A stretch of DNA of 64,000 bases, from positions 1-64,000 of the forward strand of contig CAVRZA010000011.1 in assembly GCA_963725665.1 (NCBI GenBank), read 5' to 3'. The notes beneath the pieces are model-generated. The model was not told the DNA's origin and did not search any database. It worked only from the letters and a program-made list of their open reading frames with translations. The position numbers and the translations under genes were made by a program. The DNA is from an uncultured Actinomycetes bacterium (lineage in GTDB: Bacteria; Actinomycetota; Thermoleophilia; UBA2241). This document shows, in pieces, positions 1-64,000 of this stretch. Position 1 is the first letter of the stretch, and every line of letters starts with the position of its first letter.

Positions 1-48
1 GATATCCTTGGCGAACAGCGGCACTCCACGACGTTTCAGAGGTGGCCC

Positions 49-1398
49 ATGAATCCAGCCGACACCCAGCTGACCATGCGAGAGGGGCGCCTGCTGTTCG
101 ACGGAGCCGACGTCGTCGCGCTCGCAGAACGCCTCCCGACGCCGTTCTTCCTCTACAGCGAGCGCCGCATCGCCGAGAACGCTGCCGCGCTGCGCGACGC
201 CTTCGTGCGGCACCACGCCGACACCGAGGTGTTCTTCGCCAGCAAGGCCTGCAGCAACACGTGGTTTCTGCGCCAGGTAGGCAGAGCCGGCATCGGTGCG
301 GAGGTCAACTCTGGCGGCGAGCTCTGGAAGGCGTTGCGCGCCGGGTTCCCGCCCGAGCAGATCGTGTTCAACGGCGTCGCCAAGACGACCGCCGAGCTCC
401 AGGAGTCCGTGCAGCAAGGGATTCGGGCCGTCCTCGTAGACTCGGTCGAGGAGCTGGAACGGCTGGCCCAGGCGGCCGCAGCCGCCGGCCGTCCGGCCGG
501 CGTGCTGCTGCGCGTCGACGTGCAGGTGCCGACCCACACCCGTCCTGAGATGCAGACCGCGTACGGGGGCAAGTTCGGCATCGACCTCGACGACGCCGTG
601 GCCGCCTTCCGGCGGGCACAGGGGTTGAGCGGGATCGTCACCCGCGGTCTTCAGCTGCACATCGGCTCGCAGATCACCACCCTGGAGCCGTACATGCGAG
701 CGGTGGAGACCGCGCTCGACCTCGTGGACGAGGTCGAGCGCGCCTGCGGACTGCACCTCGAGTGCCTCGACGTCGGCGGCGGCTTTGCCGTGCCGTACAA
801 GGAAGCGGGGAAGACCGCCGATCCGACGGACTACTTCTGCGCCCCTCACGGCCTCGACGACTACGCCGAGGCGGTGTGCACCGCGCTCGAGCGGCGACGG
901 CCCGACCTGAAGCTGCTGATCGAGCCCGGCCGCTCGCTTGCCGCCACCACCGCGGTGCTCGTCACGCGCGTCGAGTGCGTCAAGACGAAGCACCTGCGCG
1001 ATGGCGCCGGCCGGCGCATCGGGGAGGATCGCTGGCTGTTGGTCGACGCCGGCTACAACACGATGCTCGACCTGCTGGCCGTGTCGTGGTACTTCCCTGT
1101 GCAGGTTGCGAGCCGGGCCGGCGAGGCGGCGGACACGCGGTTCCGCCTCGCCGGCCCGTTGTGCGACGGCGGCGACGTCTTCTTGGGCGACGACGAGACG
1201 CCTTGGCGCCGGTTCCCGAGCAGCACGACCGTCGGGGACGTGCTCGTGCTGCTCAACACCGGCGCCTACGCCCTCGAGCTGATGACCGACTTCAACGGCC
1301 GGCCGCGCGCCGGCGCCTACGCCGTGAGCGGCGGCGAGGTGGTCGCCATCCGTCGTCCCGAGACCTACGAGGACCTCGTCAGCCACGACGTCGACTAG
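49..1398 (+). CDS. Group IV (fold III) PLP-dependent decarboxylase, diaminopimelate/ornithine decarboxylase family (LysA-like, atypical specificity residues)
   Basis: FASKAC (PLP Lys), HIGSQI, DVGGG, IEPGR, GPLCDGGD and TGAY motifs; 449 aa. Confidence 0.85.
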   Translation: MNPADTQLTMREGRLLFDGADVVALAERLPTPFFLYSERRIAENAAALRDAFVRHHADTEVFFASKACSNTWFLRQVGRAGIGAEVNSGGELWKALRAGFPPEQIVFNGVAKTTAELQESVQQGIRAVLVDSVEELERLAQAAAAAGRPAGVLLRVDVQVPTHTRPEMQTAYGGKFGIDLDDAVAAFRRAQGLSGIVTRGLQLHIGSQITTLEPYMRAVETALDLVDEVERACGLHLECLDVGGGFAVPYKEAGKTADPTDYFCAPHGLDDYAEAVCTALERRRPDLKLLIEPGRSLAATTAVLVTRVECVKTKHLRDGAGRRIGEDRWLLVDAGYNTMLDLLAVSWYFPVQVASRAGEAADTRFRLAGPLCDGGDVFLGDDETPWRRFPSSTTVGDVLVLLNTGAYALELMTDFNGRPRAGAYAVSGGEVVAIRRPETYEDLVSHDVD

Positions 1399-1410
1399 AG
1401 GGAGGCTGGA

Positions 1411-2071
1411 GTGAACGATGTCCACCCGGAGACCGAGATCCTCCTCCGTCTGAAGGCGGCCATCGCCGCCTGCGACAGTCAGGCGGCGGCGGAATCGACC
1501 GAAACGGCCGTGCGGGAGGGGATCGATCCTTTGGCGGTCTGGGACGCCGTCACGGAGGCGATGACGGAGGTCGGGGCGCGCTTCGAGGCCGAAGAGTGCT
1601 GGCTGCCGGAGCTCGTGGGCGCGGCGAGCGCCGTGCAGGCCGCCGCCCCGCTCCTGGAAGCCGAGATCAAGCGCCGTGGTGCGGCCAAGCACGTCGGCCG
1701 GCACCGTGGTCGCCGGCACGGTGCAGGGCGACATCCACAGCATCGGCATCCAGATGGTCTGCACGCTCCTCATCGGCGCCGGCTTCGACGTGCGCTATCT
1801 CGGGATAGACGTGACTCCAGAGGACTTCGTGGCCGCCGTCAAGGAACATCACGCAGACATCCTCGCGATGTCGGCGCTGCTGACCGTCACGGCCTCCGAA
1901 CAGAAGGGGGTCATAGACCTGCTCGGGATGGAGGGCTTGAGAGGCTCCGTCAAGGTCATGGTCGGCGGAGGCGCCATCACGGAGGACTTCGCGGCGTCCA
2001 TCGGGGCAGACGGTTACGCGCCCTCGGCCGTGGGCGCGGTCGATCTCGCTCGGCAGTTCGCCGGCGCGTAG
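1411..2071 (+). CDS. Corrinoid (B12-binding) methyl-accepting protein, MttC/MtbC-like; frameshift near 1695-1702
   Basis: N-terminal cap domain (AMTEVGARFEAEECWLPELV) in one frame; GTVQGDIHSIG, MSALLT and VMVGGGAIT..GADGY in ORF 1676-2071; GGAGG SD before GTG. Confidence 0.85.
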
Positions 2072-2088
2072 AGAGGAGGCGAAACGAC

Positions 2089-3585
2089 ATGCTGGGTGGC
2101 TATCAGCGGCGGTTCAAGGCGGTCGCGGTGCTCGCGCCCGCCGAGCTTGAGGGGATCCATCAGGGGGCTCTCGAGATCCTCGAGGCGGCCGGCGCCAACG
2201 TCCGCCACGAGCGGGCGCTCGAGCTGCTGGCCGAGAACGGCTGTAAGGTCGACTTCGCCACCAAGACGGCGCGCATCCCGACAGGCCTGGCCGAGGACTG
2301 CCTCGACTCGTGCCCGTCGAGCTACTCGATCAGGGCCCGCGACTCGAGCAACGACGTCCGCATCGGCGGGGACCGGCTGCTCTTCATGCAGGGCATGGGC
2401 ATGCGCTACGTCGATCCGGACACGTGGGAGCTACGGAGCGCGACCCTACGCGAGCATGCCGAGGGCCAGATCGTCGGCGACGCCCTGTCCAGTGTGCACG
2501 TCATGGACGCGTGCTTCAGCTTCACCGACATCGCCGGCGTCCCGCCCGTCATGCAGCAACTGGAGTGTCTCGCAAACGGTCTGCGGTACTCGAGCAAGGC
2601 TCAGCACCACGGCTACCTGAAGGACTCCGATCGCTTCGCGATCAGGATGGCGCAGGGTGTCGGAGCGACGCTCAACGCCGAGATAGACGTGGCGCCCCCG
2701 GTCGCTTTCGCTGGCGATGCCGTCGACGCCATGATGCGCTTCGCCGAGCTCGGGTGGGGGCTGGAGGCGTGCCCGGGAGGGTCGGCGGGTGCGACCGCGC
2801 CGGCCTCGCTGGCCGGCGCGGTCGCACAGATGTGGGCGGGGACCATCGCCTTCATCGTGCTGGCGCAGCTCGTGCGCAGAGGCACGCCCGTGGCTCGCCA
2901 GCTCACCGGCACCGTGCTCCATCCGAAATGGGGTCATCCCCTGGATGGCGCGCCCGAGAGCTGGCTCCTCGGCGCCATGACCAGTCAGCTGTGCCTGCGG
3001 CACGGCATCCCCGTGACCAGCCCCGTAGGGTTCTGCGGACAGGCGAAGATGTTCGACTATCAGGCGGCCTGGGAGAAGTCGCTGGGCGTCCTCTTCTCGG
3101 TCATGAGCGGGAGCCACCTGCACGTACTGCACGGCAGCCACGGCGAGGAGCTCGGCTTCAGCAACCTCCTCCAGGTCCTCGACGACGACATCGCCCGTGC
3201 CATCGGCCGCCTGCTCGACGGCGTCGAGGTCAACGACCATGCCCTGGCCACGGACCTGGTGATCGAGCTGGGGACCGCTCCGACGAGCTTCATGAGCCTG
3301 CCCCACACCAGGGAGTACTGGATGAAGGACCGGTTCTTGCCCGGCGTGGCCGACTGGCAGTCGCACGTCGACTGGGTCAAGGGCGGCAAGACCGATCTGG
3401 TCACCCGGGCGCGGGAGAAAGTAGAGAAGATCCTGGCGACGCACACGCCGGCGCCGCTGACCCCTGAGCAAGAGCAGGCAATCGATGCGGTGCTCGATGA
3501 GGCCCGCGGCTACTATCGCGATGCGGGCCTCATCTCCGCCGACCAGTGGGAGCCCTACATGCAAGCGCTGTCGCTGAGGCCGTGA
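2089..3585 (+). CDS. mttB: Trimethylamine methyltransferase (MttB) superfamily protein, non-pyrrolysine
   Basis: ATG 2089 after AGGAGG; IHQGALEILE, GATAPASLAGAVAQ, FDYQAAWEK, A.EKVEKILATH..PL motifs; no internal amber codon. Confidence 0.88.
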   Translation: MLGGYQRRFKAVAVLAPAELEGIHQGALEILEAAGANVRHERALELLAENGCKVDFATKTARIPTGLAEDCLDSCPSSYSIRARDSSNDVRIGGDRLLFMQGMGMRYVDPDTWELRSATLREHAEGQIVGDALSSVHVMDACFSFTDIAGVPPVMQQLECLANGLRYSSKAQHHGYLKDSDRFAIRMAQGVGATLNAEIDVAPPVAFAGDAVDAMMRFAELGWGLEACPGGSAGATAPASLAGAVAQMWAGTIAFIVLAQLVRRGTPVARQLTGTVLHPKWGHPLDGAPESWLLGAMTSQLCLRHGIPVTSPVGFCGQAKMFDYQAAWEKSLGVLFSVMSGSHLHVLHGSHGEELGFSNLLQVLDDDIARAIGRLLDGVEVNDHALATDLVIELGTAPTSFMSLPHTREYWMKDRFLPGVADWQSHVDWVKGGKTDLVTRAREKVEKILATHTPAPLTPEQEQAIDAVLDEARGYYRDAGLISADQWEPYMQALSLRP

Positions 3586-3883
3586 GCCCGGTCTGAGGGT
3601 CATCGAACCCCTGTGCGCCGGGCCAGGCCGCACCCCCGTCCAACGAGTATCACCGCACGAATATGCGGCTTCCCCTTGCGAACGCTTGACGACGCGCCGC
3701 CAAAATAGCGATATGCTAGGCACCTGGGCACGGGGAGCCTCGAATGATGTGTGCCCAGCGGGGAGGTGATGCCCAGGGGAGACCGCATGTGGCGCCGCGC
3801 CTCGCGGAGCTGTCTTCATTCCGGACGCAGGGTGCGACCTAGTCGTACGCTGGCGTTCGGAGAACCTGGATTCTGGAGGGGCT

Positions 3884-5488
3884 ATGGCTGAAGAGACCAT
3901 CGTCTTTGCCCGCAAGGCATCGGGCCTTGTGCGCGAGATGAGCTGGCTCGACGTTCTTCTCATCACCATCGCCGGCCCGGCCGCGTCGGGCATGACCTAC
4001 TACGCGGTCAAGCAGCCGGGCATCTACCCGGGCGGCAACATGGTGCTGGCGTTCTTCCTCGGCGGCCTTTTGTGGCTGCTACCGGTCATGCTCATCGCCA
4101 TCTACGCGAGCTCGTTCCCGCGCAGCGGCGCCATGTACGTGGTGATCTCGCGGGCGACCCACCCGCTGCTGGGCTTCCTGCCCAACTGGCTGTGGATCAT
4201 CAGCACGGGGTTCTCGGTCGGGTTCCTCAACTACATCATGCTGAACATCCTCGCCTCGTGCATGCAGGTGGCAGGCGAGATCAGCAACAATTCGAGCCTG
4301 ATGAGCAGCGGCGAATGGCTGACCGGCAACTACCATCGGCTCTGGATAGCGCTGATCGCCACGGTCGTCATCTGGTTCTTCGAGCTGCAAGGCATGGACC
4401 GGCTGAAGTGGTTCATCCGCATCGTCGTCTACGTGCCGCTCATCTTGTCGATAACGGCCCTGATCATCATGGCCGTCACCGACGGCGCCAAGGCCTTCAA
4501 CGACATCTACGGCGCCGGCGTGTATCAGAAGGTCCAGCTGGCCGCCCAGGCGCAGGGCATCCAGGACGCGACGCTGAGCCTGTGGGGCGGCATCAGCGGC
4601 ATGCTCATGGCCGTCTTCTGGGCCTACACCGCCCTGGAGTCGATCTCGTTCGTGGGCAGCGAGGTCAAGACGCCGCGCACGGCCTTCATGCGTGGCATGA
4701 GCATCGGGTTCGCCGCCGTCATGGCGCTGTACCTACTCAACGCGTGGCTGCCGGGAGTGAGCTTCGGCTCCGATTTCGTGCGCAACTACAGCTACCTCTA
4801 CAACACCAGCGATGCGTCGTACGCAGCGTTGCAGGCGGCCATGGGAGGGGCCACGCCACCGATCCCGTCGATCCCCTTCTACGCCGCTATTGACGGCGGC
4901 ATAGCCTGGCTGTCGATAGCGCTGGGGATCGGCTTCATGTGCTGGTTCCTGAACACGTCGGTGATCATCTGGATGGCCTCCGTGCGGGGCCTCTTCGCGA
5001 TGTCGTTCGACCGCCAGCTGCCGCTCAGCTTGTGCAACGTGAGCAAGAAGGGCGTGCCCACGACGGCGACGCATCTCATCGGCATCGTAAGCCTCATCGG
5101 CTGCTTCATCGGCCTGGGCGACGCAGCCGGTACGTCGTCGGCCGGCGTCATGCTGGCGATCCTCGACTGGACCGGCATGTTCTTCATCTGGTGTGTCGGC
5201 CTCGCGGGCATCTTCCTGCCGTACACGCGGCCCGACCTGTTCGAGAAGAGCACCTTCCAGCAGAGGTGGTTCGGCATACCGGCGATGACCATCATGGGCG
5301 TCATCGTGCTGCTCATCGGGTTCTACATGATCCTCTACGTGGGCCTCGAGCTCGCCACCACCTACTCGCAGATCGGCATGGCCGCGGTGGTCACGGCCGG
5401 GTTCATGTTCGTGGCCTACATGTACGGCCGCAACCGCAGGGAGGGTATCGATCCCAACCAGATCTTCGCGCAGATCCCGCCCTCCTGA
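3884..5488 (+). CDS. APC family amino acid/amine permease
   Basis: VFARKASGLVRE N-terminus, PRSGAMYV, GSEVKTP, about 12 hydrophobic helices, F.QIPPS C-terminus. Confidence 0.88.
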   Translation: MAEETIVFARKASGLVREMSWLDVLLITIAGPAASGMTYYAVKQPGIYPGGNMVLAFFLGGLLWLLPVMLIAIYASSFPRSGAMYVVISRATHPLLGFLPNWLWIISTGFSVGFLNYIMLNILASCMQVAGEISNNSSLMSSGEWLTGNYHRLWIALIATVVIWFFELQGMDRLKWFIRIVVYVPLILSITALIIMAVTDGAKAFNDIYGAGVYQKVQLAAQAQGIQDATLSLWGGISGMLMAVFWAYTALESISFVGSEVKTPRTAFMRGMSIGFAAVMALYLLNAWLPGVSFGSDFVRNYSYLYNTSDASYAALQAAMGGATPPIPSIPFYAAIDGGIAWLSIALGIGFMCWFLNTSVIIWMASVRGLFAMSFDRQLPLSLCNVSKKGVPTTATHLIGIVSLIGCFIGLGDAAGTSSAGVMLAILDWTGMFFIWCVGLAGIFLPYTRPDLFEKSTFQQRWFGIPAMTIMGVIVLLIGFYMILYVGLELATTYSQIGMAAVVTAGFMFVAYMYGRNRREGIDPNQIFAQIPPS

Positions 5489-5512
5489 TCCCTCTTCAAA
5501 CGACTGCGTGAA

Positions 5513-5548
5513 AGAGCGGCGCCTCCCTCGGGAGGCGCCGCTCTCTTC
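5513..5548 (+). terminator. Intrinsic terminator-like hairpin after the permease
   Basis: AGAGCGGCGCCTCC-ctcg-GGAGGCGCCGCTCT, 14-bp perfect stem followed by CTTC. Confidence 0.7.
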
Positions 5549-5602
5549 ATGACAGGTCGATGACTTCGCAGTCGGCGCGGCCACGAGACAGGACGGTGCG
5601 AC

Positions 5603-6050
5603 ATGGCGGAGAGCAGATACGGAAAGTACGTGGTCGCCGAGCCGAGACTGATCACCGAGCTGGCACATCACGACTTCACCGAGGTGTCTGGCATCACCTT
5701 TCCGGACGAGGTCTATCTCGACACGGAGTTGCTCGAAGAAGCGAACCAATGGCTCGACATCATGTGGATATGGGAGATCCCCCAATCCACCCGATCTGCT
5801 CGGCGCCCACTCGCATCCCTTCGACGAGGTGGTGATGTTGATCGGCTCCAACCCGAAAGACACACGCGACTTCGGCGGAGAGATCGAGTGGTGGATGGGA
5901 GACGGTGACGAGGCTGAGAGGTTCGTCATAGGCAGGACCACGGTCATCTACGTGCCCAGGGGGTTGGCACACGGGCCCATGGACTTCCTGCGCATCGACA
6001 AGCCGGTCCTCAACGTCGTCGTCGGCCTGAACAGCGGCGATTATCAATGA
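5603..6050 (+). CDS. Conserved hypothetical cupin-like protein; frameshift near 5785
   Basis: Joined ORFs 5603-5908 and 5829-6050 give H-S-H-P-F-D-E-V-V-M-L-I-G-S-N-P...IYVPRGLAHGP, cupin-type metal motifs. Confidence 0.65.
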
Positions 6051-6174
6051 GAGCTCGCACCCCAGCCGCTTGACGCAGAGCGGCCCTCCTGAACTGTCCA
6101 GCGCCCAAGAGGTCATGAGGCTCACGGTCCCGCCGGCGGACCCACCGACGGGTCCACAACAGGCTGGCTGAGCG

Positions 6175-6391
6175 GTGTTCGCTGCGGTCCTGGCGCTTGG
6201 CGCCAGCTTCACGTGGGGATCCTCGAACTTCCTCGACGCTCGGCTACCTGAGCATCGCCTCGATCCTCGGATCTCTCGGGCCGGTTGTCACCACAGCCTG
6301 CGCGCAAGCCCTGCTCGGCGAGCGTTTGGCGGCGCGGCAGTGGGTCGGGGTCGCGACGCTCTTCACAGGCGTCGTTCTGCTCACTGTGTAG
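6175..6391 (+). pseudogene. EamA/DMT transporter relic (N-terminal and C-terminal helices only, centre deleted)
   Basis: MFAAVLALGASFTWGSSNFL followed out of frame by LSIASILGSLGPVVTTACAQALLGERLAARQWVGVATLFTGVVLL. Confidence 0.65.
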
Positions 6392-6421
6392 ACTGGGCGA
6401 TGGCGCACACAGGGGAGGGAG

Positions 6422-7063
6422 GTGACCCTGAGCGGCAGGGAGACGGAAGGGCGTTTTCGCGCTGCTTTGGAAGAGACATGCGCAGAGTGGGCTGCCGCCG
6501 ACCCTGCGTGGAGCGCCGCCCAAGCCGGCTGCCAGGTCGCGGACCGCGGCGTCGTGGTGCCCTTCTTCGCCTTGCTGCACGTCGTGACGCATCCCGCCGG
6601 TGAGGTCACTGCCGCGGGAGAGGCTGTACCCACGGCAGTGAGGATCCTGCTCCTGCACTATCTGCTGCACGCTGACGGCACGCCGATGGCGCACGAGTGG
6701 TGCGCGTTCCGGGACCTGCCAGACGGGATGTTCTACGCACGCACCTTCGCGGAGCGAGGGGAGAAGCCCGTGGCGGCCGCCTTCGGCGGACCGGCCGAGC
6801 CCACCGGTGGGAGCGGGCTCGGCCGGTTCCGCGCCGCGGCGGCCGCCCTCGGGGGCGAGTCGCTCGACCTGGCCGACGCCGCCTACGCCTTCGAGGTCTT
6901 CCCCCGGCTACGCGTGGCGGTGCTCCTCTGGGCGGGCGACGACGAGTTCCCCGCCCGGGCAAGCACGGTCTTCGACGCCGCGGCCGGTCATTACCTGCCC
7001 ACCGAGGACCTGGCCGGCATCGGCGGTTTGCTGGCGCAGCGGCTCGTCGCACTCAAGGGGTAG
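6422..7063 (+). CDS. DUF3786 domain protein
   Basis: ILLLHYLL, W..FRDLPDG.FY..F, FEVFPRL.V.VLLW.GDDEFP...VFD...HYLPTED pattern. Confidence 0.8.
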   Translation: MTLSGRETEGRFRAALEETCAEWAAADPAWSAAQAGCQVADRGVVVPFFALLHVVTHPAGEVTAAGEAVPTAVRILLLHYLLHADGTPMAHEWCAFRDLPDGMFYARTFAERGEKPVAAAFGGPAEPTGGSGLGRFRAAAAALGGESLDLADAAYAFEVFPRLRVAVLLWAGDDEFPARASTVFDAAAGHYLPTEDLAGIGGLLAQRLVALKG

Positions 7064-7104
7064 CGGGAGCAGCCCACGCCCTTGGTTCAGAACGGATGCA
7101 CAGG

Positions 7105-9645
7105 TCAAGACCCAGTCGCGCTCGGCCGCGCCACATCGGCGGCGCCACGCAAGCGCTCGCCGTCGGGATCGTAGAACGGCCGCCTGCTGAGGATCGCCGG
7201 CACGCGCGTGCCGGCGATCTCGATCTCGACGTCGTTCGCAGCCACGATCGCCTCCGCCTCGTCGGGACCACCGTCGACGAAGGCTAGACCGACCGACGCG
7301 CCGACGCTGTAGCCATAGGCGCCGGAGGTCACCCGTCCGACGATGCCGCCGCGGCGCAGAAGGGACTCGCCATGGTAGAGGAGCGGCTCTGAGTCGACGA
7401 GCCTCACGTGGACGAGCCGCCGCGACAGCGGTTCCGCGGACCGGCGGCGCAACGCCGCTCGACCGATGAAGTCCGCGTCCTTCTCGAAAGAGACCGTGAA
7501 GCCGAGACCCGCCTCGTAGGGGGTGTCGGCCGGCCCCATGTCCGCGCCCCAGTGCCGGTAGCCTTTCTCGGCGCGCAGGCCGTCGAGGGCGTGATAGCCC
7601 GCGAGATACAGCCCGAACACGCGGCCGGCCAGCACGATGCGGTCGTACAACGGCACCAGCGACTCGACCGGGGCGTACAGCTCCCAGCCGAGCTCACCGA
7701 CGAACGAGACGCGCGCGGCGAGGACCGACGCCCAGCCGACATCGATCCGCTGCGCCGTGGAGAACGGGAACGAGGCGTCGTCGAGGCTTGCCTCGGTGAT
7801 CTCCAAGAGGAGGTCTCGCGAGCGGGGGCCCATCACGCCCAGCACGCCCAGCCCGGAGGTGACATCGCTGACCGTCGTCGCCGCGTTCGCGTGGCGTCTC
7901 AGCCAATGGAACAGCTTCGTCTGGGCGGCCGCCGCCCCGACCACGAGGAAGTCCTCCTCGGCCAGCCGGGTGACGGTCACGTCGCTTTCGATCCCACCCC
8001 TCATGTTCAGAAGACAGGTGTAGACGACCGATCCCGGCTCGCGGTCGAGGTCCGAGGAGAAGACGCGCTGCACGGTATCCAGCGCGTCCGGTCCTTGCAC
8101 CCGCACCTTCGCGAACGAGGAGAGGTCGAAGAGCGCGACGGACTCGCGCGCCGCCAGGTGCTCCGCCCGCACCGCCTCGAACCAGTTCTGCCGTCCGTAG
8201 GAGTAGCGGTAGACCGGCTCCGTCCCCGACGGCGCGTACCAGTTGGCGCGCTCCCATCCGACCGCCTCGCCGAAACAGGCTCCGGCCGCGGCGAGGCGGT
8301 CGTAGAGCGGCACCCTCCGCAGCCCGCGCGCGGTCTCAGGCTGGAGGAACGGCCAGTGCATCGCGTAGAGCCTCCCGAGACCCTCACGCGTGCGCTCGAA
8401 CAGGTATGCCGCGTTGGCCTGCTCGGGCGCGAAGCGACGCACGTCGAGCTCGGCGGCGTCGATCGTGGGCACGCCCTCGTCTATCCACTCCGCGAGAGCC
8501 CTGCCGATGCCGGGACCGAAGATGATCCCCTGCGAGTTCAGGCCGGCGGCGACGTACAGACCCGCAACTTCCGCGGTCTCCCCGAGCAGGAAGGCCGCAT
8601 CGGGTGTGAAGCTCTCGGGAGCGTTCAAGAACTGGGCGAAGCGCACGTCGCGCAACGCCGGCACTCGCCGCCGAGCCTTCGCGAGAGGCAGCTCGAAGTG
8701 AGCCCAGTCAGGCTCGAACTGACCGAAAGCGAAGTCGGCTGGGATGGACGAAGCCGTCCTCGGCTTGCCGTGCGGCTCAAAGGCTCCGATCACGAGCCCG
8801 CCACGATAGTGCCGCACGTAGAAGTGGCCGTCGAGGTCGCGGAGGATCGGCAGACCGCGCTCCGCGCCCTCGACGGCCTCGGTCTGCACCCACATGTGCT
8901 CGGCGGGGTGCAGCGGCAGGCGTGCGCCGGCCAGGAGGCCGAGCTCGCGTGACCACAGGCCGGCGGCGATCACCGCTACCTCGCACTCGATCGGCCCGCG
9001 CTCGGTCTCGACGCCGATCACTCGCCCCGCCGAGAGACGGAAGCCGGTCACGCGACAGCCCTCGACGATACGGACGCCGCGGTCGAAGGCGGCCTTCGCG
9101 ACCGCGAAGGCCGCGACGCCGGGGTTGACGGTGGCGTCGCCCTCGTATAGCACGCCGCCGACGAGGCCGGCGACGTCGATGAGCGGTGAGACCTCGGCGA
9201 TCTGAGCGGAATCGAGCCTCTCGGCCGGAAGTCCGTGATGGTGCGCTATGGTCAGTCCGTAGCCCAGCTCGACCATGCGCTCGTCCGTCTGGGCCAGTGA
9301 GAGCGAGCCGTTCTCGTAGTAGCCGATGTCGACACCGGAGCGCTCGGCGAGCGCCTTGTAGAAGTCGCTGCTGTAGCCGGCCAGCTCGGTCTGGACGTGG
9401 CTGCCGCGGGTGCGGGTCATCAGCCCGGCGGCATGCCACGTCGTTCCGCAGGACACGTGCCGGCGCTCGAGAAGGACCGTGTCCTTCCAACCGAGCTCGG
9501 CGAGGTGAAAGGCTACGGAGGCGCCGATGATGCCGCCACCGACGACGACCGCCCGAGCTCGTGCCGGCGGCGTGCCTGCCGCATCGGCGCCGAACGTCCG
9601 CGCGCTCAGGCCGGTCTCGAGGAGGCGTTCGTCATTGTCGGCCAT
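7105..9645 (-). CDS. GcvT-family FAD-dependent oxidoreductase (dimethylglycine/sarcosine dehydrogenase-like)
   Basis: VVVGGGIIG, CGTTWHAAG (covalent-FAD His), PESFTPD, GWERANWY, GELGWEL, LRAEKGYRHWG; start may be 9645 or 9732. Confidence 0.9.
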   Translation of the reverse strand: MADNDERLLETGLSARTFGADAAGTPPARARAVVVGGGIIGASVAFHLAELGWKDTVLLERRHVSCGTTWHAAGLMTRTRGSHVQTELAGYSSDFYKALAERSGVDIGYYENGSLSLAQTDERMVELGYGLTIAHHHGLPAERLDSAQIAEVSPLIDVAGLVGGVLYEGDATVNPGVAAFAVAKAAFDRGVRIVEGCRVTGFRLSAGRVIGVETERGPIECEVAVIAAGLWSRELGLLAGARLPLHPAEHMWVQTEAVEGAERGLPILRDLDGHFYVRHYRGGLVIGAFEPHGKPRTASSIPADFAFGQFEPDWAHFELPLAKARRRVPALRDVRFAQFLNAPESFTPDAAFLLGETAEVAGLYVAAGLNSQGIIFGPGIGRALAEWIDEGVPTIDAAELDVRRFAPEQANAAYLFERTREGLGRLYAMHWPFLQPETARGLRRVPLYDRLAAAGACFGEAVGWERANWYAPSGTEPVYRYSYGRQNWFEAVRAEHLAARESVALFDLSSFAKVRVQGPDALDTVQRVFSSDLDREPGSVVYTCLLNMRGGIESDVTVTRLAEEDFLVVGAAAAQTKLFHWLRRHANAATTVSDVTSGLGVLGVMGPRSRDLLLEITEASLDDASFPFSTAQRIDVGWASVLAARVSFVGELGWELYAPVESLVPLYDRIVLAGRVFGLYLAGYHALDGLRAEKGYRHWGADMGPADTPYEAGLGFTVSFEKDADFIGRAALRRRSAEPLSRRLVHVRLVDSEPLLYHGESLLRRGGIVGRVTSGAYGYSVGASVGLAFVDGGPDEAEAIVAANDVEIEIAGTRVPAILSRRPFYDPDGERLRGAADVARPSATGS

Positions 9646-9948
9646 CAGAGCGCGGGTGCCGTCGAAGGCGCTTCTGCGGATCGACTCACGGCACACCCCC
9701 AAGGCCACGGCAACGGGATACTCGTCGCTCATATGCCCACTCTCGGCCCGTGAGAGTCGTGCAGGCAGTCGGCGGTGACGGCTGGCCGCGAGTGGCGGCC
9801 GCGCGGCGCGGGAACGCGGCCCCGCGACGCTACCCCGGCATCGGTAAACGGTGTGTCCGTTCCACCTCGTGGGTAGTAGCCGCCGAGGCGGTGACGCGAC
9901 GGGCCCGGGCGGCGGGCGGCGTGCCGCATCGGGTAGAGGAGAAGATCC

Positions 9949-10248
9949 ATGTTTCTTGTAGTGCAGCATACGGTGCGCGACTACGACGCCTGGAAGCCCG
10001 TGTTCGACGAGCACGAGAGCGTGCGCGCCAAGTACGGCGCCCAGGGTCACACGATCTACCGCGATGCCGACAAGCCCAACGACGTCACCATCTTCAACAG
10101 GTTCGAGTCGCGCGAGCGGGCCGAGGAGTTCGCGCGCGATCCGTCGCTGCCCGAGGCCATGCAGCGCGGCGGCGTCATCGGTGAGCCGCGCATCACGTGG
10201 GTGGAAGAGGCGGAGACCGCCTCGTACGCAGGGCGTCGCGCGGCGTAG
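9949..10248 (+). CDS. Small ferredoxin-fold ABM/cyclase-like protein
   Basis: HTV.DYDAWKPVFDEH...MQRGGV.GEP pattern; AGAGGAG SD. Confidence 0.7.
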   Translation: MFLVVQHTVRDYDAWKPVFDEHESVRAKYGAQGHTIYRDADKPNDVTIFNRFESRERAEEFARDPSLPEAMQRGGVIGEPRITWVEEAETASYAGRRAA

Positions 10249-10383
10249 CCGTCGCGCAGCGCAGCCTTACCGCGGCGACCAGGATGGCCGCCCGGCGGGC
10301 GCCCCATCCTGGTCGCCGCCGCGTATTCGATCCCCTGCCAGTGGTAGTGTGAGCAAGTCACTTCCCGGCGGAGGAGCTCGACC

Positions 10384-11322
10384 TTGGCGTACGAGTATCG
10401 GGAGCTACCGGAGTTCTCGTGGTCGCCGAGCAGGCAACGACTGCTCGACGATTGTCCGCGCGCCTACTTCTACCGCTACTACCTCTCGTGGAACGGCTGG
10501 CTCGACGATCCCCCCGCCGACGCGCGGGAGGCCTACCGCCTGGGCAAGCTGACCGGTCTCGACGCCCTCTTCGGCCTCGAGATCGACAAACGCGCCCTCG
10601 AGCTCGAACGGTGTGCTCGTCAGGGCCTCGCGCCGCCGCCGCTCGACGAGATGGAGCACCGCACCCGCGAGACCCTGAACGATGCCTGGCGGTCCTCGAA
10701 GCGCCAGAGGCAGCAGTTCGACGCCCGCCCGAAGCAGGTCACGATGCTCCGCGCCCTCTACCTCGGCCAGGACACGGCCGGCGAGGTCCAGAGAGTCGAG
10801 CAGCGACTGCGCCCCGCTCTCGAGAACCTGGCCTCACGCGAGCACTGGCTGCGCCTCGCCGAATGCGGCGCCGACGGCAAGGTCGAGCTGCCGGAGTTCG
10901 CCTCGTTCTCGGTCGATGGGACCAAGGTCTTCGCCTTGCCCGACCTCGCCTACGTCCATCGCGGGACCTTGCACGTCATCGACTGGAAGAGCGGACGGCG
11001 CAGTGAAGCGCACCAGACGCAGGTCCTGCTGTCGTCGTTCTGGGCGCTCGCGACGCCGGCCGGACGCGAGGCGACGGCGACCACGGGACACCTCGAGTAC
11101 CTCGCCGAGGGAGCCGAAGTGATCGTGGACATCCCCGCAGACCTCGCCGAGCGGGTCTCCACCATCGTTCAGGCGGGCGTGCAGGAGATGCGCGCGCTCC
11201 TGCGCGACCCCGCGAGCAACGCCCCTCTCGACAGGGAGAGCTTCGTACCGCGCGAGTCGGGTCTCTGCAGGACCTGCAACTTCCTGCCTCTGTGTGGGCG
11301 TCATCGGCAGGCCGAGGGGTAG
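10384..11322 (+). CDS. PD-(D/E)XK nuclease family protein, Cas4/AddB-like with 4-Cys cluster motif
   Basis: WSPSR...CPRAYFYRY; PD..VIDWKSG; C-terminal CRTCNFLPLC; GGAGGAG SD before TTG. Confidence 0.8.
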   Translation: MAYEYRELPEFSWSPSRQRLLDDCPRAYFYRYYLSWNGWLDDPPADAREAYRLGKLTGLDALFGLEIDKRALELERCARQGLAPPPLDEMEHRTRETLNDAWRSSKRQRQQFDARPKQVTMLRALYLGQDTAGEVQRVEQRLRPALENLASREHWLRLAECGADGKVELPEFASFSVDGTKVFALPDLAYVHRGTLHVIDWKSGRRSEAHQTQVLLSSFWALATPAGREATATTGHLEYLAEGAEVIVDIPADLAERVSTIVQAGVQEMRALLRDPASNAPLDRESFVPRESGLCRTCNFLPLCGRHRQAEG

Positions 11323-11371
11323 CGACGTTCGGCGAATCCGGTCGGGAGGGCCTCCCCGCCGGCGAGGCTTC

Positions 11372-12442
11372 TCAACGACCGCGCACGGTGACCTGTACGG
11401 TCTGGACGGCGTTGTTGCCCATCCCCTGGTAGTTCCAGGGTTGTTCGAGAGGCTGCGTGCCCCCGCGGGCGTCGGTCGCCCGGCACGAAAGGACGTGATC
11501 GCCCGGCGCGGCCCTCCACACGTACCGCCACCCGCGCCAGGCGAACTCACCCACCGGTCGCTCCATAGTCGCGTCTTCCCAGGCGCCGTCCACCCCGACC
11601 TCGACCCGCTCGACCCTCCCTTCACCGCTCCAGGCACGTCCGCGCACCAGGACGTCACTGGCGTCGACGAAGCGCCGACGGGTCAGGAAGTCGGGATACC
11701 CCGGCGGGATCATCAGGGCGCGCACGCGGATGCGCCCGACGACCTCCCCGGCGTCTTCCTCCTCCTGCTGGTAGCGGTAGGCGACCGCCTGCTGGTAGCC
11801 CTCGAAGGGCTCGGTCAGCGCCTCGATGCGCGCGAGCCATTTCACGCTCGCCATGCCGTACCACCCCGGGACCACGAGGCGCAGGGGCGCGCCGTGCTGG
11901 GGCTCGAGCGGGCGGCCGTTCATCTCGTAGGCGAGCAAGACCTCCGGACGCGTCGCATCGGCCAGGGGGAGGCTACGCGCGAAGTCGTGCTCGACGTCGC
12001 CCTGGACCCCGTGATCGGCGCCCGTGAAGGCGACCTCGACAGTGCCCGCGTGAACGCCGGCCAGCGCCAGGACGTCGCGCAGGGGGGCACCCGTCCAGAC
12101 CGCGGTGCCGATCGCCTCCACGAGCCAAGGCTGGCTCACGGGCCGCGGCTTTAGCCTCGCGCGGCCGTTTCCGGCGCACTCCATCGTGACCGGCATCGTG
12201 CTGGAGGGAAGGGCTCGCAACTCCCGCAGCGTGACCGACCGCGGCGCGTCCACGTTGCCGCCGATCGCCAGGCGCCAAGTCGCCTCGTCGACGTCGGGGA
12301 TGTCGAAATGGACGAGCAGGTAGTGCATGCCGGTGGGGGTGATGTCGTGGCGGAGCGCCTCGAGGGGCATGCCGCGGTTGCGCGTCGCGAGCTGAAGCTC
12401 CTCGGCAGTCAGTGGACCTTCGGTCGGACTCGTCCCGCCCAT
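11372..12442 (-). CDS. Sulfite oxidase family molybdopterin-dependent oxidoreductase
   Basis: MECAGNGR (Mo-ligand Cys), AYEMNG.PL...HGAPLRLVVPGWYGMASVKWL, C-terminal dimerisation domain; no signal peptide. Confidence 0.9.
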   Translation of the reverse strand: MGGTSPTEGPLTAEELQLATRNRGMPLEALRHDITPTGMHYLLVHFDIPDVDEATWRLAIGGNVDAPRSVTLRELRALPSSTMPVTMECAGNGRARLKPRPVSQPWLVEAIGTAVWTGAPLRDVLALAGVHAGTVEVAFTGADHGVQGDVEHDFARSLPLADATRPEVLLAYEMNGRPLEPQHGAPLRLVVPGWYGMASVKWLARIEALTEPFEGYQQAVAYRYQQEEEDAGEVVGRIRVRALMIPPGYPDFLTRRRFVDASDVLVRGRAWSGEGRVERVEVGVDGAWEDATMERPVGEFAWRGWRYVWRAAPGDHVLSCRATDARGGTQPLEQPWNYQGMGNNAVQTVQVTVRGR

Positions 12443-12488
12443 GGGCGCACTATTGACGCGAACGCGGACGATCCAAACGCTGCGGCGC

Positions 12489-13907
12489 CTAGCGAGCGAC
12501 CGAGACCAGGGCGGAGCCCAGCCCGGAGGTCAGCTTCGAGCTGCGCAACTCGACCGTCACGATCGGGATCCCATACTTCTCGGGCACGTACGTGCCCAGC
12601 GAGCCGGTGATGTAGCTCTCGTAGCTCAGACGACCCAGCGGCAGACCGCAGAGCCGGGCCATGCGACCACCCAGGTCCCGCGAGCCGGGACCTTCGCAGA
12701 TGAGGATCCCGGCGCGGGAGTGCAGGCTCACCGCCGCCCTGAAGCGGCCGTTTTTGAGCAGCGCGAGAAGCGCTTTCGTCTCGGGCTCAGAGCCACGGCT
12801 GCTGCCACCCGTGAGGGTCGACCCCGCCGGCTCGCTCGCCGGATAGAGCCTGCTTCGCCAGTCGCGCGTGGGCAGGTTGCGGTTCAGGTCGACGTGCCGC
12901 ACGTTGCCGCGCATGTGGCGGACGAGGCCGTCGGGGTTGAGACAGCGGACGACCTCGATGCGCGCACCGAAGGGCACGGCCTTCGGATGCGCTGCGAGGT
13001 ACGACACGAAGCGCGCCGCCACGGCCGCCCCAGACTCGTTGCCGTGCGCGCCGCCGACGTACAGGACGCGCCGAGCTCCCGACCCGAAACGGGTCGCGAC
13101 GATGGCGCGTCCCCGCACCGAGCGGCCGACCGTTCGCCACCACGGTCCCTTCGCGAAGACTCTGAGCGAGGCGGCGACGACTTGTGTGTTGCCGGCCTCG
13201 TCCCTGGCCGTGAGGCGGATGCCGTAGGTGTCCTGAGAGTAGGGCCGCCACTTGGCGGTGAACCACGCCCCCGCCGGCCGGGAGGTCCAGGAGAAGCGCT
13301 TCACGACCAGGCCGTGGCCGTCGGTGACGACGAGGCGCACGGTGGTCGCCGTGGCGCTCAGAGCGTCCGAGATGCGGTACGAGAACGCGAAAGCGACTCC
13401 GGCAGCGCCGCCCGCTGCCGTGAGCTCCGTGACCGGCCCGCCGGTGTCGATCTTCACGGCACAGGTCTGGGGCGCCTCGACGTTGCCGGCGTTGTCGACG
13501 GAGTAGTAGCTCACCATGTGAGGGCCGTCGTTTGTGTGATCGGCCGAAGCCGGGATGGTGACGCTCGTCCCCGCCACAGAGGGGCCCCCGTCGAGGGCGT
13601 AGTAGGTGACGGCCACGCCGGAGCCGCCGGGCTCATCGGCCGAAGCGAAGGTGAGCGTGACGGGCGCGTTGTGCCACAGGTCGTCGCCGCCAAGGACCTC
13701 CGTCGTCGGCGACGTGGTGTCGGCCGCCGGCGTCGCCTCCGCCACGGGCGCCGCGTCCGCAGCCGGCGCCGCGCCGGCCCTTGCCGGCTGCGGAGATACC
13801 GAGGCGGCGAGCAGCGCGAGAGTCGTCAACAGCAGGACCGCGGCGAGCGCGAGCCCAAGTCGAGCCGAGGAAGAACGACACGCGTGCCGCTGTCCGATCC
13901 CTGCCAT
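12489..13907 (-). CDS. Secreted M14 zinc carboxypeptidase (MpaA-like murein peptide amidase) with N-terminal Ig-like domains
   Basis: Signal peptide; YYSVDNAGNVE Ig repeat; GGAHGNE, LNPDG, N.RHVDLNRN, SEPET, SLHS, TVE motifs. Confidence 0.85.
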   Translation of the reverse strand: MAGIGQRHACRSSSARLGLALAAVLLLTTLALLAASVSPQPARAGAAPAADAAPVAEATPAADTTSPTTEVLGGDDLWHNAPVTLTFASADEPGGSGVAVTYYALDGGPSVAGTSVTIPASADHTNDGPHMVSYYSVDNAGNVEAPQTCAVKIDTGGPVTELTAAGGAAGVAFAFSYRISDALSATATTVRLVVTDGHGLVVKRFSWTSRPAGAWFTAKWRPYSQDTYGIRLTARDEAGNTQVVAASLRVFAKGPWWRTVGRSVRGRAIVATRFGSGARRVLYVGGAHGNESGAAVAARFVSYLAAHPKAVPFGARIEVVRCLNPDGLVRHMRGNVRHVDLNRNLPTRDWRSRLYPASEPAGSTLTGGSSRGSEPETKALLALLKNGRFRAAVSLHSRAGILICEGPGSRDLGGRMARLCGLPLGRLSYESYITGSLGTYVPEKYGIPIVTVELRSSKLTSGLGSALVSVAR

Positions 13908-13984
13908 CGAGCTCCCCTTGTGGCCTAACGTACGTCGCCGGCACTCCAGCCCGTCCGCTTCGGCAGGGGGGCCGGCGGTTTGCG

Positions 13985-14027
13985 GGGTGAGGGCGGGGGG
14001 CGGCGGAGCCGCCCCCCGCCCTCACCC
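13985..14027 (-). terminator. Long hairpin immediately downstream of the cytochrome gene
   Basis: GGGTGAGGGCGGGGGGCGGC-gga-GCCGCCCCCCGCCCTCACCC, 20-bp perfect stem. Confidence 0.65.
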
Positions 14028-14029
14028 GA

Positions 14030-15271
14030 CTACTTCACACTGAACTTGACCCACTTCGTCGTGGCGGCGGTGTGGGTGAGCGATGCAGCGATCGTGGCCC
14101 TCACGTGGAAAGCGCCCCTCCTGAGCGGCCAGTAGGTCCAGCGGTACGTGCCTGTAGCCTCGGAGACGACCGAGTGCGTCTTCACCGTCACCCACGCCCC
14201 ACCGATCCATCGCTGCACCCGGAGGGTGACCTTGCCGCCGGCGAGGCCGAGGGGGGCGAGCAGACCGGAGGCCTTGACGCTTCTCCCCAGCAAGAGCGAC
14301 GTGGGAGCCACCTTGAGGGTGATCTCGGCCGCACTGACGACGGTGAAACTCTTGGCGCTGGCGGCGGTGCCACCGGGCGTGGTGACGGCAATCGGGCCCG
14401 TCGCCGCCCCAACCGGCACCGTCACCGTGATCGCCGTGTCGGAGACGACGGTGAACGCCGGCGCCGGCGTGCCGTTGAAGGCGACCGCGGAGGCGCCCGT
14501 GAGACCGGCGCCGGTCACCGTCACCTGGCCGCCCACGACGCCCGAGGTCGGAAAGATGTTCGCGATGGTCGGCGCAGGCGGCGGCACGACGACGACGAAG
14601 CTCTGGGCGCTCGTTCCGTTGCCGCCGGCACTGTACACGGCGATCGCACCCGACGTGGCTCCCACCGGCACGGTGGCCGTGATCTGCGTGTCAGAGACGA
14701 CCACGAACTGTGCGAGCACGCCGTTGAACGTGACCACGGCGGCGCGGGCGAAGCCCGTGCCGGTCAAGGTCACCTCACTCCCCACAACACCCGACGCCGG
14801 CGAGAAGCTCGCGACGACCGGCGCCGGCACAGTGTGATGCGCGCCGCCGTTAGGGGCCGTCGCCGACGCGGTCAGCGGATGGCACATCGTGCAAGCCGTC
14901 GAGCGGCCCGGGTGTGCAGTGTGGGTGATGCTCGTACCGTCGGTCAGGTGACAGGTGGCGACACAAGAGGCGTCGTTGCGGGCGCCGCTCGTGTCCTGAC
15001 CAGGGAGGTGACAGACCCAGCACGTCCGCGAGGGTTTCGGCACCTCGTAGCCGGTGTGGCAGGTGATGCAGGGCTGGTTCGTCGGCCTCCGGTCGGTGTG
15101 GTTGTCCTGGTGGCACGTCCCGCAATCGTCGATGCCGGCGTGCTCGTAGGTCGCATGCGCCGACGCTTGCTGAGCGGCGATCCCCAACGCAGCGACAAAG
15201 GTCAGCGCCATGACCAGCGCGAGCAGAGGACGGCCCAGGCGACGGCGGGCGCGAGCGCTGTCCTTGTCCAC
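14030..15271 (-). CDS. Secreted multiheme c-type cytochrome with two IPT/TIG domains and a basic C-terminal Ig-like domain
   Basis: Signal peptide (..QASA); CGTCH, CITCH, CWVCH, CVATCH, CTMCH; two P.I..F.P.SG..G..VT.TG IPT repeats. Confidence 0.85.
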   Translation of the reverse strand: MDKDSARARRRLGRPLLALVMALTFVAALGIAAQQASAHATYEHAGIDDCGTCHQDNHTDRRPTNQPCITCHTGYEVPKPSRTCWVCHLPGQDTSGARNDASCVATCHLTDGTSITHTAHPGRSTACTMCHPLTASATAPNGGAHHTVPAPVVASFSPASGVVGSEVTLTGTGFARAAVVTFNGVLAQFVVVSDTQITATVPVGATSGAIAVYSAGGNGTSAQSFVVVVPPPAPTIANIFPTSGVVGGQVTVTGAGLTGASAVAFNGTPAPAFTVVSDTAITVTVPVGAATGPIAVTTPGGTAASAKSFTVVSAAEITLKVAPTSLLLGRSVKASGLLAPLGLAGGKVTLRVQRWIGGAWVTVKTHSVVSEATGTYRWTYWPLRRGAFHVRATIAASLTHTAATTKWVKFSVK

Positions 15272-15372
15272 TGATCCCCCAGGTTCGCTTTCACGGTGAG
15301 ATGAAGAGTCTCTCTGCTCCGCCCGTTACGTGCAACCGGCCAGACAAAAGGAGAGGGGATCGCCTCCTCGGC

Positions 15373-16061
15373 TCAACCCAGCGCCGACAGCTCGCGGCAG
15401 GCGTGGCTGAAATCGTCCAGGGGGCGCCACGCGATACCTTCGCGGTCGCAGAGGCGCGCGAGGCGCGCGCGGGCGAAGACCACGTCGGCCTCGCGCGCCA
15501 TGCAAAGGTCGCGGCTGCCGTGGCCGAAGGCAAGCACGGTGTCTCCTTCTCTTCGCAGCCGGCGCACCACCGCCCCCTTGCAGCGCCCAGGACCGCAGAC
15601 GGGGCAGTCTCCGTAGGCGTCGTGAAGCTCGAGCCTGAAGCCGACCTCAAGATCGCCGAGCAGCTCGCCGGCGAACACGGGTATCGCGGCGAGCTGCTCG
15701 CGCCGCCAGACCGTTGCGATCCCCTCGCGGAAGCCGACGGTCACGACGGCGGCCCGCCCGCCTCCGCCGAGCAAGCGATCCAAGAACTCGCAAAGCCGCC
15801 ACGCAGGACGGCGGACTCGGCGAACTCGCCCAGGATCCGCGCGCGCGGGATCTTCAGCATAGCGACCGCCTCCGCCAGCGCCGCCGCCTGGGACAGTCGG
15901 CCGCCACGCACGGCCTCGACCAGACTGGGCCATGCCGTCACATGGCGACGCAGGAGGGTCTCCATGCAATCGCTGGACGTGATCGTGCCGTCGAAATCCA
16001 TGACCGCCAGGACCCGCCGATAACCGGCGGCGATCGCGGTCGCGGCATCCTCTTCGCTCAT
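15373..16061 (-). CDS. HAD-IB family phosphatase (MtnX-like); frameshift near 15792
   Basis: MDFDGTIT motif I in ORF 15741-16061; CPVCGPGRCK, GHGSRDLCMAREADVVFAR in ORF 15373-15969. Confidence 0.8.
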
Positions 16062-16323
16062 GGTCGCTCCTATCCTGTGCGCGGCGCCTCAGGTACTGCG
16101 AGCGTTTCGGCGCCGGGACCGGCAGTACGAACGTGCCACACGCGCCGGCGTCAGGTTCACGTCCGTCTGTCCCCTCATGTTCATGAGCAACCCCCTGGCG
16201 AGGAGAAAGGCCGTGGTCACCAACTCCAACAAGCTACGGACCTATTCCATAGCCCGTTTCTTCCTGGACGACGACGTGTTGGACATCCTCATCGGAGGCC
16301 GGCCGCAGGCAGACCGAGCATGA
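16060..16323 (+). pseudogene. C-terminal remnant of an aconitase X catalytic subunit (DUF521)
   Basis: GVRFTSVCPLMFMSNPL...VVTNSNKLRTYS.ARFF resembles the AcnX large-subunit C-terminus; its stop overlaps the DUF126 start (ATGA). Confidence 0.6.
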
Positions 16324-16763
16324 GCAAGACATTCCATGGCAGGCCGGTGCTGGCCGGAGACCTGAGCGGCGAGGCCTTGGTCACGCACCGTCCCTTCAAC
16401 ACACTGGCCAGCTTCCTGAGAAGCCTGACGACGGGCTCCAGGACGGCCGTCTGTTCGGATCAGGACAACCCCGAGCTGCACGGCAAGATACTCACCGGCA
16501 AGCTCCTCTGCCTCCCGCAGACCATCGGCTCGACTGCGGCGGGGCTGGCCCTGGAGACGGCAGCGCACAGGGGAGTCGCTCCGCGGGCCATGTTGTTCTC
16601 AGAGCCCATCGACACTCTGGCCGCATCCGGGGTCATCCTCGCCGACGTCTGGCTGGGCAAGAGGATCGTCGTCGTGGACCGGTTGGGCCAGGAGTTCCTG
16701 GAGTACGTCCGCGACGGCCAGCGCCTCGAGGTGCGCGCAGACGGAACGGTGATCGCGGGGTAG
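16320..16763 (+). CDS. Aconitase X swiveling subunit (DUF126)
   Basis: F.GRPV.AG...GEALVT...FNTLAS, CSDQDNPEL.GK.LTGK.LCLPQTIGST, IDTLAASGVILADVW. Confidence 0.85.
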   Translation: MSKTFHGRPVLAGDLSGEALVTHRPFNTLASFLRSLTTGSRTAVCSDQDNPELHGKILTGKLLCLPQTIGSTAAGLALETAAHRGVAPRAMLFSEPIDTLAASGVILADVWLGKRIVVVDRLGQEFLEYVRDGQRLEVRADGTVIAG

Positions 16764-16841
16764 CTGCGCCTGTGGAGAGACCTGCGTCGGCGAGTGGCGA
16801 GGCCGCCTGAAAGGACGCTCACGCTCCCGCGGCGGCGCTTC

Positions 16842-17351
16842 TCACCACACGAACGGGATGAAGCGCCGCGGCACCTCACGTCGGTACTCGCCGTACTCGG
16901 CGTGCTGCTCCGCCAGCCAGGCCTCCTCCCGGTGCCGCTTGGCCTCGAGAAAGGGGATCGCCAGCGCCGCCGGTATGCACGCGAACGGCGACGAGACGAG
17001 CGCCCAGGCCCAGACGAGAAGCAGCGCACCACCGTACATGGGGTGACGGACGTGTCGGTAGGCGCCCTCGCGCTTGAGGCTTCCCCCGCCCTGTGGCCGC
17101 GGAAAGGGCGTGATCTGGCCGCTAAGGCCGCGCAAGCCGGCCGCCATCAGGGCTGCTCCCGCCAGGAGCAGCGGGATGGCGGCCGCGACACGCGGCCCTC
17201 TCGTCACGCGCGGCCAGCGCGGGCCTTTGCGGCCCGCCAACAGAGCGAGTCCGATGAGCCCGACCTGCAGGGCGACCCAGCCCTCCCCTCGCGGGCCCAG
17301 CGACGGTAGATCACGACGCGCGGCCGAGCCGGCAGGCACCTCTGTGCTCAT
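16842..17351 (-). CDS. Isoprenylcysteine carboxylmethyltransferase/PEMT family membrane protein
   Basis: RGEGWVALQ, TPFPRP..L..G.YRHVRHPMY.G, EE.WL...Y.EY...VPRRFIP. Confidence 0.85.
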   Translation of the reverse strand: MSTEVPAGSAARRDLPSLGPRGEGWVALQVGLIGLALLAGRKGPRWPRVTRGPRVAAAIPLLLAGAALMAAGLRGLSGQITPFPRPQGGGSLKREGAYRHVRHPMYGGALLLVWAWALVSSPFACIPAALAIPFLEAKRHREEAWLAEQHAEYGEYRREVPRRFIPFVW

Positions 17352-17513
17352 CCCTGCCCCCGATCAGTCGGTAAGGGAATGCGGTCGCAGCATACGGCAC
17401 GTCCGGCGATGCGTCGAGCCGCTCCCACTGCCGCCGCACAGCCGAGGGGGGTGCGATGAAACACATCGCGGTGCCAAGGCGCGCGAGACCAGAATCGCGC
17501 GGCTGGGACCCCC

Positions 17514-17660
17514 CTATTCGTCGTTGTGCCTGAACCGGCGCAGCACGCGCTCGTCGTTGCGCCTGCGCGGCGGGCGGTGCCGGCTGCGCTCCTCGGCCTT
17601 TCTGTTGACCTCTGCGATGAACTGACGGACCAGGTCTGGAGCGAGATACGGGTGCATCAT
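17514..17660 (-). CDS. Small basic hypothetical protein (48 aa)
   Basis: Strong SD CAGGAGGTGG before ATG; MMHPYLAPDLVRQFIAEVNRKAEERSRHR... Confidence 0.5.
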   Translation of the reverse strand: MMHPYLAPDLVRQFIAEVNRKAEERSRHRPPRRRNDERVLRRFRHNDE

Positions 17661-17725
17661 CCACCTCCTGCGCTGACGTGCGCTCTTGCCTCTGTCGCCG
17701 GCGAGAAGCCTCGTCATCGCCTTGG

Positions 17726-17816
17726 GTCACCTGTGAAGCACTGATGCAGGTGACGTTACCGGTCACACAGTTTTGCACGTAACGCGTCACTTGTAAAGCG
17801 TTTTTGGTGGTATACT
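17726..17816. promoter_or_regulatory. AT-rich divergent promoter region with repeated GTCAC/GTGAC boxes and extended -10 (TGGTATACT)
   Basis: GTCACCTG(17726)..CAGGTGAC(17747) inverted repeat, further GTCAC at 17762 and 17786, TATACT at 17811-17816. Confidence 0.5.
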
Positions 17817-17825
17817 CCTGACGAG

Positions 17826-18410
17826 ATGACAACGACACGCAGACAAGCGCCGGGAGACCTCGAGATGGTGCGCGCCTTCGTCAACACGCGCGACGTAGAG
17901 GAGGAAACGGATTCGCTGAGCGACCCCGAGGGGCTGCGCGACTGGCTGGCCGCCCAGGGGCTGATCGAAGGCGACGCGCCGGTGCGGGCCGACGATGTGG
18001 CCCTCGCGCACGACGTGCGCGAGGCCCTTCGCGCCCTGCTGCTCTGCAACAATGAAGGCTGCGACCCGGAGCCTGAGGTCGTCCTGGCGCTCAACGATGC
18101 AGCCACGCTGGCCCAGTTGTCGGTGCGCTTCCACGAGGACGGCTCGGCGCACCTCGAACCCACGGTGCCGGGCGTTCGCGGCGCCCTGGGGCGCCTGTTG
18201 GCGATGGTCTACGGCTCGCGGCGGGAGGGAAGCTGGGATCGCCTCAAGGTCTGCCGCAGCGACACCTGTCAGTGGGCCTTCTTCGACGAGAGCAAGAACC
18301 GCTCGCGCCACTGGTGCAGCATGGCCGTGTGCGGCAGCCAGTCGAAGGCGCGCGCTTACCGGCGCCGCCAGTCACAGCGGCGCGGCGGCTTGGTCGAGCC
18401 CCGGTCGTAG
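17826..18410 (+). CDS. CGNR zinc finger / ABATE domain protein (putative regulator)
   Basis: FVNT..., RLKVCRSDTCQWAFFDESKNRSRHWCSMAVCGSQSKARAYRRR. Confidence 0.9.
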   Translation: MTTTRRQAPGDLEMVRAFVNTRDVEEETDSLSDPEGLRDWLAAQGLIEGDAPVRADDVALAHDVREALRALLLCNNEGCDPEPEVVLALNDAATLAQLSVRFHEDGSAHLEPTVPGVRGALGRLLAMVYGSRREGSWDRLKVCRSDTCQWAFFDESKNRSRHWCSMAVCGSQSKARAYRRRQSQRRGGLVEPRS

Positions 18411-18489
18411 CGACGCGGCGGCGCGGGGGGACCTGACGGTTCGGACGCGCGGTTGCGCGGTCGCCCGCGCGCCTTGATACACTCACGGC

Positions 18490-19785
18490 GTGCTTGAGAC
18501 GAGCAAGGTAGGAGCAGGGACCACGCGCCTTCGGAGACGTGTCGCCGGCCTCGCTGCGTGCGTCGCGGCCGGCCTGGCCGTCGCATTCTCGCCCGTCCCG
18601 TCAGTCCTGGCTGCGGTCGCCGCCGAAGCGCCCTCGCACTTCAGCATCAACCGTCAGGCATCCTTCACCCCCGTGACTCAAGTCGAGGTCGGAGATGGAG
18701 GATGGTCTCCCTTCTTCTCGCCCGCCGTCCTCGTCTGGGACGGCGGCAGCATCATCGGCGGACGGGGAGCGTCGCCGGGCCTCGACCCCGCCTCGCAGAC
18801 GAAGAGGCTCCTGCCCCACCCGTGCCTGAACTACATCTCGTCTTCTTCGGGCGATCTCATAGCCAACATGCTTGCCGAAGCGCCGCTCGAGGTGGATGCG
18901 CGCTACCGCGCCGACGCCGACGCCGACATCTGCCTGGTCATGGCAGGCGGCGGCGACATACTGGCCGGCAATGCCGTGGACGAGATCTTCGCTGATCTCC
19001 AGCGCTACTGCCTCGAGCGCCACGCCACGGGCTTTCGCGTGGTGGTGGTGACTCTGTTGCCGCGCAGCAGACCCGCCAACTTCGAGCAAGACCGGCTCGC
19101 TCTCAACGCACTCGTCAGAGACGATTGGGCGAGCTTCGCGGACGGACTGGTCGACGTCGCGGCCGATGCCCGCATCGGCGACACCATGGACAACCTCGAC
19201 CGCAAGTACTACCAGTCCGACACCATCCATCCCACCGACGCGGGTTACGCCGTGATGGCCGCCGACACGGCCCCGGTCCTCGACACTCTTCAGTGGCACT
19301 CGGACGACTGCGAGATGCGCTTCAGCAACGACGGAGCGGCGTGGACCGACTGGCGCGGGTATGCGGCGAGGACTACCTGGAGCCTGGAGGCGGGCGACGG
19401 CACAAAGACGGTCTACGCGGAGTACAGGGACGGTTCGGGAGCAGCGGTCGCGCTCTCAGACACCATCGGACTCGATACCGTGCACCCCAAGACGTTCGCC
19501 CCCCGCGGGGTGACCGTTCGGCGGGGCCGCACGGCTGCGCTCCCCTACGTCGTCAGGGACGCGCCGCCGTGCGGCCCGACGGCGAACGTCACCGTCCGCG
19601 TCACGACCTTCTCGGGTAAGGTGGTGAAGCAGCTCCTCCGCCCGGGGCAGAAGATCGGCGTGTTGCACAGCGCGGCCTTCCGTTGCTGGCTGGCGAAGGG
19701 CACTTACCGCTTCTCCGTGTACGCGCGCGACACGGCCGGCAACAAGCAGAGCCGTATCGGTGCGCAGCTGCTGACGGTCCAGTGA
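18490..19785 (+). CDS. Secreted SGNH/GDSL-like hydrolase with C-terminal Ig-like domain
   Basis: Signal peptide; DGGSII block I variant, VVVVTLLPR, DTIHPTDAGY block V; C-terminal ..GTYRFSVYARDTAGNKQ module. Confidence 0.75.
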   Translation: MLETSKVGAGTTRLRRRVAGLAACVAAGLAVAFSPVPSVLAAVAAEAPSHFSINRQASFTPVTQVEVGDGGWSPFFSPAVLVWDGGSIIGGRGASPGLDPASQTKRLLPHPCLNYISSSSGDLIANMLAEAPLEVDARYRADADADICLVMAGGGDILAGNAVDEIFADLQRYCLERHATGFRVVVVTLLPRSRPANFEQDRLALNALVRDDWASFADGLVDVAADARIGDTMDNLDRKYYQSDTIHPTDAGYAVMAADTAPVLDTLQWHSDDCEMRFSNDGAAWTDWRGYAARTTWSLEAGDGTKTVYAEYRDGSGAAVALSDTIGLDTVHPKTFAPRGVTVRRGRTAALPYVVRDAPPCGPTANVTVRVTTFSGKVVKQLLRPGQKIGVLHSAAFRCWLAKGTYRFSVYARDTAGNKQSRIGAQLLTVQ

Positions 19786-19825
19786 GACGCCGCTAGGACA
19801 CGCCTCTCCCGCTCGCTGAGATCAG

Positions 19826-20884
19826 TCAGGCCCCAGCGAAATCGCCGCGCAGCTCGGCGGCGAGCTGCTCGGGAGGCACGAAGATCAGCTCGCCGCCGAG
19901 CTGCTTCTGCAGGAAGTAGTCGTCCGTACGGTAGTCGAGCCTGAAGGCCGTGCGCGCTATCACGCGCAGCACGACCGGATGCCCCGCCCCATCGTCCGCC
20001 AGCGGGCCTCCGTAGAGCGTGAAGTTGAACGCCGAGAGGCCTTCGCGCTCGTACCATGCCAGCACCTTCGAGAGGCCGCGCGCCAGCGCCGCGACATGCT
20101 CGTCGCGCAGCGCGGAGACGCGCGGCGCGGCGGGCACGACCGCGATCACCTCGCGACCGCCCGTGGGCGCGTACGGCGTGAGCCAGGTGCAACCGGCGCG
20201 ACTGTCGATGACGCGCTCCCCACGCTCCGTCTCTTCATCGACCAGCACGCTCCAGTACGACGCGCCGTGCTCGCGCAGGAACGCCGCCGAACGTTCCCAG
20301 GCGTTGCGCACGAGCCACGGCACGCCGGGGCCGCCGAACACCTGGAAATGCGGGTGCACCAGGCTGGCGCCGGCGGGCAGCATGTGGTTGCAGCAGAGCT
20401 CGAGGTGCTCCAGGCCCTCGAGGGAGCGCTCGGCGCGGCCGGCGAAGTCGACGGCCGCGCCGAGCCCGTCCTCGAGCAGGTCGGGTGTGAACTCCGACGG
20501 CCGCAGGAAGTGGCGCTCAGGATAGGTGATCACGGCGTGCAGGCCGGCCAGAGGGAAGAGGTTGGGGAACAAGAGCGCCTTGCCACGTTGTAGGCGGCCG
20601 CCGGGCACCATCTCCTGCGGATAGCGTGGCGTCGACGCCAGCACCTTCTCGGGACAGAAGAAGCAGCCCTCGCGCGAGCGCCGCACGAGCTCCTCGCTGT
20701 ACTCCCAGTCGGTCTTGCCGTAGAACATCTCCTCCTTGGTGGCCAGCTCCGACGAGGAGATGGCGGTCATGCCCGTCAGGGGGTCGCGACGCACCTCGAT
20801 CGTCTGCTCCGCGTACTCCATGCCGACAAGAGGGCTGAAGAAGCCGGCCTTCTCCTCGCTGCGCTCGAACTGGATACGTTGCAT
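19826..20884 (-). CDS. Galactose-1-phosphate uridylyltransferase-like (GalT/HIT family) protein
   Basis: EVRRDPLTG, CFFCP, FPNLFP, AGASLVHPHFQ nucleotidylation motif. Confidence 0.8.
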   Translation of the reverse strand: MQRIQFERSEEKAGFFSPLVGMEYAEQTIEVRRDPLTGMTAISSSELATKEEMFYGKTDWEYSEELVRRSREGCFFCPEKVLASTPRYPQEMVPGGRLQRGKALLFPNLFPLAGLHAVITYPERHFLRPSEFTPDLLEDGLGAAVDFAGRAERSLEGLEHLELCCNHMLPAGASLVHPHFQVFGGPGVPWLVRNAWERSAAFLREHGASYWSVLVDEETERGERVIDSRAGCTWLTPYAPTGGREVIAVVPAAPRVSALRDEHVAALARGLSKVLAWYEREGLSAFNFTLYGGPLADDGAGHPVVLRVIARTAFRLDYRTDDYFLQKQLGGELIFVPPEQLAAELRGDFAGA

Positions 20885-21042
20885 GGGCACCCCCGGGGCA
20901 CGATGGTCGGGAGCGATGATAGGTCTGCGCAGAGGGACGGGCAAGAACGTGAACGGTTTGCCCCGCGCCTCTCGCGCCCAATGAGATATGGGGACGCAAA
21001 CGTACCCGACCGCGTGTATCGATCCACAGAAGGAGGACGGCA

Positions 21043-21381
21043 GTGTTCGCTCGCATCGCACGCTTCGAAGGCGGCAGGGGCACCGGCATCGACGCCGAGA
21101 CCAAGGACATGCGCAAGGACATCGAGGCCTTCCGCCGCGGCGAGGAGGGCGCCTCCATGCCCGACTTGAGCCGCCTTGTGAGCAGGCTCGAGATCTTCGC
21201 CGACCGACAGAAGGGCACGGTGGCGGCCATCGTATACTGCGAGACCGAAGAGCAGCTCCGCGAAGCGGACCGCATCATGGACTCCATGTCGCCGCAGAAC
21301 GCCGACTGGGGAAAGCGTGTCTCGGTCGACACCTACGAAGTCCTCCTCGACGAGACCACCGCGGTGCCCCGCGTCGCCTGA
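21043..21381 (+). CDS. Hypothetical ABM-like ferredoxin-fold protein
   Basis: MFARIARFEG...DR.KG...VDTYEV; AAGGAGG SD. Confidence 0.6.
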   Translation: MFARIARFEGGRGTGIDAETKDMRKDIEAFRRGEEGASMPDLSRLVSRLEIFADRQKGTVAAIVYCETEEQLREADRIMDSMSPQNADWGKRVSVDTYEVLLDETTAVPRVA

Positions 21382-21539
21382 GGGAACGACCCGCGGCCGC
21401 CCCCGTTACGGCGCCGTTCGAACGAGGCGACGGGGGCCGCCGCCGCGAGGCGGCCGGCCCCCGTCGCCGCACCTGAGGCCCTGTCAGGGCACGAGAGCAG
21501 CCGTGGCGGCCGTCGCCGACTCGGCGTCCCGCTCGGGAC

Positions 21540-22064
21540 TCATCCCGCCGTCAACGTGGCCTCCCCGGGCAGCCAGTCGACGGGGCAGAGCTCCCCGGTC
21601 TGCAGCGCCTGGAGCGACCTGAGGATCTCATCGGTGCTGCGCCCGATGTTGGTGTCGTGCATCAGGGCGTAGCGGATCGTGCCCTCGGGGTCGATGATGA
21701 AGGTGGCGCGCAACGTGTGGCCGTCGTCCTCCAGGTACACGTCGTAGTCCCTGGCGACCTGGCGCCGCAGGTCCGCCAAGAGCGGGTAGCCGAGCTTCGA
21801 GCCGAAGTCACGCTCGAGCCAGGCGAGGTGGCTCTCCCTGCTATCAGTGCTGCAGGCCAGTACCTGCGCGTCGGCGTCCTCGAACTCCTTGATCTTGGCC
21901 GAGAACCCGCGCAGCTCCGTGGGACACACGAAGGTGAAGTCGAGCGGATAGAAGAAGAGGACCACCCACTTGCCGCGGTAGTCGTCGAGCTTGACGTGCA
22001 CGTACTCGTCGTCGAGGACTCCTTCGAGCTGGAAGTCCGGCGCCTTGCTACCCACCTGAGGCAT
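21540..22064 (-). CDS. ahpC: Typical 2-Cys peroxiredoxin
   Basis: FFYPLDFTFVCPTE and GELCPVDW motifs; GGAGGAG SD. Confidence 0.93.
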   Translation of the reverse strand: MPQVGSKAPDFQLEGVLDDEYVHVKLDDYRGKWVVLFFYPLDFTFVCPTELRGFSAKIKEFEDADAQVLACSTDSRESHLAWLERDFGSKLGYPLLADLRRQVARDYDVYLEDDGHTLRATFIIDPEGTIRYALMHDTNIGRSTDEILRSLQALQTGELCPVDWLPGEATLTAG

Positions 22065-22189
22065 GTGCTCCTCCCTTGGTCGACCTACGGTGAGGATAGC
22101 TACCCCCCAACGGGCCAATCCATGCTTTGTGTGGAGAGACGCTACACTGCTCCTCCAGGAGCGGGCAGATCGAGAGGAAAGGGGTCACC

Positions 22190-23689
22190 GTGAGGCGAGG
22201 GCGCGACGAGCTATTGGGGGTTCCTCCAGTAGGAGCGCGCAGCTACTGGCTCTCCCAGGCCCTGCGCGCCGACGCGGGACAGCCCTGTCCTGCGCTGCGC
22301 GATACGACCGAGGCCGACGTATGCATCGTCGGCGGCGGGTTCGCCGGCCTCTGGACGGCCTATGAGTTGACCGAACGGGAGCCGGCTCTCGACATCGTCC
22401 TGGTGGAAGCAGACGTGTGCGGCGCCGGCGGCAGCGGCGCGAACGGTGGCTTCTTCTCGTGCTCCTGGCACCAGGTGACCTCGCTCTGTCACTTCTTCGG
22501 CGAGAGCGAAGGCGTGCGCTACGCGAGGGCACTCGCCGATCAGGTGGCGGACCTCGGGAAGTGGTGTGCGAAGCACGACGCGCACATCGACTACCACCAC
22601 GAGGGCATCGTGTACGCGCGCGCGGAGGAGTGGCAGCCCGGACCGAGCGCGGAAGGGATGGCGATCATGGCCCGCCGTGGCCTTTCCGACCGCCTGCGCC
22701 CGGCGGACGCCGAGAAGGCGCGGCGAGTCGCAGACTCGCCGCGCCTCCTCGGCGGCGCCTTCACGCCCGATCTGGCCACGGTGCAGCCGGCGAAGCTCGC
22801 CCGCGAGCTGCGGCGCGTACTGCTGGAGCGCGGCGTGCGCATCTTCGAGGGCACGCCGATGCGCCAGGTGCACCCCGAGGCGCGGCCGGTCGTGGAGACT
22901 CCCGGCGGCCGTGTGCGCTCCGAGCAGGTCGTGGTGACGACCGGCGCGTGGGCCGCCGGGATGCCCGAGTACGGCCGCGCCTTCGCCGTGTGCACCGATT
23001 TCATGGTCGTCACCGAGCCCATCCCGGAGCTGGTCGAGAAGATCGGCTGGACGACGCACACCGGCTTGGCCGACTCGCGCGAGATGCTCTACTACCTACG
23101 GCGCACCGACGACGGCCGCATCGCCATCGGCGGCGGCGGCATGGGCGCCGTCTTCGGCGCCCGCATCCGCGGTCGCGCCCTCACCTCGCGCCGTCTGGCC
23201 GAGGCGGCAGCCCACGGCCTTCTGTGGCTCTTCCCGCAGCTAGAGGGAGTGCGCTTCGACGCCGCCTGGAGCGGCCCCATGGACCTCACGCGCGCCGGCG
23301 TGCCGTTCTTCACCACTTGGCCGGGGGGCACGGTGCACACTGGCCTCGGCTTCTCCGGTCACGGGCTCACGCCCACGAGGGTCGGCGGCAAGACGCTGGC
23401 CTCGCTCGTCCTGCGGATCGACGACGAGTGGAGCAGCCTGCCGGTCGTCGGCCCACCCCTCTCGACGGTGCCACCCGAGCCCATCCGCTGGCCGCTCGTT
23501 CAGGCCGTCTCGTGGATCTTCGAGAGCGGTGACCGTGCCCAAGAGCAGGGACGGCCGCGCGGAGCGCTCCGGGCGGCCGCCGGCCGAGCCTTCGACGCCT
23601 ACTGCAGGACGCTCCCCGGGGACGGGCGGCGAGCAGCGGCGAAGGGCAGGTCGAGCGAGTCCCACAGAAGCAAGCTGACGCGCGGCTAG
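22190..23689 (+). CDS. FAD-dependent oxidoreductase, DAO/PuuB-like
   Basis: SYWL, IVGGGFAGLWTA, GGSGANGG, VQPAKLAREL, WSGPMD, GFSGHG, PPEPIRW. Confidence 0.85.
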   Translation: MRRGRDELLGVPPVGARSYWLSQALRADAGQPCPALRDTTEADVCIVGGGFAGLWTAYELTEREPALDIVLVEADVCGAGGSGANGGFFSCSWHQVTSLCHFFGESEGVRYARALADQVADLGKWCAKHDAHIDYHHEGIVYARAEEWQPGPSAEGMAIMARRGLSDRLRPADAEKARRVADSPRLLGGAFTPDLATVQPAKLARELRRVLLERGVRIFEGTPMRQVHPEARPVVETPGGRVRSEQVVVTTGAWAAGMPEYGRAFAVCTDFMVVTEPIPELVEKIGWTTHTGLADSREMLYYLRRTDDGRIAIGGGGMGAVFGARIRGRALTSRRLAEAAAHGLLWLFPQLEGVRFDAAWSGPMDLTRAGVPFFTTWPGGTVHTGLGFSGHGLTPTRVGGKTLASLVLRIDDEWSSLPVVGPPLSTVPPEPIRWPLVQAVSWIFESGDRAQEQGRPRGALRAAAGRAFDAYCRTLPGDGRRAAAKGRSSESHRSKLTRG

Positions 23690-23921
23690 GCGTCTAGAGC
23701 GGAAGCTCTGCGCCCACGTTCGCGGCGACCACACGGGCGAATAGTCGTCGGCGAACGAGGATGTCCGCGGCAGCGCCCCCCATCGGCGCGGCCACTACTC
23801 TCTCTCACGCTGACCTCGGGTGGTTTACGATAGGATATGCACACGAAACCGGGGCGCGCAGACCTAGGTGTCGCGGTGCCTCGTTCACGATCCCATACGG
23901 CCAGGAAAGGGTCAGGCGCGC

Positions 23922-24563
23922 ATGCCAAGCAGGTCTGTGCTCACTTTGCGGGGCGTTCCCTGGGTCGCCGGCAGCCTCCTCCTGGTCCTGGCCGGGGTCA
24001 GTCTGTACTTCTTCACGGGCGCCGCCGCCAGTGAACCCTCGAAAGCGACGGCGCCCACTTCGGGTGACATCACCTACGGGCCCGCCGACGCGGCGCTGTC
24101 GGTCATCGAGTACTCCGACTTCCAGTGCCCGTTCTGCTCCGAGTACGCCCCTATCATGGCGACGCTGCGCGAGAAGTACGGGGATCGGGTCCAGTTCGTC
24201 TTCAGGTTCTTCCCCCTCTCCAACCACGAGTACGGCATGATCTCCGCGCAGGCGGCATACGCAGCCTTCCTGCAAGGCAAGTTCTGGGAGATGCACGATC
24301 TCCTCTTCAACAATCAGAAGGAGTGGTCGGAATCCGCCGACCCTACCCCGTACTTCGATTCCTACGCGAAGAGCCTCAGCCTGGACATCGATCGGTTCCA
24401 CACGGACATGAACGCCCAGACCACGATCGACTTCATCAACGCGCAGAAAGCGGAAGGCGAGCAGGCCGGGGTGACTCACACGCCGTGGTTCGTCGTGGGC
24501 GACTCGGCCGTGCTGCCCCGCAGCCTCGGTGAGTTCGAGAAGCTGATCGAGGCCGGCCTGTGA
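23922..24563 (+). CDS. DsbA-family thiol:disulfide oxidoreductase, N-terminal membrane anchor
   Basis: EYSDFQCPFC, FRFFPL, GKFWEMHD.LF, GV..TP (cis-Pro). Confidence 0.9.
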   Translation: MPSRSVLTLRGVPWVAGSLLLVLAGVSLYFFTGAAASEPSKATAPTSGDITYGPADAALSVIEYSDFQCPFCSEYAPIMATLREKYGDRVQFVFRFFPLSNHEYGMISAQAAYAAFLQGKFWEMHDLLFNNQKEWSESADPTPYFDSYAKSLSLDIDRFHTDMNAQTTIDFINAQKAEGEQAGVTHTPWFVVGDSAVLPRSLGEFEKLIEAGL

Positions 24564-25210
24564 GCCGCCGCCGCACCGCGAAGCGTCGCCCCACCACGAC
24601 CTCACGCGGCACGAATCCGGCCCCGGACCCCAAGCCGGCTGCTGACGCCAGGTCAGCCTCGAACCCCAAGTCGGCCTCGAATCCCGAGTCGGCCTCGAAT
24701 CCCGAGTCGGCCTCAAATCCCAAGTCCGCCTCGGACCGCGATCCGCCCCCCAAGCCACGCCGCTGGGTGCCGTGGTTCATGGCGGGAGCGTCCTACATCG
24801 GGTTCGTCATCTCCCTCTACCTCACGTTCGTGCACTACCGGGGCTACGTCTCGCCCTGTTACGTCGTGCACGGATGCGAGCAGGTGCAGACCAGTCGTTT
24901 CTCCGTGATCATGGGCGTCCCGCTGGCGCTCCTGGGCACCGTCTTCTTCGCCGTCATGTTCTATCTGGCTATCGGCCTGCTGACCAGGTCCAGCGTCACG
25001 CTGGTGCGTGCCTATAAGGTGCTGGCCTACGCCGCGGCGCTGGCGGTGATCCCCTTGTTCCTGATCCAGGCCATCAGCCTCAGAGCATTCTGCTCCTATT
25101 GCGTCGCCACTGAGGCCATCATGCTCTCGATGTGGATAGTGAGCTTCCTGCTGACGTCCTCTGCCGAGAGCGGCGCAGCTCCCGCAGTCAGTGGCCGGTC
25201 TGAGCGCTGA
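24560..25210 (+). CDS. Vitamin K epoxide reductase (VKOR) family protein
   Basis: Loop Cys pair CYVVHGCEQVQTS, GVPLALLG, active-site FCSYC; GTGA overlap with dsbA. Confidence 0.88.
   Translation: MSRRRTAKRRPTTTSRGTNPAPDPKPAADARSASNPKSASNPESASNPESASNPKSASDRDPPPKPRRWVPWFMAGASYIGFVISLYLTFVHYRGYVSPCYVVHGCEQVQTSRFSVIMGVPLALLGTVFFAVMFYLAIGLLTRSSVTLVRAYKVLAYAAALAVIPLFLIQAISLRAFCSYCVATEAIMLSMWIVSFLLTSSAESGAAPAVSGRSER
24653..24733 (+). repeat. In-frame 18-bp tandem repeat (about 4.5 copies; SASNP[KE])
   Basis: tcagcctcgaaccccaag / tcggcctcgaatcccgag x2 / tcggcctcaaatcccaag / tccgcctcg. Confidence 0.9.
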
Positions 25211-25333
25211 GGCACACGCGCCTGCTGCGACCACTCGCAGCTTGGACTGACAACGTCGAACTGACTCTGCCGCCAGACACGGGGCGACCTGTGCTATGGG
25301 CTGCCGCGCAGGGCCAGCCGCCACGGAGACAAA

Positions 25334-25371
25334 GGGAGGGCCGGGCCGCTCGCGAGCGGCCCGGCCCTCCC
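25334..25371 (-). terminator. Terminator hairpin (perfect 38-bp palindrome) after MCO-1, possibly bidirectional
   Basis: GGGAGGGCCGGGCCGCTCG|CGAGCGGCCCGGCCCTCCC followed by TTTG on the minus strand. Confidence 0.8.
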
Positions 25372-25394
25372 GGGTCGTTATGTCAACTCCCTCC

Positions 25395-28300
25395 TTACGG
25401 CAGCGTGCTCACCGTGATGATCGGCGACCACGGCGAGTTGCCCACCCCGTTGACGCCGCGGATGCGGTACTGGTACGCGGTGCCGGGGGTGCGTCCGGTG
25501 TTGCGGTAGCTCGTCACGTTGGCGGCCGTGGTGACCACAGTGGTCCAGGTGGTCAAACCGACACGGTGACGCTGGATCCGGTAGCCGGTCTCGTTCGATG
25601 AGACGTCGTTCCAGGCCAGCGTGATGGAGGTGCGGGTGCGCCCAGTACTGCGGAAGTTGGTGGGCGTTGCCGGAACGGTAGTCACGGTGATCGTGTTCGA
25701 CCAGGCCGAGGCACCGCTCAGGTTGTACGCCTGGACGCGGTAGTAGTAGGTCGCGCCGTGGGGCACCGTGTTCGTGAACGTGGCGACGTTGGCGCCCCGG
25801 GAGAACGTGACGAGGCCGGTCGTGAACGCCGAGTTGGTGGCGCGCTGGAGCGTGAAGCCGGTCTCGTTGGTGGCGTTGTCGGTCCACCTAATGGCGACCG
25901 AATCCGGGCCCGCCGCCGTCCTGGTGATCGTGCGCGCCAGTCCGGAGGGAGCCGCCGGTATGGTCGGCACCGCGACGGTCCCGGAGGTGGCCCACGCCGA
26001 GGAACCGGACAGGTTGAAGGCACTGACCTGGTAGGCGTAGGTGTCGCCCGGGGTCACGACCAAATCGATGAACCCCACCATGTTCGGACCCAGCACGGCG
26101 ATCGTAACGAACGCGGTGCCGTTCACGGAGCGCTGGATCGTGAAGCCGGTCTCGTTGTTCGCGTTGTCAGTCCAGGTGACAGCGATTTGCAGACCGGGCT
26201 GTTGCGTCGCGCCCACGGCCGACGGGGCCGCCGGGATGCTCGGCACGACCACTCGGGCCGGGCCCGCCCACGCCGAGGCCCCGGTCAGGTTGAAGGTACT
26301 CACCTGGTAGTCGTAGGTGTTGCCCGGGGTCACGGTCGTGTCGGTGAACGCGGTCGCGTTGGCCGCCAGCAGCGCGATCGTCGCCCACGCTCCGCCGTTG
26401 TCGGAACGCTGGATCGTGTAGCCGAGCTCGTTGGTTGCTTTGTCGACCCAGGCCAGAGCGACCTGTGGCCCGGCCTGCAGCGTCGCCGTCAGGTTGGTCG
26501 GAGCCGCCGGGATGGGCGCCACGACCACGGTGGCCGTGTTCGACCAAGCCGAGGCTGCAGCACCGTTGTCCGCCCGGACCCGGTAGCCGTAGGTGTTGCC
26601 GGGGGCCGAGGTCGTGTCGGTGTAGGTGACGGGGCCCGTGGGGGACCGGCAGGTTGGCCGGCAGCGTGGTGAGCGTCGCCCAGGCCCCGCCGTTGTCGGC
26701 GCGCTGGACCGTGAAGCCGGTCTCGTCGGTGGCGTTGTCGGTGAAGTTGAGATGGACCTGCGGACTGCCCTGCGCGGCCGTCAGGTTGGTCGGAGCCGCC
26801 GGGACTGGCCCTGTGAACATGGTGGCGGACACCGACTGGACCGTCATGCTCGGGAACTCCGCCCCGTAGCCGACCATGTTCCTCGCCACGACTCGATACC
26901 CGGACACGACGGTCGGGTCGTAGGTCGCAGAATCGGTCAACGTCCGGGATCCGTGGATGTTCGGCTGGTCCAGCGGCGAGTCGCTGGTCGCCAACGTCGA
27001 TCCAGCCGGTGCCGCTGCCAGTCGTTCTCTGCACCAGGAACGACGTCTCGGTGATCGAGTTGTCGTTCCAGGTCAGCTCCAGGTTGTTACTCGCGTTGAC
27101 CGTGAAAGTCAGCCCGTCCGGCTTGATCGGCGGCAGCGCCACCGACACCGGCCGCATCATGTCCATCTCCTCGTGCGACAGGATGTGGCAGTGGTAGACG
27201 TACTCCCAGCCGAAGTTGACCAGCCCGTTGACGATGTTGGCCGTCGGGTTGCCTTGCGGGTCGACGTTGTTGAACCCGGTCGTCGCGTCGCTGGGCATCA
27301 TCGGGCTCAGGTTGCGGATCGAGTTCGGCAACTCCAACGGGACCTGCGGGATGACGGGCCGGACGGCCACGATCGTGTCCTCCAGCGGGCTCACCCTGAC
27401 GGTCTCCTTCCAACCCAGCTCGTTCGGGTCGGGCGGGATGATGATGTTGTCCCACGTGACCCGGTTGATGACCTGCACGTTCCACAGGTGCCAATGGATC
27501 GGGTGCGTATCCACCCCGTTGTGCGTGATCTTCCAGATCTGCGTTCCATCGGCCGCCGACGAGATCGGCGTGACCTTCACGTCGCCCGCCGGCAGGTTCG
27601 TCCCGTCGATGAGCTCTGTGGAGGGGTTCACGTACGGGTACAGGATGATGTTCTGGAGCAGCGGGTCCGCATTCGGAGCTTCGAGGCCGAGGTTGGCCTG
27701 CATCCTTCCGTACTCATCGAACGAGGTGGAGTTCATCTCGTCGTGGAGGCCCTTCGGCTGGAATGGGATCTGTAGCTTCCCCGTCCCAGGCGCGTAGGCC
27801 GACCTCAATCCGTTGAAGCCGAACAGGTCGGTCGGGTGGTTGCCTTCCGCGATCCTCGCGTAACCGTCACAGCGGTTCGCTGCGGTCCCCGTCACGCCGG
27901 GGGCGTTGCACCAGCCCTGGGCAACGAAGTTCGTGCCGTACGCGCTGTTGTACGCGGCCTGCCCGACGATGGTCGGATCGGACCCGGACTCAAAGACGCC
28001 CGAGCCGTCCGCGTGATGGCGGAACGCGGCGTTCAGCGTCGCCATGTTGAACGACACTGCGCCGGCGTTCGAGACTTGGACCTTCATGATGGTCCGCGTG
28101 TTCGGGCCGTACCCAGGTAGGGTGCTCGGCGCACCGACCGGGCTAAGGTCCGGGTCCCCCGTGTAGTAATCGTACGATGCGACCCTCGCCGGGAACGCCG
28201 CCGGAGCGTCGTTGTAGAGGATCAGCGTCTTGCCCGCGAACTGCGAGAAGTCGACGATCACGTCGGCCCTTTCAGCGGGCGCGAGCAAGAGCGCGTGCTT

Positions 28301-30937
28301 GTCCACGTTCCCGACATCGAACCGCGTCGGGTCGGTGATCCAGGTGATGGGCTGGTTCGGAACGACGACCGGGGCCGGGAGGAACCCGCCCTCGGTGCCG
28401 ATCTGGATGAACTTCGGTCCCTCCGGACTCAGGTTCGTGTCCGGCGTCGGGAACACGTTCGGGTCCTGCTGAGCGGCGGCAACTTCGCTCGCCTTCAGCG
28501 CGACCTCGGTCCCCGTGGAATCGGCCACGTACCACTGCAGGTTCCAGAAGCGGTCGTTGGCCGCGTTCAGGATGCGGAAGCGGACCGGAACCGGGTCGAC
28601 TTGCGTCGTCGGGTACGCCTGCCCGTTCACGACCGGCGTGTCGTTGAACTGCTCCATCCCCACCGAGATGTTCGGTGTGCCGGGGATCAACTGCGGCTCG
28701 CAGAAGGCGGCCGTGTTCGGGTCGCAGTTCGGGTCGTAGTACGGGTTGTCGATGGGACCGTTCGCCGGTGATGCCGGCGGCCAGAACCACGGCCCGTACA
28801 TCCACCGACCGAACGCGCTCATGCCCGACGGGTCGCCGGGGTTCTGAGCAGGCATGTACACGTGGTGGTTCCAGAGGTTGCCCTCACCGCCCCACCGCGC
28901 GTAGTCCCAGGTCGGATCCTGCTGAGCCATCTGCGCCGGGCTCGGGACGAACGTCTTGTCCTGGATGACGAGCGGCGTGCCGTAGCCGAGACCCGCGAGG
29001 GCCCCGTTCAGCAGCTTCGTCTCCGTCGCGTCCGTGAGAAGGTACCCAGCAGCCTCGCCCGCGTACACGTTGAGCCGCGTGATCCCCCATGCGTGGTCGT
29101 GGTAGAACATCAGCCGGGCGGACTGCTCGTTCGTGTAGTAGAACGTCTGGCAGCCATCGTCCTTCGCGTTGCAGACGTTCATGTCCGGCACGTTCTGCAC
29201 GCTCACACCCTGGGGGTAGCCCGTCTGCTCGCTCGCGGGTGTGATCCATTGGTGCGGCGTCCCATCCGAGATCCACGGCGTGATGCCGCCGTGCAGGTGG
29301 AGCGTCGCGCGGTTCTGGGTGAAGCAGTCGTTCGGCATCCCCGGCATGAACCCCTCGGTACACATCGGGTTGCGGACCCCGTCCATCACGGTGCCGTCGT
29401 TCGTCGGGGCTGCCGCCGTCGAGTTCGGGCCCATGCCCGAGCCCATGATGGTCGAGTCCACCGGCAGGAACAGGTCGCCGTCACTCTGGGTCGGGAGCAG
29501 GTTGTGGAACACGATCCGGGTCGCCGTGTCCTTGACGGCCACGATGGTCGGCCCGAGGTACTGCGGATTCGTGACTCCGACAGCCTGCACGCCGTTGATG
29601 AGCGCCGGGACCTGGATGTACTGCCCCGGGACGTTCGGGTCCTTCACCGTGTTCGTCAGCGGGAACCCCGCCCCTCCAACCCCACGAGCCAAGAGGCCCG
29701 GAGTCTGGATCTGGACGTAGCCACGAACGAGCGTCGGAGGCAGGTCCGACGAGAACTTCATCTGGTACTGGACCAGCGCGATCTCGTAGGTGTCATTGCC
29801 TGGGAACGTTTTCGTTCCGTCCGTCCAATCGGGATCTGCGACCGCGAGCGGGATCTCCTTGCTCCCGTCGTTCTTACACGCGGGCGCGAGCGCACGCACC
29901 GTGTCCGGGTCGCACAACCCCGGCAGCGGATCCTGGAACTTCTTGATGCCGCCCGCCGTGACGTAGCCCGCGCCTCCAACGAGGTTCGTGAAACCGGTGA
30001 CCTCGCCGATGGCAGCCTTCGCCGACGCCAACGCGCCGGTTCCGGGGCCACCGCTCTTGTCGGTGATCAGGACGACCGGGTCCGCCACGTAGCCCCCGCC
30101 GAAGGTGTCGAGCGACACCGACTGCACGAAGAGCGACGACGTGACGACCGCCCCCGAACCACCGGGCCGGATGGGATCGAACTGCGTCCCGTCCAGGATG
30201 GCGACACCCGGAGCGTTCGTGTAGCCAGAGCCCGGCGTGTCGAGCACGATGCCCGTGATGGTCACCTCGCCGGGTGAACCATCCACCGGGTTCGGAGTCC
30301 CGATGCAACCGGTCTCGACGCACGTGACGTGCGCCGAGGGCACCGTGCCGTTCGGGTCATCCGGCAGGTCGAACGCGACCGTCGGGATGTGGTACTTGGC
30401 CGTAATCCCGGTTGTGTCGATAGCGAGGTTGTCCACGCCACCGAACACGGTTCCCGTCGCGTCCGTCGTTCCACCGGAGAACGCGACGACCGGGTGTAGG
30501 TAGCCCGACCCCCCAGCATCCACGCTCACCGGAGCTGCGACGGCTCCTGAGGTCGTGATGACCGGAGTGGCCGACGCGCCGCTTCCTGCCGTCGAATTGA
30601 AGGTGAACGTCGCGGTCGCATACCCGCTACCCGGATTCGTGATGGTCACGCCCGTGATGGCGCCGTTTGCTCCGACCGTCGCCGTTGCCTTTGCACCCGT
30701 CCCGTCCCCGCCGACATCAACCGTGACGGCGGGCAAGGTGAGCGGGCTATTCGCCCAGTTCGGATACGGCCCGAAGTAGTGAGGTACTTTCGATTCGTCG
30801 GTCGGCGAGCCGGGCATGGCAAAGCCCTGGCCCACCGTCAACAGTAACAAAGTCGTCACCAAGGCTACCGCCACAAAGCCCAGGACGCTGAGCTTCGCCA
30901 ACGACATCCGTCTGATTGCTCTTACGCTAGAACTCAT
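25395..30937 (-). CDS. Giant secreted multicopper oxidase with C-terminal fibronectin type III repeats (OmpB/MofA-like), about 1850 aa; frameshifts near 26990 and 26640
   Basis: Signal peptide; ATLHLHGG, MFYHDH, THPIHWH, YHCHILSHEEMDMM Cu motifs; six FN3-like W.DNA.NETGF repeats across ORFs 26489-30937, 26167-26994 and 25395-26528. Confidence 0.88.
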
Positions 30938-31489
30938 GAGACCCCTCTTTCGACCTCTAGCTCGCTTCAGTCACATAGCCATTGCTGGCGTGGCGCGTGA
31001 TGTGGCTCTTGACCCGCCGTCCCCGTCGCACGGTCCCCGAGACCGGCGCGGCGACAAGCCAAGCTCATCCGCAGATCCGGCTGCGGTCTACGAGCTGTCC
31101 TGCTAGAGCATCCACGACCCCCTTTGCCTCCCAGACGCGAAGCCAGCGGAGTTCCCCGGCCGCGCTCCAATCCGGGCGACTGATTGCGGACGACTGATGG
31201 TAGTACGCACGACAGGACTTAGCACTACAGACACAGTGTTATCCGTTGCCGGCTCTGGATTCGATGTGAGGCTAACTGGCGGCGGTCGAAGATCCGGCCT
31301 CATCTGTCTGCACTCGCCGGCAAAGGCGGAAGCCCTCGCTGCTGGCCGGCTCAGCGACCGGCCTTTGGGGTGCGAGGAGGAGAACGGCCGCCCCAGGAAG
31401 GCAGACTTACGAGGGTCACCGTAGTCCATAGGGTCACTGTCGGCGCCGTTACGCTGTGCCCCAAGCGGTATGTGTTGTCAGGGAGGACG

Positions 31490-31785
31490 TGATGCGCCTG
31501 CTACGGGCGGGTCTTCGGTGACACGATTCTCCACTACGGGTGGGGATCGGCCTGCTCACCGGGTCTGGGGTGACGCTCGTGCCTTCCTAGAAGGTGCCGG
31601 CCCTCGCCGGGGCTTTGGCCGTGATCCCTCTGTTCCTGCTTCAGGCTCCAATCCCGATAGCGTTCTGTTCCCACTACGTCGCCGCCGAGGCCATCGTGCT
31701 CTCCATGCGGGTGGTGAGCTTCCCGCTGACGCCGTCCGGGCAGAAGGGGAAGGCTGCCGCAGCCACCGCGACGCTGATGGGATGA
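31490..31785 (+). pseudogene. Decayed duplicate of the VKOR 3' half
   Basis: GIGLLTGSGVTLVPS*KVPALAGALAVIPLFLLQA..FCSHYVAAEAIVLSM.VVSF aligns with VKOR AIGLLTRSSVTLVRAYKVLAYAAALAVIPLFLIQA..FCSYCVATEAIMLSM; internal TAG, CxxC lost. Confidence 0.8.
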
Positions 31786-31850
31786 GGCACATGTGAACGC
31801 ACCCGCCACTGCCACACCCCCGCCGCACCGAAGGGTCCGTGGCCTCAACG

Positions 31851-31887
31851 ACGAGGGCCCGGGCGCTTTTCGCGCCCGGGCCCTCGT
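31851..31887. terminator. Terminator hairpin between the VKOR relic and MCO-2
   Basis: ACGAGGGCCCGGGCGC-ttttc-GCGCCCGGGCCCTCGT, 16-bp stem. Confidence 0.75.
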
Positions 31888-32015
31888 TTGCTGCTATCTG
31901 TCTAGGTCTTCAACTCCTGCCCTCTGCCTCCTTTCGTGAAGCCGGGGAGAAACTCTCCGGCGCCGGCCGAGGCCGGCGCCGGGGCTCGATTGATGCAGCA
32001 GCTACTGACTTACGG

Positions 32016-35000
32016 CTACGGCAACGTCCTGCCAGAAACCACGGGGGTCCAGGCGCTGTTGCCCGCGGCGGTGACTGTCCGGACGCGGTAGTAGCGAGTG
32101 GTGTTGACGGGCAACCCCGTGTTCGTGAACGTGGTTGGGCTGATGTTGTTGGCGACGGTGGTCCACCCACCGGCGCCGGTGTTGCTCCTCTGGACGTCGA
32201 ACATGATCGGCCCGGGTGCGCCGTTCGATGTGTAAGTCCAGGAGATGACGAGGGAGGTCCTGCCAGCCGGTGCCGCCGGAGGCGTGACCGTCAGGCCGGT
32301 CGGAACCGCTCCGATCGCCGGTGGTGTCGTGGCCGAGGCCGTGTTCGACCAGGCCGAGGGGCCGCTCGCGTTGAACGCCCGCACCCGGTAGTAGTAGGTG
32401 GTATTGGCCGCGCGGCCGGTGTTGTTGTACGAGGTCTGGTTGGCCCCGTTCAACGTGATGGTGGAGGTCCCGGTGAAGTTCGGGTTCGTTGCTCGCTGGA
32501 TCGTGAACCCGGTCTCGTTGTTGGCGTTGTCGGTCCAGGCCAGGTTGATCTGGTTAGGACTGACCGCCGTGGCGATGAGGCTCGATGGAGCAGCCGGCGA
32601 GCCCGCGACGGCGGTGAAGGCCGAGGCGATGTTCGACCACGCCGAGAAGCCGTTCGCATTGAAGGCCCTGACGCGGTAGTAGTAGGTGGTGCTGGGCGCG
32701 CGGCCGGTGTTGTTGTACGAGGTCCGGTTGGCCCCGTTCAACGTGATGGTGGTCAGGGACCCCCCGGTGAAGGCCGAGTTCGTGGCCCGCTGGATCGTGA
32801 ACCCGGTCTCGTTGGTGGCGTTGTCCGTCCAGGTCAGGTTGATCTGCGTCGAGCTGACCGCCGTGGCGACCAGGCTCGATGGGGCAAGCGGTATCGGGTC
32901 GACGACCTGGGTGAGCACGGCGCTCGTGCTGCCGGCGAAGCTCGCGTCGCCGCTGTAGACCGCGGTGATCGCATGGCTGCCGGGGCCGAGGAGGGCGGTG
33001 GAGAATGTGGCGCTCGTGCCGGCGAGCGGGATCGCGAGTATCGCGGTCGCGCCGTCGAAGAACTGGACCGAGCCGGACGGGCTGCCGACCCCGGACAGGA
33101 CCGCCACGGTCGCGGTGAACGTGACCGACGTCCCGAAGGGTGACGGGTTCAGGCTGCTCGCGAGATCGTCGAGGTGGCGCCCTGGTTCGACGACCTGGTC
33201 GAGCGGCGCACTCGTGCTGGCGAGGAAGTTCGGATCACCGCTGTACGTCGCTGTGACCGGGTGCGTGCCGACCGTCAAGCTGGAGGTGGTGTAGGTCGCG
33301 ACGCCACCGCTGAGCGTGCCGGTGCCGAGGCTCGTGGCGCCGTCGAAGAACTCGACCGTGCCGGTGGCGGCAGCCGGGCTGACCGTGGCGGTGAAGGTGA
33401 CGCTGTCGCCGAAGATCGACGGATTCAGGCTGCTCGCGAGGTTCGTCGTGGTGGCCGCCTTGTTCACGACCTGGTCGTATGGCGGCGCACTCGTGCTGCC
33501 CAGGTAGACGGCATCACCGCCGTACACTGCGGTGATCGGGTGCGTGCCGGCCGGCAAGCGCGGTCGTGGCGAAGGTCGCGACGCCACCGCTGAGCGTGCC
33601 GGTGCCGAGGCTCGTGGCGCCGTCGAAGAACTCGACCGTGCCGGTGGCGGCGGCCGGGCTGACCGTGGCGGTGAAGGTCACGTTCTGTCGCCGACGAGTC
33701 GACGGATTGATGTCTGCTCGTCACGGTCGTCGTGGTGGCCGCCTTGTTCACGACCTGGTCTAGCGCCGCACTCGTGCTGGCCAGGTAGGCGGCATCACCG
33801 CCGTACACGGCTGTGATCGGGTGCGTGCCGACCGGCAAGCGCGGACGTGGCGAAGGTCGCGACGCCGCCGCTGAGCGTGCCGGTGCCGAGGCTCGTGGCG
33901 CCGTCGAGGAACTCGACCGTGCCGGTGGCGGCGGCCGGGCTGACCGTGGCGGTGAAGGTGACGTCTGTCGCCGACGAGTCGACGGGATTGAGACTGCTCG
34001 TCACGAGTCGTCGTGGTGGGTCCGCCAGCTGGACCAGGATCACGTTCGAAGGTCGAATCACCCGCGGCGTTCCAGGCGATGACCCGGTAGTTGTAGGTCG
34101 GATGGTCGGATCGGGCGGAATGTCGGTGTAGGTGGTGACGTTCGCCAGGGCCGTCGCGATCTGCGTGTAGTCCGGGACCCACCCGTTGACCTCGGCTCGC
34201 TCGATGCGGAAGCCGATCTCGTTCTTGGGGTTGCCCCAGGTGGTCGGGTTGAGGTAGTCGACGGGCGTGCCGTCGGTCCAGTTGAGGATGACGCTGCCCC
34301 GGGTGAACGTGAGGACAGGTGCGTCGGGGACAGCGCTGGCCACGTAGACCGTCACCGGCCGCATCATGTCCATCTCTTCATGGCTCAGGATGTGGCAGTG
34401 GAAGACGTACTCCCAGCCGAAGTTGACGACCTCGTTGACGATCGGCGCGATCGGGTTGCCGTGCGCGTCGGTGTTGTTGAACCCGGCTTCCGTCCCGTTC
34501 GGGCCGTTCTGCGATCCCCTCGCGCCGATGGGCATCATCGGGTTGAGCGGACGCTCGCTGTCGGGGACGCCGAACGGGAGCGCCGGCACGATCGGCCGCA
34601 CGGCCACGATGGTGTCCTCGAGCGGGCTGACCCGGACGGTGTCCTTCCAGCCCAGCTCGGTCGGTTCGGGCGGGATGATGATGTTGTCCCAGGTGACCCG
34701 GTTGATCACCTGCACGTCGTACAGGTGGAAGTGGATCGGGTGCGTGTCCACCCCGTTGTGGGTGATCTTCCAGATCTGGGTCCCGTCGTCGGCCGAGGAG
34801 ATCGGGGTCACGTCCAGGCTGCTCGGCAGCCCGCTCGAGTCCAGGACCTCGGTCGCCGGGTTCACGTACGGGTACAGGATGATGTTCTGGAGGAGCGGCG
34901 TGGCGCCCGGCGCTTCGAGGCCCAGGTTGGCGGTCATCCGCCCCCATTCGTCGAAGTTGGCCGAGTTCATCTCGTCGTGGATGCCCTTCGGCTGGAAGGG

Positions 35001-38000
35001 GATCTGCAGCTGCGGGCCAGTGCCGTCCTTGGCGGGGCCCAGGGTGTTGAACTTGAACAGGTCGGTCGGCTGCGAGCCTTCCTGCGATCCGGGCGTACCC
35101 GTCGCACTTGGCGCTCGGATTGGTGGGGCTGTTGCACCAGCCGCTGCCCACGAAGTTGGTGCCGTAGGCCGAGTTGTAGGCGGCCTGGCCGACGATGATC
35201 GGGTCCACCGAGGACTCGAACACGCCGGACCCGTCGGCCTGGTGGGCGAAGGCCGCCACGAGCGCGCCCATGCGGTCGGCGGTGGTGTTCGGCCGGTCGA
35301 AGGCGACCGCCGGCGCCGCGTTCGACACCTTGACCTGCATGATGGTGCGGGTGTTGGGGCCATAGCCCGGCAGGGTGGTCGGGGCGCCGGACGGGCGTCA
35401 GGTCCGGGCCGCCGGTGTAGTAGTCGTAGCCGGGCACGCGCGCCGGGAACGCCGCGGGCGCATCGTTGTAGAGGATCAGCGTCTTGCCCCGGAACTGCGA
35501 GAAGTCGACGATCACGTCGGCGCGCTCGGCCGGCGCCAGCAGCAGCGAGTGCTGGTCGACGTTGCCCACGTCGAAGCGGGTCGGGTCGGTGATCCAGGTG
35601 GTCGGCTGGGCCGGGACGACGACCGGAGCGGGCAGGAACCCGCCCTCGGTGCCGATCTGGATCCAGTTCGGGCCCGCCGGGCTCCAGGTCGTGTCCGGCG
35701 TCGGGAAGACGACCGGGTCGGTCTGGGCGGCCGCGACCTCGGCGGGGTTCAGGGCGACCTCGCTGAGGGTCCCCGTCCTCGGGTCGGCCACGTACCACGA
35801 CAGGTTCCAGAAGCGGTCGTTCGCCGCGTTGAGGATGCGGAAGCGGTAGGCCTTCGGGTCGACCGTGGTCGTGGGGTAGGCCGTGCCGTTGACGATGGGC
35901 GTGTCGTTGAACGCTTCCATGCCCACCGAGACGTTCGGCGTCGACGGGATCAACGCCGGCTCGCAGAACGGCTGGACACGTTCGGGTCACAGGTCGGGTC
36001 GTAGTACGGGTTGGCGATCGGCGGGTACTTGGCGTCCTTGGCGGGCGGCCAGAACCACGGGCCGTACATCCAGCGTCCGAAGGCGCTCATGCCCGAGGGG
36101 TCGCCCGGGTTCTGGGCCGGCATGTAGACGTGCGGCGCCCAGAGGTTGCCCTCGCCGCCCCAGCGGTCGTACTGCCAGGTCGGGTCGACCTTGGCCATCT
36201 TCGCCGCGCTCGGCACGAAGGTCTTGTCCTGGATGACGAGCGGGGTGCCGACGCCCAGGCCCGCCAGGGCGCCTCCCGGGGCGATCAGGCTCTGCTCCAT
36301 CGCATCGGTGAGCAGGTAGCCGGCGGCCTCGCCGGCGTACACGTTCAGGCGGGTGATGCCCCAGGCATGGTCGTGGTAGAACATCAGCCGCGCGCTCTGC
36401 TGGTTGGTGTAGAAGAAGGTCAGCGCCCCGGGGCCCGGATCGGGCATGTCGGGAACGTTGCTCACGCTGACGCCCTCGGGATACGCGGTGTCCTCGCCAG
36501 CCGGCGTGATCCACTGGTGCGGCGTGCCGTCGCTGATCCAGGGGGTGATGCCGCCGTGCAGGTGCAGGGTGGCGCGGTTCTCGGCGAAGCAGCCCGTGGG
36601 CTTCGGGCCGGGCTCACCGCACATGGGGTTGCGCACCCCGTCCATGACGGTGCCCTGATCCGGCGCCATGTCCATCGGCACGCCGTTCGCGTCGAGCGTG
36701 CATCATGTCCGGGCCCGCGCCCGAGCCCATCATCGAGGTGTCGACCGGCAGGAACAGGTTGCCGCCGACGCCCGGTCGGCAGCAGGTTGCGGAACAGGAT
36801 GCGCACCGGCCTGTCCTTGGTGGCGACGATGGTCGGCCCCAGGTAGTGGGGGTTGTCGACGCCCGTGTAGCCCGGCGATCGGGGTAGCCGGGTAGGGTCG
36901 GATCGAGGTTCGCGTTGCTCAGCGGCACCTGGTTCCCAGGCACGACGCTCGTCGAGAGCTGCACGTAGCCGCGCAGCAGCGTGGCCGGCAGGTCCCGAGT
37001 GGAACTTCATGCGGTACTGGACGACCGCGATCTCGTAGTAGTCCGAGCCGGGGTAGGTGGTGGTGTCGGGGACGGCGACCGGGATGTACTGGCCGAGGTT
37101 GTTCGCGCCGGTCGGCCCGAGGCCGGGCAGCGTGTCGACGAACTTCTTGAGGCCGGGCGTGAGGTAGCCGGCGCCGGGGTTCGTGACGGTGATGGCGGTG
37201 ACGGCGCCCTTGACCGCGACCGTTGCCGTGGCGGTGGCGGGCACGGTTGCGGTCCCACCCAGGTCGGTGATGTCCACCGTCGGCGCGGAGTCGTAGCCCT
37301 GGCCGCCGGAGGTCACGTCGATCTGGCCGATGCCGATGGTCGCGTACAGCGGTGGCCGGCGTCGGCGCCGCCTGGTTGAGGGCCCCGTCCCAGGATCGTG
37401 ACCGTCGGCGCGGACGTGTACCCGGAGCCCGGGTTCACCACGGTCGACTCCGGTGACGACGCCGTTGGCGTCCATCGTCGCCGTGCCCGGTCGCCTGCAC
37501 GCCGCCGGGCAGGTTCGGGAGCGAGAACTCGACGATCGGCTGGATGGCGTAGCCGCTGCCGCCGTCGATCAGGGTGACGTTATCGACGCCACCGCTCGCC
37601 ACGGCTGTGGCCTGCGGACCGGTGGGGTTGCCGCCCGTGAGGGTGACGGCTGGGAGTGGTGAAGCCGAAGCCAGACTCGTTCACGGCGATGCTGTTGACG
37701 ACGCCGGTCGAGATCTGGGCCGTCGCGCTGGCCAGCGCCGTGGGGGTCACCCCCGGAGACGGTGATCGAGACGGTCGGGGGGAGAACGTAGCCGGCGCCC
37801 GGGCTGGTGACGGTGATGGCTGAGATGCCGCCCGTCTTCGGGTCGACCGTGGCCGTCGCCTGCGCGCCCGTCCCGGGATCCGCGACGGTGGGGGTGACGG
37901 TGGCCGCGATGGAGTACGTGCGGTCCTGCGTCGCGTAGATCGGGAAACCCGGGTCGCGCCGAGGCGTGATCGTGGCTGCCTTGGGCAGGCGCCAGCGGGC

Positions 38001-38692
38001 GTCGCCAGGGTCGGATCCGCGGTCGCCGGATAGCTGAAGGTATCCGGGTTCGCCGCTACACCGGTGTCGACGGGAATGCCTTCGCCGTAGAAGCCGATCA
38101 CGTCACCGGCCTGGACAGCGACGCCCGGCGTTACCGGGAATGTCGCCATGTTCAGATACGGCCGGATCGGCCAGTGCCGGAACGGTGAGCTCTCCACTGT
38201 CATAGACAACCTTGTATTGGTTGGCAGTACCGGTGGGGCGCAGCACGTAGGCATGGAACAGGTTGCCTGCGGACGGCGTGGGGCTGCTGCCCGGCGTTGC
38301 CTGGTTCCAGGTCTGGAAATTGTTGAGCGTGCCGGCAGGCAGCGGGGCGTTGGCAAGGACGACGAACACGGGGCCGAGTGTGCCCGGCGCCGTCGCGTAG
38401 TCGGTGGCATAGGCGCGCCCGACCAGCGGATTCCCGAAGGATACCGGCGTCGGGGTCCCCAGGCCGATCGTGACGATCGCGTCGGCGAGCACCTGCGGGC
38501 TGTTGGCCCAGTTCGGGTACGGCCCGAAGTAGTGCGGAACCTTCGACTCGTCCGTCGGCCCGAGCCGGGCGCGGCAAAGCCCTGGCCGACCGTCAACAGT
38601 AACAAGGTCGTCACCAAGGCTACCGCCACAAAGCCCAGGACGCTGAGCTTCGCCAACGACATCCGTCTGATTGCTCTTACGCTGGAACTCAT
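32016..38692 (-). CDS. Second giant secreted multicopper oxidase (about 2200 aa) with four bacterial Ig-like (Big_3-type) and FN3 repeats; heavily frameshifted in this assembly
   Basis: Same signal peptide as MCO-1; ATLHLHGG, MFYHDH, THPIHFH, FHCHILSHEEMDMM found across successive ORF fragments; C-terminal FN3 repeats in ORF 32016-33587. Confidence 0.8.
32905..34020 (-). repeat. Four tandem Ig-like domain repeats of about 280 bp within MCO-2 (three nearly identical)
   Basis: Repeated ctgagcgtgccggtgccgaggctcgtggcgccgtcga.gaactcgaccgtgccggtggcggc.gccgggctgaccgtggcggtgaagg block near 33310, 33590 and 33870. Confidence 0.85.
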
Positions 38693-39174
38693 GAGACCCC
38701 CTTCCGCAACTCCTGCAAAACACTCATGGACCTATCTGAACCCGTCAAAGCCCGCACGTCTTAAGCGTCACCCCCTGTGAGCCGCACCACGAACGTGGCA
38801 TGCCGCCGGTCTGGCGGGTATGACGCGCACCAGCGCAGCTCACCGGCCATCATCTCCGCTGCAGCGGCGGCCGAATACGGCCGTTCTACCTGACTTCCCC
38901 TGGACGAAAGGCATAGCCGACAGCGCGAGGACGCCGTGACGTCACGTCGCAGCCTCACCTGGGACGTAGGCCCTTTTGCAGCCATTTCTTGAGATCTCAG
39001 CTCCCCAGGAAGGGCTGCCGCAACCGACGCGTTGTCAGAACCGGCGACGGTGATTGGACGAACCCCGACCGCACGCGCGAAGCCTAGACCCCCGTTCTCG
39101 GGCGCATATCGAGGCCCGTTTCGTGTAGCCCGGTAGTACAATGCTTCAAAGCACCGGAATCTTGTGGGGGGGAC

Positions 39175-41264
39175 GTGAATCTCCTGGTCGTCTCGATGGG
39201 AGTCGCCGCCGGCGTCGGTATCGACGCTGCTCTGACCAACGGGCTGGCCGGCCTCTCGCACCGACCGCGTGACGGAGCCCGCCTCGCCTTCGCCGCCGCT
39301 GCCATCGCGGCCGCGGTGGGAGCCCTCTCAGCGGCTGCGCTCTATTCCGTCGACGACCCGTCCACGCACGTCGCCATCATGAAATGGCTGCTCTTCCCCG
39401 CGAGCGTTGCGTGGACCGCCGCGGCCGTCTGGCTGGTCGCCTTCTACACCGGGGTGCGACCGCTGCGGTTTCTCCTGGCGCTGACGGCGGGCTTCTGCCT
39501 GGTCGTCGCGATCAACCTCTGGCTTCCTCTGGGTCTCTACCACTCGAGACCGGTCGAGCTGCGGTCGACCGCGATGTTTGGATCCCATGTCATGCTCATG
39601 GCACAACCTTCGCCACACTGGGCAAACGTGATCACCAGCGCCCTCACGGCCATCGCGTTCGTCTTCCTCTACTACGCCCTCTTCAAGATCCTTGCCAGGG
39701 GGGAGCGCCGCAAGGCCGCCTACCTTGCGCTGGGCGTCGGGCTCTTCTCGCTCACCATGCTTCTGGACACCCTTGCCGACTACGGCCTCATCGTGAGCCT
39801 CTACCTCACGCAGCTCTGCTTCGCTGCCGTCGTTCTCATCATGAGCGTCGCTCTCCGCCACGAGGCGCTGCAGGCTGAGGCCGAGCTCCAGGGCTACCGC
39901 ACCCAGCTCGAATCGCTCGTCGACGCGCGCGTACGCGACCTCGACAAGGCCACAGATTTGCTTGAAGTGGAGATCCAGATCAGGACCGCGGCGGAGGAGT
40001 CGCTGCGCCAGCGTCTCACGGAGCTCGACGCGTTGCAGAACATCTCGCAGAGACTCGCCGACCGCACCGATCTGGACACCGCGCTCCACGCGGCGTCCAG
40101 CGAGATCAAGATGCTCTTCGAGGCCTGCCACGCGCGTGTCTACCTTCTCGACGAAGGCCCCGCCGCGCCGGCCGACACGTCCGCCGCAGACGGGGGCTCG
40201 GCGATCACGGCGGCGGGGTCGGCGGACGAGACTCGCCTGCTGAAGCAAGCCATTGATGGCCGCGAGCCGCTGGCCGTCGAGGATCCCGCCTCGGCCCTGC
40301 TGCCGCCCGGTATCGCCGAACCGTTGGTGACCCTGGGGGTACGTCACTTGCTGCTCGTCCCCATGGTGGCCCGCAGCGAGGTCGTCGGCGTTCTCGCCAT
40401 CGCCCGTGACGAACGCGGCTCTGCTTTCTCATCCCGAGAAGCCACCCTCGCGCGGACCGTCGCCGACACGCTGGCGGCTGCGGTGCGAGACTGAGCACCT
40501 GCATCAGCGCGAGACGAGGCAGGCCGCCGAGGACGAGCGGCAGCGGCTCGCACGCGACCTTCACGACGCGGTCACGCAGAGCATCTACTCGGCGAGCCTG
40601 ATAGCCGAGGCCTTGCCGGCCGTCTGGGAACGAGAGCCCGACGAGGGGCGGTACAACCTCGTGCGGCTCCGTCGCCTCGTGCGCGCCGCGCTTGCGGAGA
40701 TGCGCACGCTGCTCTTCGAGCTCCGACCGGGAGCGCTCGAAGCGGCGCCGCTGGACACGCTGCTCGAGCGGCTCGGTGACGCGCTCAGCGGACAGGCGCA
40801 GATCCCGGTCGACGTGAGCGTCGCGGATAAGGACAGCCTGCCGTCCGATGTGAAGATCACCTTCTACCGGGTGGCGCAGGAAGCCTTCAGCAACATCGCC
40901 AAGCACGCGCGCGCCTCGCAAGTGAGGGCTTCGCTGACCGACGACGAGCAGCAGGTCACACTGACCGTCGAAGACGACGGGCGCGGCTTCGACCCGGAGG
41001 CGATCGAGCCCGAACGCATGGGGCTGCGCATCATGCGCGAGCGGCTCGATCGCATCGGCGCCTCGCTAGAGGTCAGCAGTGCAGCCGGACGCGGGTACCC
41101 GCCTCGTGGCGGTATGGCCGCGTCCCGCCGCTGGAGAACCACCTGAGGACGGGCAGCCTGGGGATGCCCGGCCTCGCGGCGAACAGCCTGAGGACGCACG
41201 ACCTACGGATGGAGAGGGGAGACGTGAGCTATCGGGCTCGCATTCGAGTGCTCATAGCCGATGA
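39175..41264 (+). CDS. Membrane sensor histidine kinase (about 7 TM, GAF, HisKA_3, HATPase); frameshifts near 40490 and 41095
   Basis: ERQRLARDLHDAVTQSIYS H-box, QEAFSNIAKHA, EDDGRGFD, MGLRIMRER; GAF LLVPMVARSEVVGVL. Confidence 0.85.
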
Positions 41265-41853
41265 CCACTACATGGTCCGTGAAGGACTCAGGGTCTTCCT
41301 GTCGGCGCAGGAGGATCTCGAGGTGGTGGGCGAGGCAGCCGACGGAGCCGAGGCGGTCGAGCAGTGCCGGCGGCTCCAGCCCGACGTCGTGCTCATGGAC
41401 GTGCTGATGCCGGTCATGGACGGCGCCGAGGCGACTGCCAGAGTCAAGGAAGAGTGGCCGGAGATCCAGATCATCGTCCTGACGAGCTTCGTCGACGAGA
41501 AGCTCGTTCAGCGTGTGCTCGACGGCGGAGCCATCAGCTACCTGCTCAAAGACGCCCGGCCCGAGAAGCTCGCGCAAGCGATCAGGGACGCCTACCGCGG
41601 CCGCGGCAGCATCGACGCCAGCGCCATGCAGGCCCTGATGAACAAGAAGGACGAGGTGGGACACGACCTCACGCCGCGTGAGCGCGAGGTGCTGGCGCTG
41701 CTCGCCGCCGGCCTCAGCAACAACGAGATCGCCGAGAAGCTGACGCTGAGCCCCGGCACCGTTCGCCTTCACGTGAGCAACGTGCTGGCCAAGCTCGACG
41801 CACCGAACCGCACGAGTGCGGCCATCATGGCCATGAAGCACGGGCTGGCATAA
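41224..41853 (+). CDS. NarL/LuxR family response regulator
   Basis: IRVLIADDH, PDVVLMD..MP.MDG, YLLKD, LTPREREVL..L..GLSN.EIA..L HTH. Confidence 0.93.
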   Translation: MSYRARIRVLIADDHYMVREGLRVFLSAQEDLEVVGEAADGAEAVEQCRRLQPDVVLMDVLMPVMDGAEATARVKEEWPEIQIIVLTSFVDEKLVQRVLDGGAISYLLKDARPEKLAQAIRDAYRGRGSIDASAMQALMNKKDEVGHDLTPREREVLALLAAGLSNNEIAEKLTLSPGTVRLHVSNVLAKLDAPNRTSAAIMAMKHGLA

Positions 41854-42021
41854 GACCCACGTCGAGACCGCTGCACCTATCACACTCGTCCATGCGAAGA
41901 CATGCCGTTTGCCCGTACTACACTTAGTGGTTCAGACGGATGATGCGCGCGGAGGAGGGCTGCGGCGCCGGCGGCAGCCGCCGGGAGCCACGGGGAACGA
42001 GATCTCAAGGAGGCTATCCCC

Positions 42022-42382
42022 TTGCGTGTCTTGCTGGCGACGGACCGGCCGCATCTGGGCGATGCCCTGTCTCTCTTTCTCACCGAGCGGCACATCGACG
42101 TCGTCGCCGTTGCGTCCGATGCCCACGAACTGGTCAGCTCTTGCCGTGGCCACACACCCCCGCGTCGTCCTCGTCGATTGGCAACTGGCGGGAGCCGGCT
42201 CGGCCGGGGTCCTCGCCGATCTCAAGAACTGCGAGGAGCCGGCCCACATCATAGTGATGGGCACGGCCGAGGAGCGAGTCCTGGCCCAGATGGCGGCGGC
42301 CGACGGTTACGTCACGCTCGGCGACCCCCCAGAGGCGCTGCTCGAGGTCCTGCGCGAGGTGGCGCCGACCGCAGGTAGGTGA
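42022..42382 (+). CDS. Stand-alone atypical receiver-domain protein; frameshift near 42150
   Basis: MRVLLA.D...L...L, PRVVLVDW.L, ADGYVTLG (conserved Lys absent); AAGGAGG SD before TTG. Confidence 0.6.
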
Positions 42383-42445
42383 GTCGCAGCACGGTTGGCG
42401 AAGCCGCGCGGCACGTGACAGGGGGCCCCCGGGGCGTCCCGCAGG

Positions 42446-43553
42446 TCACCTCAGCGGCGAGAGCGTCAGGCTGATCGAGTGCGTGCCCCAGGGCGAAGCC
42501 GCGACGGCGTCGACCACCGCTTGCGCGTCGTCGCCCCGCGCGAGGGCCGCGAGGATGGCTCCGTAGCGCCCGTTGCGCAGCGTTGCGATGGTCGCCACGA
42601 ATCCTTGCTGCCAGCTCACGTAGGCCTTGACCCCCACAGAGTTCATGCTGGTCGCACCAGGCTCGGGCATCGTCGTGTTGAGCGGGTTGTAGTGCGCCGT
42701 GTTGTACCAGTGCCCGCCCTCGGCCATCTCCCAGGCGGTGAGGGCGACGAGGTTCTCGGTCGTCCTCGGAGCGCCGAGGCCGGCGAGCAGGGCCTGCGCC
42801 CACGTGATCTGGGTGTAGGGACCCTTGGCCGGAGGAAGCGAGCCGGCGGGTGGAAGTTGAGCGGCGACGATCTTCTGGATCTTCTTCACGAGGTCGCGCA
42901 ACAGCGCGCGCCGCTCGGCGATCCTCTGGCTCATCAGGATGCGCTCGGCGTCGATGTCGGCACGCACGTCGAGCGCCTCCTGGCGCCGGCTGGTCGAGCG
43001 CCTTCTCAAAGCCCGCCACGTCGGACGCGAGCCGGTGCAGCTCCTGCTGCGCACGCCGATCCTGCTCGGCAACGAGGTCGAAGAACTCGAGCTGGGTCTG
43101 AGGATCCGAGTAGCCACCCGAGTCGGCGAGGAAGTCGAGCCACGTGTAGTCGCCCATCTTGTACATGGCGGCGAGCCGGCGGCCGAGCAGGTCCTGCTGG
43201 CGCGCGAGGCTCGCGCGCGAGCCGGCGAGCTGCAGACGGAGCTGTGACAGCTCACCGTTGACACGCGCGAGCCTCGCGCGCGCTTCATCGTACTGGCGCA
43301 CGATGGCCGCCATCTCGTCGCCCAGGAGGCGCATCTGCCCCTGGACCTTGCGCGCCTCGGCGCGGAGGCCGGCGAGAGAAGTGGGCTTCTTGCCAAAGGT
43401 GAGGACCTTGACCTCGGGAGTGGCGCTGGGGGTTGGGGACGGCGTGGCGGCGGCCTGCGTGGCGGCCACGAGCAGAGCCGCGCAGGCCGCCGCCACGGCC
43501 GCCGCAAGCAGCCGCGTCCGCGCCTGCCCAACCCTGTCCATGAACGCGTCCAC
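42446..43553 (-). CDS. Secreted PcsB/CwlO-type coiled-coil protein with C-terminal lysozyme-like domain; frameshift near 42990
   Basis: Signal peptide; coiled coil ..RLAAMYKMG...LDFL; C-terminal AWEMAEGG..YNPLNTT..GVKAY.SW..G..ATI.TL. Confidence 0.7.
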
Positions 43554-43643
43554 TCTCGTGGCCTGTATCGGCCCTCGGCGCGAACCCTTTATGTGGGAGA
43601 ATCAGCGCGCCCCGCAACGGTGGGGCCGGACGAGGAGGATGTG

Positions 43644-45092
43644 ATGCGGGCGCAGGTGTCGTGGACGACTGAGGCGGAGCGGAGACTCATCTGCGAGCAG
43701 GCCATCGGGCTGCTCGAGCGCATGGGCATGCGCTTCGGCGAGGGCAGGGCGCTCGAGACGCTCGCCGGGGCGGGCGCCGACGTCGACCGCGACGCGGGCG
43801 TCGCGCGCATCCCCGGCGAGCTCGTCGAACGCGCTCTCGCCAAGTGCCCGCGGGAGGTCGTGCTCGGCGGGGCGACCCCTGAGTACGACTGCGTCCTCGA
43901 CGGCTCGATCCATTTCGTCAACTCGGGCTCGCCCACCCACACGCTCGACTTCGAGACCGGCGAGTACCGCGGCAGCACCTACGAGGACCTGCGCCGCGCG
44001 ACGATGCTGCTCACACGCATGCCTTCCGTCGATATTCTCTGGGGGATCGTGGCGCCCACCGATCTGCCGCTCGAGGAGCGCATCTTTCGCGAGCTGGCCG
44101 TGCAACTCGTCTACAGCGACCTGCACATCCAGCATGAGATCGAGTACGCGTGGCAGGCCGAGACGTTGCTGCGCATGCTGGAGACTGCGGGCTGTGACGG
44201 CGCCGTCCTACGCGAGAGGCCGAGATTCAGCGTCGTCTGTTGCACCGCCTCGCCCCTGCTCGCCCACGGCCCGATGCTCGACGCCGACCTCGAGCTTGCC
44301 GCTCACGGTGTCCCCATCCTCATCTACCCCATGCCTGTCGCCGGTGGCAACGCGCCGGTGACCGTCGCCGGCGCCGTGACGATGAACATCGCCGAGTTCC
44401 TCGGCGTGGCGACCGCCATCCAGATCGCCCACCCGGGCACGCCGCTGCTCATGGGCGCGGGGACCTCGCTGCTGGACATGAGATCGACGACCTTCTCGTT
44501 CGGCGCGCTCGAGACCGCCCAGATGGTCGCCTGCTGCGTCGAGGTCTCGCATCATCTGGGGATCCCCGTCCTTGCCCCCGGTCTCGCCACCGACGCCAAG
44601 CACCCCGGCATCCAGGCGGGCTACGAGAAGGCCCTCAAGGGTCTCGCCGTCGCCTCGGCGAAGGCCGATCTCATCACCGGCGGCATCGGTCTCTTGAACG
44701 GCGCGAACCTGCTCTACCTGCCGCAGATCGTCATCGACGATGAGATCGCGCAGATGACCAAGCGCCTGCTGAGCGAGGTCGAGATCAGCCCCGAGAGCAT
44801 CATGGCCGACGTCGTCGAGCGCGTGGGCTTCAGCGGCAACTACCTGACACAGCGCGAGACGCGGCAGCGCGTGCGCGCCGGCGAGCAGTTCTACCCGACG
44901 ATCTCCTCGCGCCAGTCGTACGAGGCCTGGGCCGAGGCCGGCAAGGACGAGCTCGATGTGGCCGCGGCCCGTGTGCACGAGCTGCTCACGGAAGCCGAGG
45001 AGCAGGGGCCGGTGCTGGCGCCCGACCAGGTCGCAGAGCTCGACGCGATCGTGGCGGCCGGCGCGCAGCTGGCGAAAGCGCACGAGGAGTAG
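43644..45092 (+). CDS. mttB: Second MttB-superfamily methyltransferase, non-pyrrolysine
   Basis: LLERMGMRF, SPL.H, MPVAGGNAPVTVAGA, TDAKHPGIQAGYEKA, QIVIDDEI; GAGGAGG SD; no amber codon. Confidence 0.9.
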   Translation: MRAQVSWTTEAERRLICEQAIGLLERMGMRFGEGRALETLAGAGADVDRDAGVARIPGELVERALAKCPREVVLGGATPEYDCVLDGSIHFVNSGSPTHTLDFETGEYRGSTYEDLRRATMLLTRMPSVDILWGIVAPTDLPLEERIFRELAVQLVYSDLHIQHEIEYAWQAETLLRMLETAGCDGAVLRERPRFSVVCCTASPLLAHGPMLDADLELAAHGVPILIYPMPVAGGNAPVTVAGAVTMNIAEFLGVATAIQIAHPGTPLLMGAGTSLLDMRSTTFSFGALETAQMVACCVEVSHHLGIPVLAPGLATDAKHPGIQAGYEKALKGLAVASAKADLITGGIGLLNGANLLYLPQIVIDDEIAQMTKRLLSEVEISPESIMADVVERVGFSGNYLTQRETRQRVRAGEQFYPTISSRQSYEAWAEAGKDELDVAAARVHELLTEAEEQGPVLAPDQVAELDAIVAAGAQLAKAHEE

Positions 45093-45187
45093 GTCGAGCG
45101 CGGGTCGAAGCCGAACAGCTCTAGCTGGGCCATGCGGAGGCCCGGACACGGCGACAGGCGAGAAGTGGAGAGGACGGCCAGAGCGCG

Positions 45188-46402
45188 ATGAGCGAACTGC
45201 ACGTGGATGAAGACGAGGTGATGCGCGGCTTCCCCGTTCCGGCGAGGGCGCGCATCACTCCCGCCACCGTCTACCGTCCGCCGTTCACGCGCTGGTTCAT
45301 GCAGCACGTGCGCGAGGTGGAAGGGACGGCTGCGGTGCCGCGAGGCAACGGATTGGTATGGGAACTGCCGGCAGCAGAGCGCGAGCTCGGCGCGGCGGCC
45401 GTCGCCGGAGGCGACGGCCGCCGCTGGACAGTCGAGGAGTGGCTGGCGGCGACCGCGACGGATGCTGTCCTCGTACTGCACCACGGGGCCATCGTCTTCG
45501 AACGGTACTTCGGCGGCATGACGCCGGCGACGCAGCACATGTACCAGTCGGTCTCGAAGTCGGTGGGGGCCTGCGTCGCCGCCCGCCTCATCGAGCAGGG
45601 TCTCTTCAGCGCCGACTCACGGCTCACCGACCTCGTGCCCGAGCTCACCGGGAGCGGCTACGACGGCGCCACGGTGCGGCACCTGCTCGACATGCGGGTC
45701 GGGGTGCGCTTCTCGGAGGAGTACGACGATCAGGACTCCGAGATCGCGCGGCTCGACCGGCTCTACGGCGTGCGGCCCAGCCGGCGCGACGACGAGCCTG
45801 GGTCATCGTATGACTTCGCCGCCGAGACCGTCCTCGACGCCGAACACGGGGGTCCGTTCCACTACGTCTCCCTGAACCTGCAGGTGCTCGGCTGGGTGAT
45901 GGAACGGGTGACCGGCCTGCGCCTGCCCGAGTTGATCGGGCGCGAGCTGTGGAGCCAGCTTGGAACGGAGCACGAGGCCTACATCGCCCTCGACGGCGCC
46001 GGCAGCGCCCAGCTCGAGGGCGGCTTCTGCTCGAGCCTGCGGGACCTGGCGCGCTTCGGCCTCATGCTCTGCCGAGACGGCGAGGCCGAAGCGCGCCCAG
46101 TCCTCCCAGCCTCGTGGATCGACGACACCGAGCGCAACGGCGATCGAGACGCCTTCGCCGCCGCCGGCATCCCCGAATCGCAGTACCTGCCGGCGCCCTC
46201 GTACCGCAACAACTTCTGGGTCGCGGACCCGCCCGGGCACGTCGTCTTCATGGGCGTGGGCATCTTCGGGCAGTTCCTCTACGTGGACCGGTCGGCCCAG
46301 CTCGTAGTGGCCAAGTTCGCCACGCAGCCGACGTTCGACGACGCCCTCCTGCTCGCACACGACTTCTGGGCCGCCGAGTCGCTCGCCGACGCGCTGTCGT
46401 GA
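45188..46402 (+). CDS. Serine hydrolase, beta-lactamase class C / 6-aminohexanoate-dimer hydrolase (NylB)-like
   Basis: QSVSKS (SxxK), GATVRHLLDM, FHYVS, RDLARFG, MGVGIFGQ. Confidence 0.85.
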   Translation: MSELHVDEDEVMRGFPVPARARITPATVYRPPFTRWFMQHVREVEGTAAVPRGNGLVWELPAAERELGAAAVAGGDGRRWTVEEWLAATATDAVLVLHHGAIVFERYFGGMTPATQHMYQSVSKSVGACVAARLIEQGLFSADSRLTDLVPELTGSGYDGATVRHLLDMRVGVRFSEEYDDQDSEIARLDRLYGVRPSRRDDEPGSSYDFAAETVLDAEHGGPFHYVSLNLQVLGWVMERVTGLRLPELIGRELWSQLGTEHEAYIALDGAGSAQLEGGFCSSLRDLARFGLMLCRDGEAEARPVLPASWIDDTERNGDRDAFAAAGIPESQYLPAPSYRNNFWVADPPGHVVFMGVGIFGQFLYVDRSAQLVVAKFATQPTFDDALLLAHDFWAAESLADALS

Positions 46403-46491
46403 ACGTCGCCGAAGCCGGCGTCCGCCGTGGCGGACTCTGAGGGCGTCGTTTCTCGCTCGAGGGGTACAGTGCGGTCGACAGGAGTGTGCGC

Positions 46492-46713
46492 ATGAGTCGG
46501 CACCGTAAGCATGACACCGGGCCGAGCGAGCCCGTATCCGAGCCGGACCCCATCGTCTACGACGTCCACGGCGTGCCGGTGGGCGTGCGCATCGCCGGCG
46601 TCGAGCAGCACGCCGACGAGACGCGCGCCGCGCGACACCTCGCACGCGTCACAGCGTTGCGCGCGACGCGCGAGCTAGAGGGACGGGAGTGGATCAGCCT
46701 CGGCCTCTTCTGA
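46492..46713 (+). CDS. Small hypothetical protein
   Basis: AGGAG SD, 73 aa, host-like codon usage. Confidence 0.45.
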   Translation: MSRHRKHDTGPSEPVSEPDPIVYDVHGVPVGVRIAGVEQHADETRAARHLARVTALRATRELEGREWISLGLF

Positions 46714-46791
46714 GGCCGTAACGCCCGACCGCGGCGAGACGCCGCCCGGCGGCGACGCGGCGGCCGCGCGGCCGCGGACTCGCCCGACGAC

Positions 46792-47631
46792 TCAGGACGC
46801 CTGCTTGACCTCCGCGAGCCCCAGCATCACCCGGGCCTCAGCCGCTGTGGCGATCTCCCGTCCCAACTCTCTCGCGAGACGAACGACGCGCTCCACGAGC
46901 TGCGCGTTGCTGTGCGCGAGCACGCCGCGGCTGTAGTAGATGTTGTCCTCGAGCCCGACTCGGGCGTGGCCGCCCATCACCATGGCCAGCACGGCCATGG
47001 GTAGCTGCGCCTTGCCGATGCCGATGACCGACCAGGTGGCCTCGGCGGGGATCAGGTCGGTGAGATAGAGGAGCGACGCGGCGCTCGCCGGCATCCCGTA
47101 CCTGGTGCCGAGGACGAACTGGAAGTGCAGCGGTCGGCGCAGAAGACCGGCTTCGGCGTAGCGCAGGCACGTGGCCACCATCCCGGCGTCGAAGCACTCG
47201 AGCTCGGGCTTGACGTCGAGCTCGAGCGCTCGCGCCGCCAGCGCGTCGAGGAACTCGGGCGGGTTCAGGAAGACGCCGGCCTCCGTGTTGACGGAGCCGG
47301 CGTCGAACGACGCCATCTCGGGGCGCAGCGACAGCGGCGCGATCCTCTCCTCCGTCGGCAGGTTGCGTCCCGGGATGCCACTGGTGGTCAGACAGATGAT
47401 CGCGTCGGTCTCGCTGCGCAGGCGGGAGACCACGCTCTCGAACACCGCCAGGTCCTGGGTGCCAAGCCCAGTCTGTGGGTCGCGCACGTGCACGTGGACC
47501 ACAGCCGCGCCGGCTCTCCACGCATCGACGCCCGACCGGACGATCTCGTCGGGCGTGATAGGGATGTGCGGCGTCTGCTCCTTGGAGATGCGCGACCCCG
47601 TCAGGCCGGCGGTGATGATCAGCTTGTCCAC
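46792..47631 (-). CDS. Beta-keto acid cleavage enzyme (BKACE / 3-keto-5-aminohexanoate cleavage family, DUF849)
   Basis: IITAGLTG, P.IPITPDEI, AGAAVVHVHVRD, PEMAS.D.GS.N, KPELECFD, GGHARVGLEDN. Confidence 0.92.
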   Translation of the reverse strand: MDKLIITAGLTGSRISKEQTPHIPITPDEIVRSGVDAWRAGAAVVHVHVRDPQTGLGTQDLAVFESVVSRLRSETDAIICLTTSGIPGRNLPTEERIAPLSLRPEMASFDAGSVNTEAGVFLNPPEFLDALAARALELDVKPELECFDAGMVATCLRYAEAGLLRRPLHFQFVLGTRYGMPASAASLLYLTDLIPAEATWSVIGIGKAQLPMAVLAMVMGGHARVGLEDNIYYSRGVLAHSNAQLVERVVRLARELGREIATAAEARVMLGLAEVKQAS

Positions 47632-47649
47632 GAGGCGGCGGACGCGAGA

Positions 47650-47862
47650 CTAGAAGTAAGAACCGTCGCCGGTGCTGACGACGACGGCGGCCGCGAGACG
47701 GTGGATCTCTACCGGGCGGCCAGCGGCGACTTCGTGGCAGGCCCGCAAGACGACCTCGTCACCAATACCGCAGGCAGCCTCGGACCCCCCCTTGCCGGAT
47801 TCATCTTCGTCGGACGCGCGACAACGGCGGCGCCACTCCTGCAACGACACGATCACTCCCAC
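47650..47862 (-). CDS. Small hypothetical protein
   Basis: G-rich SD then VGVIVSLQEWRRR...; fills the gap upstream of BKACE. Confidence 0.3.
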   Translation of the reverse strand: MGVIVSLQEWRRRCRASDEDESGKGGSEAACGIGDEVVLRACHEVAAGRPVEIHRLAAAVVVSTGDGSYF

Positions 47863-47966
47863 GACCCCCCCTCGCTTTGGCCCCGGTCCACAGCGGCCCC
47901 GCAGGCGCACACCCATGGCCGGCAGTCTAGCGGGCCAGCCCGGCCTCAGACAAAACCCGTCGGACC

Positions 47967-49187
<1,221 letters not shown>

Positions 49188-49189
49188 CG

Positions 49190-50209
49190 TCAATCCTCTC
49201 CGGAGCTCGTCAGCCGCTCGTGTGTCAGGGTATTCCGCAGGCGCCGCGCTGCCGAGCCCGACGCCGACAGGCGGTCGAGGCCGAGCAGCGCGGCGCCCAC
49301 GACCGGCGGGCCCTGGACGACGCTCACCCGCGCCGCCGGCGCCACTTCGAGGACGCCGCGCTCGATGCGCTTCAGGAAGCGGCGGTCTCCGGCCCTGAAG
49401 AGGCCGCCACCGAGGATCACATCGACGTCGCGCCGCGTCAGGTGCAGCCGCCGCACGGCCGAGACGACCATGGCCACGACCTCGTCGGCCTGCCGGTCGA
49501 GGATGGCACGCGCCACGGCGTCGCCGTCGGCGGCGCACGCGAAGACGAGCGGCGCCAGCCCAGCCGGATAGGGATCGATGCTACCGGTCTGCACCGCCTC
49601 GAGCACGGCGACGACTGAGCGCAGGCCGAAGTGCGCCGGCACAGCTTCCTCGAGCGCGGTGTGCGGTCCGCGGCCGTCCCGGCCGCGGACCGCGGCCCTC
49701 ACGGCCTGCGTCCCCAGCCAGCCGCCGCCGCCGTCGTCGCCGGAGATCTCGCCCAGGGATGCGAAGCGCACGATGCGCCCGTCGGGCGACACTGCCGAGC
49801 AGTTCATGCCGGCGCCGCAGACCACGCCCACGCCCCACGGGCGCTCGGAGCCTGCGCGCAGCACGGCGAAGGTGTCGTTGCGCAGCACGATATCGTCGGC
49901 CAGCGACAGGGAGCGCAGGGCGCGCGTGAGACGGCGGTCGTCGACCGGCAGGTCGTCGCCGGCGAGACAGAAGACGCCGACGCGCGCCAGCGGGCGCGCG
50001 TCGGCGTTGAGGCCGGCCCCGCGCGCCGCGGCGTCCGCGGTGTCGAGCAGGCGGCGTAGCGAGACGTCGTGCAGCTCGGGCGTAAACGGTGTGCCGGCGC
50101 CACGCGCCGCACCCAAGAGGGCGCCGTCCGCACCGACGAGCGCGACGTCGACCTTGGAGTTGCCCCCGTCGACGGCCAGCACGGCGACAGGCTCGCGTAC
50201 GCCGCTCAC
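49190..50209 (-). CDS. BadF/BadG/BcrA/BcrD-type sugar kinase (CsnK / GlcN(Ac) kinase-like)
   Basis: LAVDGGNSKVD, LAG.DLP.D, NDTFAVLRAG, VCGAGMNC, LG.ISGD.GGG. Confidence 0.85.
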   Translation of the reverse strand: MSGVREPVAVLAVDGGNSKVDVALVGADGALLGAARGAGTPFTPELHDVSLRRLLDTADAAARGAGLNADARPLARVGVFCLAGDDLPVDDRRLTRALRSLSLADDIVLRNDTFAVLRAGSERPWGVGVVCGAGMNCSAVSPDGRIVRFASLGEISGDDGGGGWLGTQAVRAAVRGRDGRGPHTALEEAVPAHFGLRSVVAVLEAVQTGSIDPYPAGLAPLVFACAADGDAVARAILDRQADEVVAMVVSAVRRLHLTRRDVDVILGGGLFRAGDRRFLKRIERGVLEVAPAARVSVVQGPPVVGAALLGLDRLSASGSAARRLRNTLTHERLTSSGED

Positions 50210-50853
50210 GGATCCTCCCCACCGATCTCGTCGCGCTCCTCAACGCGGCCAGGCGCGGCGGGATCGGCGAGCTCGTCCAGACGCACGAGCTGCGCGCCCG
50301 CCGCGCGCAGTCCGGCGATGATCCCCGGCAGCGCCGCCGCCGTCGCATCGGGCCAGCTGTGGAGTAGCACCCTCACGTCGGCGTCGAAGCCCCGGCAGCC
50401 GTCGATGACCGCCCTGACCACGTCGTCGGCGAGTCTCCCCGGACGCCAGTCCTTGGGGTCGACGTCCCAGCCCACGTTCTCGTAGCCGACGTGCTCCAGC
50501 GCCACGAGCACGCGGGCATCGTCCTCGCCGTCACCGTAGGGGCAGCGGAACCACGGTCGCAGCCTCGCGCCGGTGTGGTCCGCGATCACCTCCTCGGCGC
50601 GCAGCACGGTGTGCCGGATGCCCTCGTCGGTCATCAGCGTGAGCGGCACGTGGTGGTAGGTGTGGTTGCCGAGCAGGTGCCCGTCGTCGGCGATGCGCTG
50701 CGCGAGGTAGGGGGAGGCCGACGCCCACCGCCCCTGCACGAAGAAAGTCGCACGCACGTCCTCCGCGGCAAGCGCATCGAGCTGTCGCCGCGGATTGGCC
50801 GCATCGGCCGGACGGCTCGGCTGCTCGGCGTCGATCGTCAGCGCGACCTTCAT
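50206..50853 (-). CDS. Polysaccharide deacetylase (CE4/NodB domain)
   Basis: LTIDAE (TFDDG variant), ATFFV.G, GNHTYHH, FRCPYG, W.VDP.DW, LLH. Confidence 0.85.
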   Translation of the reverse strand: MKVALTIDAEQPSRPADAANPRRQLDALAAEDVRATFFVQGRWASASPYLAQRIADDGHLLGNHTYHHVPLTLMTDEGIRHTVLRAEEVIADHTGARLRPWFRCPYGDGEDDARVLVALEHVGYENVGWDVDPKDWRPGRLADDVVRAVIDGCRGFDADVRVLLHSWPDATAAALPGIIAGLRAAGAQLVRLDELADPAAPGRVEERDEIGGEDP

Positions 50854-50869
50854 TGCCGCAACGCCTCCG

Positions 50870-52021
50870 TCACTCGTGCAGCGTGACCTTGCTGGCCACG
50901 GTGAACTCCCCCGGCGTCCGCCCGCGCCGCCTGGCGAGCCGCCACGCGAGAAGCTGCGCCGGCAGGACGGCTACGGCCGAAGCGAACGCGTCGGCGACCG
51001 GACCGATGGACAGGCGCGCCGCTCCCTCCGGCGCCTCCCCGCTCTGGCTTACGACGTAGACGGCACTGCCGGCTGCGACCAGGTCGGCCGCCAGGGCGAG
51101 GTCGAGCTCGCGCGTGGCCTTCTCCGTGGCGAAGACAAGTGCCGCCAGGTCAGGCCCGGCCATCTCGAGCGGACCGTGACGGAACTGCCCCGCCTCGAGC
51201 GACTCGGCCAGCAGAGCGGAGGACTCCTTGACCGCCAGCGCGCCCATCTCGGCGGCGGCGCGGGCGCCGCCGCGACCGATCAGTGTGAGCATGGGGCGCC
51301 GGCCGAACCAGGTCGCCAGGCGGTCGGCCTCGGCTTCGGCGTCGCCCAGCAGACGCTCGAGCTCGGCTGCCGCGCGTTCGATCTCGTCCTCCGGCAGCCG
51401 GTCGCCGGACGCCTCGCCGACGACGGCGGCGAGCGTCACGAGCGACGCCGCGAACGTCATCGTCGACGGCCCCTCTTCCGGTCCGACGCGCGTGTCGAGG
51501 CGAATCGCCGCCGATCGCGCAAGCGTGTTGTCGAGGCCGTTCGTGACGCTCGCCAGGATGACTCCCGGGCCCGCGCCGGCCGGCCACCCGACGCCCTGCA
51601 CGCGCCATTCGCCGACCGGCGCAAGATCGGCCCCGGGCGTCACGCTTTCATCTCCTACGCCGGTGGCCCGCTGCAGCCTCTCCGCGAGGGCCACGACCTC
51701 GGCGCTCTCCCCCGACTGGCTCACGCACACCACGAGGGCGCCGGCCGGCAGGGCCCGAAGCCTGAAATGGAGCAACTCGGAGGACACGATCATCGCGCTG
51801 TCGACGCCGCGCCGGGCCAGGGCCGTGACCGGCACGTAGCACTGGTCGTAGGAGCCGCCCATCCCGGTGAAGACGAGCGAGGTCGCGCGCCTCATCGCGG
51901 CGCGCAGGCGCGCGACCTCGCCCCTCTGTTCCTTGAGACCAGCCGCCGCGCGCCGGATGGCTCCGGGCTGGCCCGCGATCTCGGCGAAGAATCTGTCAGG
52001 AAACTTTCCTAACGATTTCAC
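50870..52021 (-). CDS. Double SIS-domain amino-sugar phosphate isomerase/deaminase (GlmS C-terminal / GlmD-like)
   Basis: EIAGQP, GMGGS, SQSGES.E, SVTN...TLA, E.AL..KE, FRHGP.E, SKVT..E. Confidence 0.85.
   Translation of the reverse strand: MKSLGKFPDRFFAEIAGQPGAIRRAAAGLKEQRGEVARLRAAMRRATSLVFTGMGGSYDQCYVPVTALARRGVDSAMIVSSELLHFRLRALPAGALVVCVSQSGESAEVVALAERLQRATGVGDESVTPGADLAPVGEWRVQGVGWPAGAGPGVILASVTNGLDNTLARSAAIRLDTRVGPEEGPSTMTFAASLVTLAAVVGEASGDRLPEDEIERAAAELERLLGDAEAEADRLATWFGRRPMLTLIGRGGARAAAEMGALAVKESSALLAESLEAGQFRHGPLEMAGPDLAALVFATEKATRELDLALAADLVAAGSAVYVVSQSGEAPEGAARLSIGPVADAFASAVAVLPAQLLAWRLARRRGRTPGEFTVASKVTLHE
51998..52010. promoter_or_regulatory. CsnR-type ROK operator 1 (AGGAAACTTTCCT)
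   Basis: Perfect palindrome matching the Streptomyces CsnR box; lies within the first codons of the SIS gene and just upstream of the GH4 promoter. Confidence 0.8.
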
Positions 52022-52045
52022 TGCGCGCTCATACTACCGTAAGAT
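52017..52045 (+). promoter_or_regulatory. Sigma70-type promoter for a probably leaderless GH4 transcript
   Basis: TTCACT-N17-TAAGAT, ATG 7 nt downstream with no SD. Confidence 0.5.
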
Positions 52046-52052
52046 GACCGGC

Positions 52053-53324
52053 ATGGGAATCAAGATCGCGGTCATCGGCGGCGGCAGCACCTACACCCCC
52101 GAGCTCGTCGAGGGCATCGGCCTGCGCCGCCACGTTCTGCCCGTCGACGAGCTCGTCCTGCACGACATCGATGAAGGCCGCCTCGCGATCGTCGGCGGGC
52201 TCGCGCGACGCATCCTGGGCAAGCTCGAGTTTCCCGGCCGTCTCGTGACGACTACCGAGCGAGAGACGGCCATCGACGGGGCGTCGTTCGTGCTCGTGCA
52301 GCTGCGCGTCGGCGGCATGGCGGCGCGCCTGCGCGACGAGACCATCCCGCCGCGCTTCGGCTGCATCGGCCAGGAGACCACCGGCCCGGGCGGCTTCGCC
52401 AAGGCGTTGCGCACCGTTCCCGTGGTCCTCGCGATCGCCGACGACATGCGCCGCCTCGGCGCCCCCGGTGCGTGGCTTCTCGACTTCACCAACCCCGCCG
52501 GTCTCGTCACCCAGGCGCTGCTCGACCACGGTCCCCGCGCCATCGGTCTCTGCAACGTACCCATCGGCTTCCAGCGCGACTTCGCCAAAAGGTTCGGCGT
52601 CGAGCCCGAGCGGGTGCGCCTCGAGCACGTCGGGCTGAACCACCTCTCGTGGGAGCGCAAGGTGCTCGTCGACGGTGTCGACCGCCTGCCGGAGCTGATC
52701 GACCGGCACGCCGACGAACTGGCGCATGAGGTCGAGACGTCACCCCAGCTCGTGCGGCTGCTCGGGGCCATCCCTTCCTACTACCTGCGCTATTACTACT
52801 CGGGGGCCGCGGTGCTTGCCGAGCAGAGAACGGCGCGCCCGCGCGCCGAGGAGGTCATGGAGATCGAGCGCGGGCTGCTCGAGCTGTACCGCGACCCGGC
52901 GCTCGACGTCAAACCGAAGCTCCTCGAGGAGCGCGGCGGCGCTTTCTACTCGGAGGCCTCGGCCATGCTGATCGAGTCGCTCTACTGCGATCGCGGCGAC
53001 GTGCAGGTGGTGAACACCCTTAACCGCGGGGCGATCCCCAACCTGGCTGGCGACGCCGTCGTGGAGGTCGCCTGCCGGATCGACCGCGAGGGGGCCCACC
53101 CCCTCGCGGTCGATCCCCTCGCCCCTGAGATGCTGGGCCTCGTGGAGCAGGCCAAGGCGTATGAAAGGCTTACGGTGCGAGCAGCCGTCGGCGGCGACCG
53201 CGGGATCGCCCTCAAGGCGCTCATGGCGAACCCGCTGGTGCGCGAGTACGAGGTGGCGAAGCGGCTGCTCGAAGCCCTGCTCGTGGCCAACCGGGACTAC
53301 TTGCCGCTCTTCTTCAGCCCGTAG
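52053..53324 (+). CDS. GH4 family NAD+/metal-dependent 6-phospho-beta-glycosidase (CsnH-like)
   Basis: KIAVIGGGSTYTPEL, QLRVGG, IGQETTGPGG, DFTNPAG, GLCNVP, HVGLNHL, RGGAFYSEA. Confidence 0.92.
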   Translation: MGIKIAVIGGGSTYTPELVEGIGLRRHVLPVDELVLHDIDEGRLAIVGGLARRILGKLEFPGRLVTTTERETAIDGASFVLVQLRVGGMAARLRDETIPPRFGCIGQETTGPGGFAKALRTVPVVLAIADDMRRLGAPGAWLLDFTNPAGLVTQALLDHGPRAIGLCNVPIGFQRDFAKRFGVEPERVRLEHVGLNHLSWERKVLVDGVDRLPELIDRHADELAHEVETSPQLVRLLGAIPSYYLRYYYSGAAVLAEQRTARPRAEEVMEIERGLLELYRDPALDVKPKLLEERGGAFYSEASAMLIESLYCDRGDVQVVNTLNRGAIPNLAGDAVVEVACRIDREGAHPLAVDPLAPEMLGLVEQAKAYERLTVRAAVGGDRGIALKALMANPLVREYEVAKRLLEALLVANRDYLPLFFSP

Positions 53325-53399
53325 GCGCGCTCTCCGGCTGCCGGTCCACCCGGGTCTCTGCAGGCGAGTCTCTGCATGGCCTCGCAGCGCAGGAGAAGC

Positions 53400-53429
53400 T
53401 TGACTTCGTCGTAACCCCGGGTCTATGGT
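53400..53429 (+). promoter_or_regulatory. Sigma70-type promoter of the ROK-ABC operon
   Basis: TTGACT-N18-TATGGT. Confidence 0.6.
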
Positions 53430-53439
53430 CCGTACTAGC

Positions 53440-53452
53440 AGGAAGGTTTCCT
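53440..53452. promoter_or_regulatory. CsnR-type ROK operator 2 (AGGAAGGTTTCCT)
   Basis: Near-perfect copy of operator 1 just downstream of the -10 box; position fits autorepression. Confidence 0.75.
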
Positions 53453-53470
53453 TACTATAAGGAGCCTGAC

Positions 53471-54709
53471 ACGGCTACAGGAGCCGGGAGGGGCGCCACG
53501 GGGAGCGACGGGAACACGTTCACCGCCGGTCAGCCACAGCTGCTACGCGCGATCAACGAGCGCGCCGTGCTCGAACTGCTCCGTCGCGGGGCGACATCGC
53601 GGGCCGAGATCGCCCGGCAGAGCGGCCTCTCCAAGCCGACTGTGTCGCTCGCTCTCGTCCGCCTCCTCGACGCCGGCCTCGTGCACGAGGTCGGCCGCGC
53701 GACGGGACGCAAGGGCCCCAGCGCGATGCTCTACGAGCTCAACCCCGGCTCGGGGTGGGTCGTCGGCGTCGACGTCGGCCGCCGCTGGGTACGCGCCGCA
53801 GTGGCCGACATCACAGGCACGATCGTGGCCCGGCGCGACGAGCGCGCGCGCGTCAGGAGCTCGCGCGCGCTCGTCGCGCAGTTGGGCTCGGTCGCCCACG
53901 CCGTGGCTGCCGAGGCCGGCATCGACTGGGCCGCTGTCACGCACGCCACGGTCGGCAGCCCCGGAGTCCTGATCCCCTCGCGGGCGCTGCTGCAGCACGC
54001 ACCGAACCTGCCCGGCTGGGGCAAGCACGGCATCGTCGAGGAGATACGCGGCGAGCTCGGCACCTTCGTGACCTTCGAGAACGACGTCAACCTCGCCACC
54101 CTCGCCGAGCGCGTCCACGGCCTCGGACACGACGTCGACGACTTCGTCTTCCTCTGGGTGGGCACCGGCGTCGGCATGGGCATCGTCGTCGACGGACGTC
54201 TCTGCCGCGGCGCCGGCGGAGCCGCGGGCGAGATCGGCTACCTGCCCATAGGTGAGTCCGATCCGCATGACCCGGCGACACGGCGGCGCGGCCCTCTCGA
54301 AGAGGCGGCCGGCGCCAGCGCTATCGTGAGGCACGCGCGCGCCCTGGGCATGGCGGGCCCCCTCGGACCGCAGCGCATCTTCGCGGCCGCCCGCCGCGGC
54401 GAGGCCGCGGCGCGCGCGGTGGTCGCCGCAGAGGCACGGCGCATCGCCCTCGCCGTCGCCACCGTGGCCCCGGTGCTCGACCCCGAGCTCGTCATCCTCG
54501 GCGGCGGCATAGGCGGCAACGGCGACCTGCTTGTCGAACCAATCGAGCGCGAGCTGCGCTCCCTGAGCCCGTTCCGGCCCCGCCTCGCGGTCTCCGAGCT
54601 GGGCTCGGAGGCCGTGCTCGCCGGGGCCGTGGCAACGGCGCTCGAGGCCGCACAGGAGCGGCTCTTCAGCCGCACACCGGACCTCGACCGCAGGGAGGTA
54701 CCGGTCTAG
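53471..54709 (+). CDS. csnR: ROK family transcriptional repressor, CsnR-like (probable start at ACG 53471; first canonical start GTG 53567)
   Basis: GQPQLLRAINERAVLELL HTH lead-in lies upstream of 53567; SRAEIARQSGLSKPTVS, ENDVN, GTGVGMG, AGEIGYL; cognate operators present. Confidence 0.8.
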   Translation, partial: TATGAGRGATGSDGNTFTAGQPQLLRAINERAVLELLRRGATSRAEIARQSGLSKPTVSLALVRLLDAGLVHEVGRATGRKGPSAMLYELNPGSGWVVGVDVGRRWVRAAVADITGTIVARRDERARVRSSRALVAQLGSVAHAVAAEAGIDWAAVTHATVGSPGVLIPSRALLQHAPNLPGWGKHGIVEEIRGELGTFVTFENDVNLATLAERVHGLGHDVDDFVFLWVGTGVGMGIVVDGRLCRGAGGAAGEIGYLPIGESDPHDPATRRRGPLEEAAGASAIVRHARALGMAGPLGPQRIFAAARRGEAAARAVVAAEARRIALAVATVAPVLDPELVILGGGIGGNGDLLVEPIERELRSLSPFRPRLAVSELGSEAVLAGAVATALEAAQERLFSRTPDLDRREVPV

Positions 54710-54794
54710 AGAAGGCCGACGAGTCGCGACGCCGGGCGACGCTCACTTCGTCAGAACAGCTGCAAGGAGCCAACTGGGCAGGGGAGGACGAGAG

Positions 54795-56153
54795 ATGAGA
54801 CGACTACCGATCTACACAGCTGTGCTCGCCGTGCTAGCGCTATTGTTCGCGGCCGGCTGCGGCAGCACGAGCAGCAATGCGACGAGCTCGCCGACCGCCA
54901 CGAGCACGAGCCATACGCCGGTGACCCTCACGGTCTGGCACCCCTGGACCGTCGCTTCCGAGAAGAAGGGCTTCGCGACTGCTGTGGCCGGCTTCAAGAA
55001 GCAGTACCCCTGGATCACGCTGAAGATCGTGACCTTCCCGAACTCGGACGAGTTCGACCAGACGCTGATCAAGAACATCAACGCCGGCACGGCGCCCGAC
55101 GTAGCCATCTCGTTCATGCCCGACTACGTGGGCAAGTACGCGGCCGACGGCTTGTGGGAGGACCTCAAGCCGTTCATGGAGCGCGACAACTTCTCCATGG
55201 ACCAGTTCGCCACCGGCGCGGTGAGCTACACGTCGTACCAAGGCAAGCAGGTCGCTCTTCCGGTGCTCGCCGACGCGTACGGCCTCTACTACAACAAGGA
55301 CCTGTTCGCGAAGGCCGGCCTCACGGAACCGCCGAAGACGATGAGTCAGCTCATGGACTTCGCAAAGAAGCTGACCGTGCGCGACCAGGACGGCTCCATC
55401 GCGATTGCTGGCTTCGTACCGCTGAATGCGTTCAACGAGCTCGGGACCTCGGACCTCACACAGCCGTGGGGTGCGCAGTGGTTCGACGCCAACGGCAAGC
55501 CCCAGTTCGCGACAGACCCGGGCTGGGCTGCGGGGATGCAGTGGCAGAAGGAGCTCGTCGACTGGTACGGCTACCCCGCGATCCAGAAGTTCAACGCAGC
55601 CTGGGTCGACAAGGAGTGGACTCCCGACCAGGTCTTCGAGTCGGGCAAGGTAGCGATGATCTTCGACGGCGAGTGGCGCACCAAGATGATCGCCAACGAG
55701 AAGCCGACCCTGAACTACGCGACGGCTCCCTTCCCCGCCGCCGACGACCATCCCGAGCTCTACGGACAGGGACGCATCAGCGGCACCATCACCGGCATCC
55801 CGAGAGGGACACAGCACCCAGACGAGGCCTGGCTGCTGGAGAAGTACATGGCGACCGACACCGACTTCCTCGTCACGCTCGCCAACCAACTGGGCAACGT
55901 GCCGACCACGAAAGACTCCGCGGCGTCGCCGAACCTCAAGATGCCGCCCGAGATGAAGACGTTCATCGACGTCTGGAACAACCCCAACTCGATCAACGCG
56001 CCGCCGCTGACGGCGACCGGGGCGACCTACGCCGACTTCCTCAACAACTTCGACGACAAGTGGGTGAAGGGCGCCGTGCCCGACCTGCAGGCCGGCCTGC
56101 AACAGGTCGACCAAGATGTCGCCAACGAGCTCTCGATGGGACAGGCGCCGTGA
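54795..56153 (+). CDS. Carbohydrate ABC transporter substrate-binding lipoprotein (CsnE-like)
   Basis: Lipobox LFAAGC; ALP.LADAYGLYYNKDLF, GKVAM..DGEWR. Confidence 0.9.
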   Translation: MRRLPIYTAVLAVLALLFAAGCGSTSSNATSSPTATSTSHTPVTLTVWHPWTVASEKKGFATAVAGFKKQYPWITLKIVTFPNSDEFDQTLIKNINAGTAPDVAISFMPDYVGKYAADGLWEDLKPFMERDNFSMDQFATGAVSYTSYQGKQVALPVLADAYGLYYNKDLFAKAGLTEPPKTMSQLMDFAKKLTVRDQDGSIAIAGFVPLNAFNELGTSDLTQPWGAQWFDANGKPQFATDPGWAAGMQWQKELVDWYGYPAIQKFNAAWVDKEWTPDQVFESGKVAMIFDGEWRTKMIANEKPTLNYATAPFPAADDHPELYGQGRISGTITGIPRGTQHPDEAWLLEKYMATDTDFLVTLANQLGNVPTTKDSAASPNLKMPPEMKTFIDVWNNPNSINAPPLTATGATYADFLNNFDDKWVKGAVPDLQAGLQQVDQDVANELSMGQAP

Positions 56154-56200
56154 TCGACATCACGCTCAGAGAGGACGGAGCGGACTGGTAGTCTAAGGCC

Positions 56201-57247
56201 ATGGCCGCGACCGAGACAGCTCCTCGTACTGCGGCTCCCGTCCCTGCAGCACCCCTGATCCCGCGGCGTACCGCGGCCGAGCGCCGCCGCCAGCGGCGGC
56301 GCTCGGCCGTCCGCAAGTACGGCGTCGTCGTGCTCCTCCTGTCGCCGTGGATCATTGGCTTCGTCGCCTTCACGCTCGGGCCGATGGTCCTGAGCTTCTA
56401 CTGGTCGTTCACGCACTACGACATGGTGAACGCGCCGCGCTGGATCGGCCTCGACAACTTCAAGTTCATGTTCGGGGTGGGCCACATCCAGGGCATGCCG
56501 CCGGGCGCCCACGACCCCAACTACTGGTTGTGCGTGCGGAACACGCTCTGGATCATCCTCTTCGGTGTTCCACTACGCATCGTGTTCGGCATGATCACGG
56601 CCATGCTCCTCACACGCCCCCGGCGCGGTGTGAACACCTACCGCACGCTCTTCTACATGCCCTCGATGGTCCCCCGAGTGGCGACGGCCCTGGTGTTCGT
56701 CTTCCTCCTCAACCCCATAACCGGCCCGCTCAATCGCCTCATCGACCTGATTCCCGGCGTCACGGCGCCGCTCTGGTTCTACGATCCGGCGTGGGCGAAG
56801 CCGGCGCTGCTCATCATGGGGCTCTGGGGGATCGGCGATGCCATCGTCATCTACCTCGCCGGCCTGCTCAACGTGCCTCGCGACCTCTACGAGGCGATCG
56901 CCATCGAGGGCGCCAATGCCTGGCAGCGCTTCAGGCACGTGACCCTGCCGATGATCACGCCGGTCATCTTCTTCACTCTGATCATGGGGATCATCGACGG
57001 CTTCCAGTACTTCGACCAGGCCTACGTCGCCGGCAACACGGCGAGTGGCCAGGCGGCCGTCCTCGGCAAGCCTGAGGGCTCGCTGCTCTTCTACGGGCTG
57101 TGGCTCTACGAGAAGGCGTTCCGCTCCTTCCAGATGGGCTACGCATCGGCGATGGCGTGGGTGCTCTTCATCGCCACGATGGTCGCCACGGCGATCCTGC
57201 TGGCGACCTCCAGGAGCTGGGTACACTACGGGGGGAGGCAGCAATAG
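56201..57247 (+). CDS. Carbohydrate ABC transporter permease (CsnF-like)
   Basis: LSPWIIGF, YRTLFYMPS, EAA loop LYEAIAIEGA, MGYASAMAW. Confidence 0.92.
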   Translation: MAATETAPRTAAPVPAAPLIPRRTAAERRRQRRRSAVRKYGVVVLLLSPWIIGFVAFTLGPMVLSFYWSFTHYDMVNAPRWIGLDNFKFMFGVGHIQGMPPGAHDPNYWLCVRNTLWIILFGVPLRIVFGMITAMLLTRPRRGVNTYRTLFYMPSMVPRVATALVFVFLLNPITGPLNRLIDLIPGVTAPLWFYDPAWAKPALLIMGLWGIGDAIVIYLAGLLNVPRDLYEAIAIEGANAWQRFRHVTLPMITPVIFFTLIMGIIDGFQYFDQAYVAGNTASGQAAVLGKPEGSLLFYGLWLYEKAFRSFQMGYASAMAWVLFIATMVATAILLATSRSWVHYGGRQQ

Positions 57248-58164
57248 CGACCGCGGCGACAGCGATCCCTCAGAGGAAACGCGAGGCCCCGCCGCGCGTC
57301 CGCCGTCGTCGCTTCCTGCTCGCGATCGGCAATCACGCCGTCCTGATCGCCGTCTCGCTCATGTTCGTCCTGCCCGTGATCTGGATCGTGCTGACCTCGC
57401 TGATGACCGACCAGCAGGCACTGACCTCGCGCCTCATCCCTGACCCCGTGATGTGGTCCAACTTCGTCACCGTGTTCCAGCAGATCGACCTGCTGCGCTA
57501 CACATGGAACACGGTCCTGTACGCAGGCATCACGACGATCGGCGTCGTCGTCTCCTGCGTGCCGGTCGCCTACGCGTTCTCACGCATCCAGTGGAAGGGC
57601 CGCAACGTCGTCTTTCTGCTGGTGCTCTCGACGCTGATGCTGCCCGTGCAGATCACTACGGTGCCGATGTTCGTCGTCTGGGCGCGCGACGTGCCCAACT
57701 GGATCTTCTCGCTGTTCGGCGTACACGTGCAATTCGTAGGCACGCTGCGGCCGCTCATCATCCCCAGCTTCTTCGCCGACGCGTTCTCGATCTTTCTGCT
57801 GCGCCAGTTCTTCATGACCATCCCCGAAGAGCTCTGCGACGCAGTGCGCGTCGACGGCGGCGGCCATTGGCAGATCCTGCGCCGGGTCATCATCCCGCTC
57901 TCGAAGCCGGCCATCATGGCCGTGGCCCTCTTCCACTTCATCTGGGCCTGGAACGACTTCTACGGACCGCTCGTCTACCTCGGCCAGAGCCCCCAGGCAC
58001 AGACACTCTCGCTGGCGCTCTCCAACTTCAGAGGGATGCACCACGTGCAGTGGAACCTCACCATGGCCGCGACGCTGATCTTCATGATCCCGGTCATCGT
58101 CATCTTCTTCCTCGCTCAACGAGTCTTCATCGAGGGCGTCACGCTGACCGGCGTGAAAGGGTGA
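57244..58164 (+). CDS. Carbohydrate ABC transporter permease (CsnG-like); probable ATA start
   Basis: FLLRQFF.TIPEEL.DA.RVDG, WNDFYGPL, Q..FIEGV..TG.KG; GGAGG SD 5 nt before in-frame ATA that overlaps the upstream TAG. Confidence 0.88.
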   Translation: MATAATAIPQRKREAPPRVRRRRFLLAIGNHAVLIAVSLMFVLPVIWIVLTSLMTDQQALTSRLIPDPVMWSNFVTVFQQIDLLRYTWNTVLYAGITTIGVVVSCVPVAYAFSRIQWKGRNVVFLLVLSTLMLPVQITTVPMFVVWARDVPNWIFSLFGVHVQFVGTLRPLIIPSFFADAFSIFLLRQFFMTIPEELCDAVRVDGGGHWQILRRVIIPLSKPAIMAVALFHFIWAWNDFYGPLVYLGQSPQAQTLSLALSNFRGMHHVQWNLTMAATLIFMIPVIVIFFLAQRVFIEGVTLTGVKG

Positions 58165-59282
58165 GGGCGACGCCGCCCGCGACAGCGCCCTACACGCCGC
58201 CGCTCGGCAGCGGGCTGGAGGACATCGACACGCCCGCCCTGCTGCTCGACCGCAAGAAGCTCCTGGCCAACATCGAGCGCATGGCGGCTTTCGTGGGCGC
58301 CGGCCCGGTGAAGCTGCGGCCGCACGCCAAGACGCACAAGTGCGTCGAGATCGCGCGGCTGCAGCTCGCGGCCGGCGCCGTCGGCGTCACTTGCGCCAAG
58401 GTCGGAGAGGTTGAGGCGCTCGCCGACGGGGGCATCGACGACATCCTCATCGCCAACCAGATCGTGGGGCCGATCAAGATCGCCCGCCTCGTGGAGCTGG
58501 CGAAGCGCTGCCGAGTGACCGTGGCGGTCGACGACGCCGGCAACGTGCACGCCCTTTCGGACGCCGCAGTCGCCGCGGGGGTCGAGCTGCGCTGCTACGT
58601 CGAGGTCGACGTCGGCATGGTCCGCTGCGGCGTTCGCGACGGTGAGGCGGCTCTCGAGCTGGCGAGACTGGTCGCCGCCTCGCCCGGGCTGGTCTTCGCC
58701 GGCCTGCAGACCTACGAGGGGCACCTGCAGAACGTCGTGCCCCTCGAGGAGCGCATCGCTTTGGCGGAGCGCGACATGCGCCAGGCGCTGCAGGCCAAGG
58801 AGACAGTCGAGGCGGGTGGCCTGCCCGTGGAACAGGTGAGCGGCGGTGGTACCGGCACGCACATGGTGACCGGCCGCCTGCCGTGGATGACCGAACTGCA
58901 GGCCGGCTCCTATGCCACCATGGACGCGCAGTACCGTGCCGTAGGTGGCGCCGACTTCGAGAACGCGCTCACCGTCCTGGCCACGGTCATCAGCCGGCCG
59001 CGACCGGACAAGGCAATCGTCGACGCCGGCCTCAAGGCGCTGACGTCGGAGTTCGGCGACCCGACCGTGCTTGTCGAGGGCGCCGGCTGGCTTGACTTCT
59101 CGGAGGAGCACGGTGAGATCGCCCTCGCAGGGCCGGCGCGCGACCTGCGGGCGGGCGACAAGATCGAGATCGTGCCGCGTCACGGGTGCACCACGATCAA
59201 CCTGTACGACCGCTACCACGTGCTCGAAGACGGAAGGCTCACGGCGATCTGGGCGATTACCGCCCGTGGCCGCTCGCAGTAG
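58161..59282 (+). CDS. Fold-III PLP enzyme, DSD1 / D-threonine aldolase family
   Basis: DTPALLLD, RPHAKTHK, RCGV, YEGH, GGGTGT, ELQAGSY..MD, SEEHG, P.HGCTTINL.D; GTGA overlap with the permease. Confidence 0.88.
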   Translation: MRATPPATAPYTPPLGSGLEDIDTPALLLDRKKLLANIERMAAFVGAGPVKLRPHAKTHKCVEIARLQLAAGAVGVTCAKVGEVEALADGGIDDILIANQIVGPIKIARLVELAKRCRVTVAVDDAGNVHALSDAAVAAGVELRCYVEVDVGMVRCGVRDGEAALELARLVAASPGLVFAGLQTYEGHLQNVVPLEERIALAERDMRQALQAKETVEAGGLPVEQVSGGGTGTHMVTGRLPWMTELQAGSYATMDAQYRAVGGADFENALTVLATVISRPRPDKAIVDAGLKALTSEFGDPTVLVEGAGWLDFSEEHGEIALAGPARDLRAGDKIEIVPRHGCTTINLYDRYHVLEDGRLTAIWAITARGRSQ

Positions 59283-59375
59283 GCGGCGCTGCCGTCGCAC
59301 TGGCTCGCTCACTCGCGCAGCGAGCTTCGCGATGGCACCGGCCGGTCTCCCAACGGCCGTGTGGCGACCGTCCAG

Positions 59376-59416
59376 AGCGAAGTAGATTGACGCAACATAT
59401 ATATTTTCGCTAAGGT
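59376..59416 (+). promoter_or_regulatory. Promoter with overlapping imperfect inverted repeat (candidate MarR operator)
   Basis: TTGACG-N18-TAAGGT; AGCGAA..TTCGCT flanking an AT-rich core. Confidence 0.5.
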
Positions 59417-59472
59417 CTCTCCTCAAGCGATGAGGCTCCGATCATCCGAGCCCCGAAGCGAGCAGCACGACG

Positions 59473-59988
59473 ATGGAACCACGCGTGACGACACCCTCCA
59501 CACGCAGCGGGCATGAACAGGCGTGCCTCGACGTCGCGCGCCGCCTCGCCGCCCTCGTGCGTGGCGGCGGCGCGGCGTGGCTCGAGCTCGACCTGACGAT
59601 GGCCCAGCTCAAGGCCATGATGGCCCTCTCGGCGCTGGGGCCGCTGTCGGTCGGCAGGCTCGGTCGCCGGCTCGGCATCGCCGAGCCGGCCGCGAGCCTG
59701 CTCGTCGACAAGCTGCACGCGCAAGACCTCGTCGCGCGGCGAAGCGACCCCAGCGACCGCCGCCGCATACTGGTGGAGCTCACCGAGAACGCCCAGGCGC
59801 TCGTCGCGCGCCTCCAGGAGGTGCGTGACGAGCGCCTCGTGGAGCTCCTCTCCAAGCTCGGCGACGACGACCTGCTGGCGCTGGAGCAGGGCATCCAGGC
59901 CCTCGTACGCGCCGCGACGGACGAGAACACGGCGGTCGCCGACGAGACATACGAAGGCCGTGTCACTGATGCGGAGGCCGAAGCGTGA
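59473..59988 (+). CDS. MarR family transcriptional regulator
   Basis: DLTMAQLKAM, LVDKL....LV.R..DP.DRR...V.LT. Confidence 0.9.
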   Translation: MEPRVTTPSTRSGHEQACLDVARRLAALVRGGGAAWLELDLTMAQLKAMMALSALGPLSVGRLGRRLGIAEPAASLLVDKLHAQDLVARRSDPSDRRRILVELTENAQALVARLQEVRDERLVELLSKLGDDDLLALEQGIQALVRAATDENTAVADETYEGRVTDAEAEA

Positions 59989-61740
59989 GGACACGCACCG
60001 AGGACCCGACGAAAGGCTCTGGCTCGGCGAGCGACGCCGCAGCCGGAGGCGACGGCGGCCCTCAAGCCGGCACCGCGCCGGCGACCGCGCAACCATGGGG
60101 CGAGACGCTCAGCCGCCGACGCATCGTCGAGGTGCTGATCGCCGTGATGCTCGGCATGCTGCTGGCGGCCCTCGACCAGACGGTCGTGGGCACGGCGATG
60201 CCGCGCATCATCGCCGACCTCAATGGTCTGCAGCACTACGCCTGGGTCGCCACCGCCTACCTGCTGGCCTCGACGGCGTCGATGCCGATCTGGGGCAAGC
60301 TCTCCGACGCCTACGGGCGCAAGCGCTTCTTCATCGCCGGCATGGTCGTCTTCATCACCGGCTCGGCCCTCTGCGGCCAGTCGCACAGCATGACGGAGCT
60401 GATTCTCTTCCGCGCCTTCCAGGGCATCGGGGCCGGCGCCATGCTGCCCATCTCGCAGGCGATCATCGGCGACATCTTCCCGCCGGCGCAGCGCGCTCGC
60501 TGGACCGGTCTGCTCATGAGCGTCTTCGCCGTGGCCACGATCCTCGGCCCCCTGCTCGGCGGCTGGATCACCGACAACATCAGCTGGCGCTGGGCCTTCT
60601 ACGTCAACCTGCCGGTCGGCATCGTCGCCGTGGCCGCGGGCGCCTACGCCCTGCCCGGTCACGTCAGCCTGCACAAGCATCGCATCGACTACAGCGGGGC
60701 GGCCCTGCTCGTGGCGGCCGCGGTGCCCCTCCTGCTCGGCCTGAGCTGGGGCGGCAGCGAGTTCCCTTGGGGCTCGGCCCAGATCATCGGGCTCTTCGTC
60801 TTCTCCGCCGTCATGTGGGTCCTGTTCGTTGCTGCGCGAGCTCCGTGCCGCCGAGCCGGTGATCAACCCGCGCCTCTTCGAGAACAGCATCTTCACGGTC
60901 TCCTCGCTGGCCAGCGCCATCCAGTCGGCGGCCATGTTCGGCGCCATCATGTTCCTGCCGCTCTACGTCCAGGCGGTGCTCGGCAAGTCGGCCACCAACT
61001 CGGGCGTCATCCTCATGCCGATGATGCTGGCCGCCATGGCGACCGCCATCGGCGGCGGACAGATCCTGGCCCATACCGGTCGCTACAAGATCCTGGTCAT
61101 GGCGGGCTTCGGCGCCGTCGTGGCGGGCGCGTACCTTCTCTCGCTCATGGGCGTGGACACCACGCAGGCCGTCCTGGCGCGGAACATGGTCATCATGGGG
61201 CTCGGCCTCGGCATCGCCATGAGCGCCTTCACCGTCATCGTGCAGAACCAGTACCCCACCCACCGGCTCGGCGAGGTCACCGCCGGGTTGCAGTTCTTCC
61301 GCCAGATCGGCAGCACAGTCGGCCTGGCCGTCTTCGGCACGATCATGAACAACCAGTTCGCCGCCGCCATGAAGACGAACCTCCCGGCGCCGCTGCAGGA
61401 GTTCGCCAAAGGCTCGGCGGCGAGCGGGCTCGACAACCCGCAGGTGCTCCTTTCGCCGACGGCGAGCGAGAAGATCCACGACGCCTTCTCCCGCTTCGGC
61501 GCCCAGGGCGACCAGCTCTTCCACGGCTTCATGAGCGCCGTTCGCCTGAGCCTCGCGAGCGCCATCAGCGACCTCTTCGTGCTGGCGACGATCCTGGGTT
61601 GCGTCGGCTTCTTCGTGGTCCTCTTCCTCAAAGAGGTCCCCCTGCGGCGCACGCACGCCATGGACGAAGAGCAGGTACAGGCGGAGTTCGCGCGGGAGGC
61701 GTCCGCCCGAGAGGCGGCAGTCCCCGGCTCCCAGAACTGA
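59985..61740 (+). CDS. MDR/DHA2 family MFS efflux transporter (14 TM); frameshift near 60830
   Basis: LAALDQTVVGTAMP, WGKLSD.YGRK, LGPLLGG.ITD..SWRW.FYVNLP; second half in ORF 60829-61740. Confidence 0.9.
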
Positions 61741-61749
61741 GGTCGGGGG

Positions 61750-62165
61750 GGCTCGCAGAGCCGGCCGCCCAGGGCGTTGTGCTGGCGACCGACCTCGGTG
61801 TCGTTCCCGACGAGATCGGCACGGCGTTTCGGGGGCGCTACGACAGCAAATACAGCCCCATGATGGTTTCAGCACGGCCGGGGGGATTCACGAGATGGTG
61901 ATGCCGCGGGCGGCGGCAGTCGGGCGCGTCGGCAGTCGGGCGCGTCGGCGACCCCGACGGCTGTTACGCCGCCGCGCAACAGGTCCAAATGGGCATCCAC
62001 CGGGGCACCTCCGGACCTCGTCATCACGTTCACTGTTATGATCCTGAGCGATCTGCTGCGCGACGTGGACATGTGGCGGCTCATGGTGCTGGGCGCGCTG
62101 CTCCTCCTCGTGCTGGCCTTTTCAGCCCACGGTGCTCGACGGCCTGCTGGCGCGGCAGCTCGGGC
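61750..62165 (+). pseudogene. Possible relic of a branched-chain amino acid ABC system (LivM-type permease C-terminus, perhaps also a binding-protein fragment)
   Basis: ILSDLLRDVDMWRLMVLGALLLLVLAF.P..LDGLL resembles a LivM C-terminus; GVVLATDLGVVPDEIGTAFRGRY resembles a binding-protein segment. Confidence 0.4.
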
Positions 62166-62277
62166 AAGCTGCGCGGGTGGATGTATCGGGGGTGTCTGCC
62201 GGGGACGCGCAGTAGCCACAGGCGGGATCGGCGGCGCAGCAGACACGCCGGCATCGCCACACGAGGAGGAGGCGCAC

Positions 62278-63603
62278 ATGGAGTCATCCGCCGTGCCACG
62301 ATCGGCCCTCGAGGAGCGCGTCGTCGCCGATGCGGCTGAGCGCAGCGACGAGCTGGTGGGCCTGGTAGCCGACCTCGTGGCCTGCGACACGACGGCGCGC
62401 AACCCGGGCGACCCGCCGCGCGACGAGGCCCGGCTGCAGGAGTACCTGCGCAGCCGCCTCGAGGCGCTGGGCGCAGAGACCGACCTCTGGGAACCCGAAC
62501 CGACCGGTAAGGGCAATCCCTTCGTCCCAGACGACCAGGACTTCGTCGGACGGCCGCAGCTCGCCGCCTACCTGAAGGGCACCGGCGATGGCAAGAGCCT
62601 GCTCCTGAACGGACACATCGACGCCGTATCGACCGAGCCGCGCGGGCAATGGACGAACGACCCGTTCAAGGCCACAGTCCGCAACGGCAGGCTCTACGGA
62701 CGCGGCAGTTGCGACATGAAGGGCGGCATCGCCGACATGCTCTTCGCCCTCGAGACCTTGCACCGCCTCGGCGTGCGCCTCGGCGGCGACGTCGTCTTCT
62801 GCACCGACACCGACGAGGAGCAGAGCGGCGCCGGCGCCCTCGCCAGCGCCGCGCACGGCGTACGCGCCGACGCGGGGCTCTGCGCCGAACCGACCGCGTT
62901 CGACGTCTGGGTGGCCTGCCGCGGGTGCGTGAACCCGACCGTGACCATCGAGGGGCGACCCGGACATGCCGAGTGCGTGCAGCCCGACTGGCGCGAGGGC
63001 GGCGCCGTGAACGCGATCGAGAAGCTGCGCATCGTGCTAGAGGCCGTGCGCGACCTGCGCGATGACTGGCGCTCGGACCCAGCCAATCGTCATCCCTACG
63101 TCGGCCCGCCCGACATCGTGCCGACAGTCGTCAGGGGCGGGGAGTGGATGGTCACCTATCCCTCGTCGTGTTCCCTCACCTTCGACGTGCAGTACCTGCC
63201 CGCGCGGGTCGACGCGGACGGCACCGGCCAGGCGGTCTTCCGCGAGGTGGAGGAACGCGTCGCGGCGGTCGCTTCGCTGGACCCCTGGCTGCGCGAGCAT
63301 CCCGTCGAGTGGGAGTGGCCCTGGGACATCGTGCCGGCCGAGGTGCCCGACGACCATCCCCTCGTCGCCATGACCCTCCAGGCGGGCGCGACGGTCGGCA
63401 GGAGGGGGAAGATCGGCGGCCTCGACTCGTGGCACGACGCCGCCGTCTTCACGCTGCGCGCCGGCACGCCGACGGTCTCGTTCGGCCCCGGCAGCATCGC
63501 GCAGGCGCACACCATCGACGAGTACGTACCCGTACGGGACCTCGTCGATCACGCGGCGGCCGTCGCGCTGGTGCTCATGCGCTGGTGCGGCGTCGCCAGC
63601 TGA
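62278..63603 (+). CDS. M20 family ArgE/DapE-type deacylase
   Basis: LLNGHID.V, YGRG.CDMKGG, DEE, EPT, FGPG....AH..DE; GAGGAGG SD before ATG 62278. Confidence 0.9.
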   Translation: MESSAVPRSALEERVVADAAERSDELVGLVADLVACDTTARNPGDPPRDEARLQEYLRSRLEALGAETDLWEPEPTGKGNPFVPDDQDFVGRPQLAAYLKGTGDGKSLLLNGHIDAVSTEPRGQWTNDPFKATVRNGRLYGRGSCDMKGGIADMLFALETLHRLGVRLGGDVVFCTDTDEEQSGAGALASAAHGVRADAGLCAEPTAFDVWVACRGCVNPTVTIEGRPGHAECVQPDWREGGAVNAIEKLRIVLEAVRDLRDDWRSDPANRHPYVGPPDIVPTVVRGGEWMVTYPSSCSLTFDVQYLPARVDADGTGQAVFREVEERVAAVASLDPWLREHPVEWEWPWDIVPAEVPDDHPLVAMTLQAGATVGRRGKIGGLDSWHDAAVFTLRAGTPTVSFGPGSIAQAHTIDEYVPVRDLVDHAAAVALVLMRWCGVAS

Positions 63604-63774
63604 AGACCGCGCCCTCGTCGCCAGGGTGTCGTCCACACAAGGCAGCGGCCATCATGCCGGGCAGAGCTGTGTCCGGGTAGCGAGGGTCCGCGCCGCACGC
63701 CGCCAGCGGTTATGCCTGTCGCCCTCATCGGGCAAGAAGGCGACAGATGTGGTGACCGTGCGCGACCCCAGCCG

Positions 63775-64000
63775 ATGAACGTCTACGACCTTGCTGCTCT
63801 CCTCTTCATCGCCGCGTTCGCTGTGGTCGGCTTGCGTCTTGGGCTCCTGCGCACCGCCCTCCACTTGGCCGGGTTTGCCTTCGCCCTGTTCCTCGCGCTC
63901 CGCGTCGAAGGGCCTCTCGGAGGCGCGGTGGCAGTGCTCCTGCACACACCGCCGTGGGCGACACAGCTCGCCACGTTCGTCGTCATTCTCATCGCCGTCG
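63775..64000 (+). CDS. CvpA (colicin V production) family membrane protein, truncated by window end
   Basis: MNVYDLAALLFIAAFAVVGLRLGLLRTALHLAG.. fits the CvpA N-terminal pattern. Confidence 0.6.
   Translation, partial: MNVYDLAALLFIAAFAVVGLRLGLLRTALHLAGFAFALFLALRVEGPLGGAVAVLLHTPPWATQLATFVVILIAV

Follow-up and report, generated by a model that had tools for sequence, protein, structure and literature searches.

A DsbA-VKOR pair, two giant multicopper oxidases and a two-component system in one locus of an uncultured Thermoleophilia bacterium

Multicopper oxidases (MCOs) of the OmpB/MofA family abound in soil and sediment. Genome surveys take their presence to indicate that iron is reduced or manganese oxidised; the chemistry of the family is unsettled. 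ExxE iron-binding motifs have been described for OmpB, and MnxG has a six-domain core with MnxE/F partners. MdbA-VKOR stands beside DsbA-VKOR as another actinobacterial pair of that type. MofA is reported to have been purified with Mn-oxidising activity, and because deletion of mofA left Mn oxidation in place its role as a Mn oxidase is doubtful; the same study lists 46 MofA homologues in Actinobacteria (bioRxiv 10.1101/2022.11.10.515945), and OmpB genes are present in 33 Microbacterium genomes (PMC12227724). OmpB is not mentioned in PMC5585712. The original prediction for the locus described here was made in no awareness of an earlier description of such a module in this lineage. The enzyme itself is not new, the family having already been reported in monoderm Actinobacteria; for the module, our literature searches found no paper describing DsbA-VKOR, a giant oxidase and a regulator together.

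We analyzed a 64,000-nt stretch of DNA (the window), in which the locus comprises the following features.

23922..24563, + strand: DsbA-like thiol oxidase (Thioredoxin_4/DSBA; CPFC active site; one N-terminal membrane helix)
24560..25210 (start approximate), + strand: VKOR (PF07884 above cut-off), assigned the role of DsbA re-oxidation
25334..25371, - strand: terminator-like hairpin of 17 pairs between the convergent VKOR and MCO-1, a consensus match only (the scan found 4 such sites against 8.0 expected in shuffles)
25395..30937, - strand: MCO-1, ~1,846 aa, with signal peptide, GSGY-repeat region, copper oxidase core and six FN3 domains
31530..31785, + strand: 3' half of a decayed VKOR copy between MCO-1 and MCO-2
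32016..38692, - strand: MCO-2, ~2,220 aa, with four copper motifs, FN3 and four Big_3 Ig domains
38876..38915, - strand: conserved two-part box, candidate operator, ~190-220 nt upstream of MCO-2
39175..41146, + strand: sensor kinase (about 7 TM helices, GAF, HisKA_3, HATPase), with one frameshift near 40490
41164..41853, + strand: NarL/LuxR-type response regulator (REC and GerE), its real start probably slightly downstream of 41164
41878..41917, + strand: second, weaker box copy upstream of the receiver-only gene
42022..42382, + strand: receiver-only protein, with one frameshift near 42130

All genes of the original prediction were found where it had placed them. The DsbA-VKOR pair converges on the two oxidases, and the GAF-containing kinase, the NarL-type regulator and the receiver-only gene lie divergently from them with their domains in place. 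DsbA and VKOR are adjacent genes that retain the DsbA CxxC, the VKOR loop Cys pair and the VKOR CxxC, and each is the only match in the genome to its family (PF13462 and PF07884, respectively). A sigma-70 promoter scan found none. The gene and domain listing of the window region contained no mofB, mofC or SCO1, so that no mofC-like cytochrome with mofB (FKBP) and/or SCO1 lies beside an oxidase, and the unit of DsbA-VKOR, oxidases and regulators contains no cytochrome gene.

Both oxidases carry the four predicted copper motifs (HLHGG, FYHDH, HPIH[WF]H and HCHILSHEEMDMM) that mark three-domain MCOs, T1 Cys and axial ligand included. Their sizes, taken from coordinates with frameshifts allowed for (two in MCO-1, near 26980 and 26640), agree with the predicted 1850 and 2200 aa, as do the long tails, which hold six FN3 domains in MCO-1 and, in MCO-2, about four FN3 and four Big_3 Ig domains. 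Large size, signal peptide and FN3 domain, all present here, are traits of the OmpB/MofA type, a widespread family with at least 736 matches in GTDB. The predicted likeness to the OmpB/MofA family is supported by 49-54% identity to Geobacter-family oxidases in mofB/mofC/SCO1 clusters, used as a proxy for OmpB and MofA themselves; sequence matches to CotA-type oxidases were confined to patches. The description of the oxidases as stalked and surface-projecting was not supported, as a search of the tails for a covalent surface anchor found neither LPxTG nor a membrane helix at the C terminus. A hydrophobic window of marginal score falls inside an FN3 repeat, and the genome has one sortase.

The original prediction also called for structure prediction. 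The AlphaFold model of the MCO-1 core (pLDDT 83, pTM 0.90) has three domains and matches CotA over its whole length, with CotA-type folds as the top matches. The GSGY region was modeled confidently as all-beta (pLDDT 89); it had no Foldseek match at E 0.001, a best VIA match to a T4 tail-sheath domain (Z 4.3) and weak matches to PHROG virion proteins. None of the OmpB/MofA-family members compared closely matched a solved structure, and CbhB appeared as a weak match among the MCO profile results. Counting cores only, ExxE motifs numbered 0 in MCO-1, 2 in the stitched MCO-2 and 0-3 in four homologues. The signal-peptide DNA of MCO-1 and MCO-2 is near-identical (96% over 140 nt). A simple tandem duplication of one oxidase was rejected: with cores that are only ~75% alike and are placed in separate supported subclades, MCO-1 and MCO-2 are not sister duplicates.

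The four Cys loops quoted in the original prediction are present at MCO-1 residues 206, 589, 738 and 1010, together with two further pairs that it had not listed (342/354 and 526/538); five of the six lie in the core and the sixth in the GSGY-repeat region. MCO-2 has three conserved pairs. Across 116 sequences the cysteines were gained or lost pairwise (both versus one only: 30/1, 69/11, 27/7, 80/1 and 61/2), and 79 of 83 unbroken cores with at least 2 extra Cys had an even number of them. Within two families, 17 of 19 genomes that have the Dsb pair showed Cys pairs in the oxidase, versus 0 of 18 genomes that lack it; among genomes examined only once this idea had arisen, the counts were 8 of 10 versus 0 of 6. 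VKOR matches in genomes G008 and G011 are not orthologues, were ruled out as support for the Dsb link and were counted in the negative group. Two genomes have the Dsb pair and a sole oxidase that is free of Cys pairs. Cys content tracks oxidase subclade, and related genomes are not independent. Outside the two families, neither VKOR nor DsbB turned up in 7 of 40 genomes, of unstated completeness, whose oxidases have Cys pairs. In lineages otherwise without DsbA-VKOR, Cys-rich oxidases persist almost only alongside it. Pairwise gain and loss, together with the restriction of Cys pairs in the two families to genomes with the Dsb pair, argues for the predicted disulfide maturation, and co-variation strongly supports a model in which DsbA would close the oxidase Cys loops and VKOR would re-oxidise DsbA.

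Of 301 genomes of the class, 22 have an orthologue of this DsbA, and all of these belong to two families. The oxidase family was present in 20 of these 22 versus 25 of the other 279, counts drawn from related genomes in which kin are not independent. DsbA lay within 10 kb of an oxidase in 13 of the 22, and the remaining 9 had no oxidase within that distance; one genome with the Dsb pair and the regulators had no oxidase that we could find. None of 75 loci with non-orthologous DsbA contained an oxidase (39 of these loci were at least 9 kb). A metagenome scan from DsbA yielded 5 orthologous loci out of 80, every one on a contig of <2.2 kb, and at one of them NarL, receiver and VKOR genes adjoined. 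The sensor domain of the kinase had orthologues in 6 of 60 relatives, each adjoining an oxidase of this kind. Linkage of DsbA-VKOR and the two-component system to the oxidases is therefore conserved in relatives, as predicted. Recurrent neighbors of the oxidase are O2/peroxide enzymes: a di-haem peroxidase in 5 loci and, at a single locus, a cbb3-type oxidase. Large multiheme clusters are present in the host, as is one haem-copper oxidase; of 36 family members, 19 showed none. The link between the oxidase and multiheme cytochromes (10 of 14 versus 5 of 22) comes mostly from one genus.

We built a matrix for the 38-nt box from six relatives, excluding the window. The box upstream of MCO-2 ranked first in the whole 3.7-Mb genome, and the copy upstream of the receiver-only gene ranked second with a score of 24.1. 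A further box, at C11:636192, seems to belong to a distant CotA-like oxidase. In three held-out loci (L072, L073 and L126) the box lay upstream of the active oxidase. Its two-part form may resemble DosR sites. The box upstream of MCO-2 is likely the operator of the NarL-type regulator, judging from its conservation. MCO-1 and DsbA have no such box (16-nt matrix scores of 4.4 and 6.7), so the predicted regulated module finds support at MCO-2 and not at MCO-1. The GAF domain of the kinase matched generic GAF domains only, and no haem-GAF structures. The box, the near-identical signal-peptide DNA and the decayed VKOR copy were all absent from the original prediction.

We hypothesized that the locus is a portable unit made up of a sensor and regulator, a giant oxidase of laccase type that is exported, and a disulfide-forming pair of its own, and that it serves to reduce O2 where oxic and anoxic zones meet, with Fe(II) or humic quinols as donors, a reading to which we give an even chance. 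The kinase would activate the NarL-type protein, which, going by the conserved box, would bind upstream of MCO-2, and probably also at the boxes that precede the receiver gene and the distant CotA-like oxidase. The oxidase would be exported unfolded via Sec; DsbA would then join the paired cysteines of the short loops that lie in insertions of the core, and would itself be re-oxidised by VKOR with quinone. The T1 copper, with its Met axial ligand, would accept single electrons and the trinuclear site would reduce O2 to water, chemistry that is established for the MCO fold. We infer that the donors outside the cell are Fe(II) and reduced humic quinones. When air enters the anoxic habitat, O2 might be removed and electron acceptors regenerated for the multiheme cytochrome wiring of the host, the FN3/Ig tails presumably binding the oxidase non-covalently to the wall or to particles. 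A broader proposal is possible but doubtful: an oxygen-pulse regulon of anaerobic, metal- or humic-reducing Thermoleophilia, in which one undescribed sensor and a shared box control two kinds of copper oxidase, a mobile DsbA-VKOR licenses disulfide-rich oxidases in cysteine-avoiding lineages, and re-oxidation of Fe(II) or humic quinols recharges the cell's own acceptors.

Separate from the question of substrate is whether MCO-2 is a decaying pseudogene supplanted by MCO-1 in this genome. It contains 19-22 frameshifts, about 3 per kb, whereas 18 other genes together had 2 in 19.8 kb (about 0.1 per kb), and the adjoining VKOR copy is truly decayed, with an in-frame TAG, the second Cys of its CxxC gone and 77% DNA identity to the intact VKOR gene over 186 nt. 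Nearly all of the shifts, however, are +1 (18 of 22 are +1 insertions), the roughly 1,990 aligned codons include no stop, identity remains at 75-85% with every ligand in place, and no box in the genome scores higher than the one upstream. In four other few-contig genomes the orthologues likewise have 19-25 shifts and no stop. The ~20 frameshifts of MCO-2 look like read errors, and we consider decay unlikely. The organism made up a small share of each of 16 sequencing runs, and the four examined gave short pieces, some near-identical, with heavy cross-mapping from oxidases of other organisms.

Four other roles compete with O2 reduction at the expense of Fe(II) or humic quinols. A part in Fe(III)-oxide reduction as an accessory protein like OmpB, relaying electrons or attaching cells to insoluble oxides under anoxic conditions, is decidedly unlikely: the O2-reducing trinuclear ligands, needless for a pure relay, are fully conserved, the MCO-1 core lacks ExxE, the unit lacks a cytochrome gene, and the 21-haem homologue is missing in 4 of 14 oxidase-positive family members. 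Mn oxidation by these MCOs is also unlikely. A MofA-like Mn(II) oxidase laying down Mn oxides at the cell surface would fit the family membership, the 49-54% identity and the activity of purified MofA, but we find it improbable given that Mn oxidation outlasted mofA deletion, that mofB, mofC and SCO1 are lacking at the locus, and that many family hosts are anaerobic, such as Clostridium and Pelotomaculum. A Met-ligated CotA-type copper site is, moreover, poorly suited to Mn(II). Cu(I) is a frequent substrate of small MCOs, the box seems common to two oxidase types, and in genome G012 a CotA-like oxidase gene follows the regulator genes, all of which would suit a copper-switched cuprous oxidase regulon for detoxification. 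Such a role has a similarly low probability in our estimation, as the kinase is of HisKA_3/GAF and not CusS/CopS type, no copper ATPase or chaperone was seen among recurrent neighbor families (by eye, with Pfam on selected members), and a 200-kDa tailed enzyme would be costly for the purpose. The prospect of a phenol, lignin or humic-polymer oxidase for carbon acquisition or matrix cross-linking, to which secretion, the CotA/bilirubin-oxidase fold and tails like those of extracellular hydrolases (the weak CbhB match) might point, is slim, because by eye the recurrent neighbors are peroxide/O2 enzymes and not those of aromatic catabolism or glycoside hydrolysis.

The unit offers handles for testing, namely a predicted operator and a regulator whose signal would expose function. 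That disulfides persist or vanish along with a foldase devoted to them amounts to a natural experiment, and those who express these oxidases should provide an oxidative-folding pathway or choose natural cysteine-free variants, such as those at loci L124-L126. Orthologues occur in the cultured genera Cellulomonas, Kineosporia and Geomonas. If true, the oxygen-pulse proposal would for the first time assign the OmpB/MofA family a defined regulator, an operator and a foldase, and would unite its members under one function.

Among known systems, OmpB (GSU1394, Geobacter sulfurreducens) and MofA (Leptothrix discophora) share with these enzymes a very large secreted three-domain MCO and an FN3 tail. 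Their gene cluster, as described in PMC5566968, is SCO1, mono-haem cytochrome and FKBP; Geobacter-family relatives of our MCOs lie in such clusters, the mono-haem partner adjoining the oxidase in 14 of 20 loci. The oxidases described here, in contrast, belong to a sister subclade in a monoderm host, have 3-5 Cys pairs at other positions, lack mofB, mofC and SCO1, and instead have DsbA-VKOR beside them, along with a conserved box and a HisKA_3/NarL pair. MCO-1 shares with CotA laccase and bilirubin oxidase the fold (Foldseek E 3e-34, TM by target 0.77-0.80) and the Met-type T1 motif, but is only 19% identical to CotA in the structural alignment, has a core of 946 aa versus about 505 and adds an N-terminal repeat region and tails. 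Full-length homology to that subfamily, with its ~500-aa core, was not found, and NCBIfam PhsA/CueO scored far below cut-off. The regulatory genes resemble NarL/DosR-type systems in having a HisKA_3 kinase with GAF, a REC-GerE regulator and a two-part operator-like box, and differ in that kinase and regulator reach no curated family cut-off and in the single GAF. Mycobacterial DsbA-VKOR, as described in PMC12453122, likewise consists of two adjacent genes whose membrane-anchored products keep their catalytic Cys, but the pair described here is not housekeeping: it occurs in 22 of 301 class genomes, in two families, and travels with one client family.

The gene layout read earlier from the DNA was borne out in the host genome (3.73 Mb, 68% GC, 12 contigs), whose contig C11 the window opens:

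23922-24563 (+): DsbA
about 24560-25210 (+): VKOR
30937-25395 (-): MCO-1, giant multicopper oxidase, about 1,846 aa
38692-32016 (-): MCO-2, giant multicopper oxidase, about 2,220 aa
38876..38915 (-): two-part box upstream of MCO-2
39175-41146 (+): kinase
to 41853 (+): NarL-type regulator
42022-42382 (+): receiver-only gene

As seen earlier, all four copper motifs were present in both oxidases; Met is the axial ligand in each. The DsbA, VKOR, kinase and regulator of the window were also carried by three Thermoleophilia loci (identity of 58-68% for DsbA, 58-72% for VKOR and 66-70% for the regulator). Short SASNPKS/SASNPES-type tandem repeats make up a long extension at the N-terminus of the window's VKOR (24560-24740, +), which was absent from the compared orthologue. 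The flanks (21540-23689 and 43593-45092) encode an AhpC-type peroxiredoxin, an FAD amine oxidoreductase and an MttB-family methyltransferase, none of which recurred beside the oxidase in relatives except a distant MttB in two loci.

The link between DsbA-VKOR and the oxidase is real. VKOR and DsbA-type genes each occur once in the host, at this locus. At a threshold of E at most 1e-55, DsbA orthologues occurred in 22 of 301 genomes of the class, in families f1 and f4 only; an additional truncated case (G059) fell short of the threshold and lies outside the 22. The oxidase family, present in 45 of the 301, occurred in 20 of the 22 (two of them having it solely as a copper-less paralogue) versus 25 of the 279 others, or 18 of the 89 others inside f1 and f4. 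The linkage proposed earlier is conserved in relatives. It was not found in DsbA-bearing G314 and G336 (80% and 88% complete). An oxidase gene lay within 10 kb of DsbA in 13 of the 22 genomes and 27 kb away in one; none was near DsbA in G314, G377 or G302, and four DsbA-VKOR pairs sit close to contig ends. No oxidase was found at 75 non-orthologous DsbA loci, 39 of which were at least 9 kb. One relative has cbb3-type oxidase genes immediately upstream of DsbA-VKOR (L072:16387-21255).

The cysteines of the oxidase behave as disulfides formed by the DsbA-VKOR pair would, judging from their distribution, as had been proposed. Across 116 sequences, the members of five core cysteine pairs were gained or lost jointly (both versus only one present: 30/1, 69/11, 27/7, 80/1 and 61/2), and extra cysteines were even in number in 79 of the 83 unbroken cores that had at least two of them. 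Within f1 and f4, 17 of the 19 genomes carrying the Dsb pair had one or more complete cysteine pairs (G362 and G302 did not) versus 0 of 18 lacking it; three of these cores were partial, Dsb status came from the DsbA threshold search or one other search, and G030, G372 and G357 (copper-less form only), G354 (broken), G314 and G336 were left out. Among the genomes whose reading began only once the idea existed, this was 8 of 10 versus 0 of 6. Three genomes (G049, G032 and G029) kept the orthologous kinase and regulator but had neither VKOR nor extra cysteines; because they nest among cysteine-paired relatives, this reads as loss. Among 50 of the best 80 GTDB genomes, VKOR or DsbB occurred in 33 of 40 with paired cysteines versus 0 of 10 without, 8 of the latter being one Firmicutes clade. 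This fits a general rule in the available text of PMC12453122, that exported proteins of anaerobes exclude cysteine and that Actinobacteria use VKOR. Since cysteine content tracks oxidase subclade, common ancestry accounts for some of the signal.

The two oxidases are not sister duplicates. Their signal-peptide DNA is 96% identical, their cores fall in different subclades, and a decayed VKOR 3' half follows MCO-2. Genome G012 has the order of the window (regulator pair, oxidase, VKOR, DsbA) with a single oxidase. Likely, the oxidase-VKOR end was duplicated and one core then replaced from another donor. The Dsb pair thus adjoins oxidases of three subclades. By eye, the stretch separating the VKOR remnant from the MCO-2 end holds a GC-rich hairpin (about 31853-31886) that resembles one at 25334-25371.

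MCO-1 contained 2 frameshifts and MCO-2 19-22, depending on the reference. With 2 frameshifts in 19.8 kb of 18 other genes as background, MCO-2 is unusually broken. Aligned to reference P0072, 18 of its 22 shifts were +1, with zero stop codons across about 1,990 aligned codons; its orthologues in four other few-contig genomes had 19-25 shifts and zero stops. These shifts are very probably read or polishing errors.

The original prediction of a dedicated two-component system holds for MCO-2. Orthologues of the kinase sensor domain occurred in 6 of 60 relatives, each time beside such an oxidase. Aligning the regions upstream of the oxidase revealed a common box, and a two-part matrix trained on six relatives, window excluded, gave three matches above 17 bits in the whole host genome.

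Box matches in the host genome
Upstream of MCO-2: 42.7 bits
Upstream of the receiver gene: 24.1 bits
Upstream of a third, CotA-like oxidase (C11:636192): 19.4 bits

The best scores in 59 control loci had a median of 8.4 and a maximum of 23.1, so the second and third matches are suggestive only. In held-out L072, L073 and L126 the box lay upstream of the active oxidase and scored 50.6, 28.7 and 36.8, although L126 is closely related to one of the training loci. In ten loci that lack the regulator, scores did not exceed 18.3. The matrix scan did not find it upstream of MCO-1 or DsbA. By these sequence comparisons the two-component link to MCO-2 is real, and the NarL-type regulator probably binds the box. 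The second-best match of a 16-nt matrix (G000:C1 about 572100-573200) lay inside a coding frame and was gone with the longer matrix.

The third oxidase (L165, C11:634085-636192) is CotA-like and secreted, with a mature part free of extra cysteines and a weak box copy upstream; G012 also has a CotA-like oxidase gene downstream of its regulator genes. In Chloroflexota loci including L043, L050, L058, L066, L078, L087 and L113, the oxidase is also preceded by regulatory genes, namely a HisKA_3 kinase other than the one here, a NarL regulator and a small receiver-like gene, and the regulatory layout thus reaches beyond Thermoleophilia.

As for function, the oxidase would be exported by Sec, since its twin-arginine-like residues are not conserved. 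DsbA-VKOR would close its disulfides, copper would be loaded outside the cell, and O2 reduction would be coupled to one-electron oxidation of an external donor. Surface projection had been predicted, but no anchor was found in MCO-1 or MCO-2, so attachment through the FN3/Ig tails would be non-covalent.

We favor removal of O2, with either Fe(II) or humic quinols as donors, at roughly even probability, over four rivals because of the gene content of the host and around the oxidase. The host has one haem-copper oxidase (none was found in 19 of 36 family members) and many multiheme cytochromes, a single frame reaching 21 motifs, and the recurring neighbors of the oxidase include a di-haem peroxidase, at 5 loci, and a cbb3-type oxidase, at one. 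Reduction of the kind linked to OmpB of Geobacter sulfurreducens is unlikely, Mn oxidation, to which MofA of Leptothrix discophora is linked, and copper defence are both improbable, and phenol oxidation is the least probable. For the architecture alone, a dedicated foldase and regulator are very likely. Frames in the large multiheme clusters (L166, G000:C2:35000-49300; L167, C11:412600-415200) hold 7-21 CxxCH each, and several have a membrane helix at the N-terminus; L166 looks in part duplicated or mis-assembled.

The oxidase family is known and widespread. A GTDB scan gave at least 736 confirmed matches, the best 80 lying in Actinomycetota, Chloroflexota, Geomonas/Geobacter, Desulfobacterota and Clostridia with identities of 43-74%. 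Of 8,000 proteins scored in a protein search, 6,640 matched, and the top 120 were 64-76% identical, the window's own protein aside. Forty-six MofA homologues were already reported in Actinobacteria (bioRxiv 10.1101/2022.11.10.515945), and the available text of PMC12227724 gives OmpB genes in 33 Microbacterium genomes. The oxidases of the window are ordinary for their family, and the unit's dedicated foldase and candidate operator are apparently undescribed. In literature thin in subscription journals, no publication combining a multicopper oxidase with DsbA and VKOR was found, nor such a unit by title among papers on Thermoleophilia and multicopper oxidases; foldase and operator are the subject of the next statement. 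Both of these parts are well supported by the sequence comparisons. In six relatives (L064, L072, L073, L117, L120 and L161), the cluster also holds a lipoprotein paralogue whose T1 Cys and most His ligands are gone, in most accompanied by DUF4418, an FtsX/MacB permease and an ABC ATPase; searching with the oxidase core found no such paralogue in the host.

The family occurred in 37 of 61 genomes of a Geobacter genome's family. Among 20 such loci, a mono-haem partner of about 560-620 aa accompanied the oxidase in 14 and an SCO1-like gene in 8; FKBP and SCO1 were Pfam-confirmed in both loci tested. Oxidase, mono-haem partner, FKBP and SCO1 form the OmpB/MofA cluster described in the available text of PMC5566968. 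The window's core was 49-54% identical to nine of these cluster oxidases, which stand in for the OmpB and MofA sequences themselves in this likeness, and was placed as their sister subclade in a quick IQ-TREE (SH-aLRT support only, 125/126 rows, with the CotA-like enzyme of the host chosen as root). The GSGY-repeat region of MCO-1 (29918-30820, -) gave a confident all-beta model with weak likeness to phage virion/baseplate proteins and a T4 tail-sheath domain. When modeled with AlphaFold, the MCO-1 core of 946 residues (pLDDT 83, pTM 0.90) matched the three-domain fold of CotA along the entire length of CotA at 19% identity, so that MCO-1 differs from CotA by about 440 inserted residues within the same fold.
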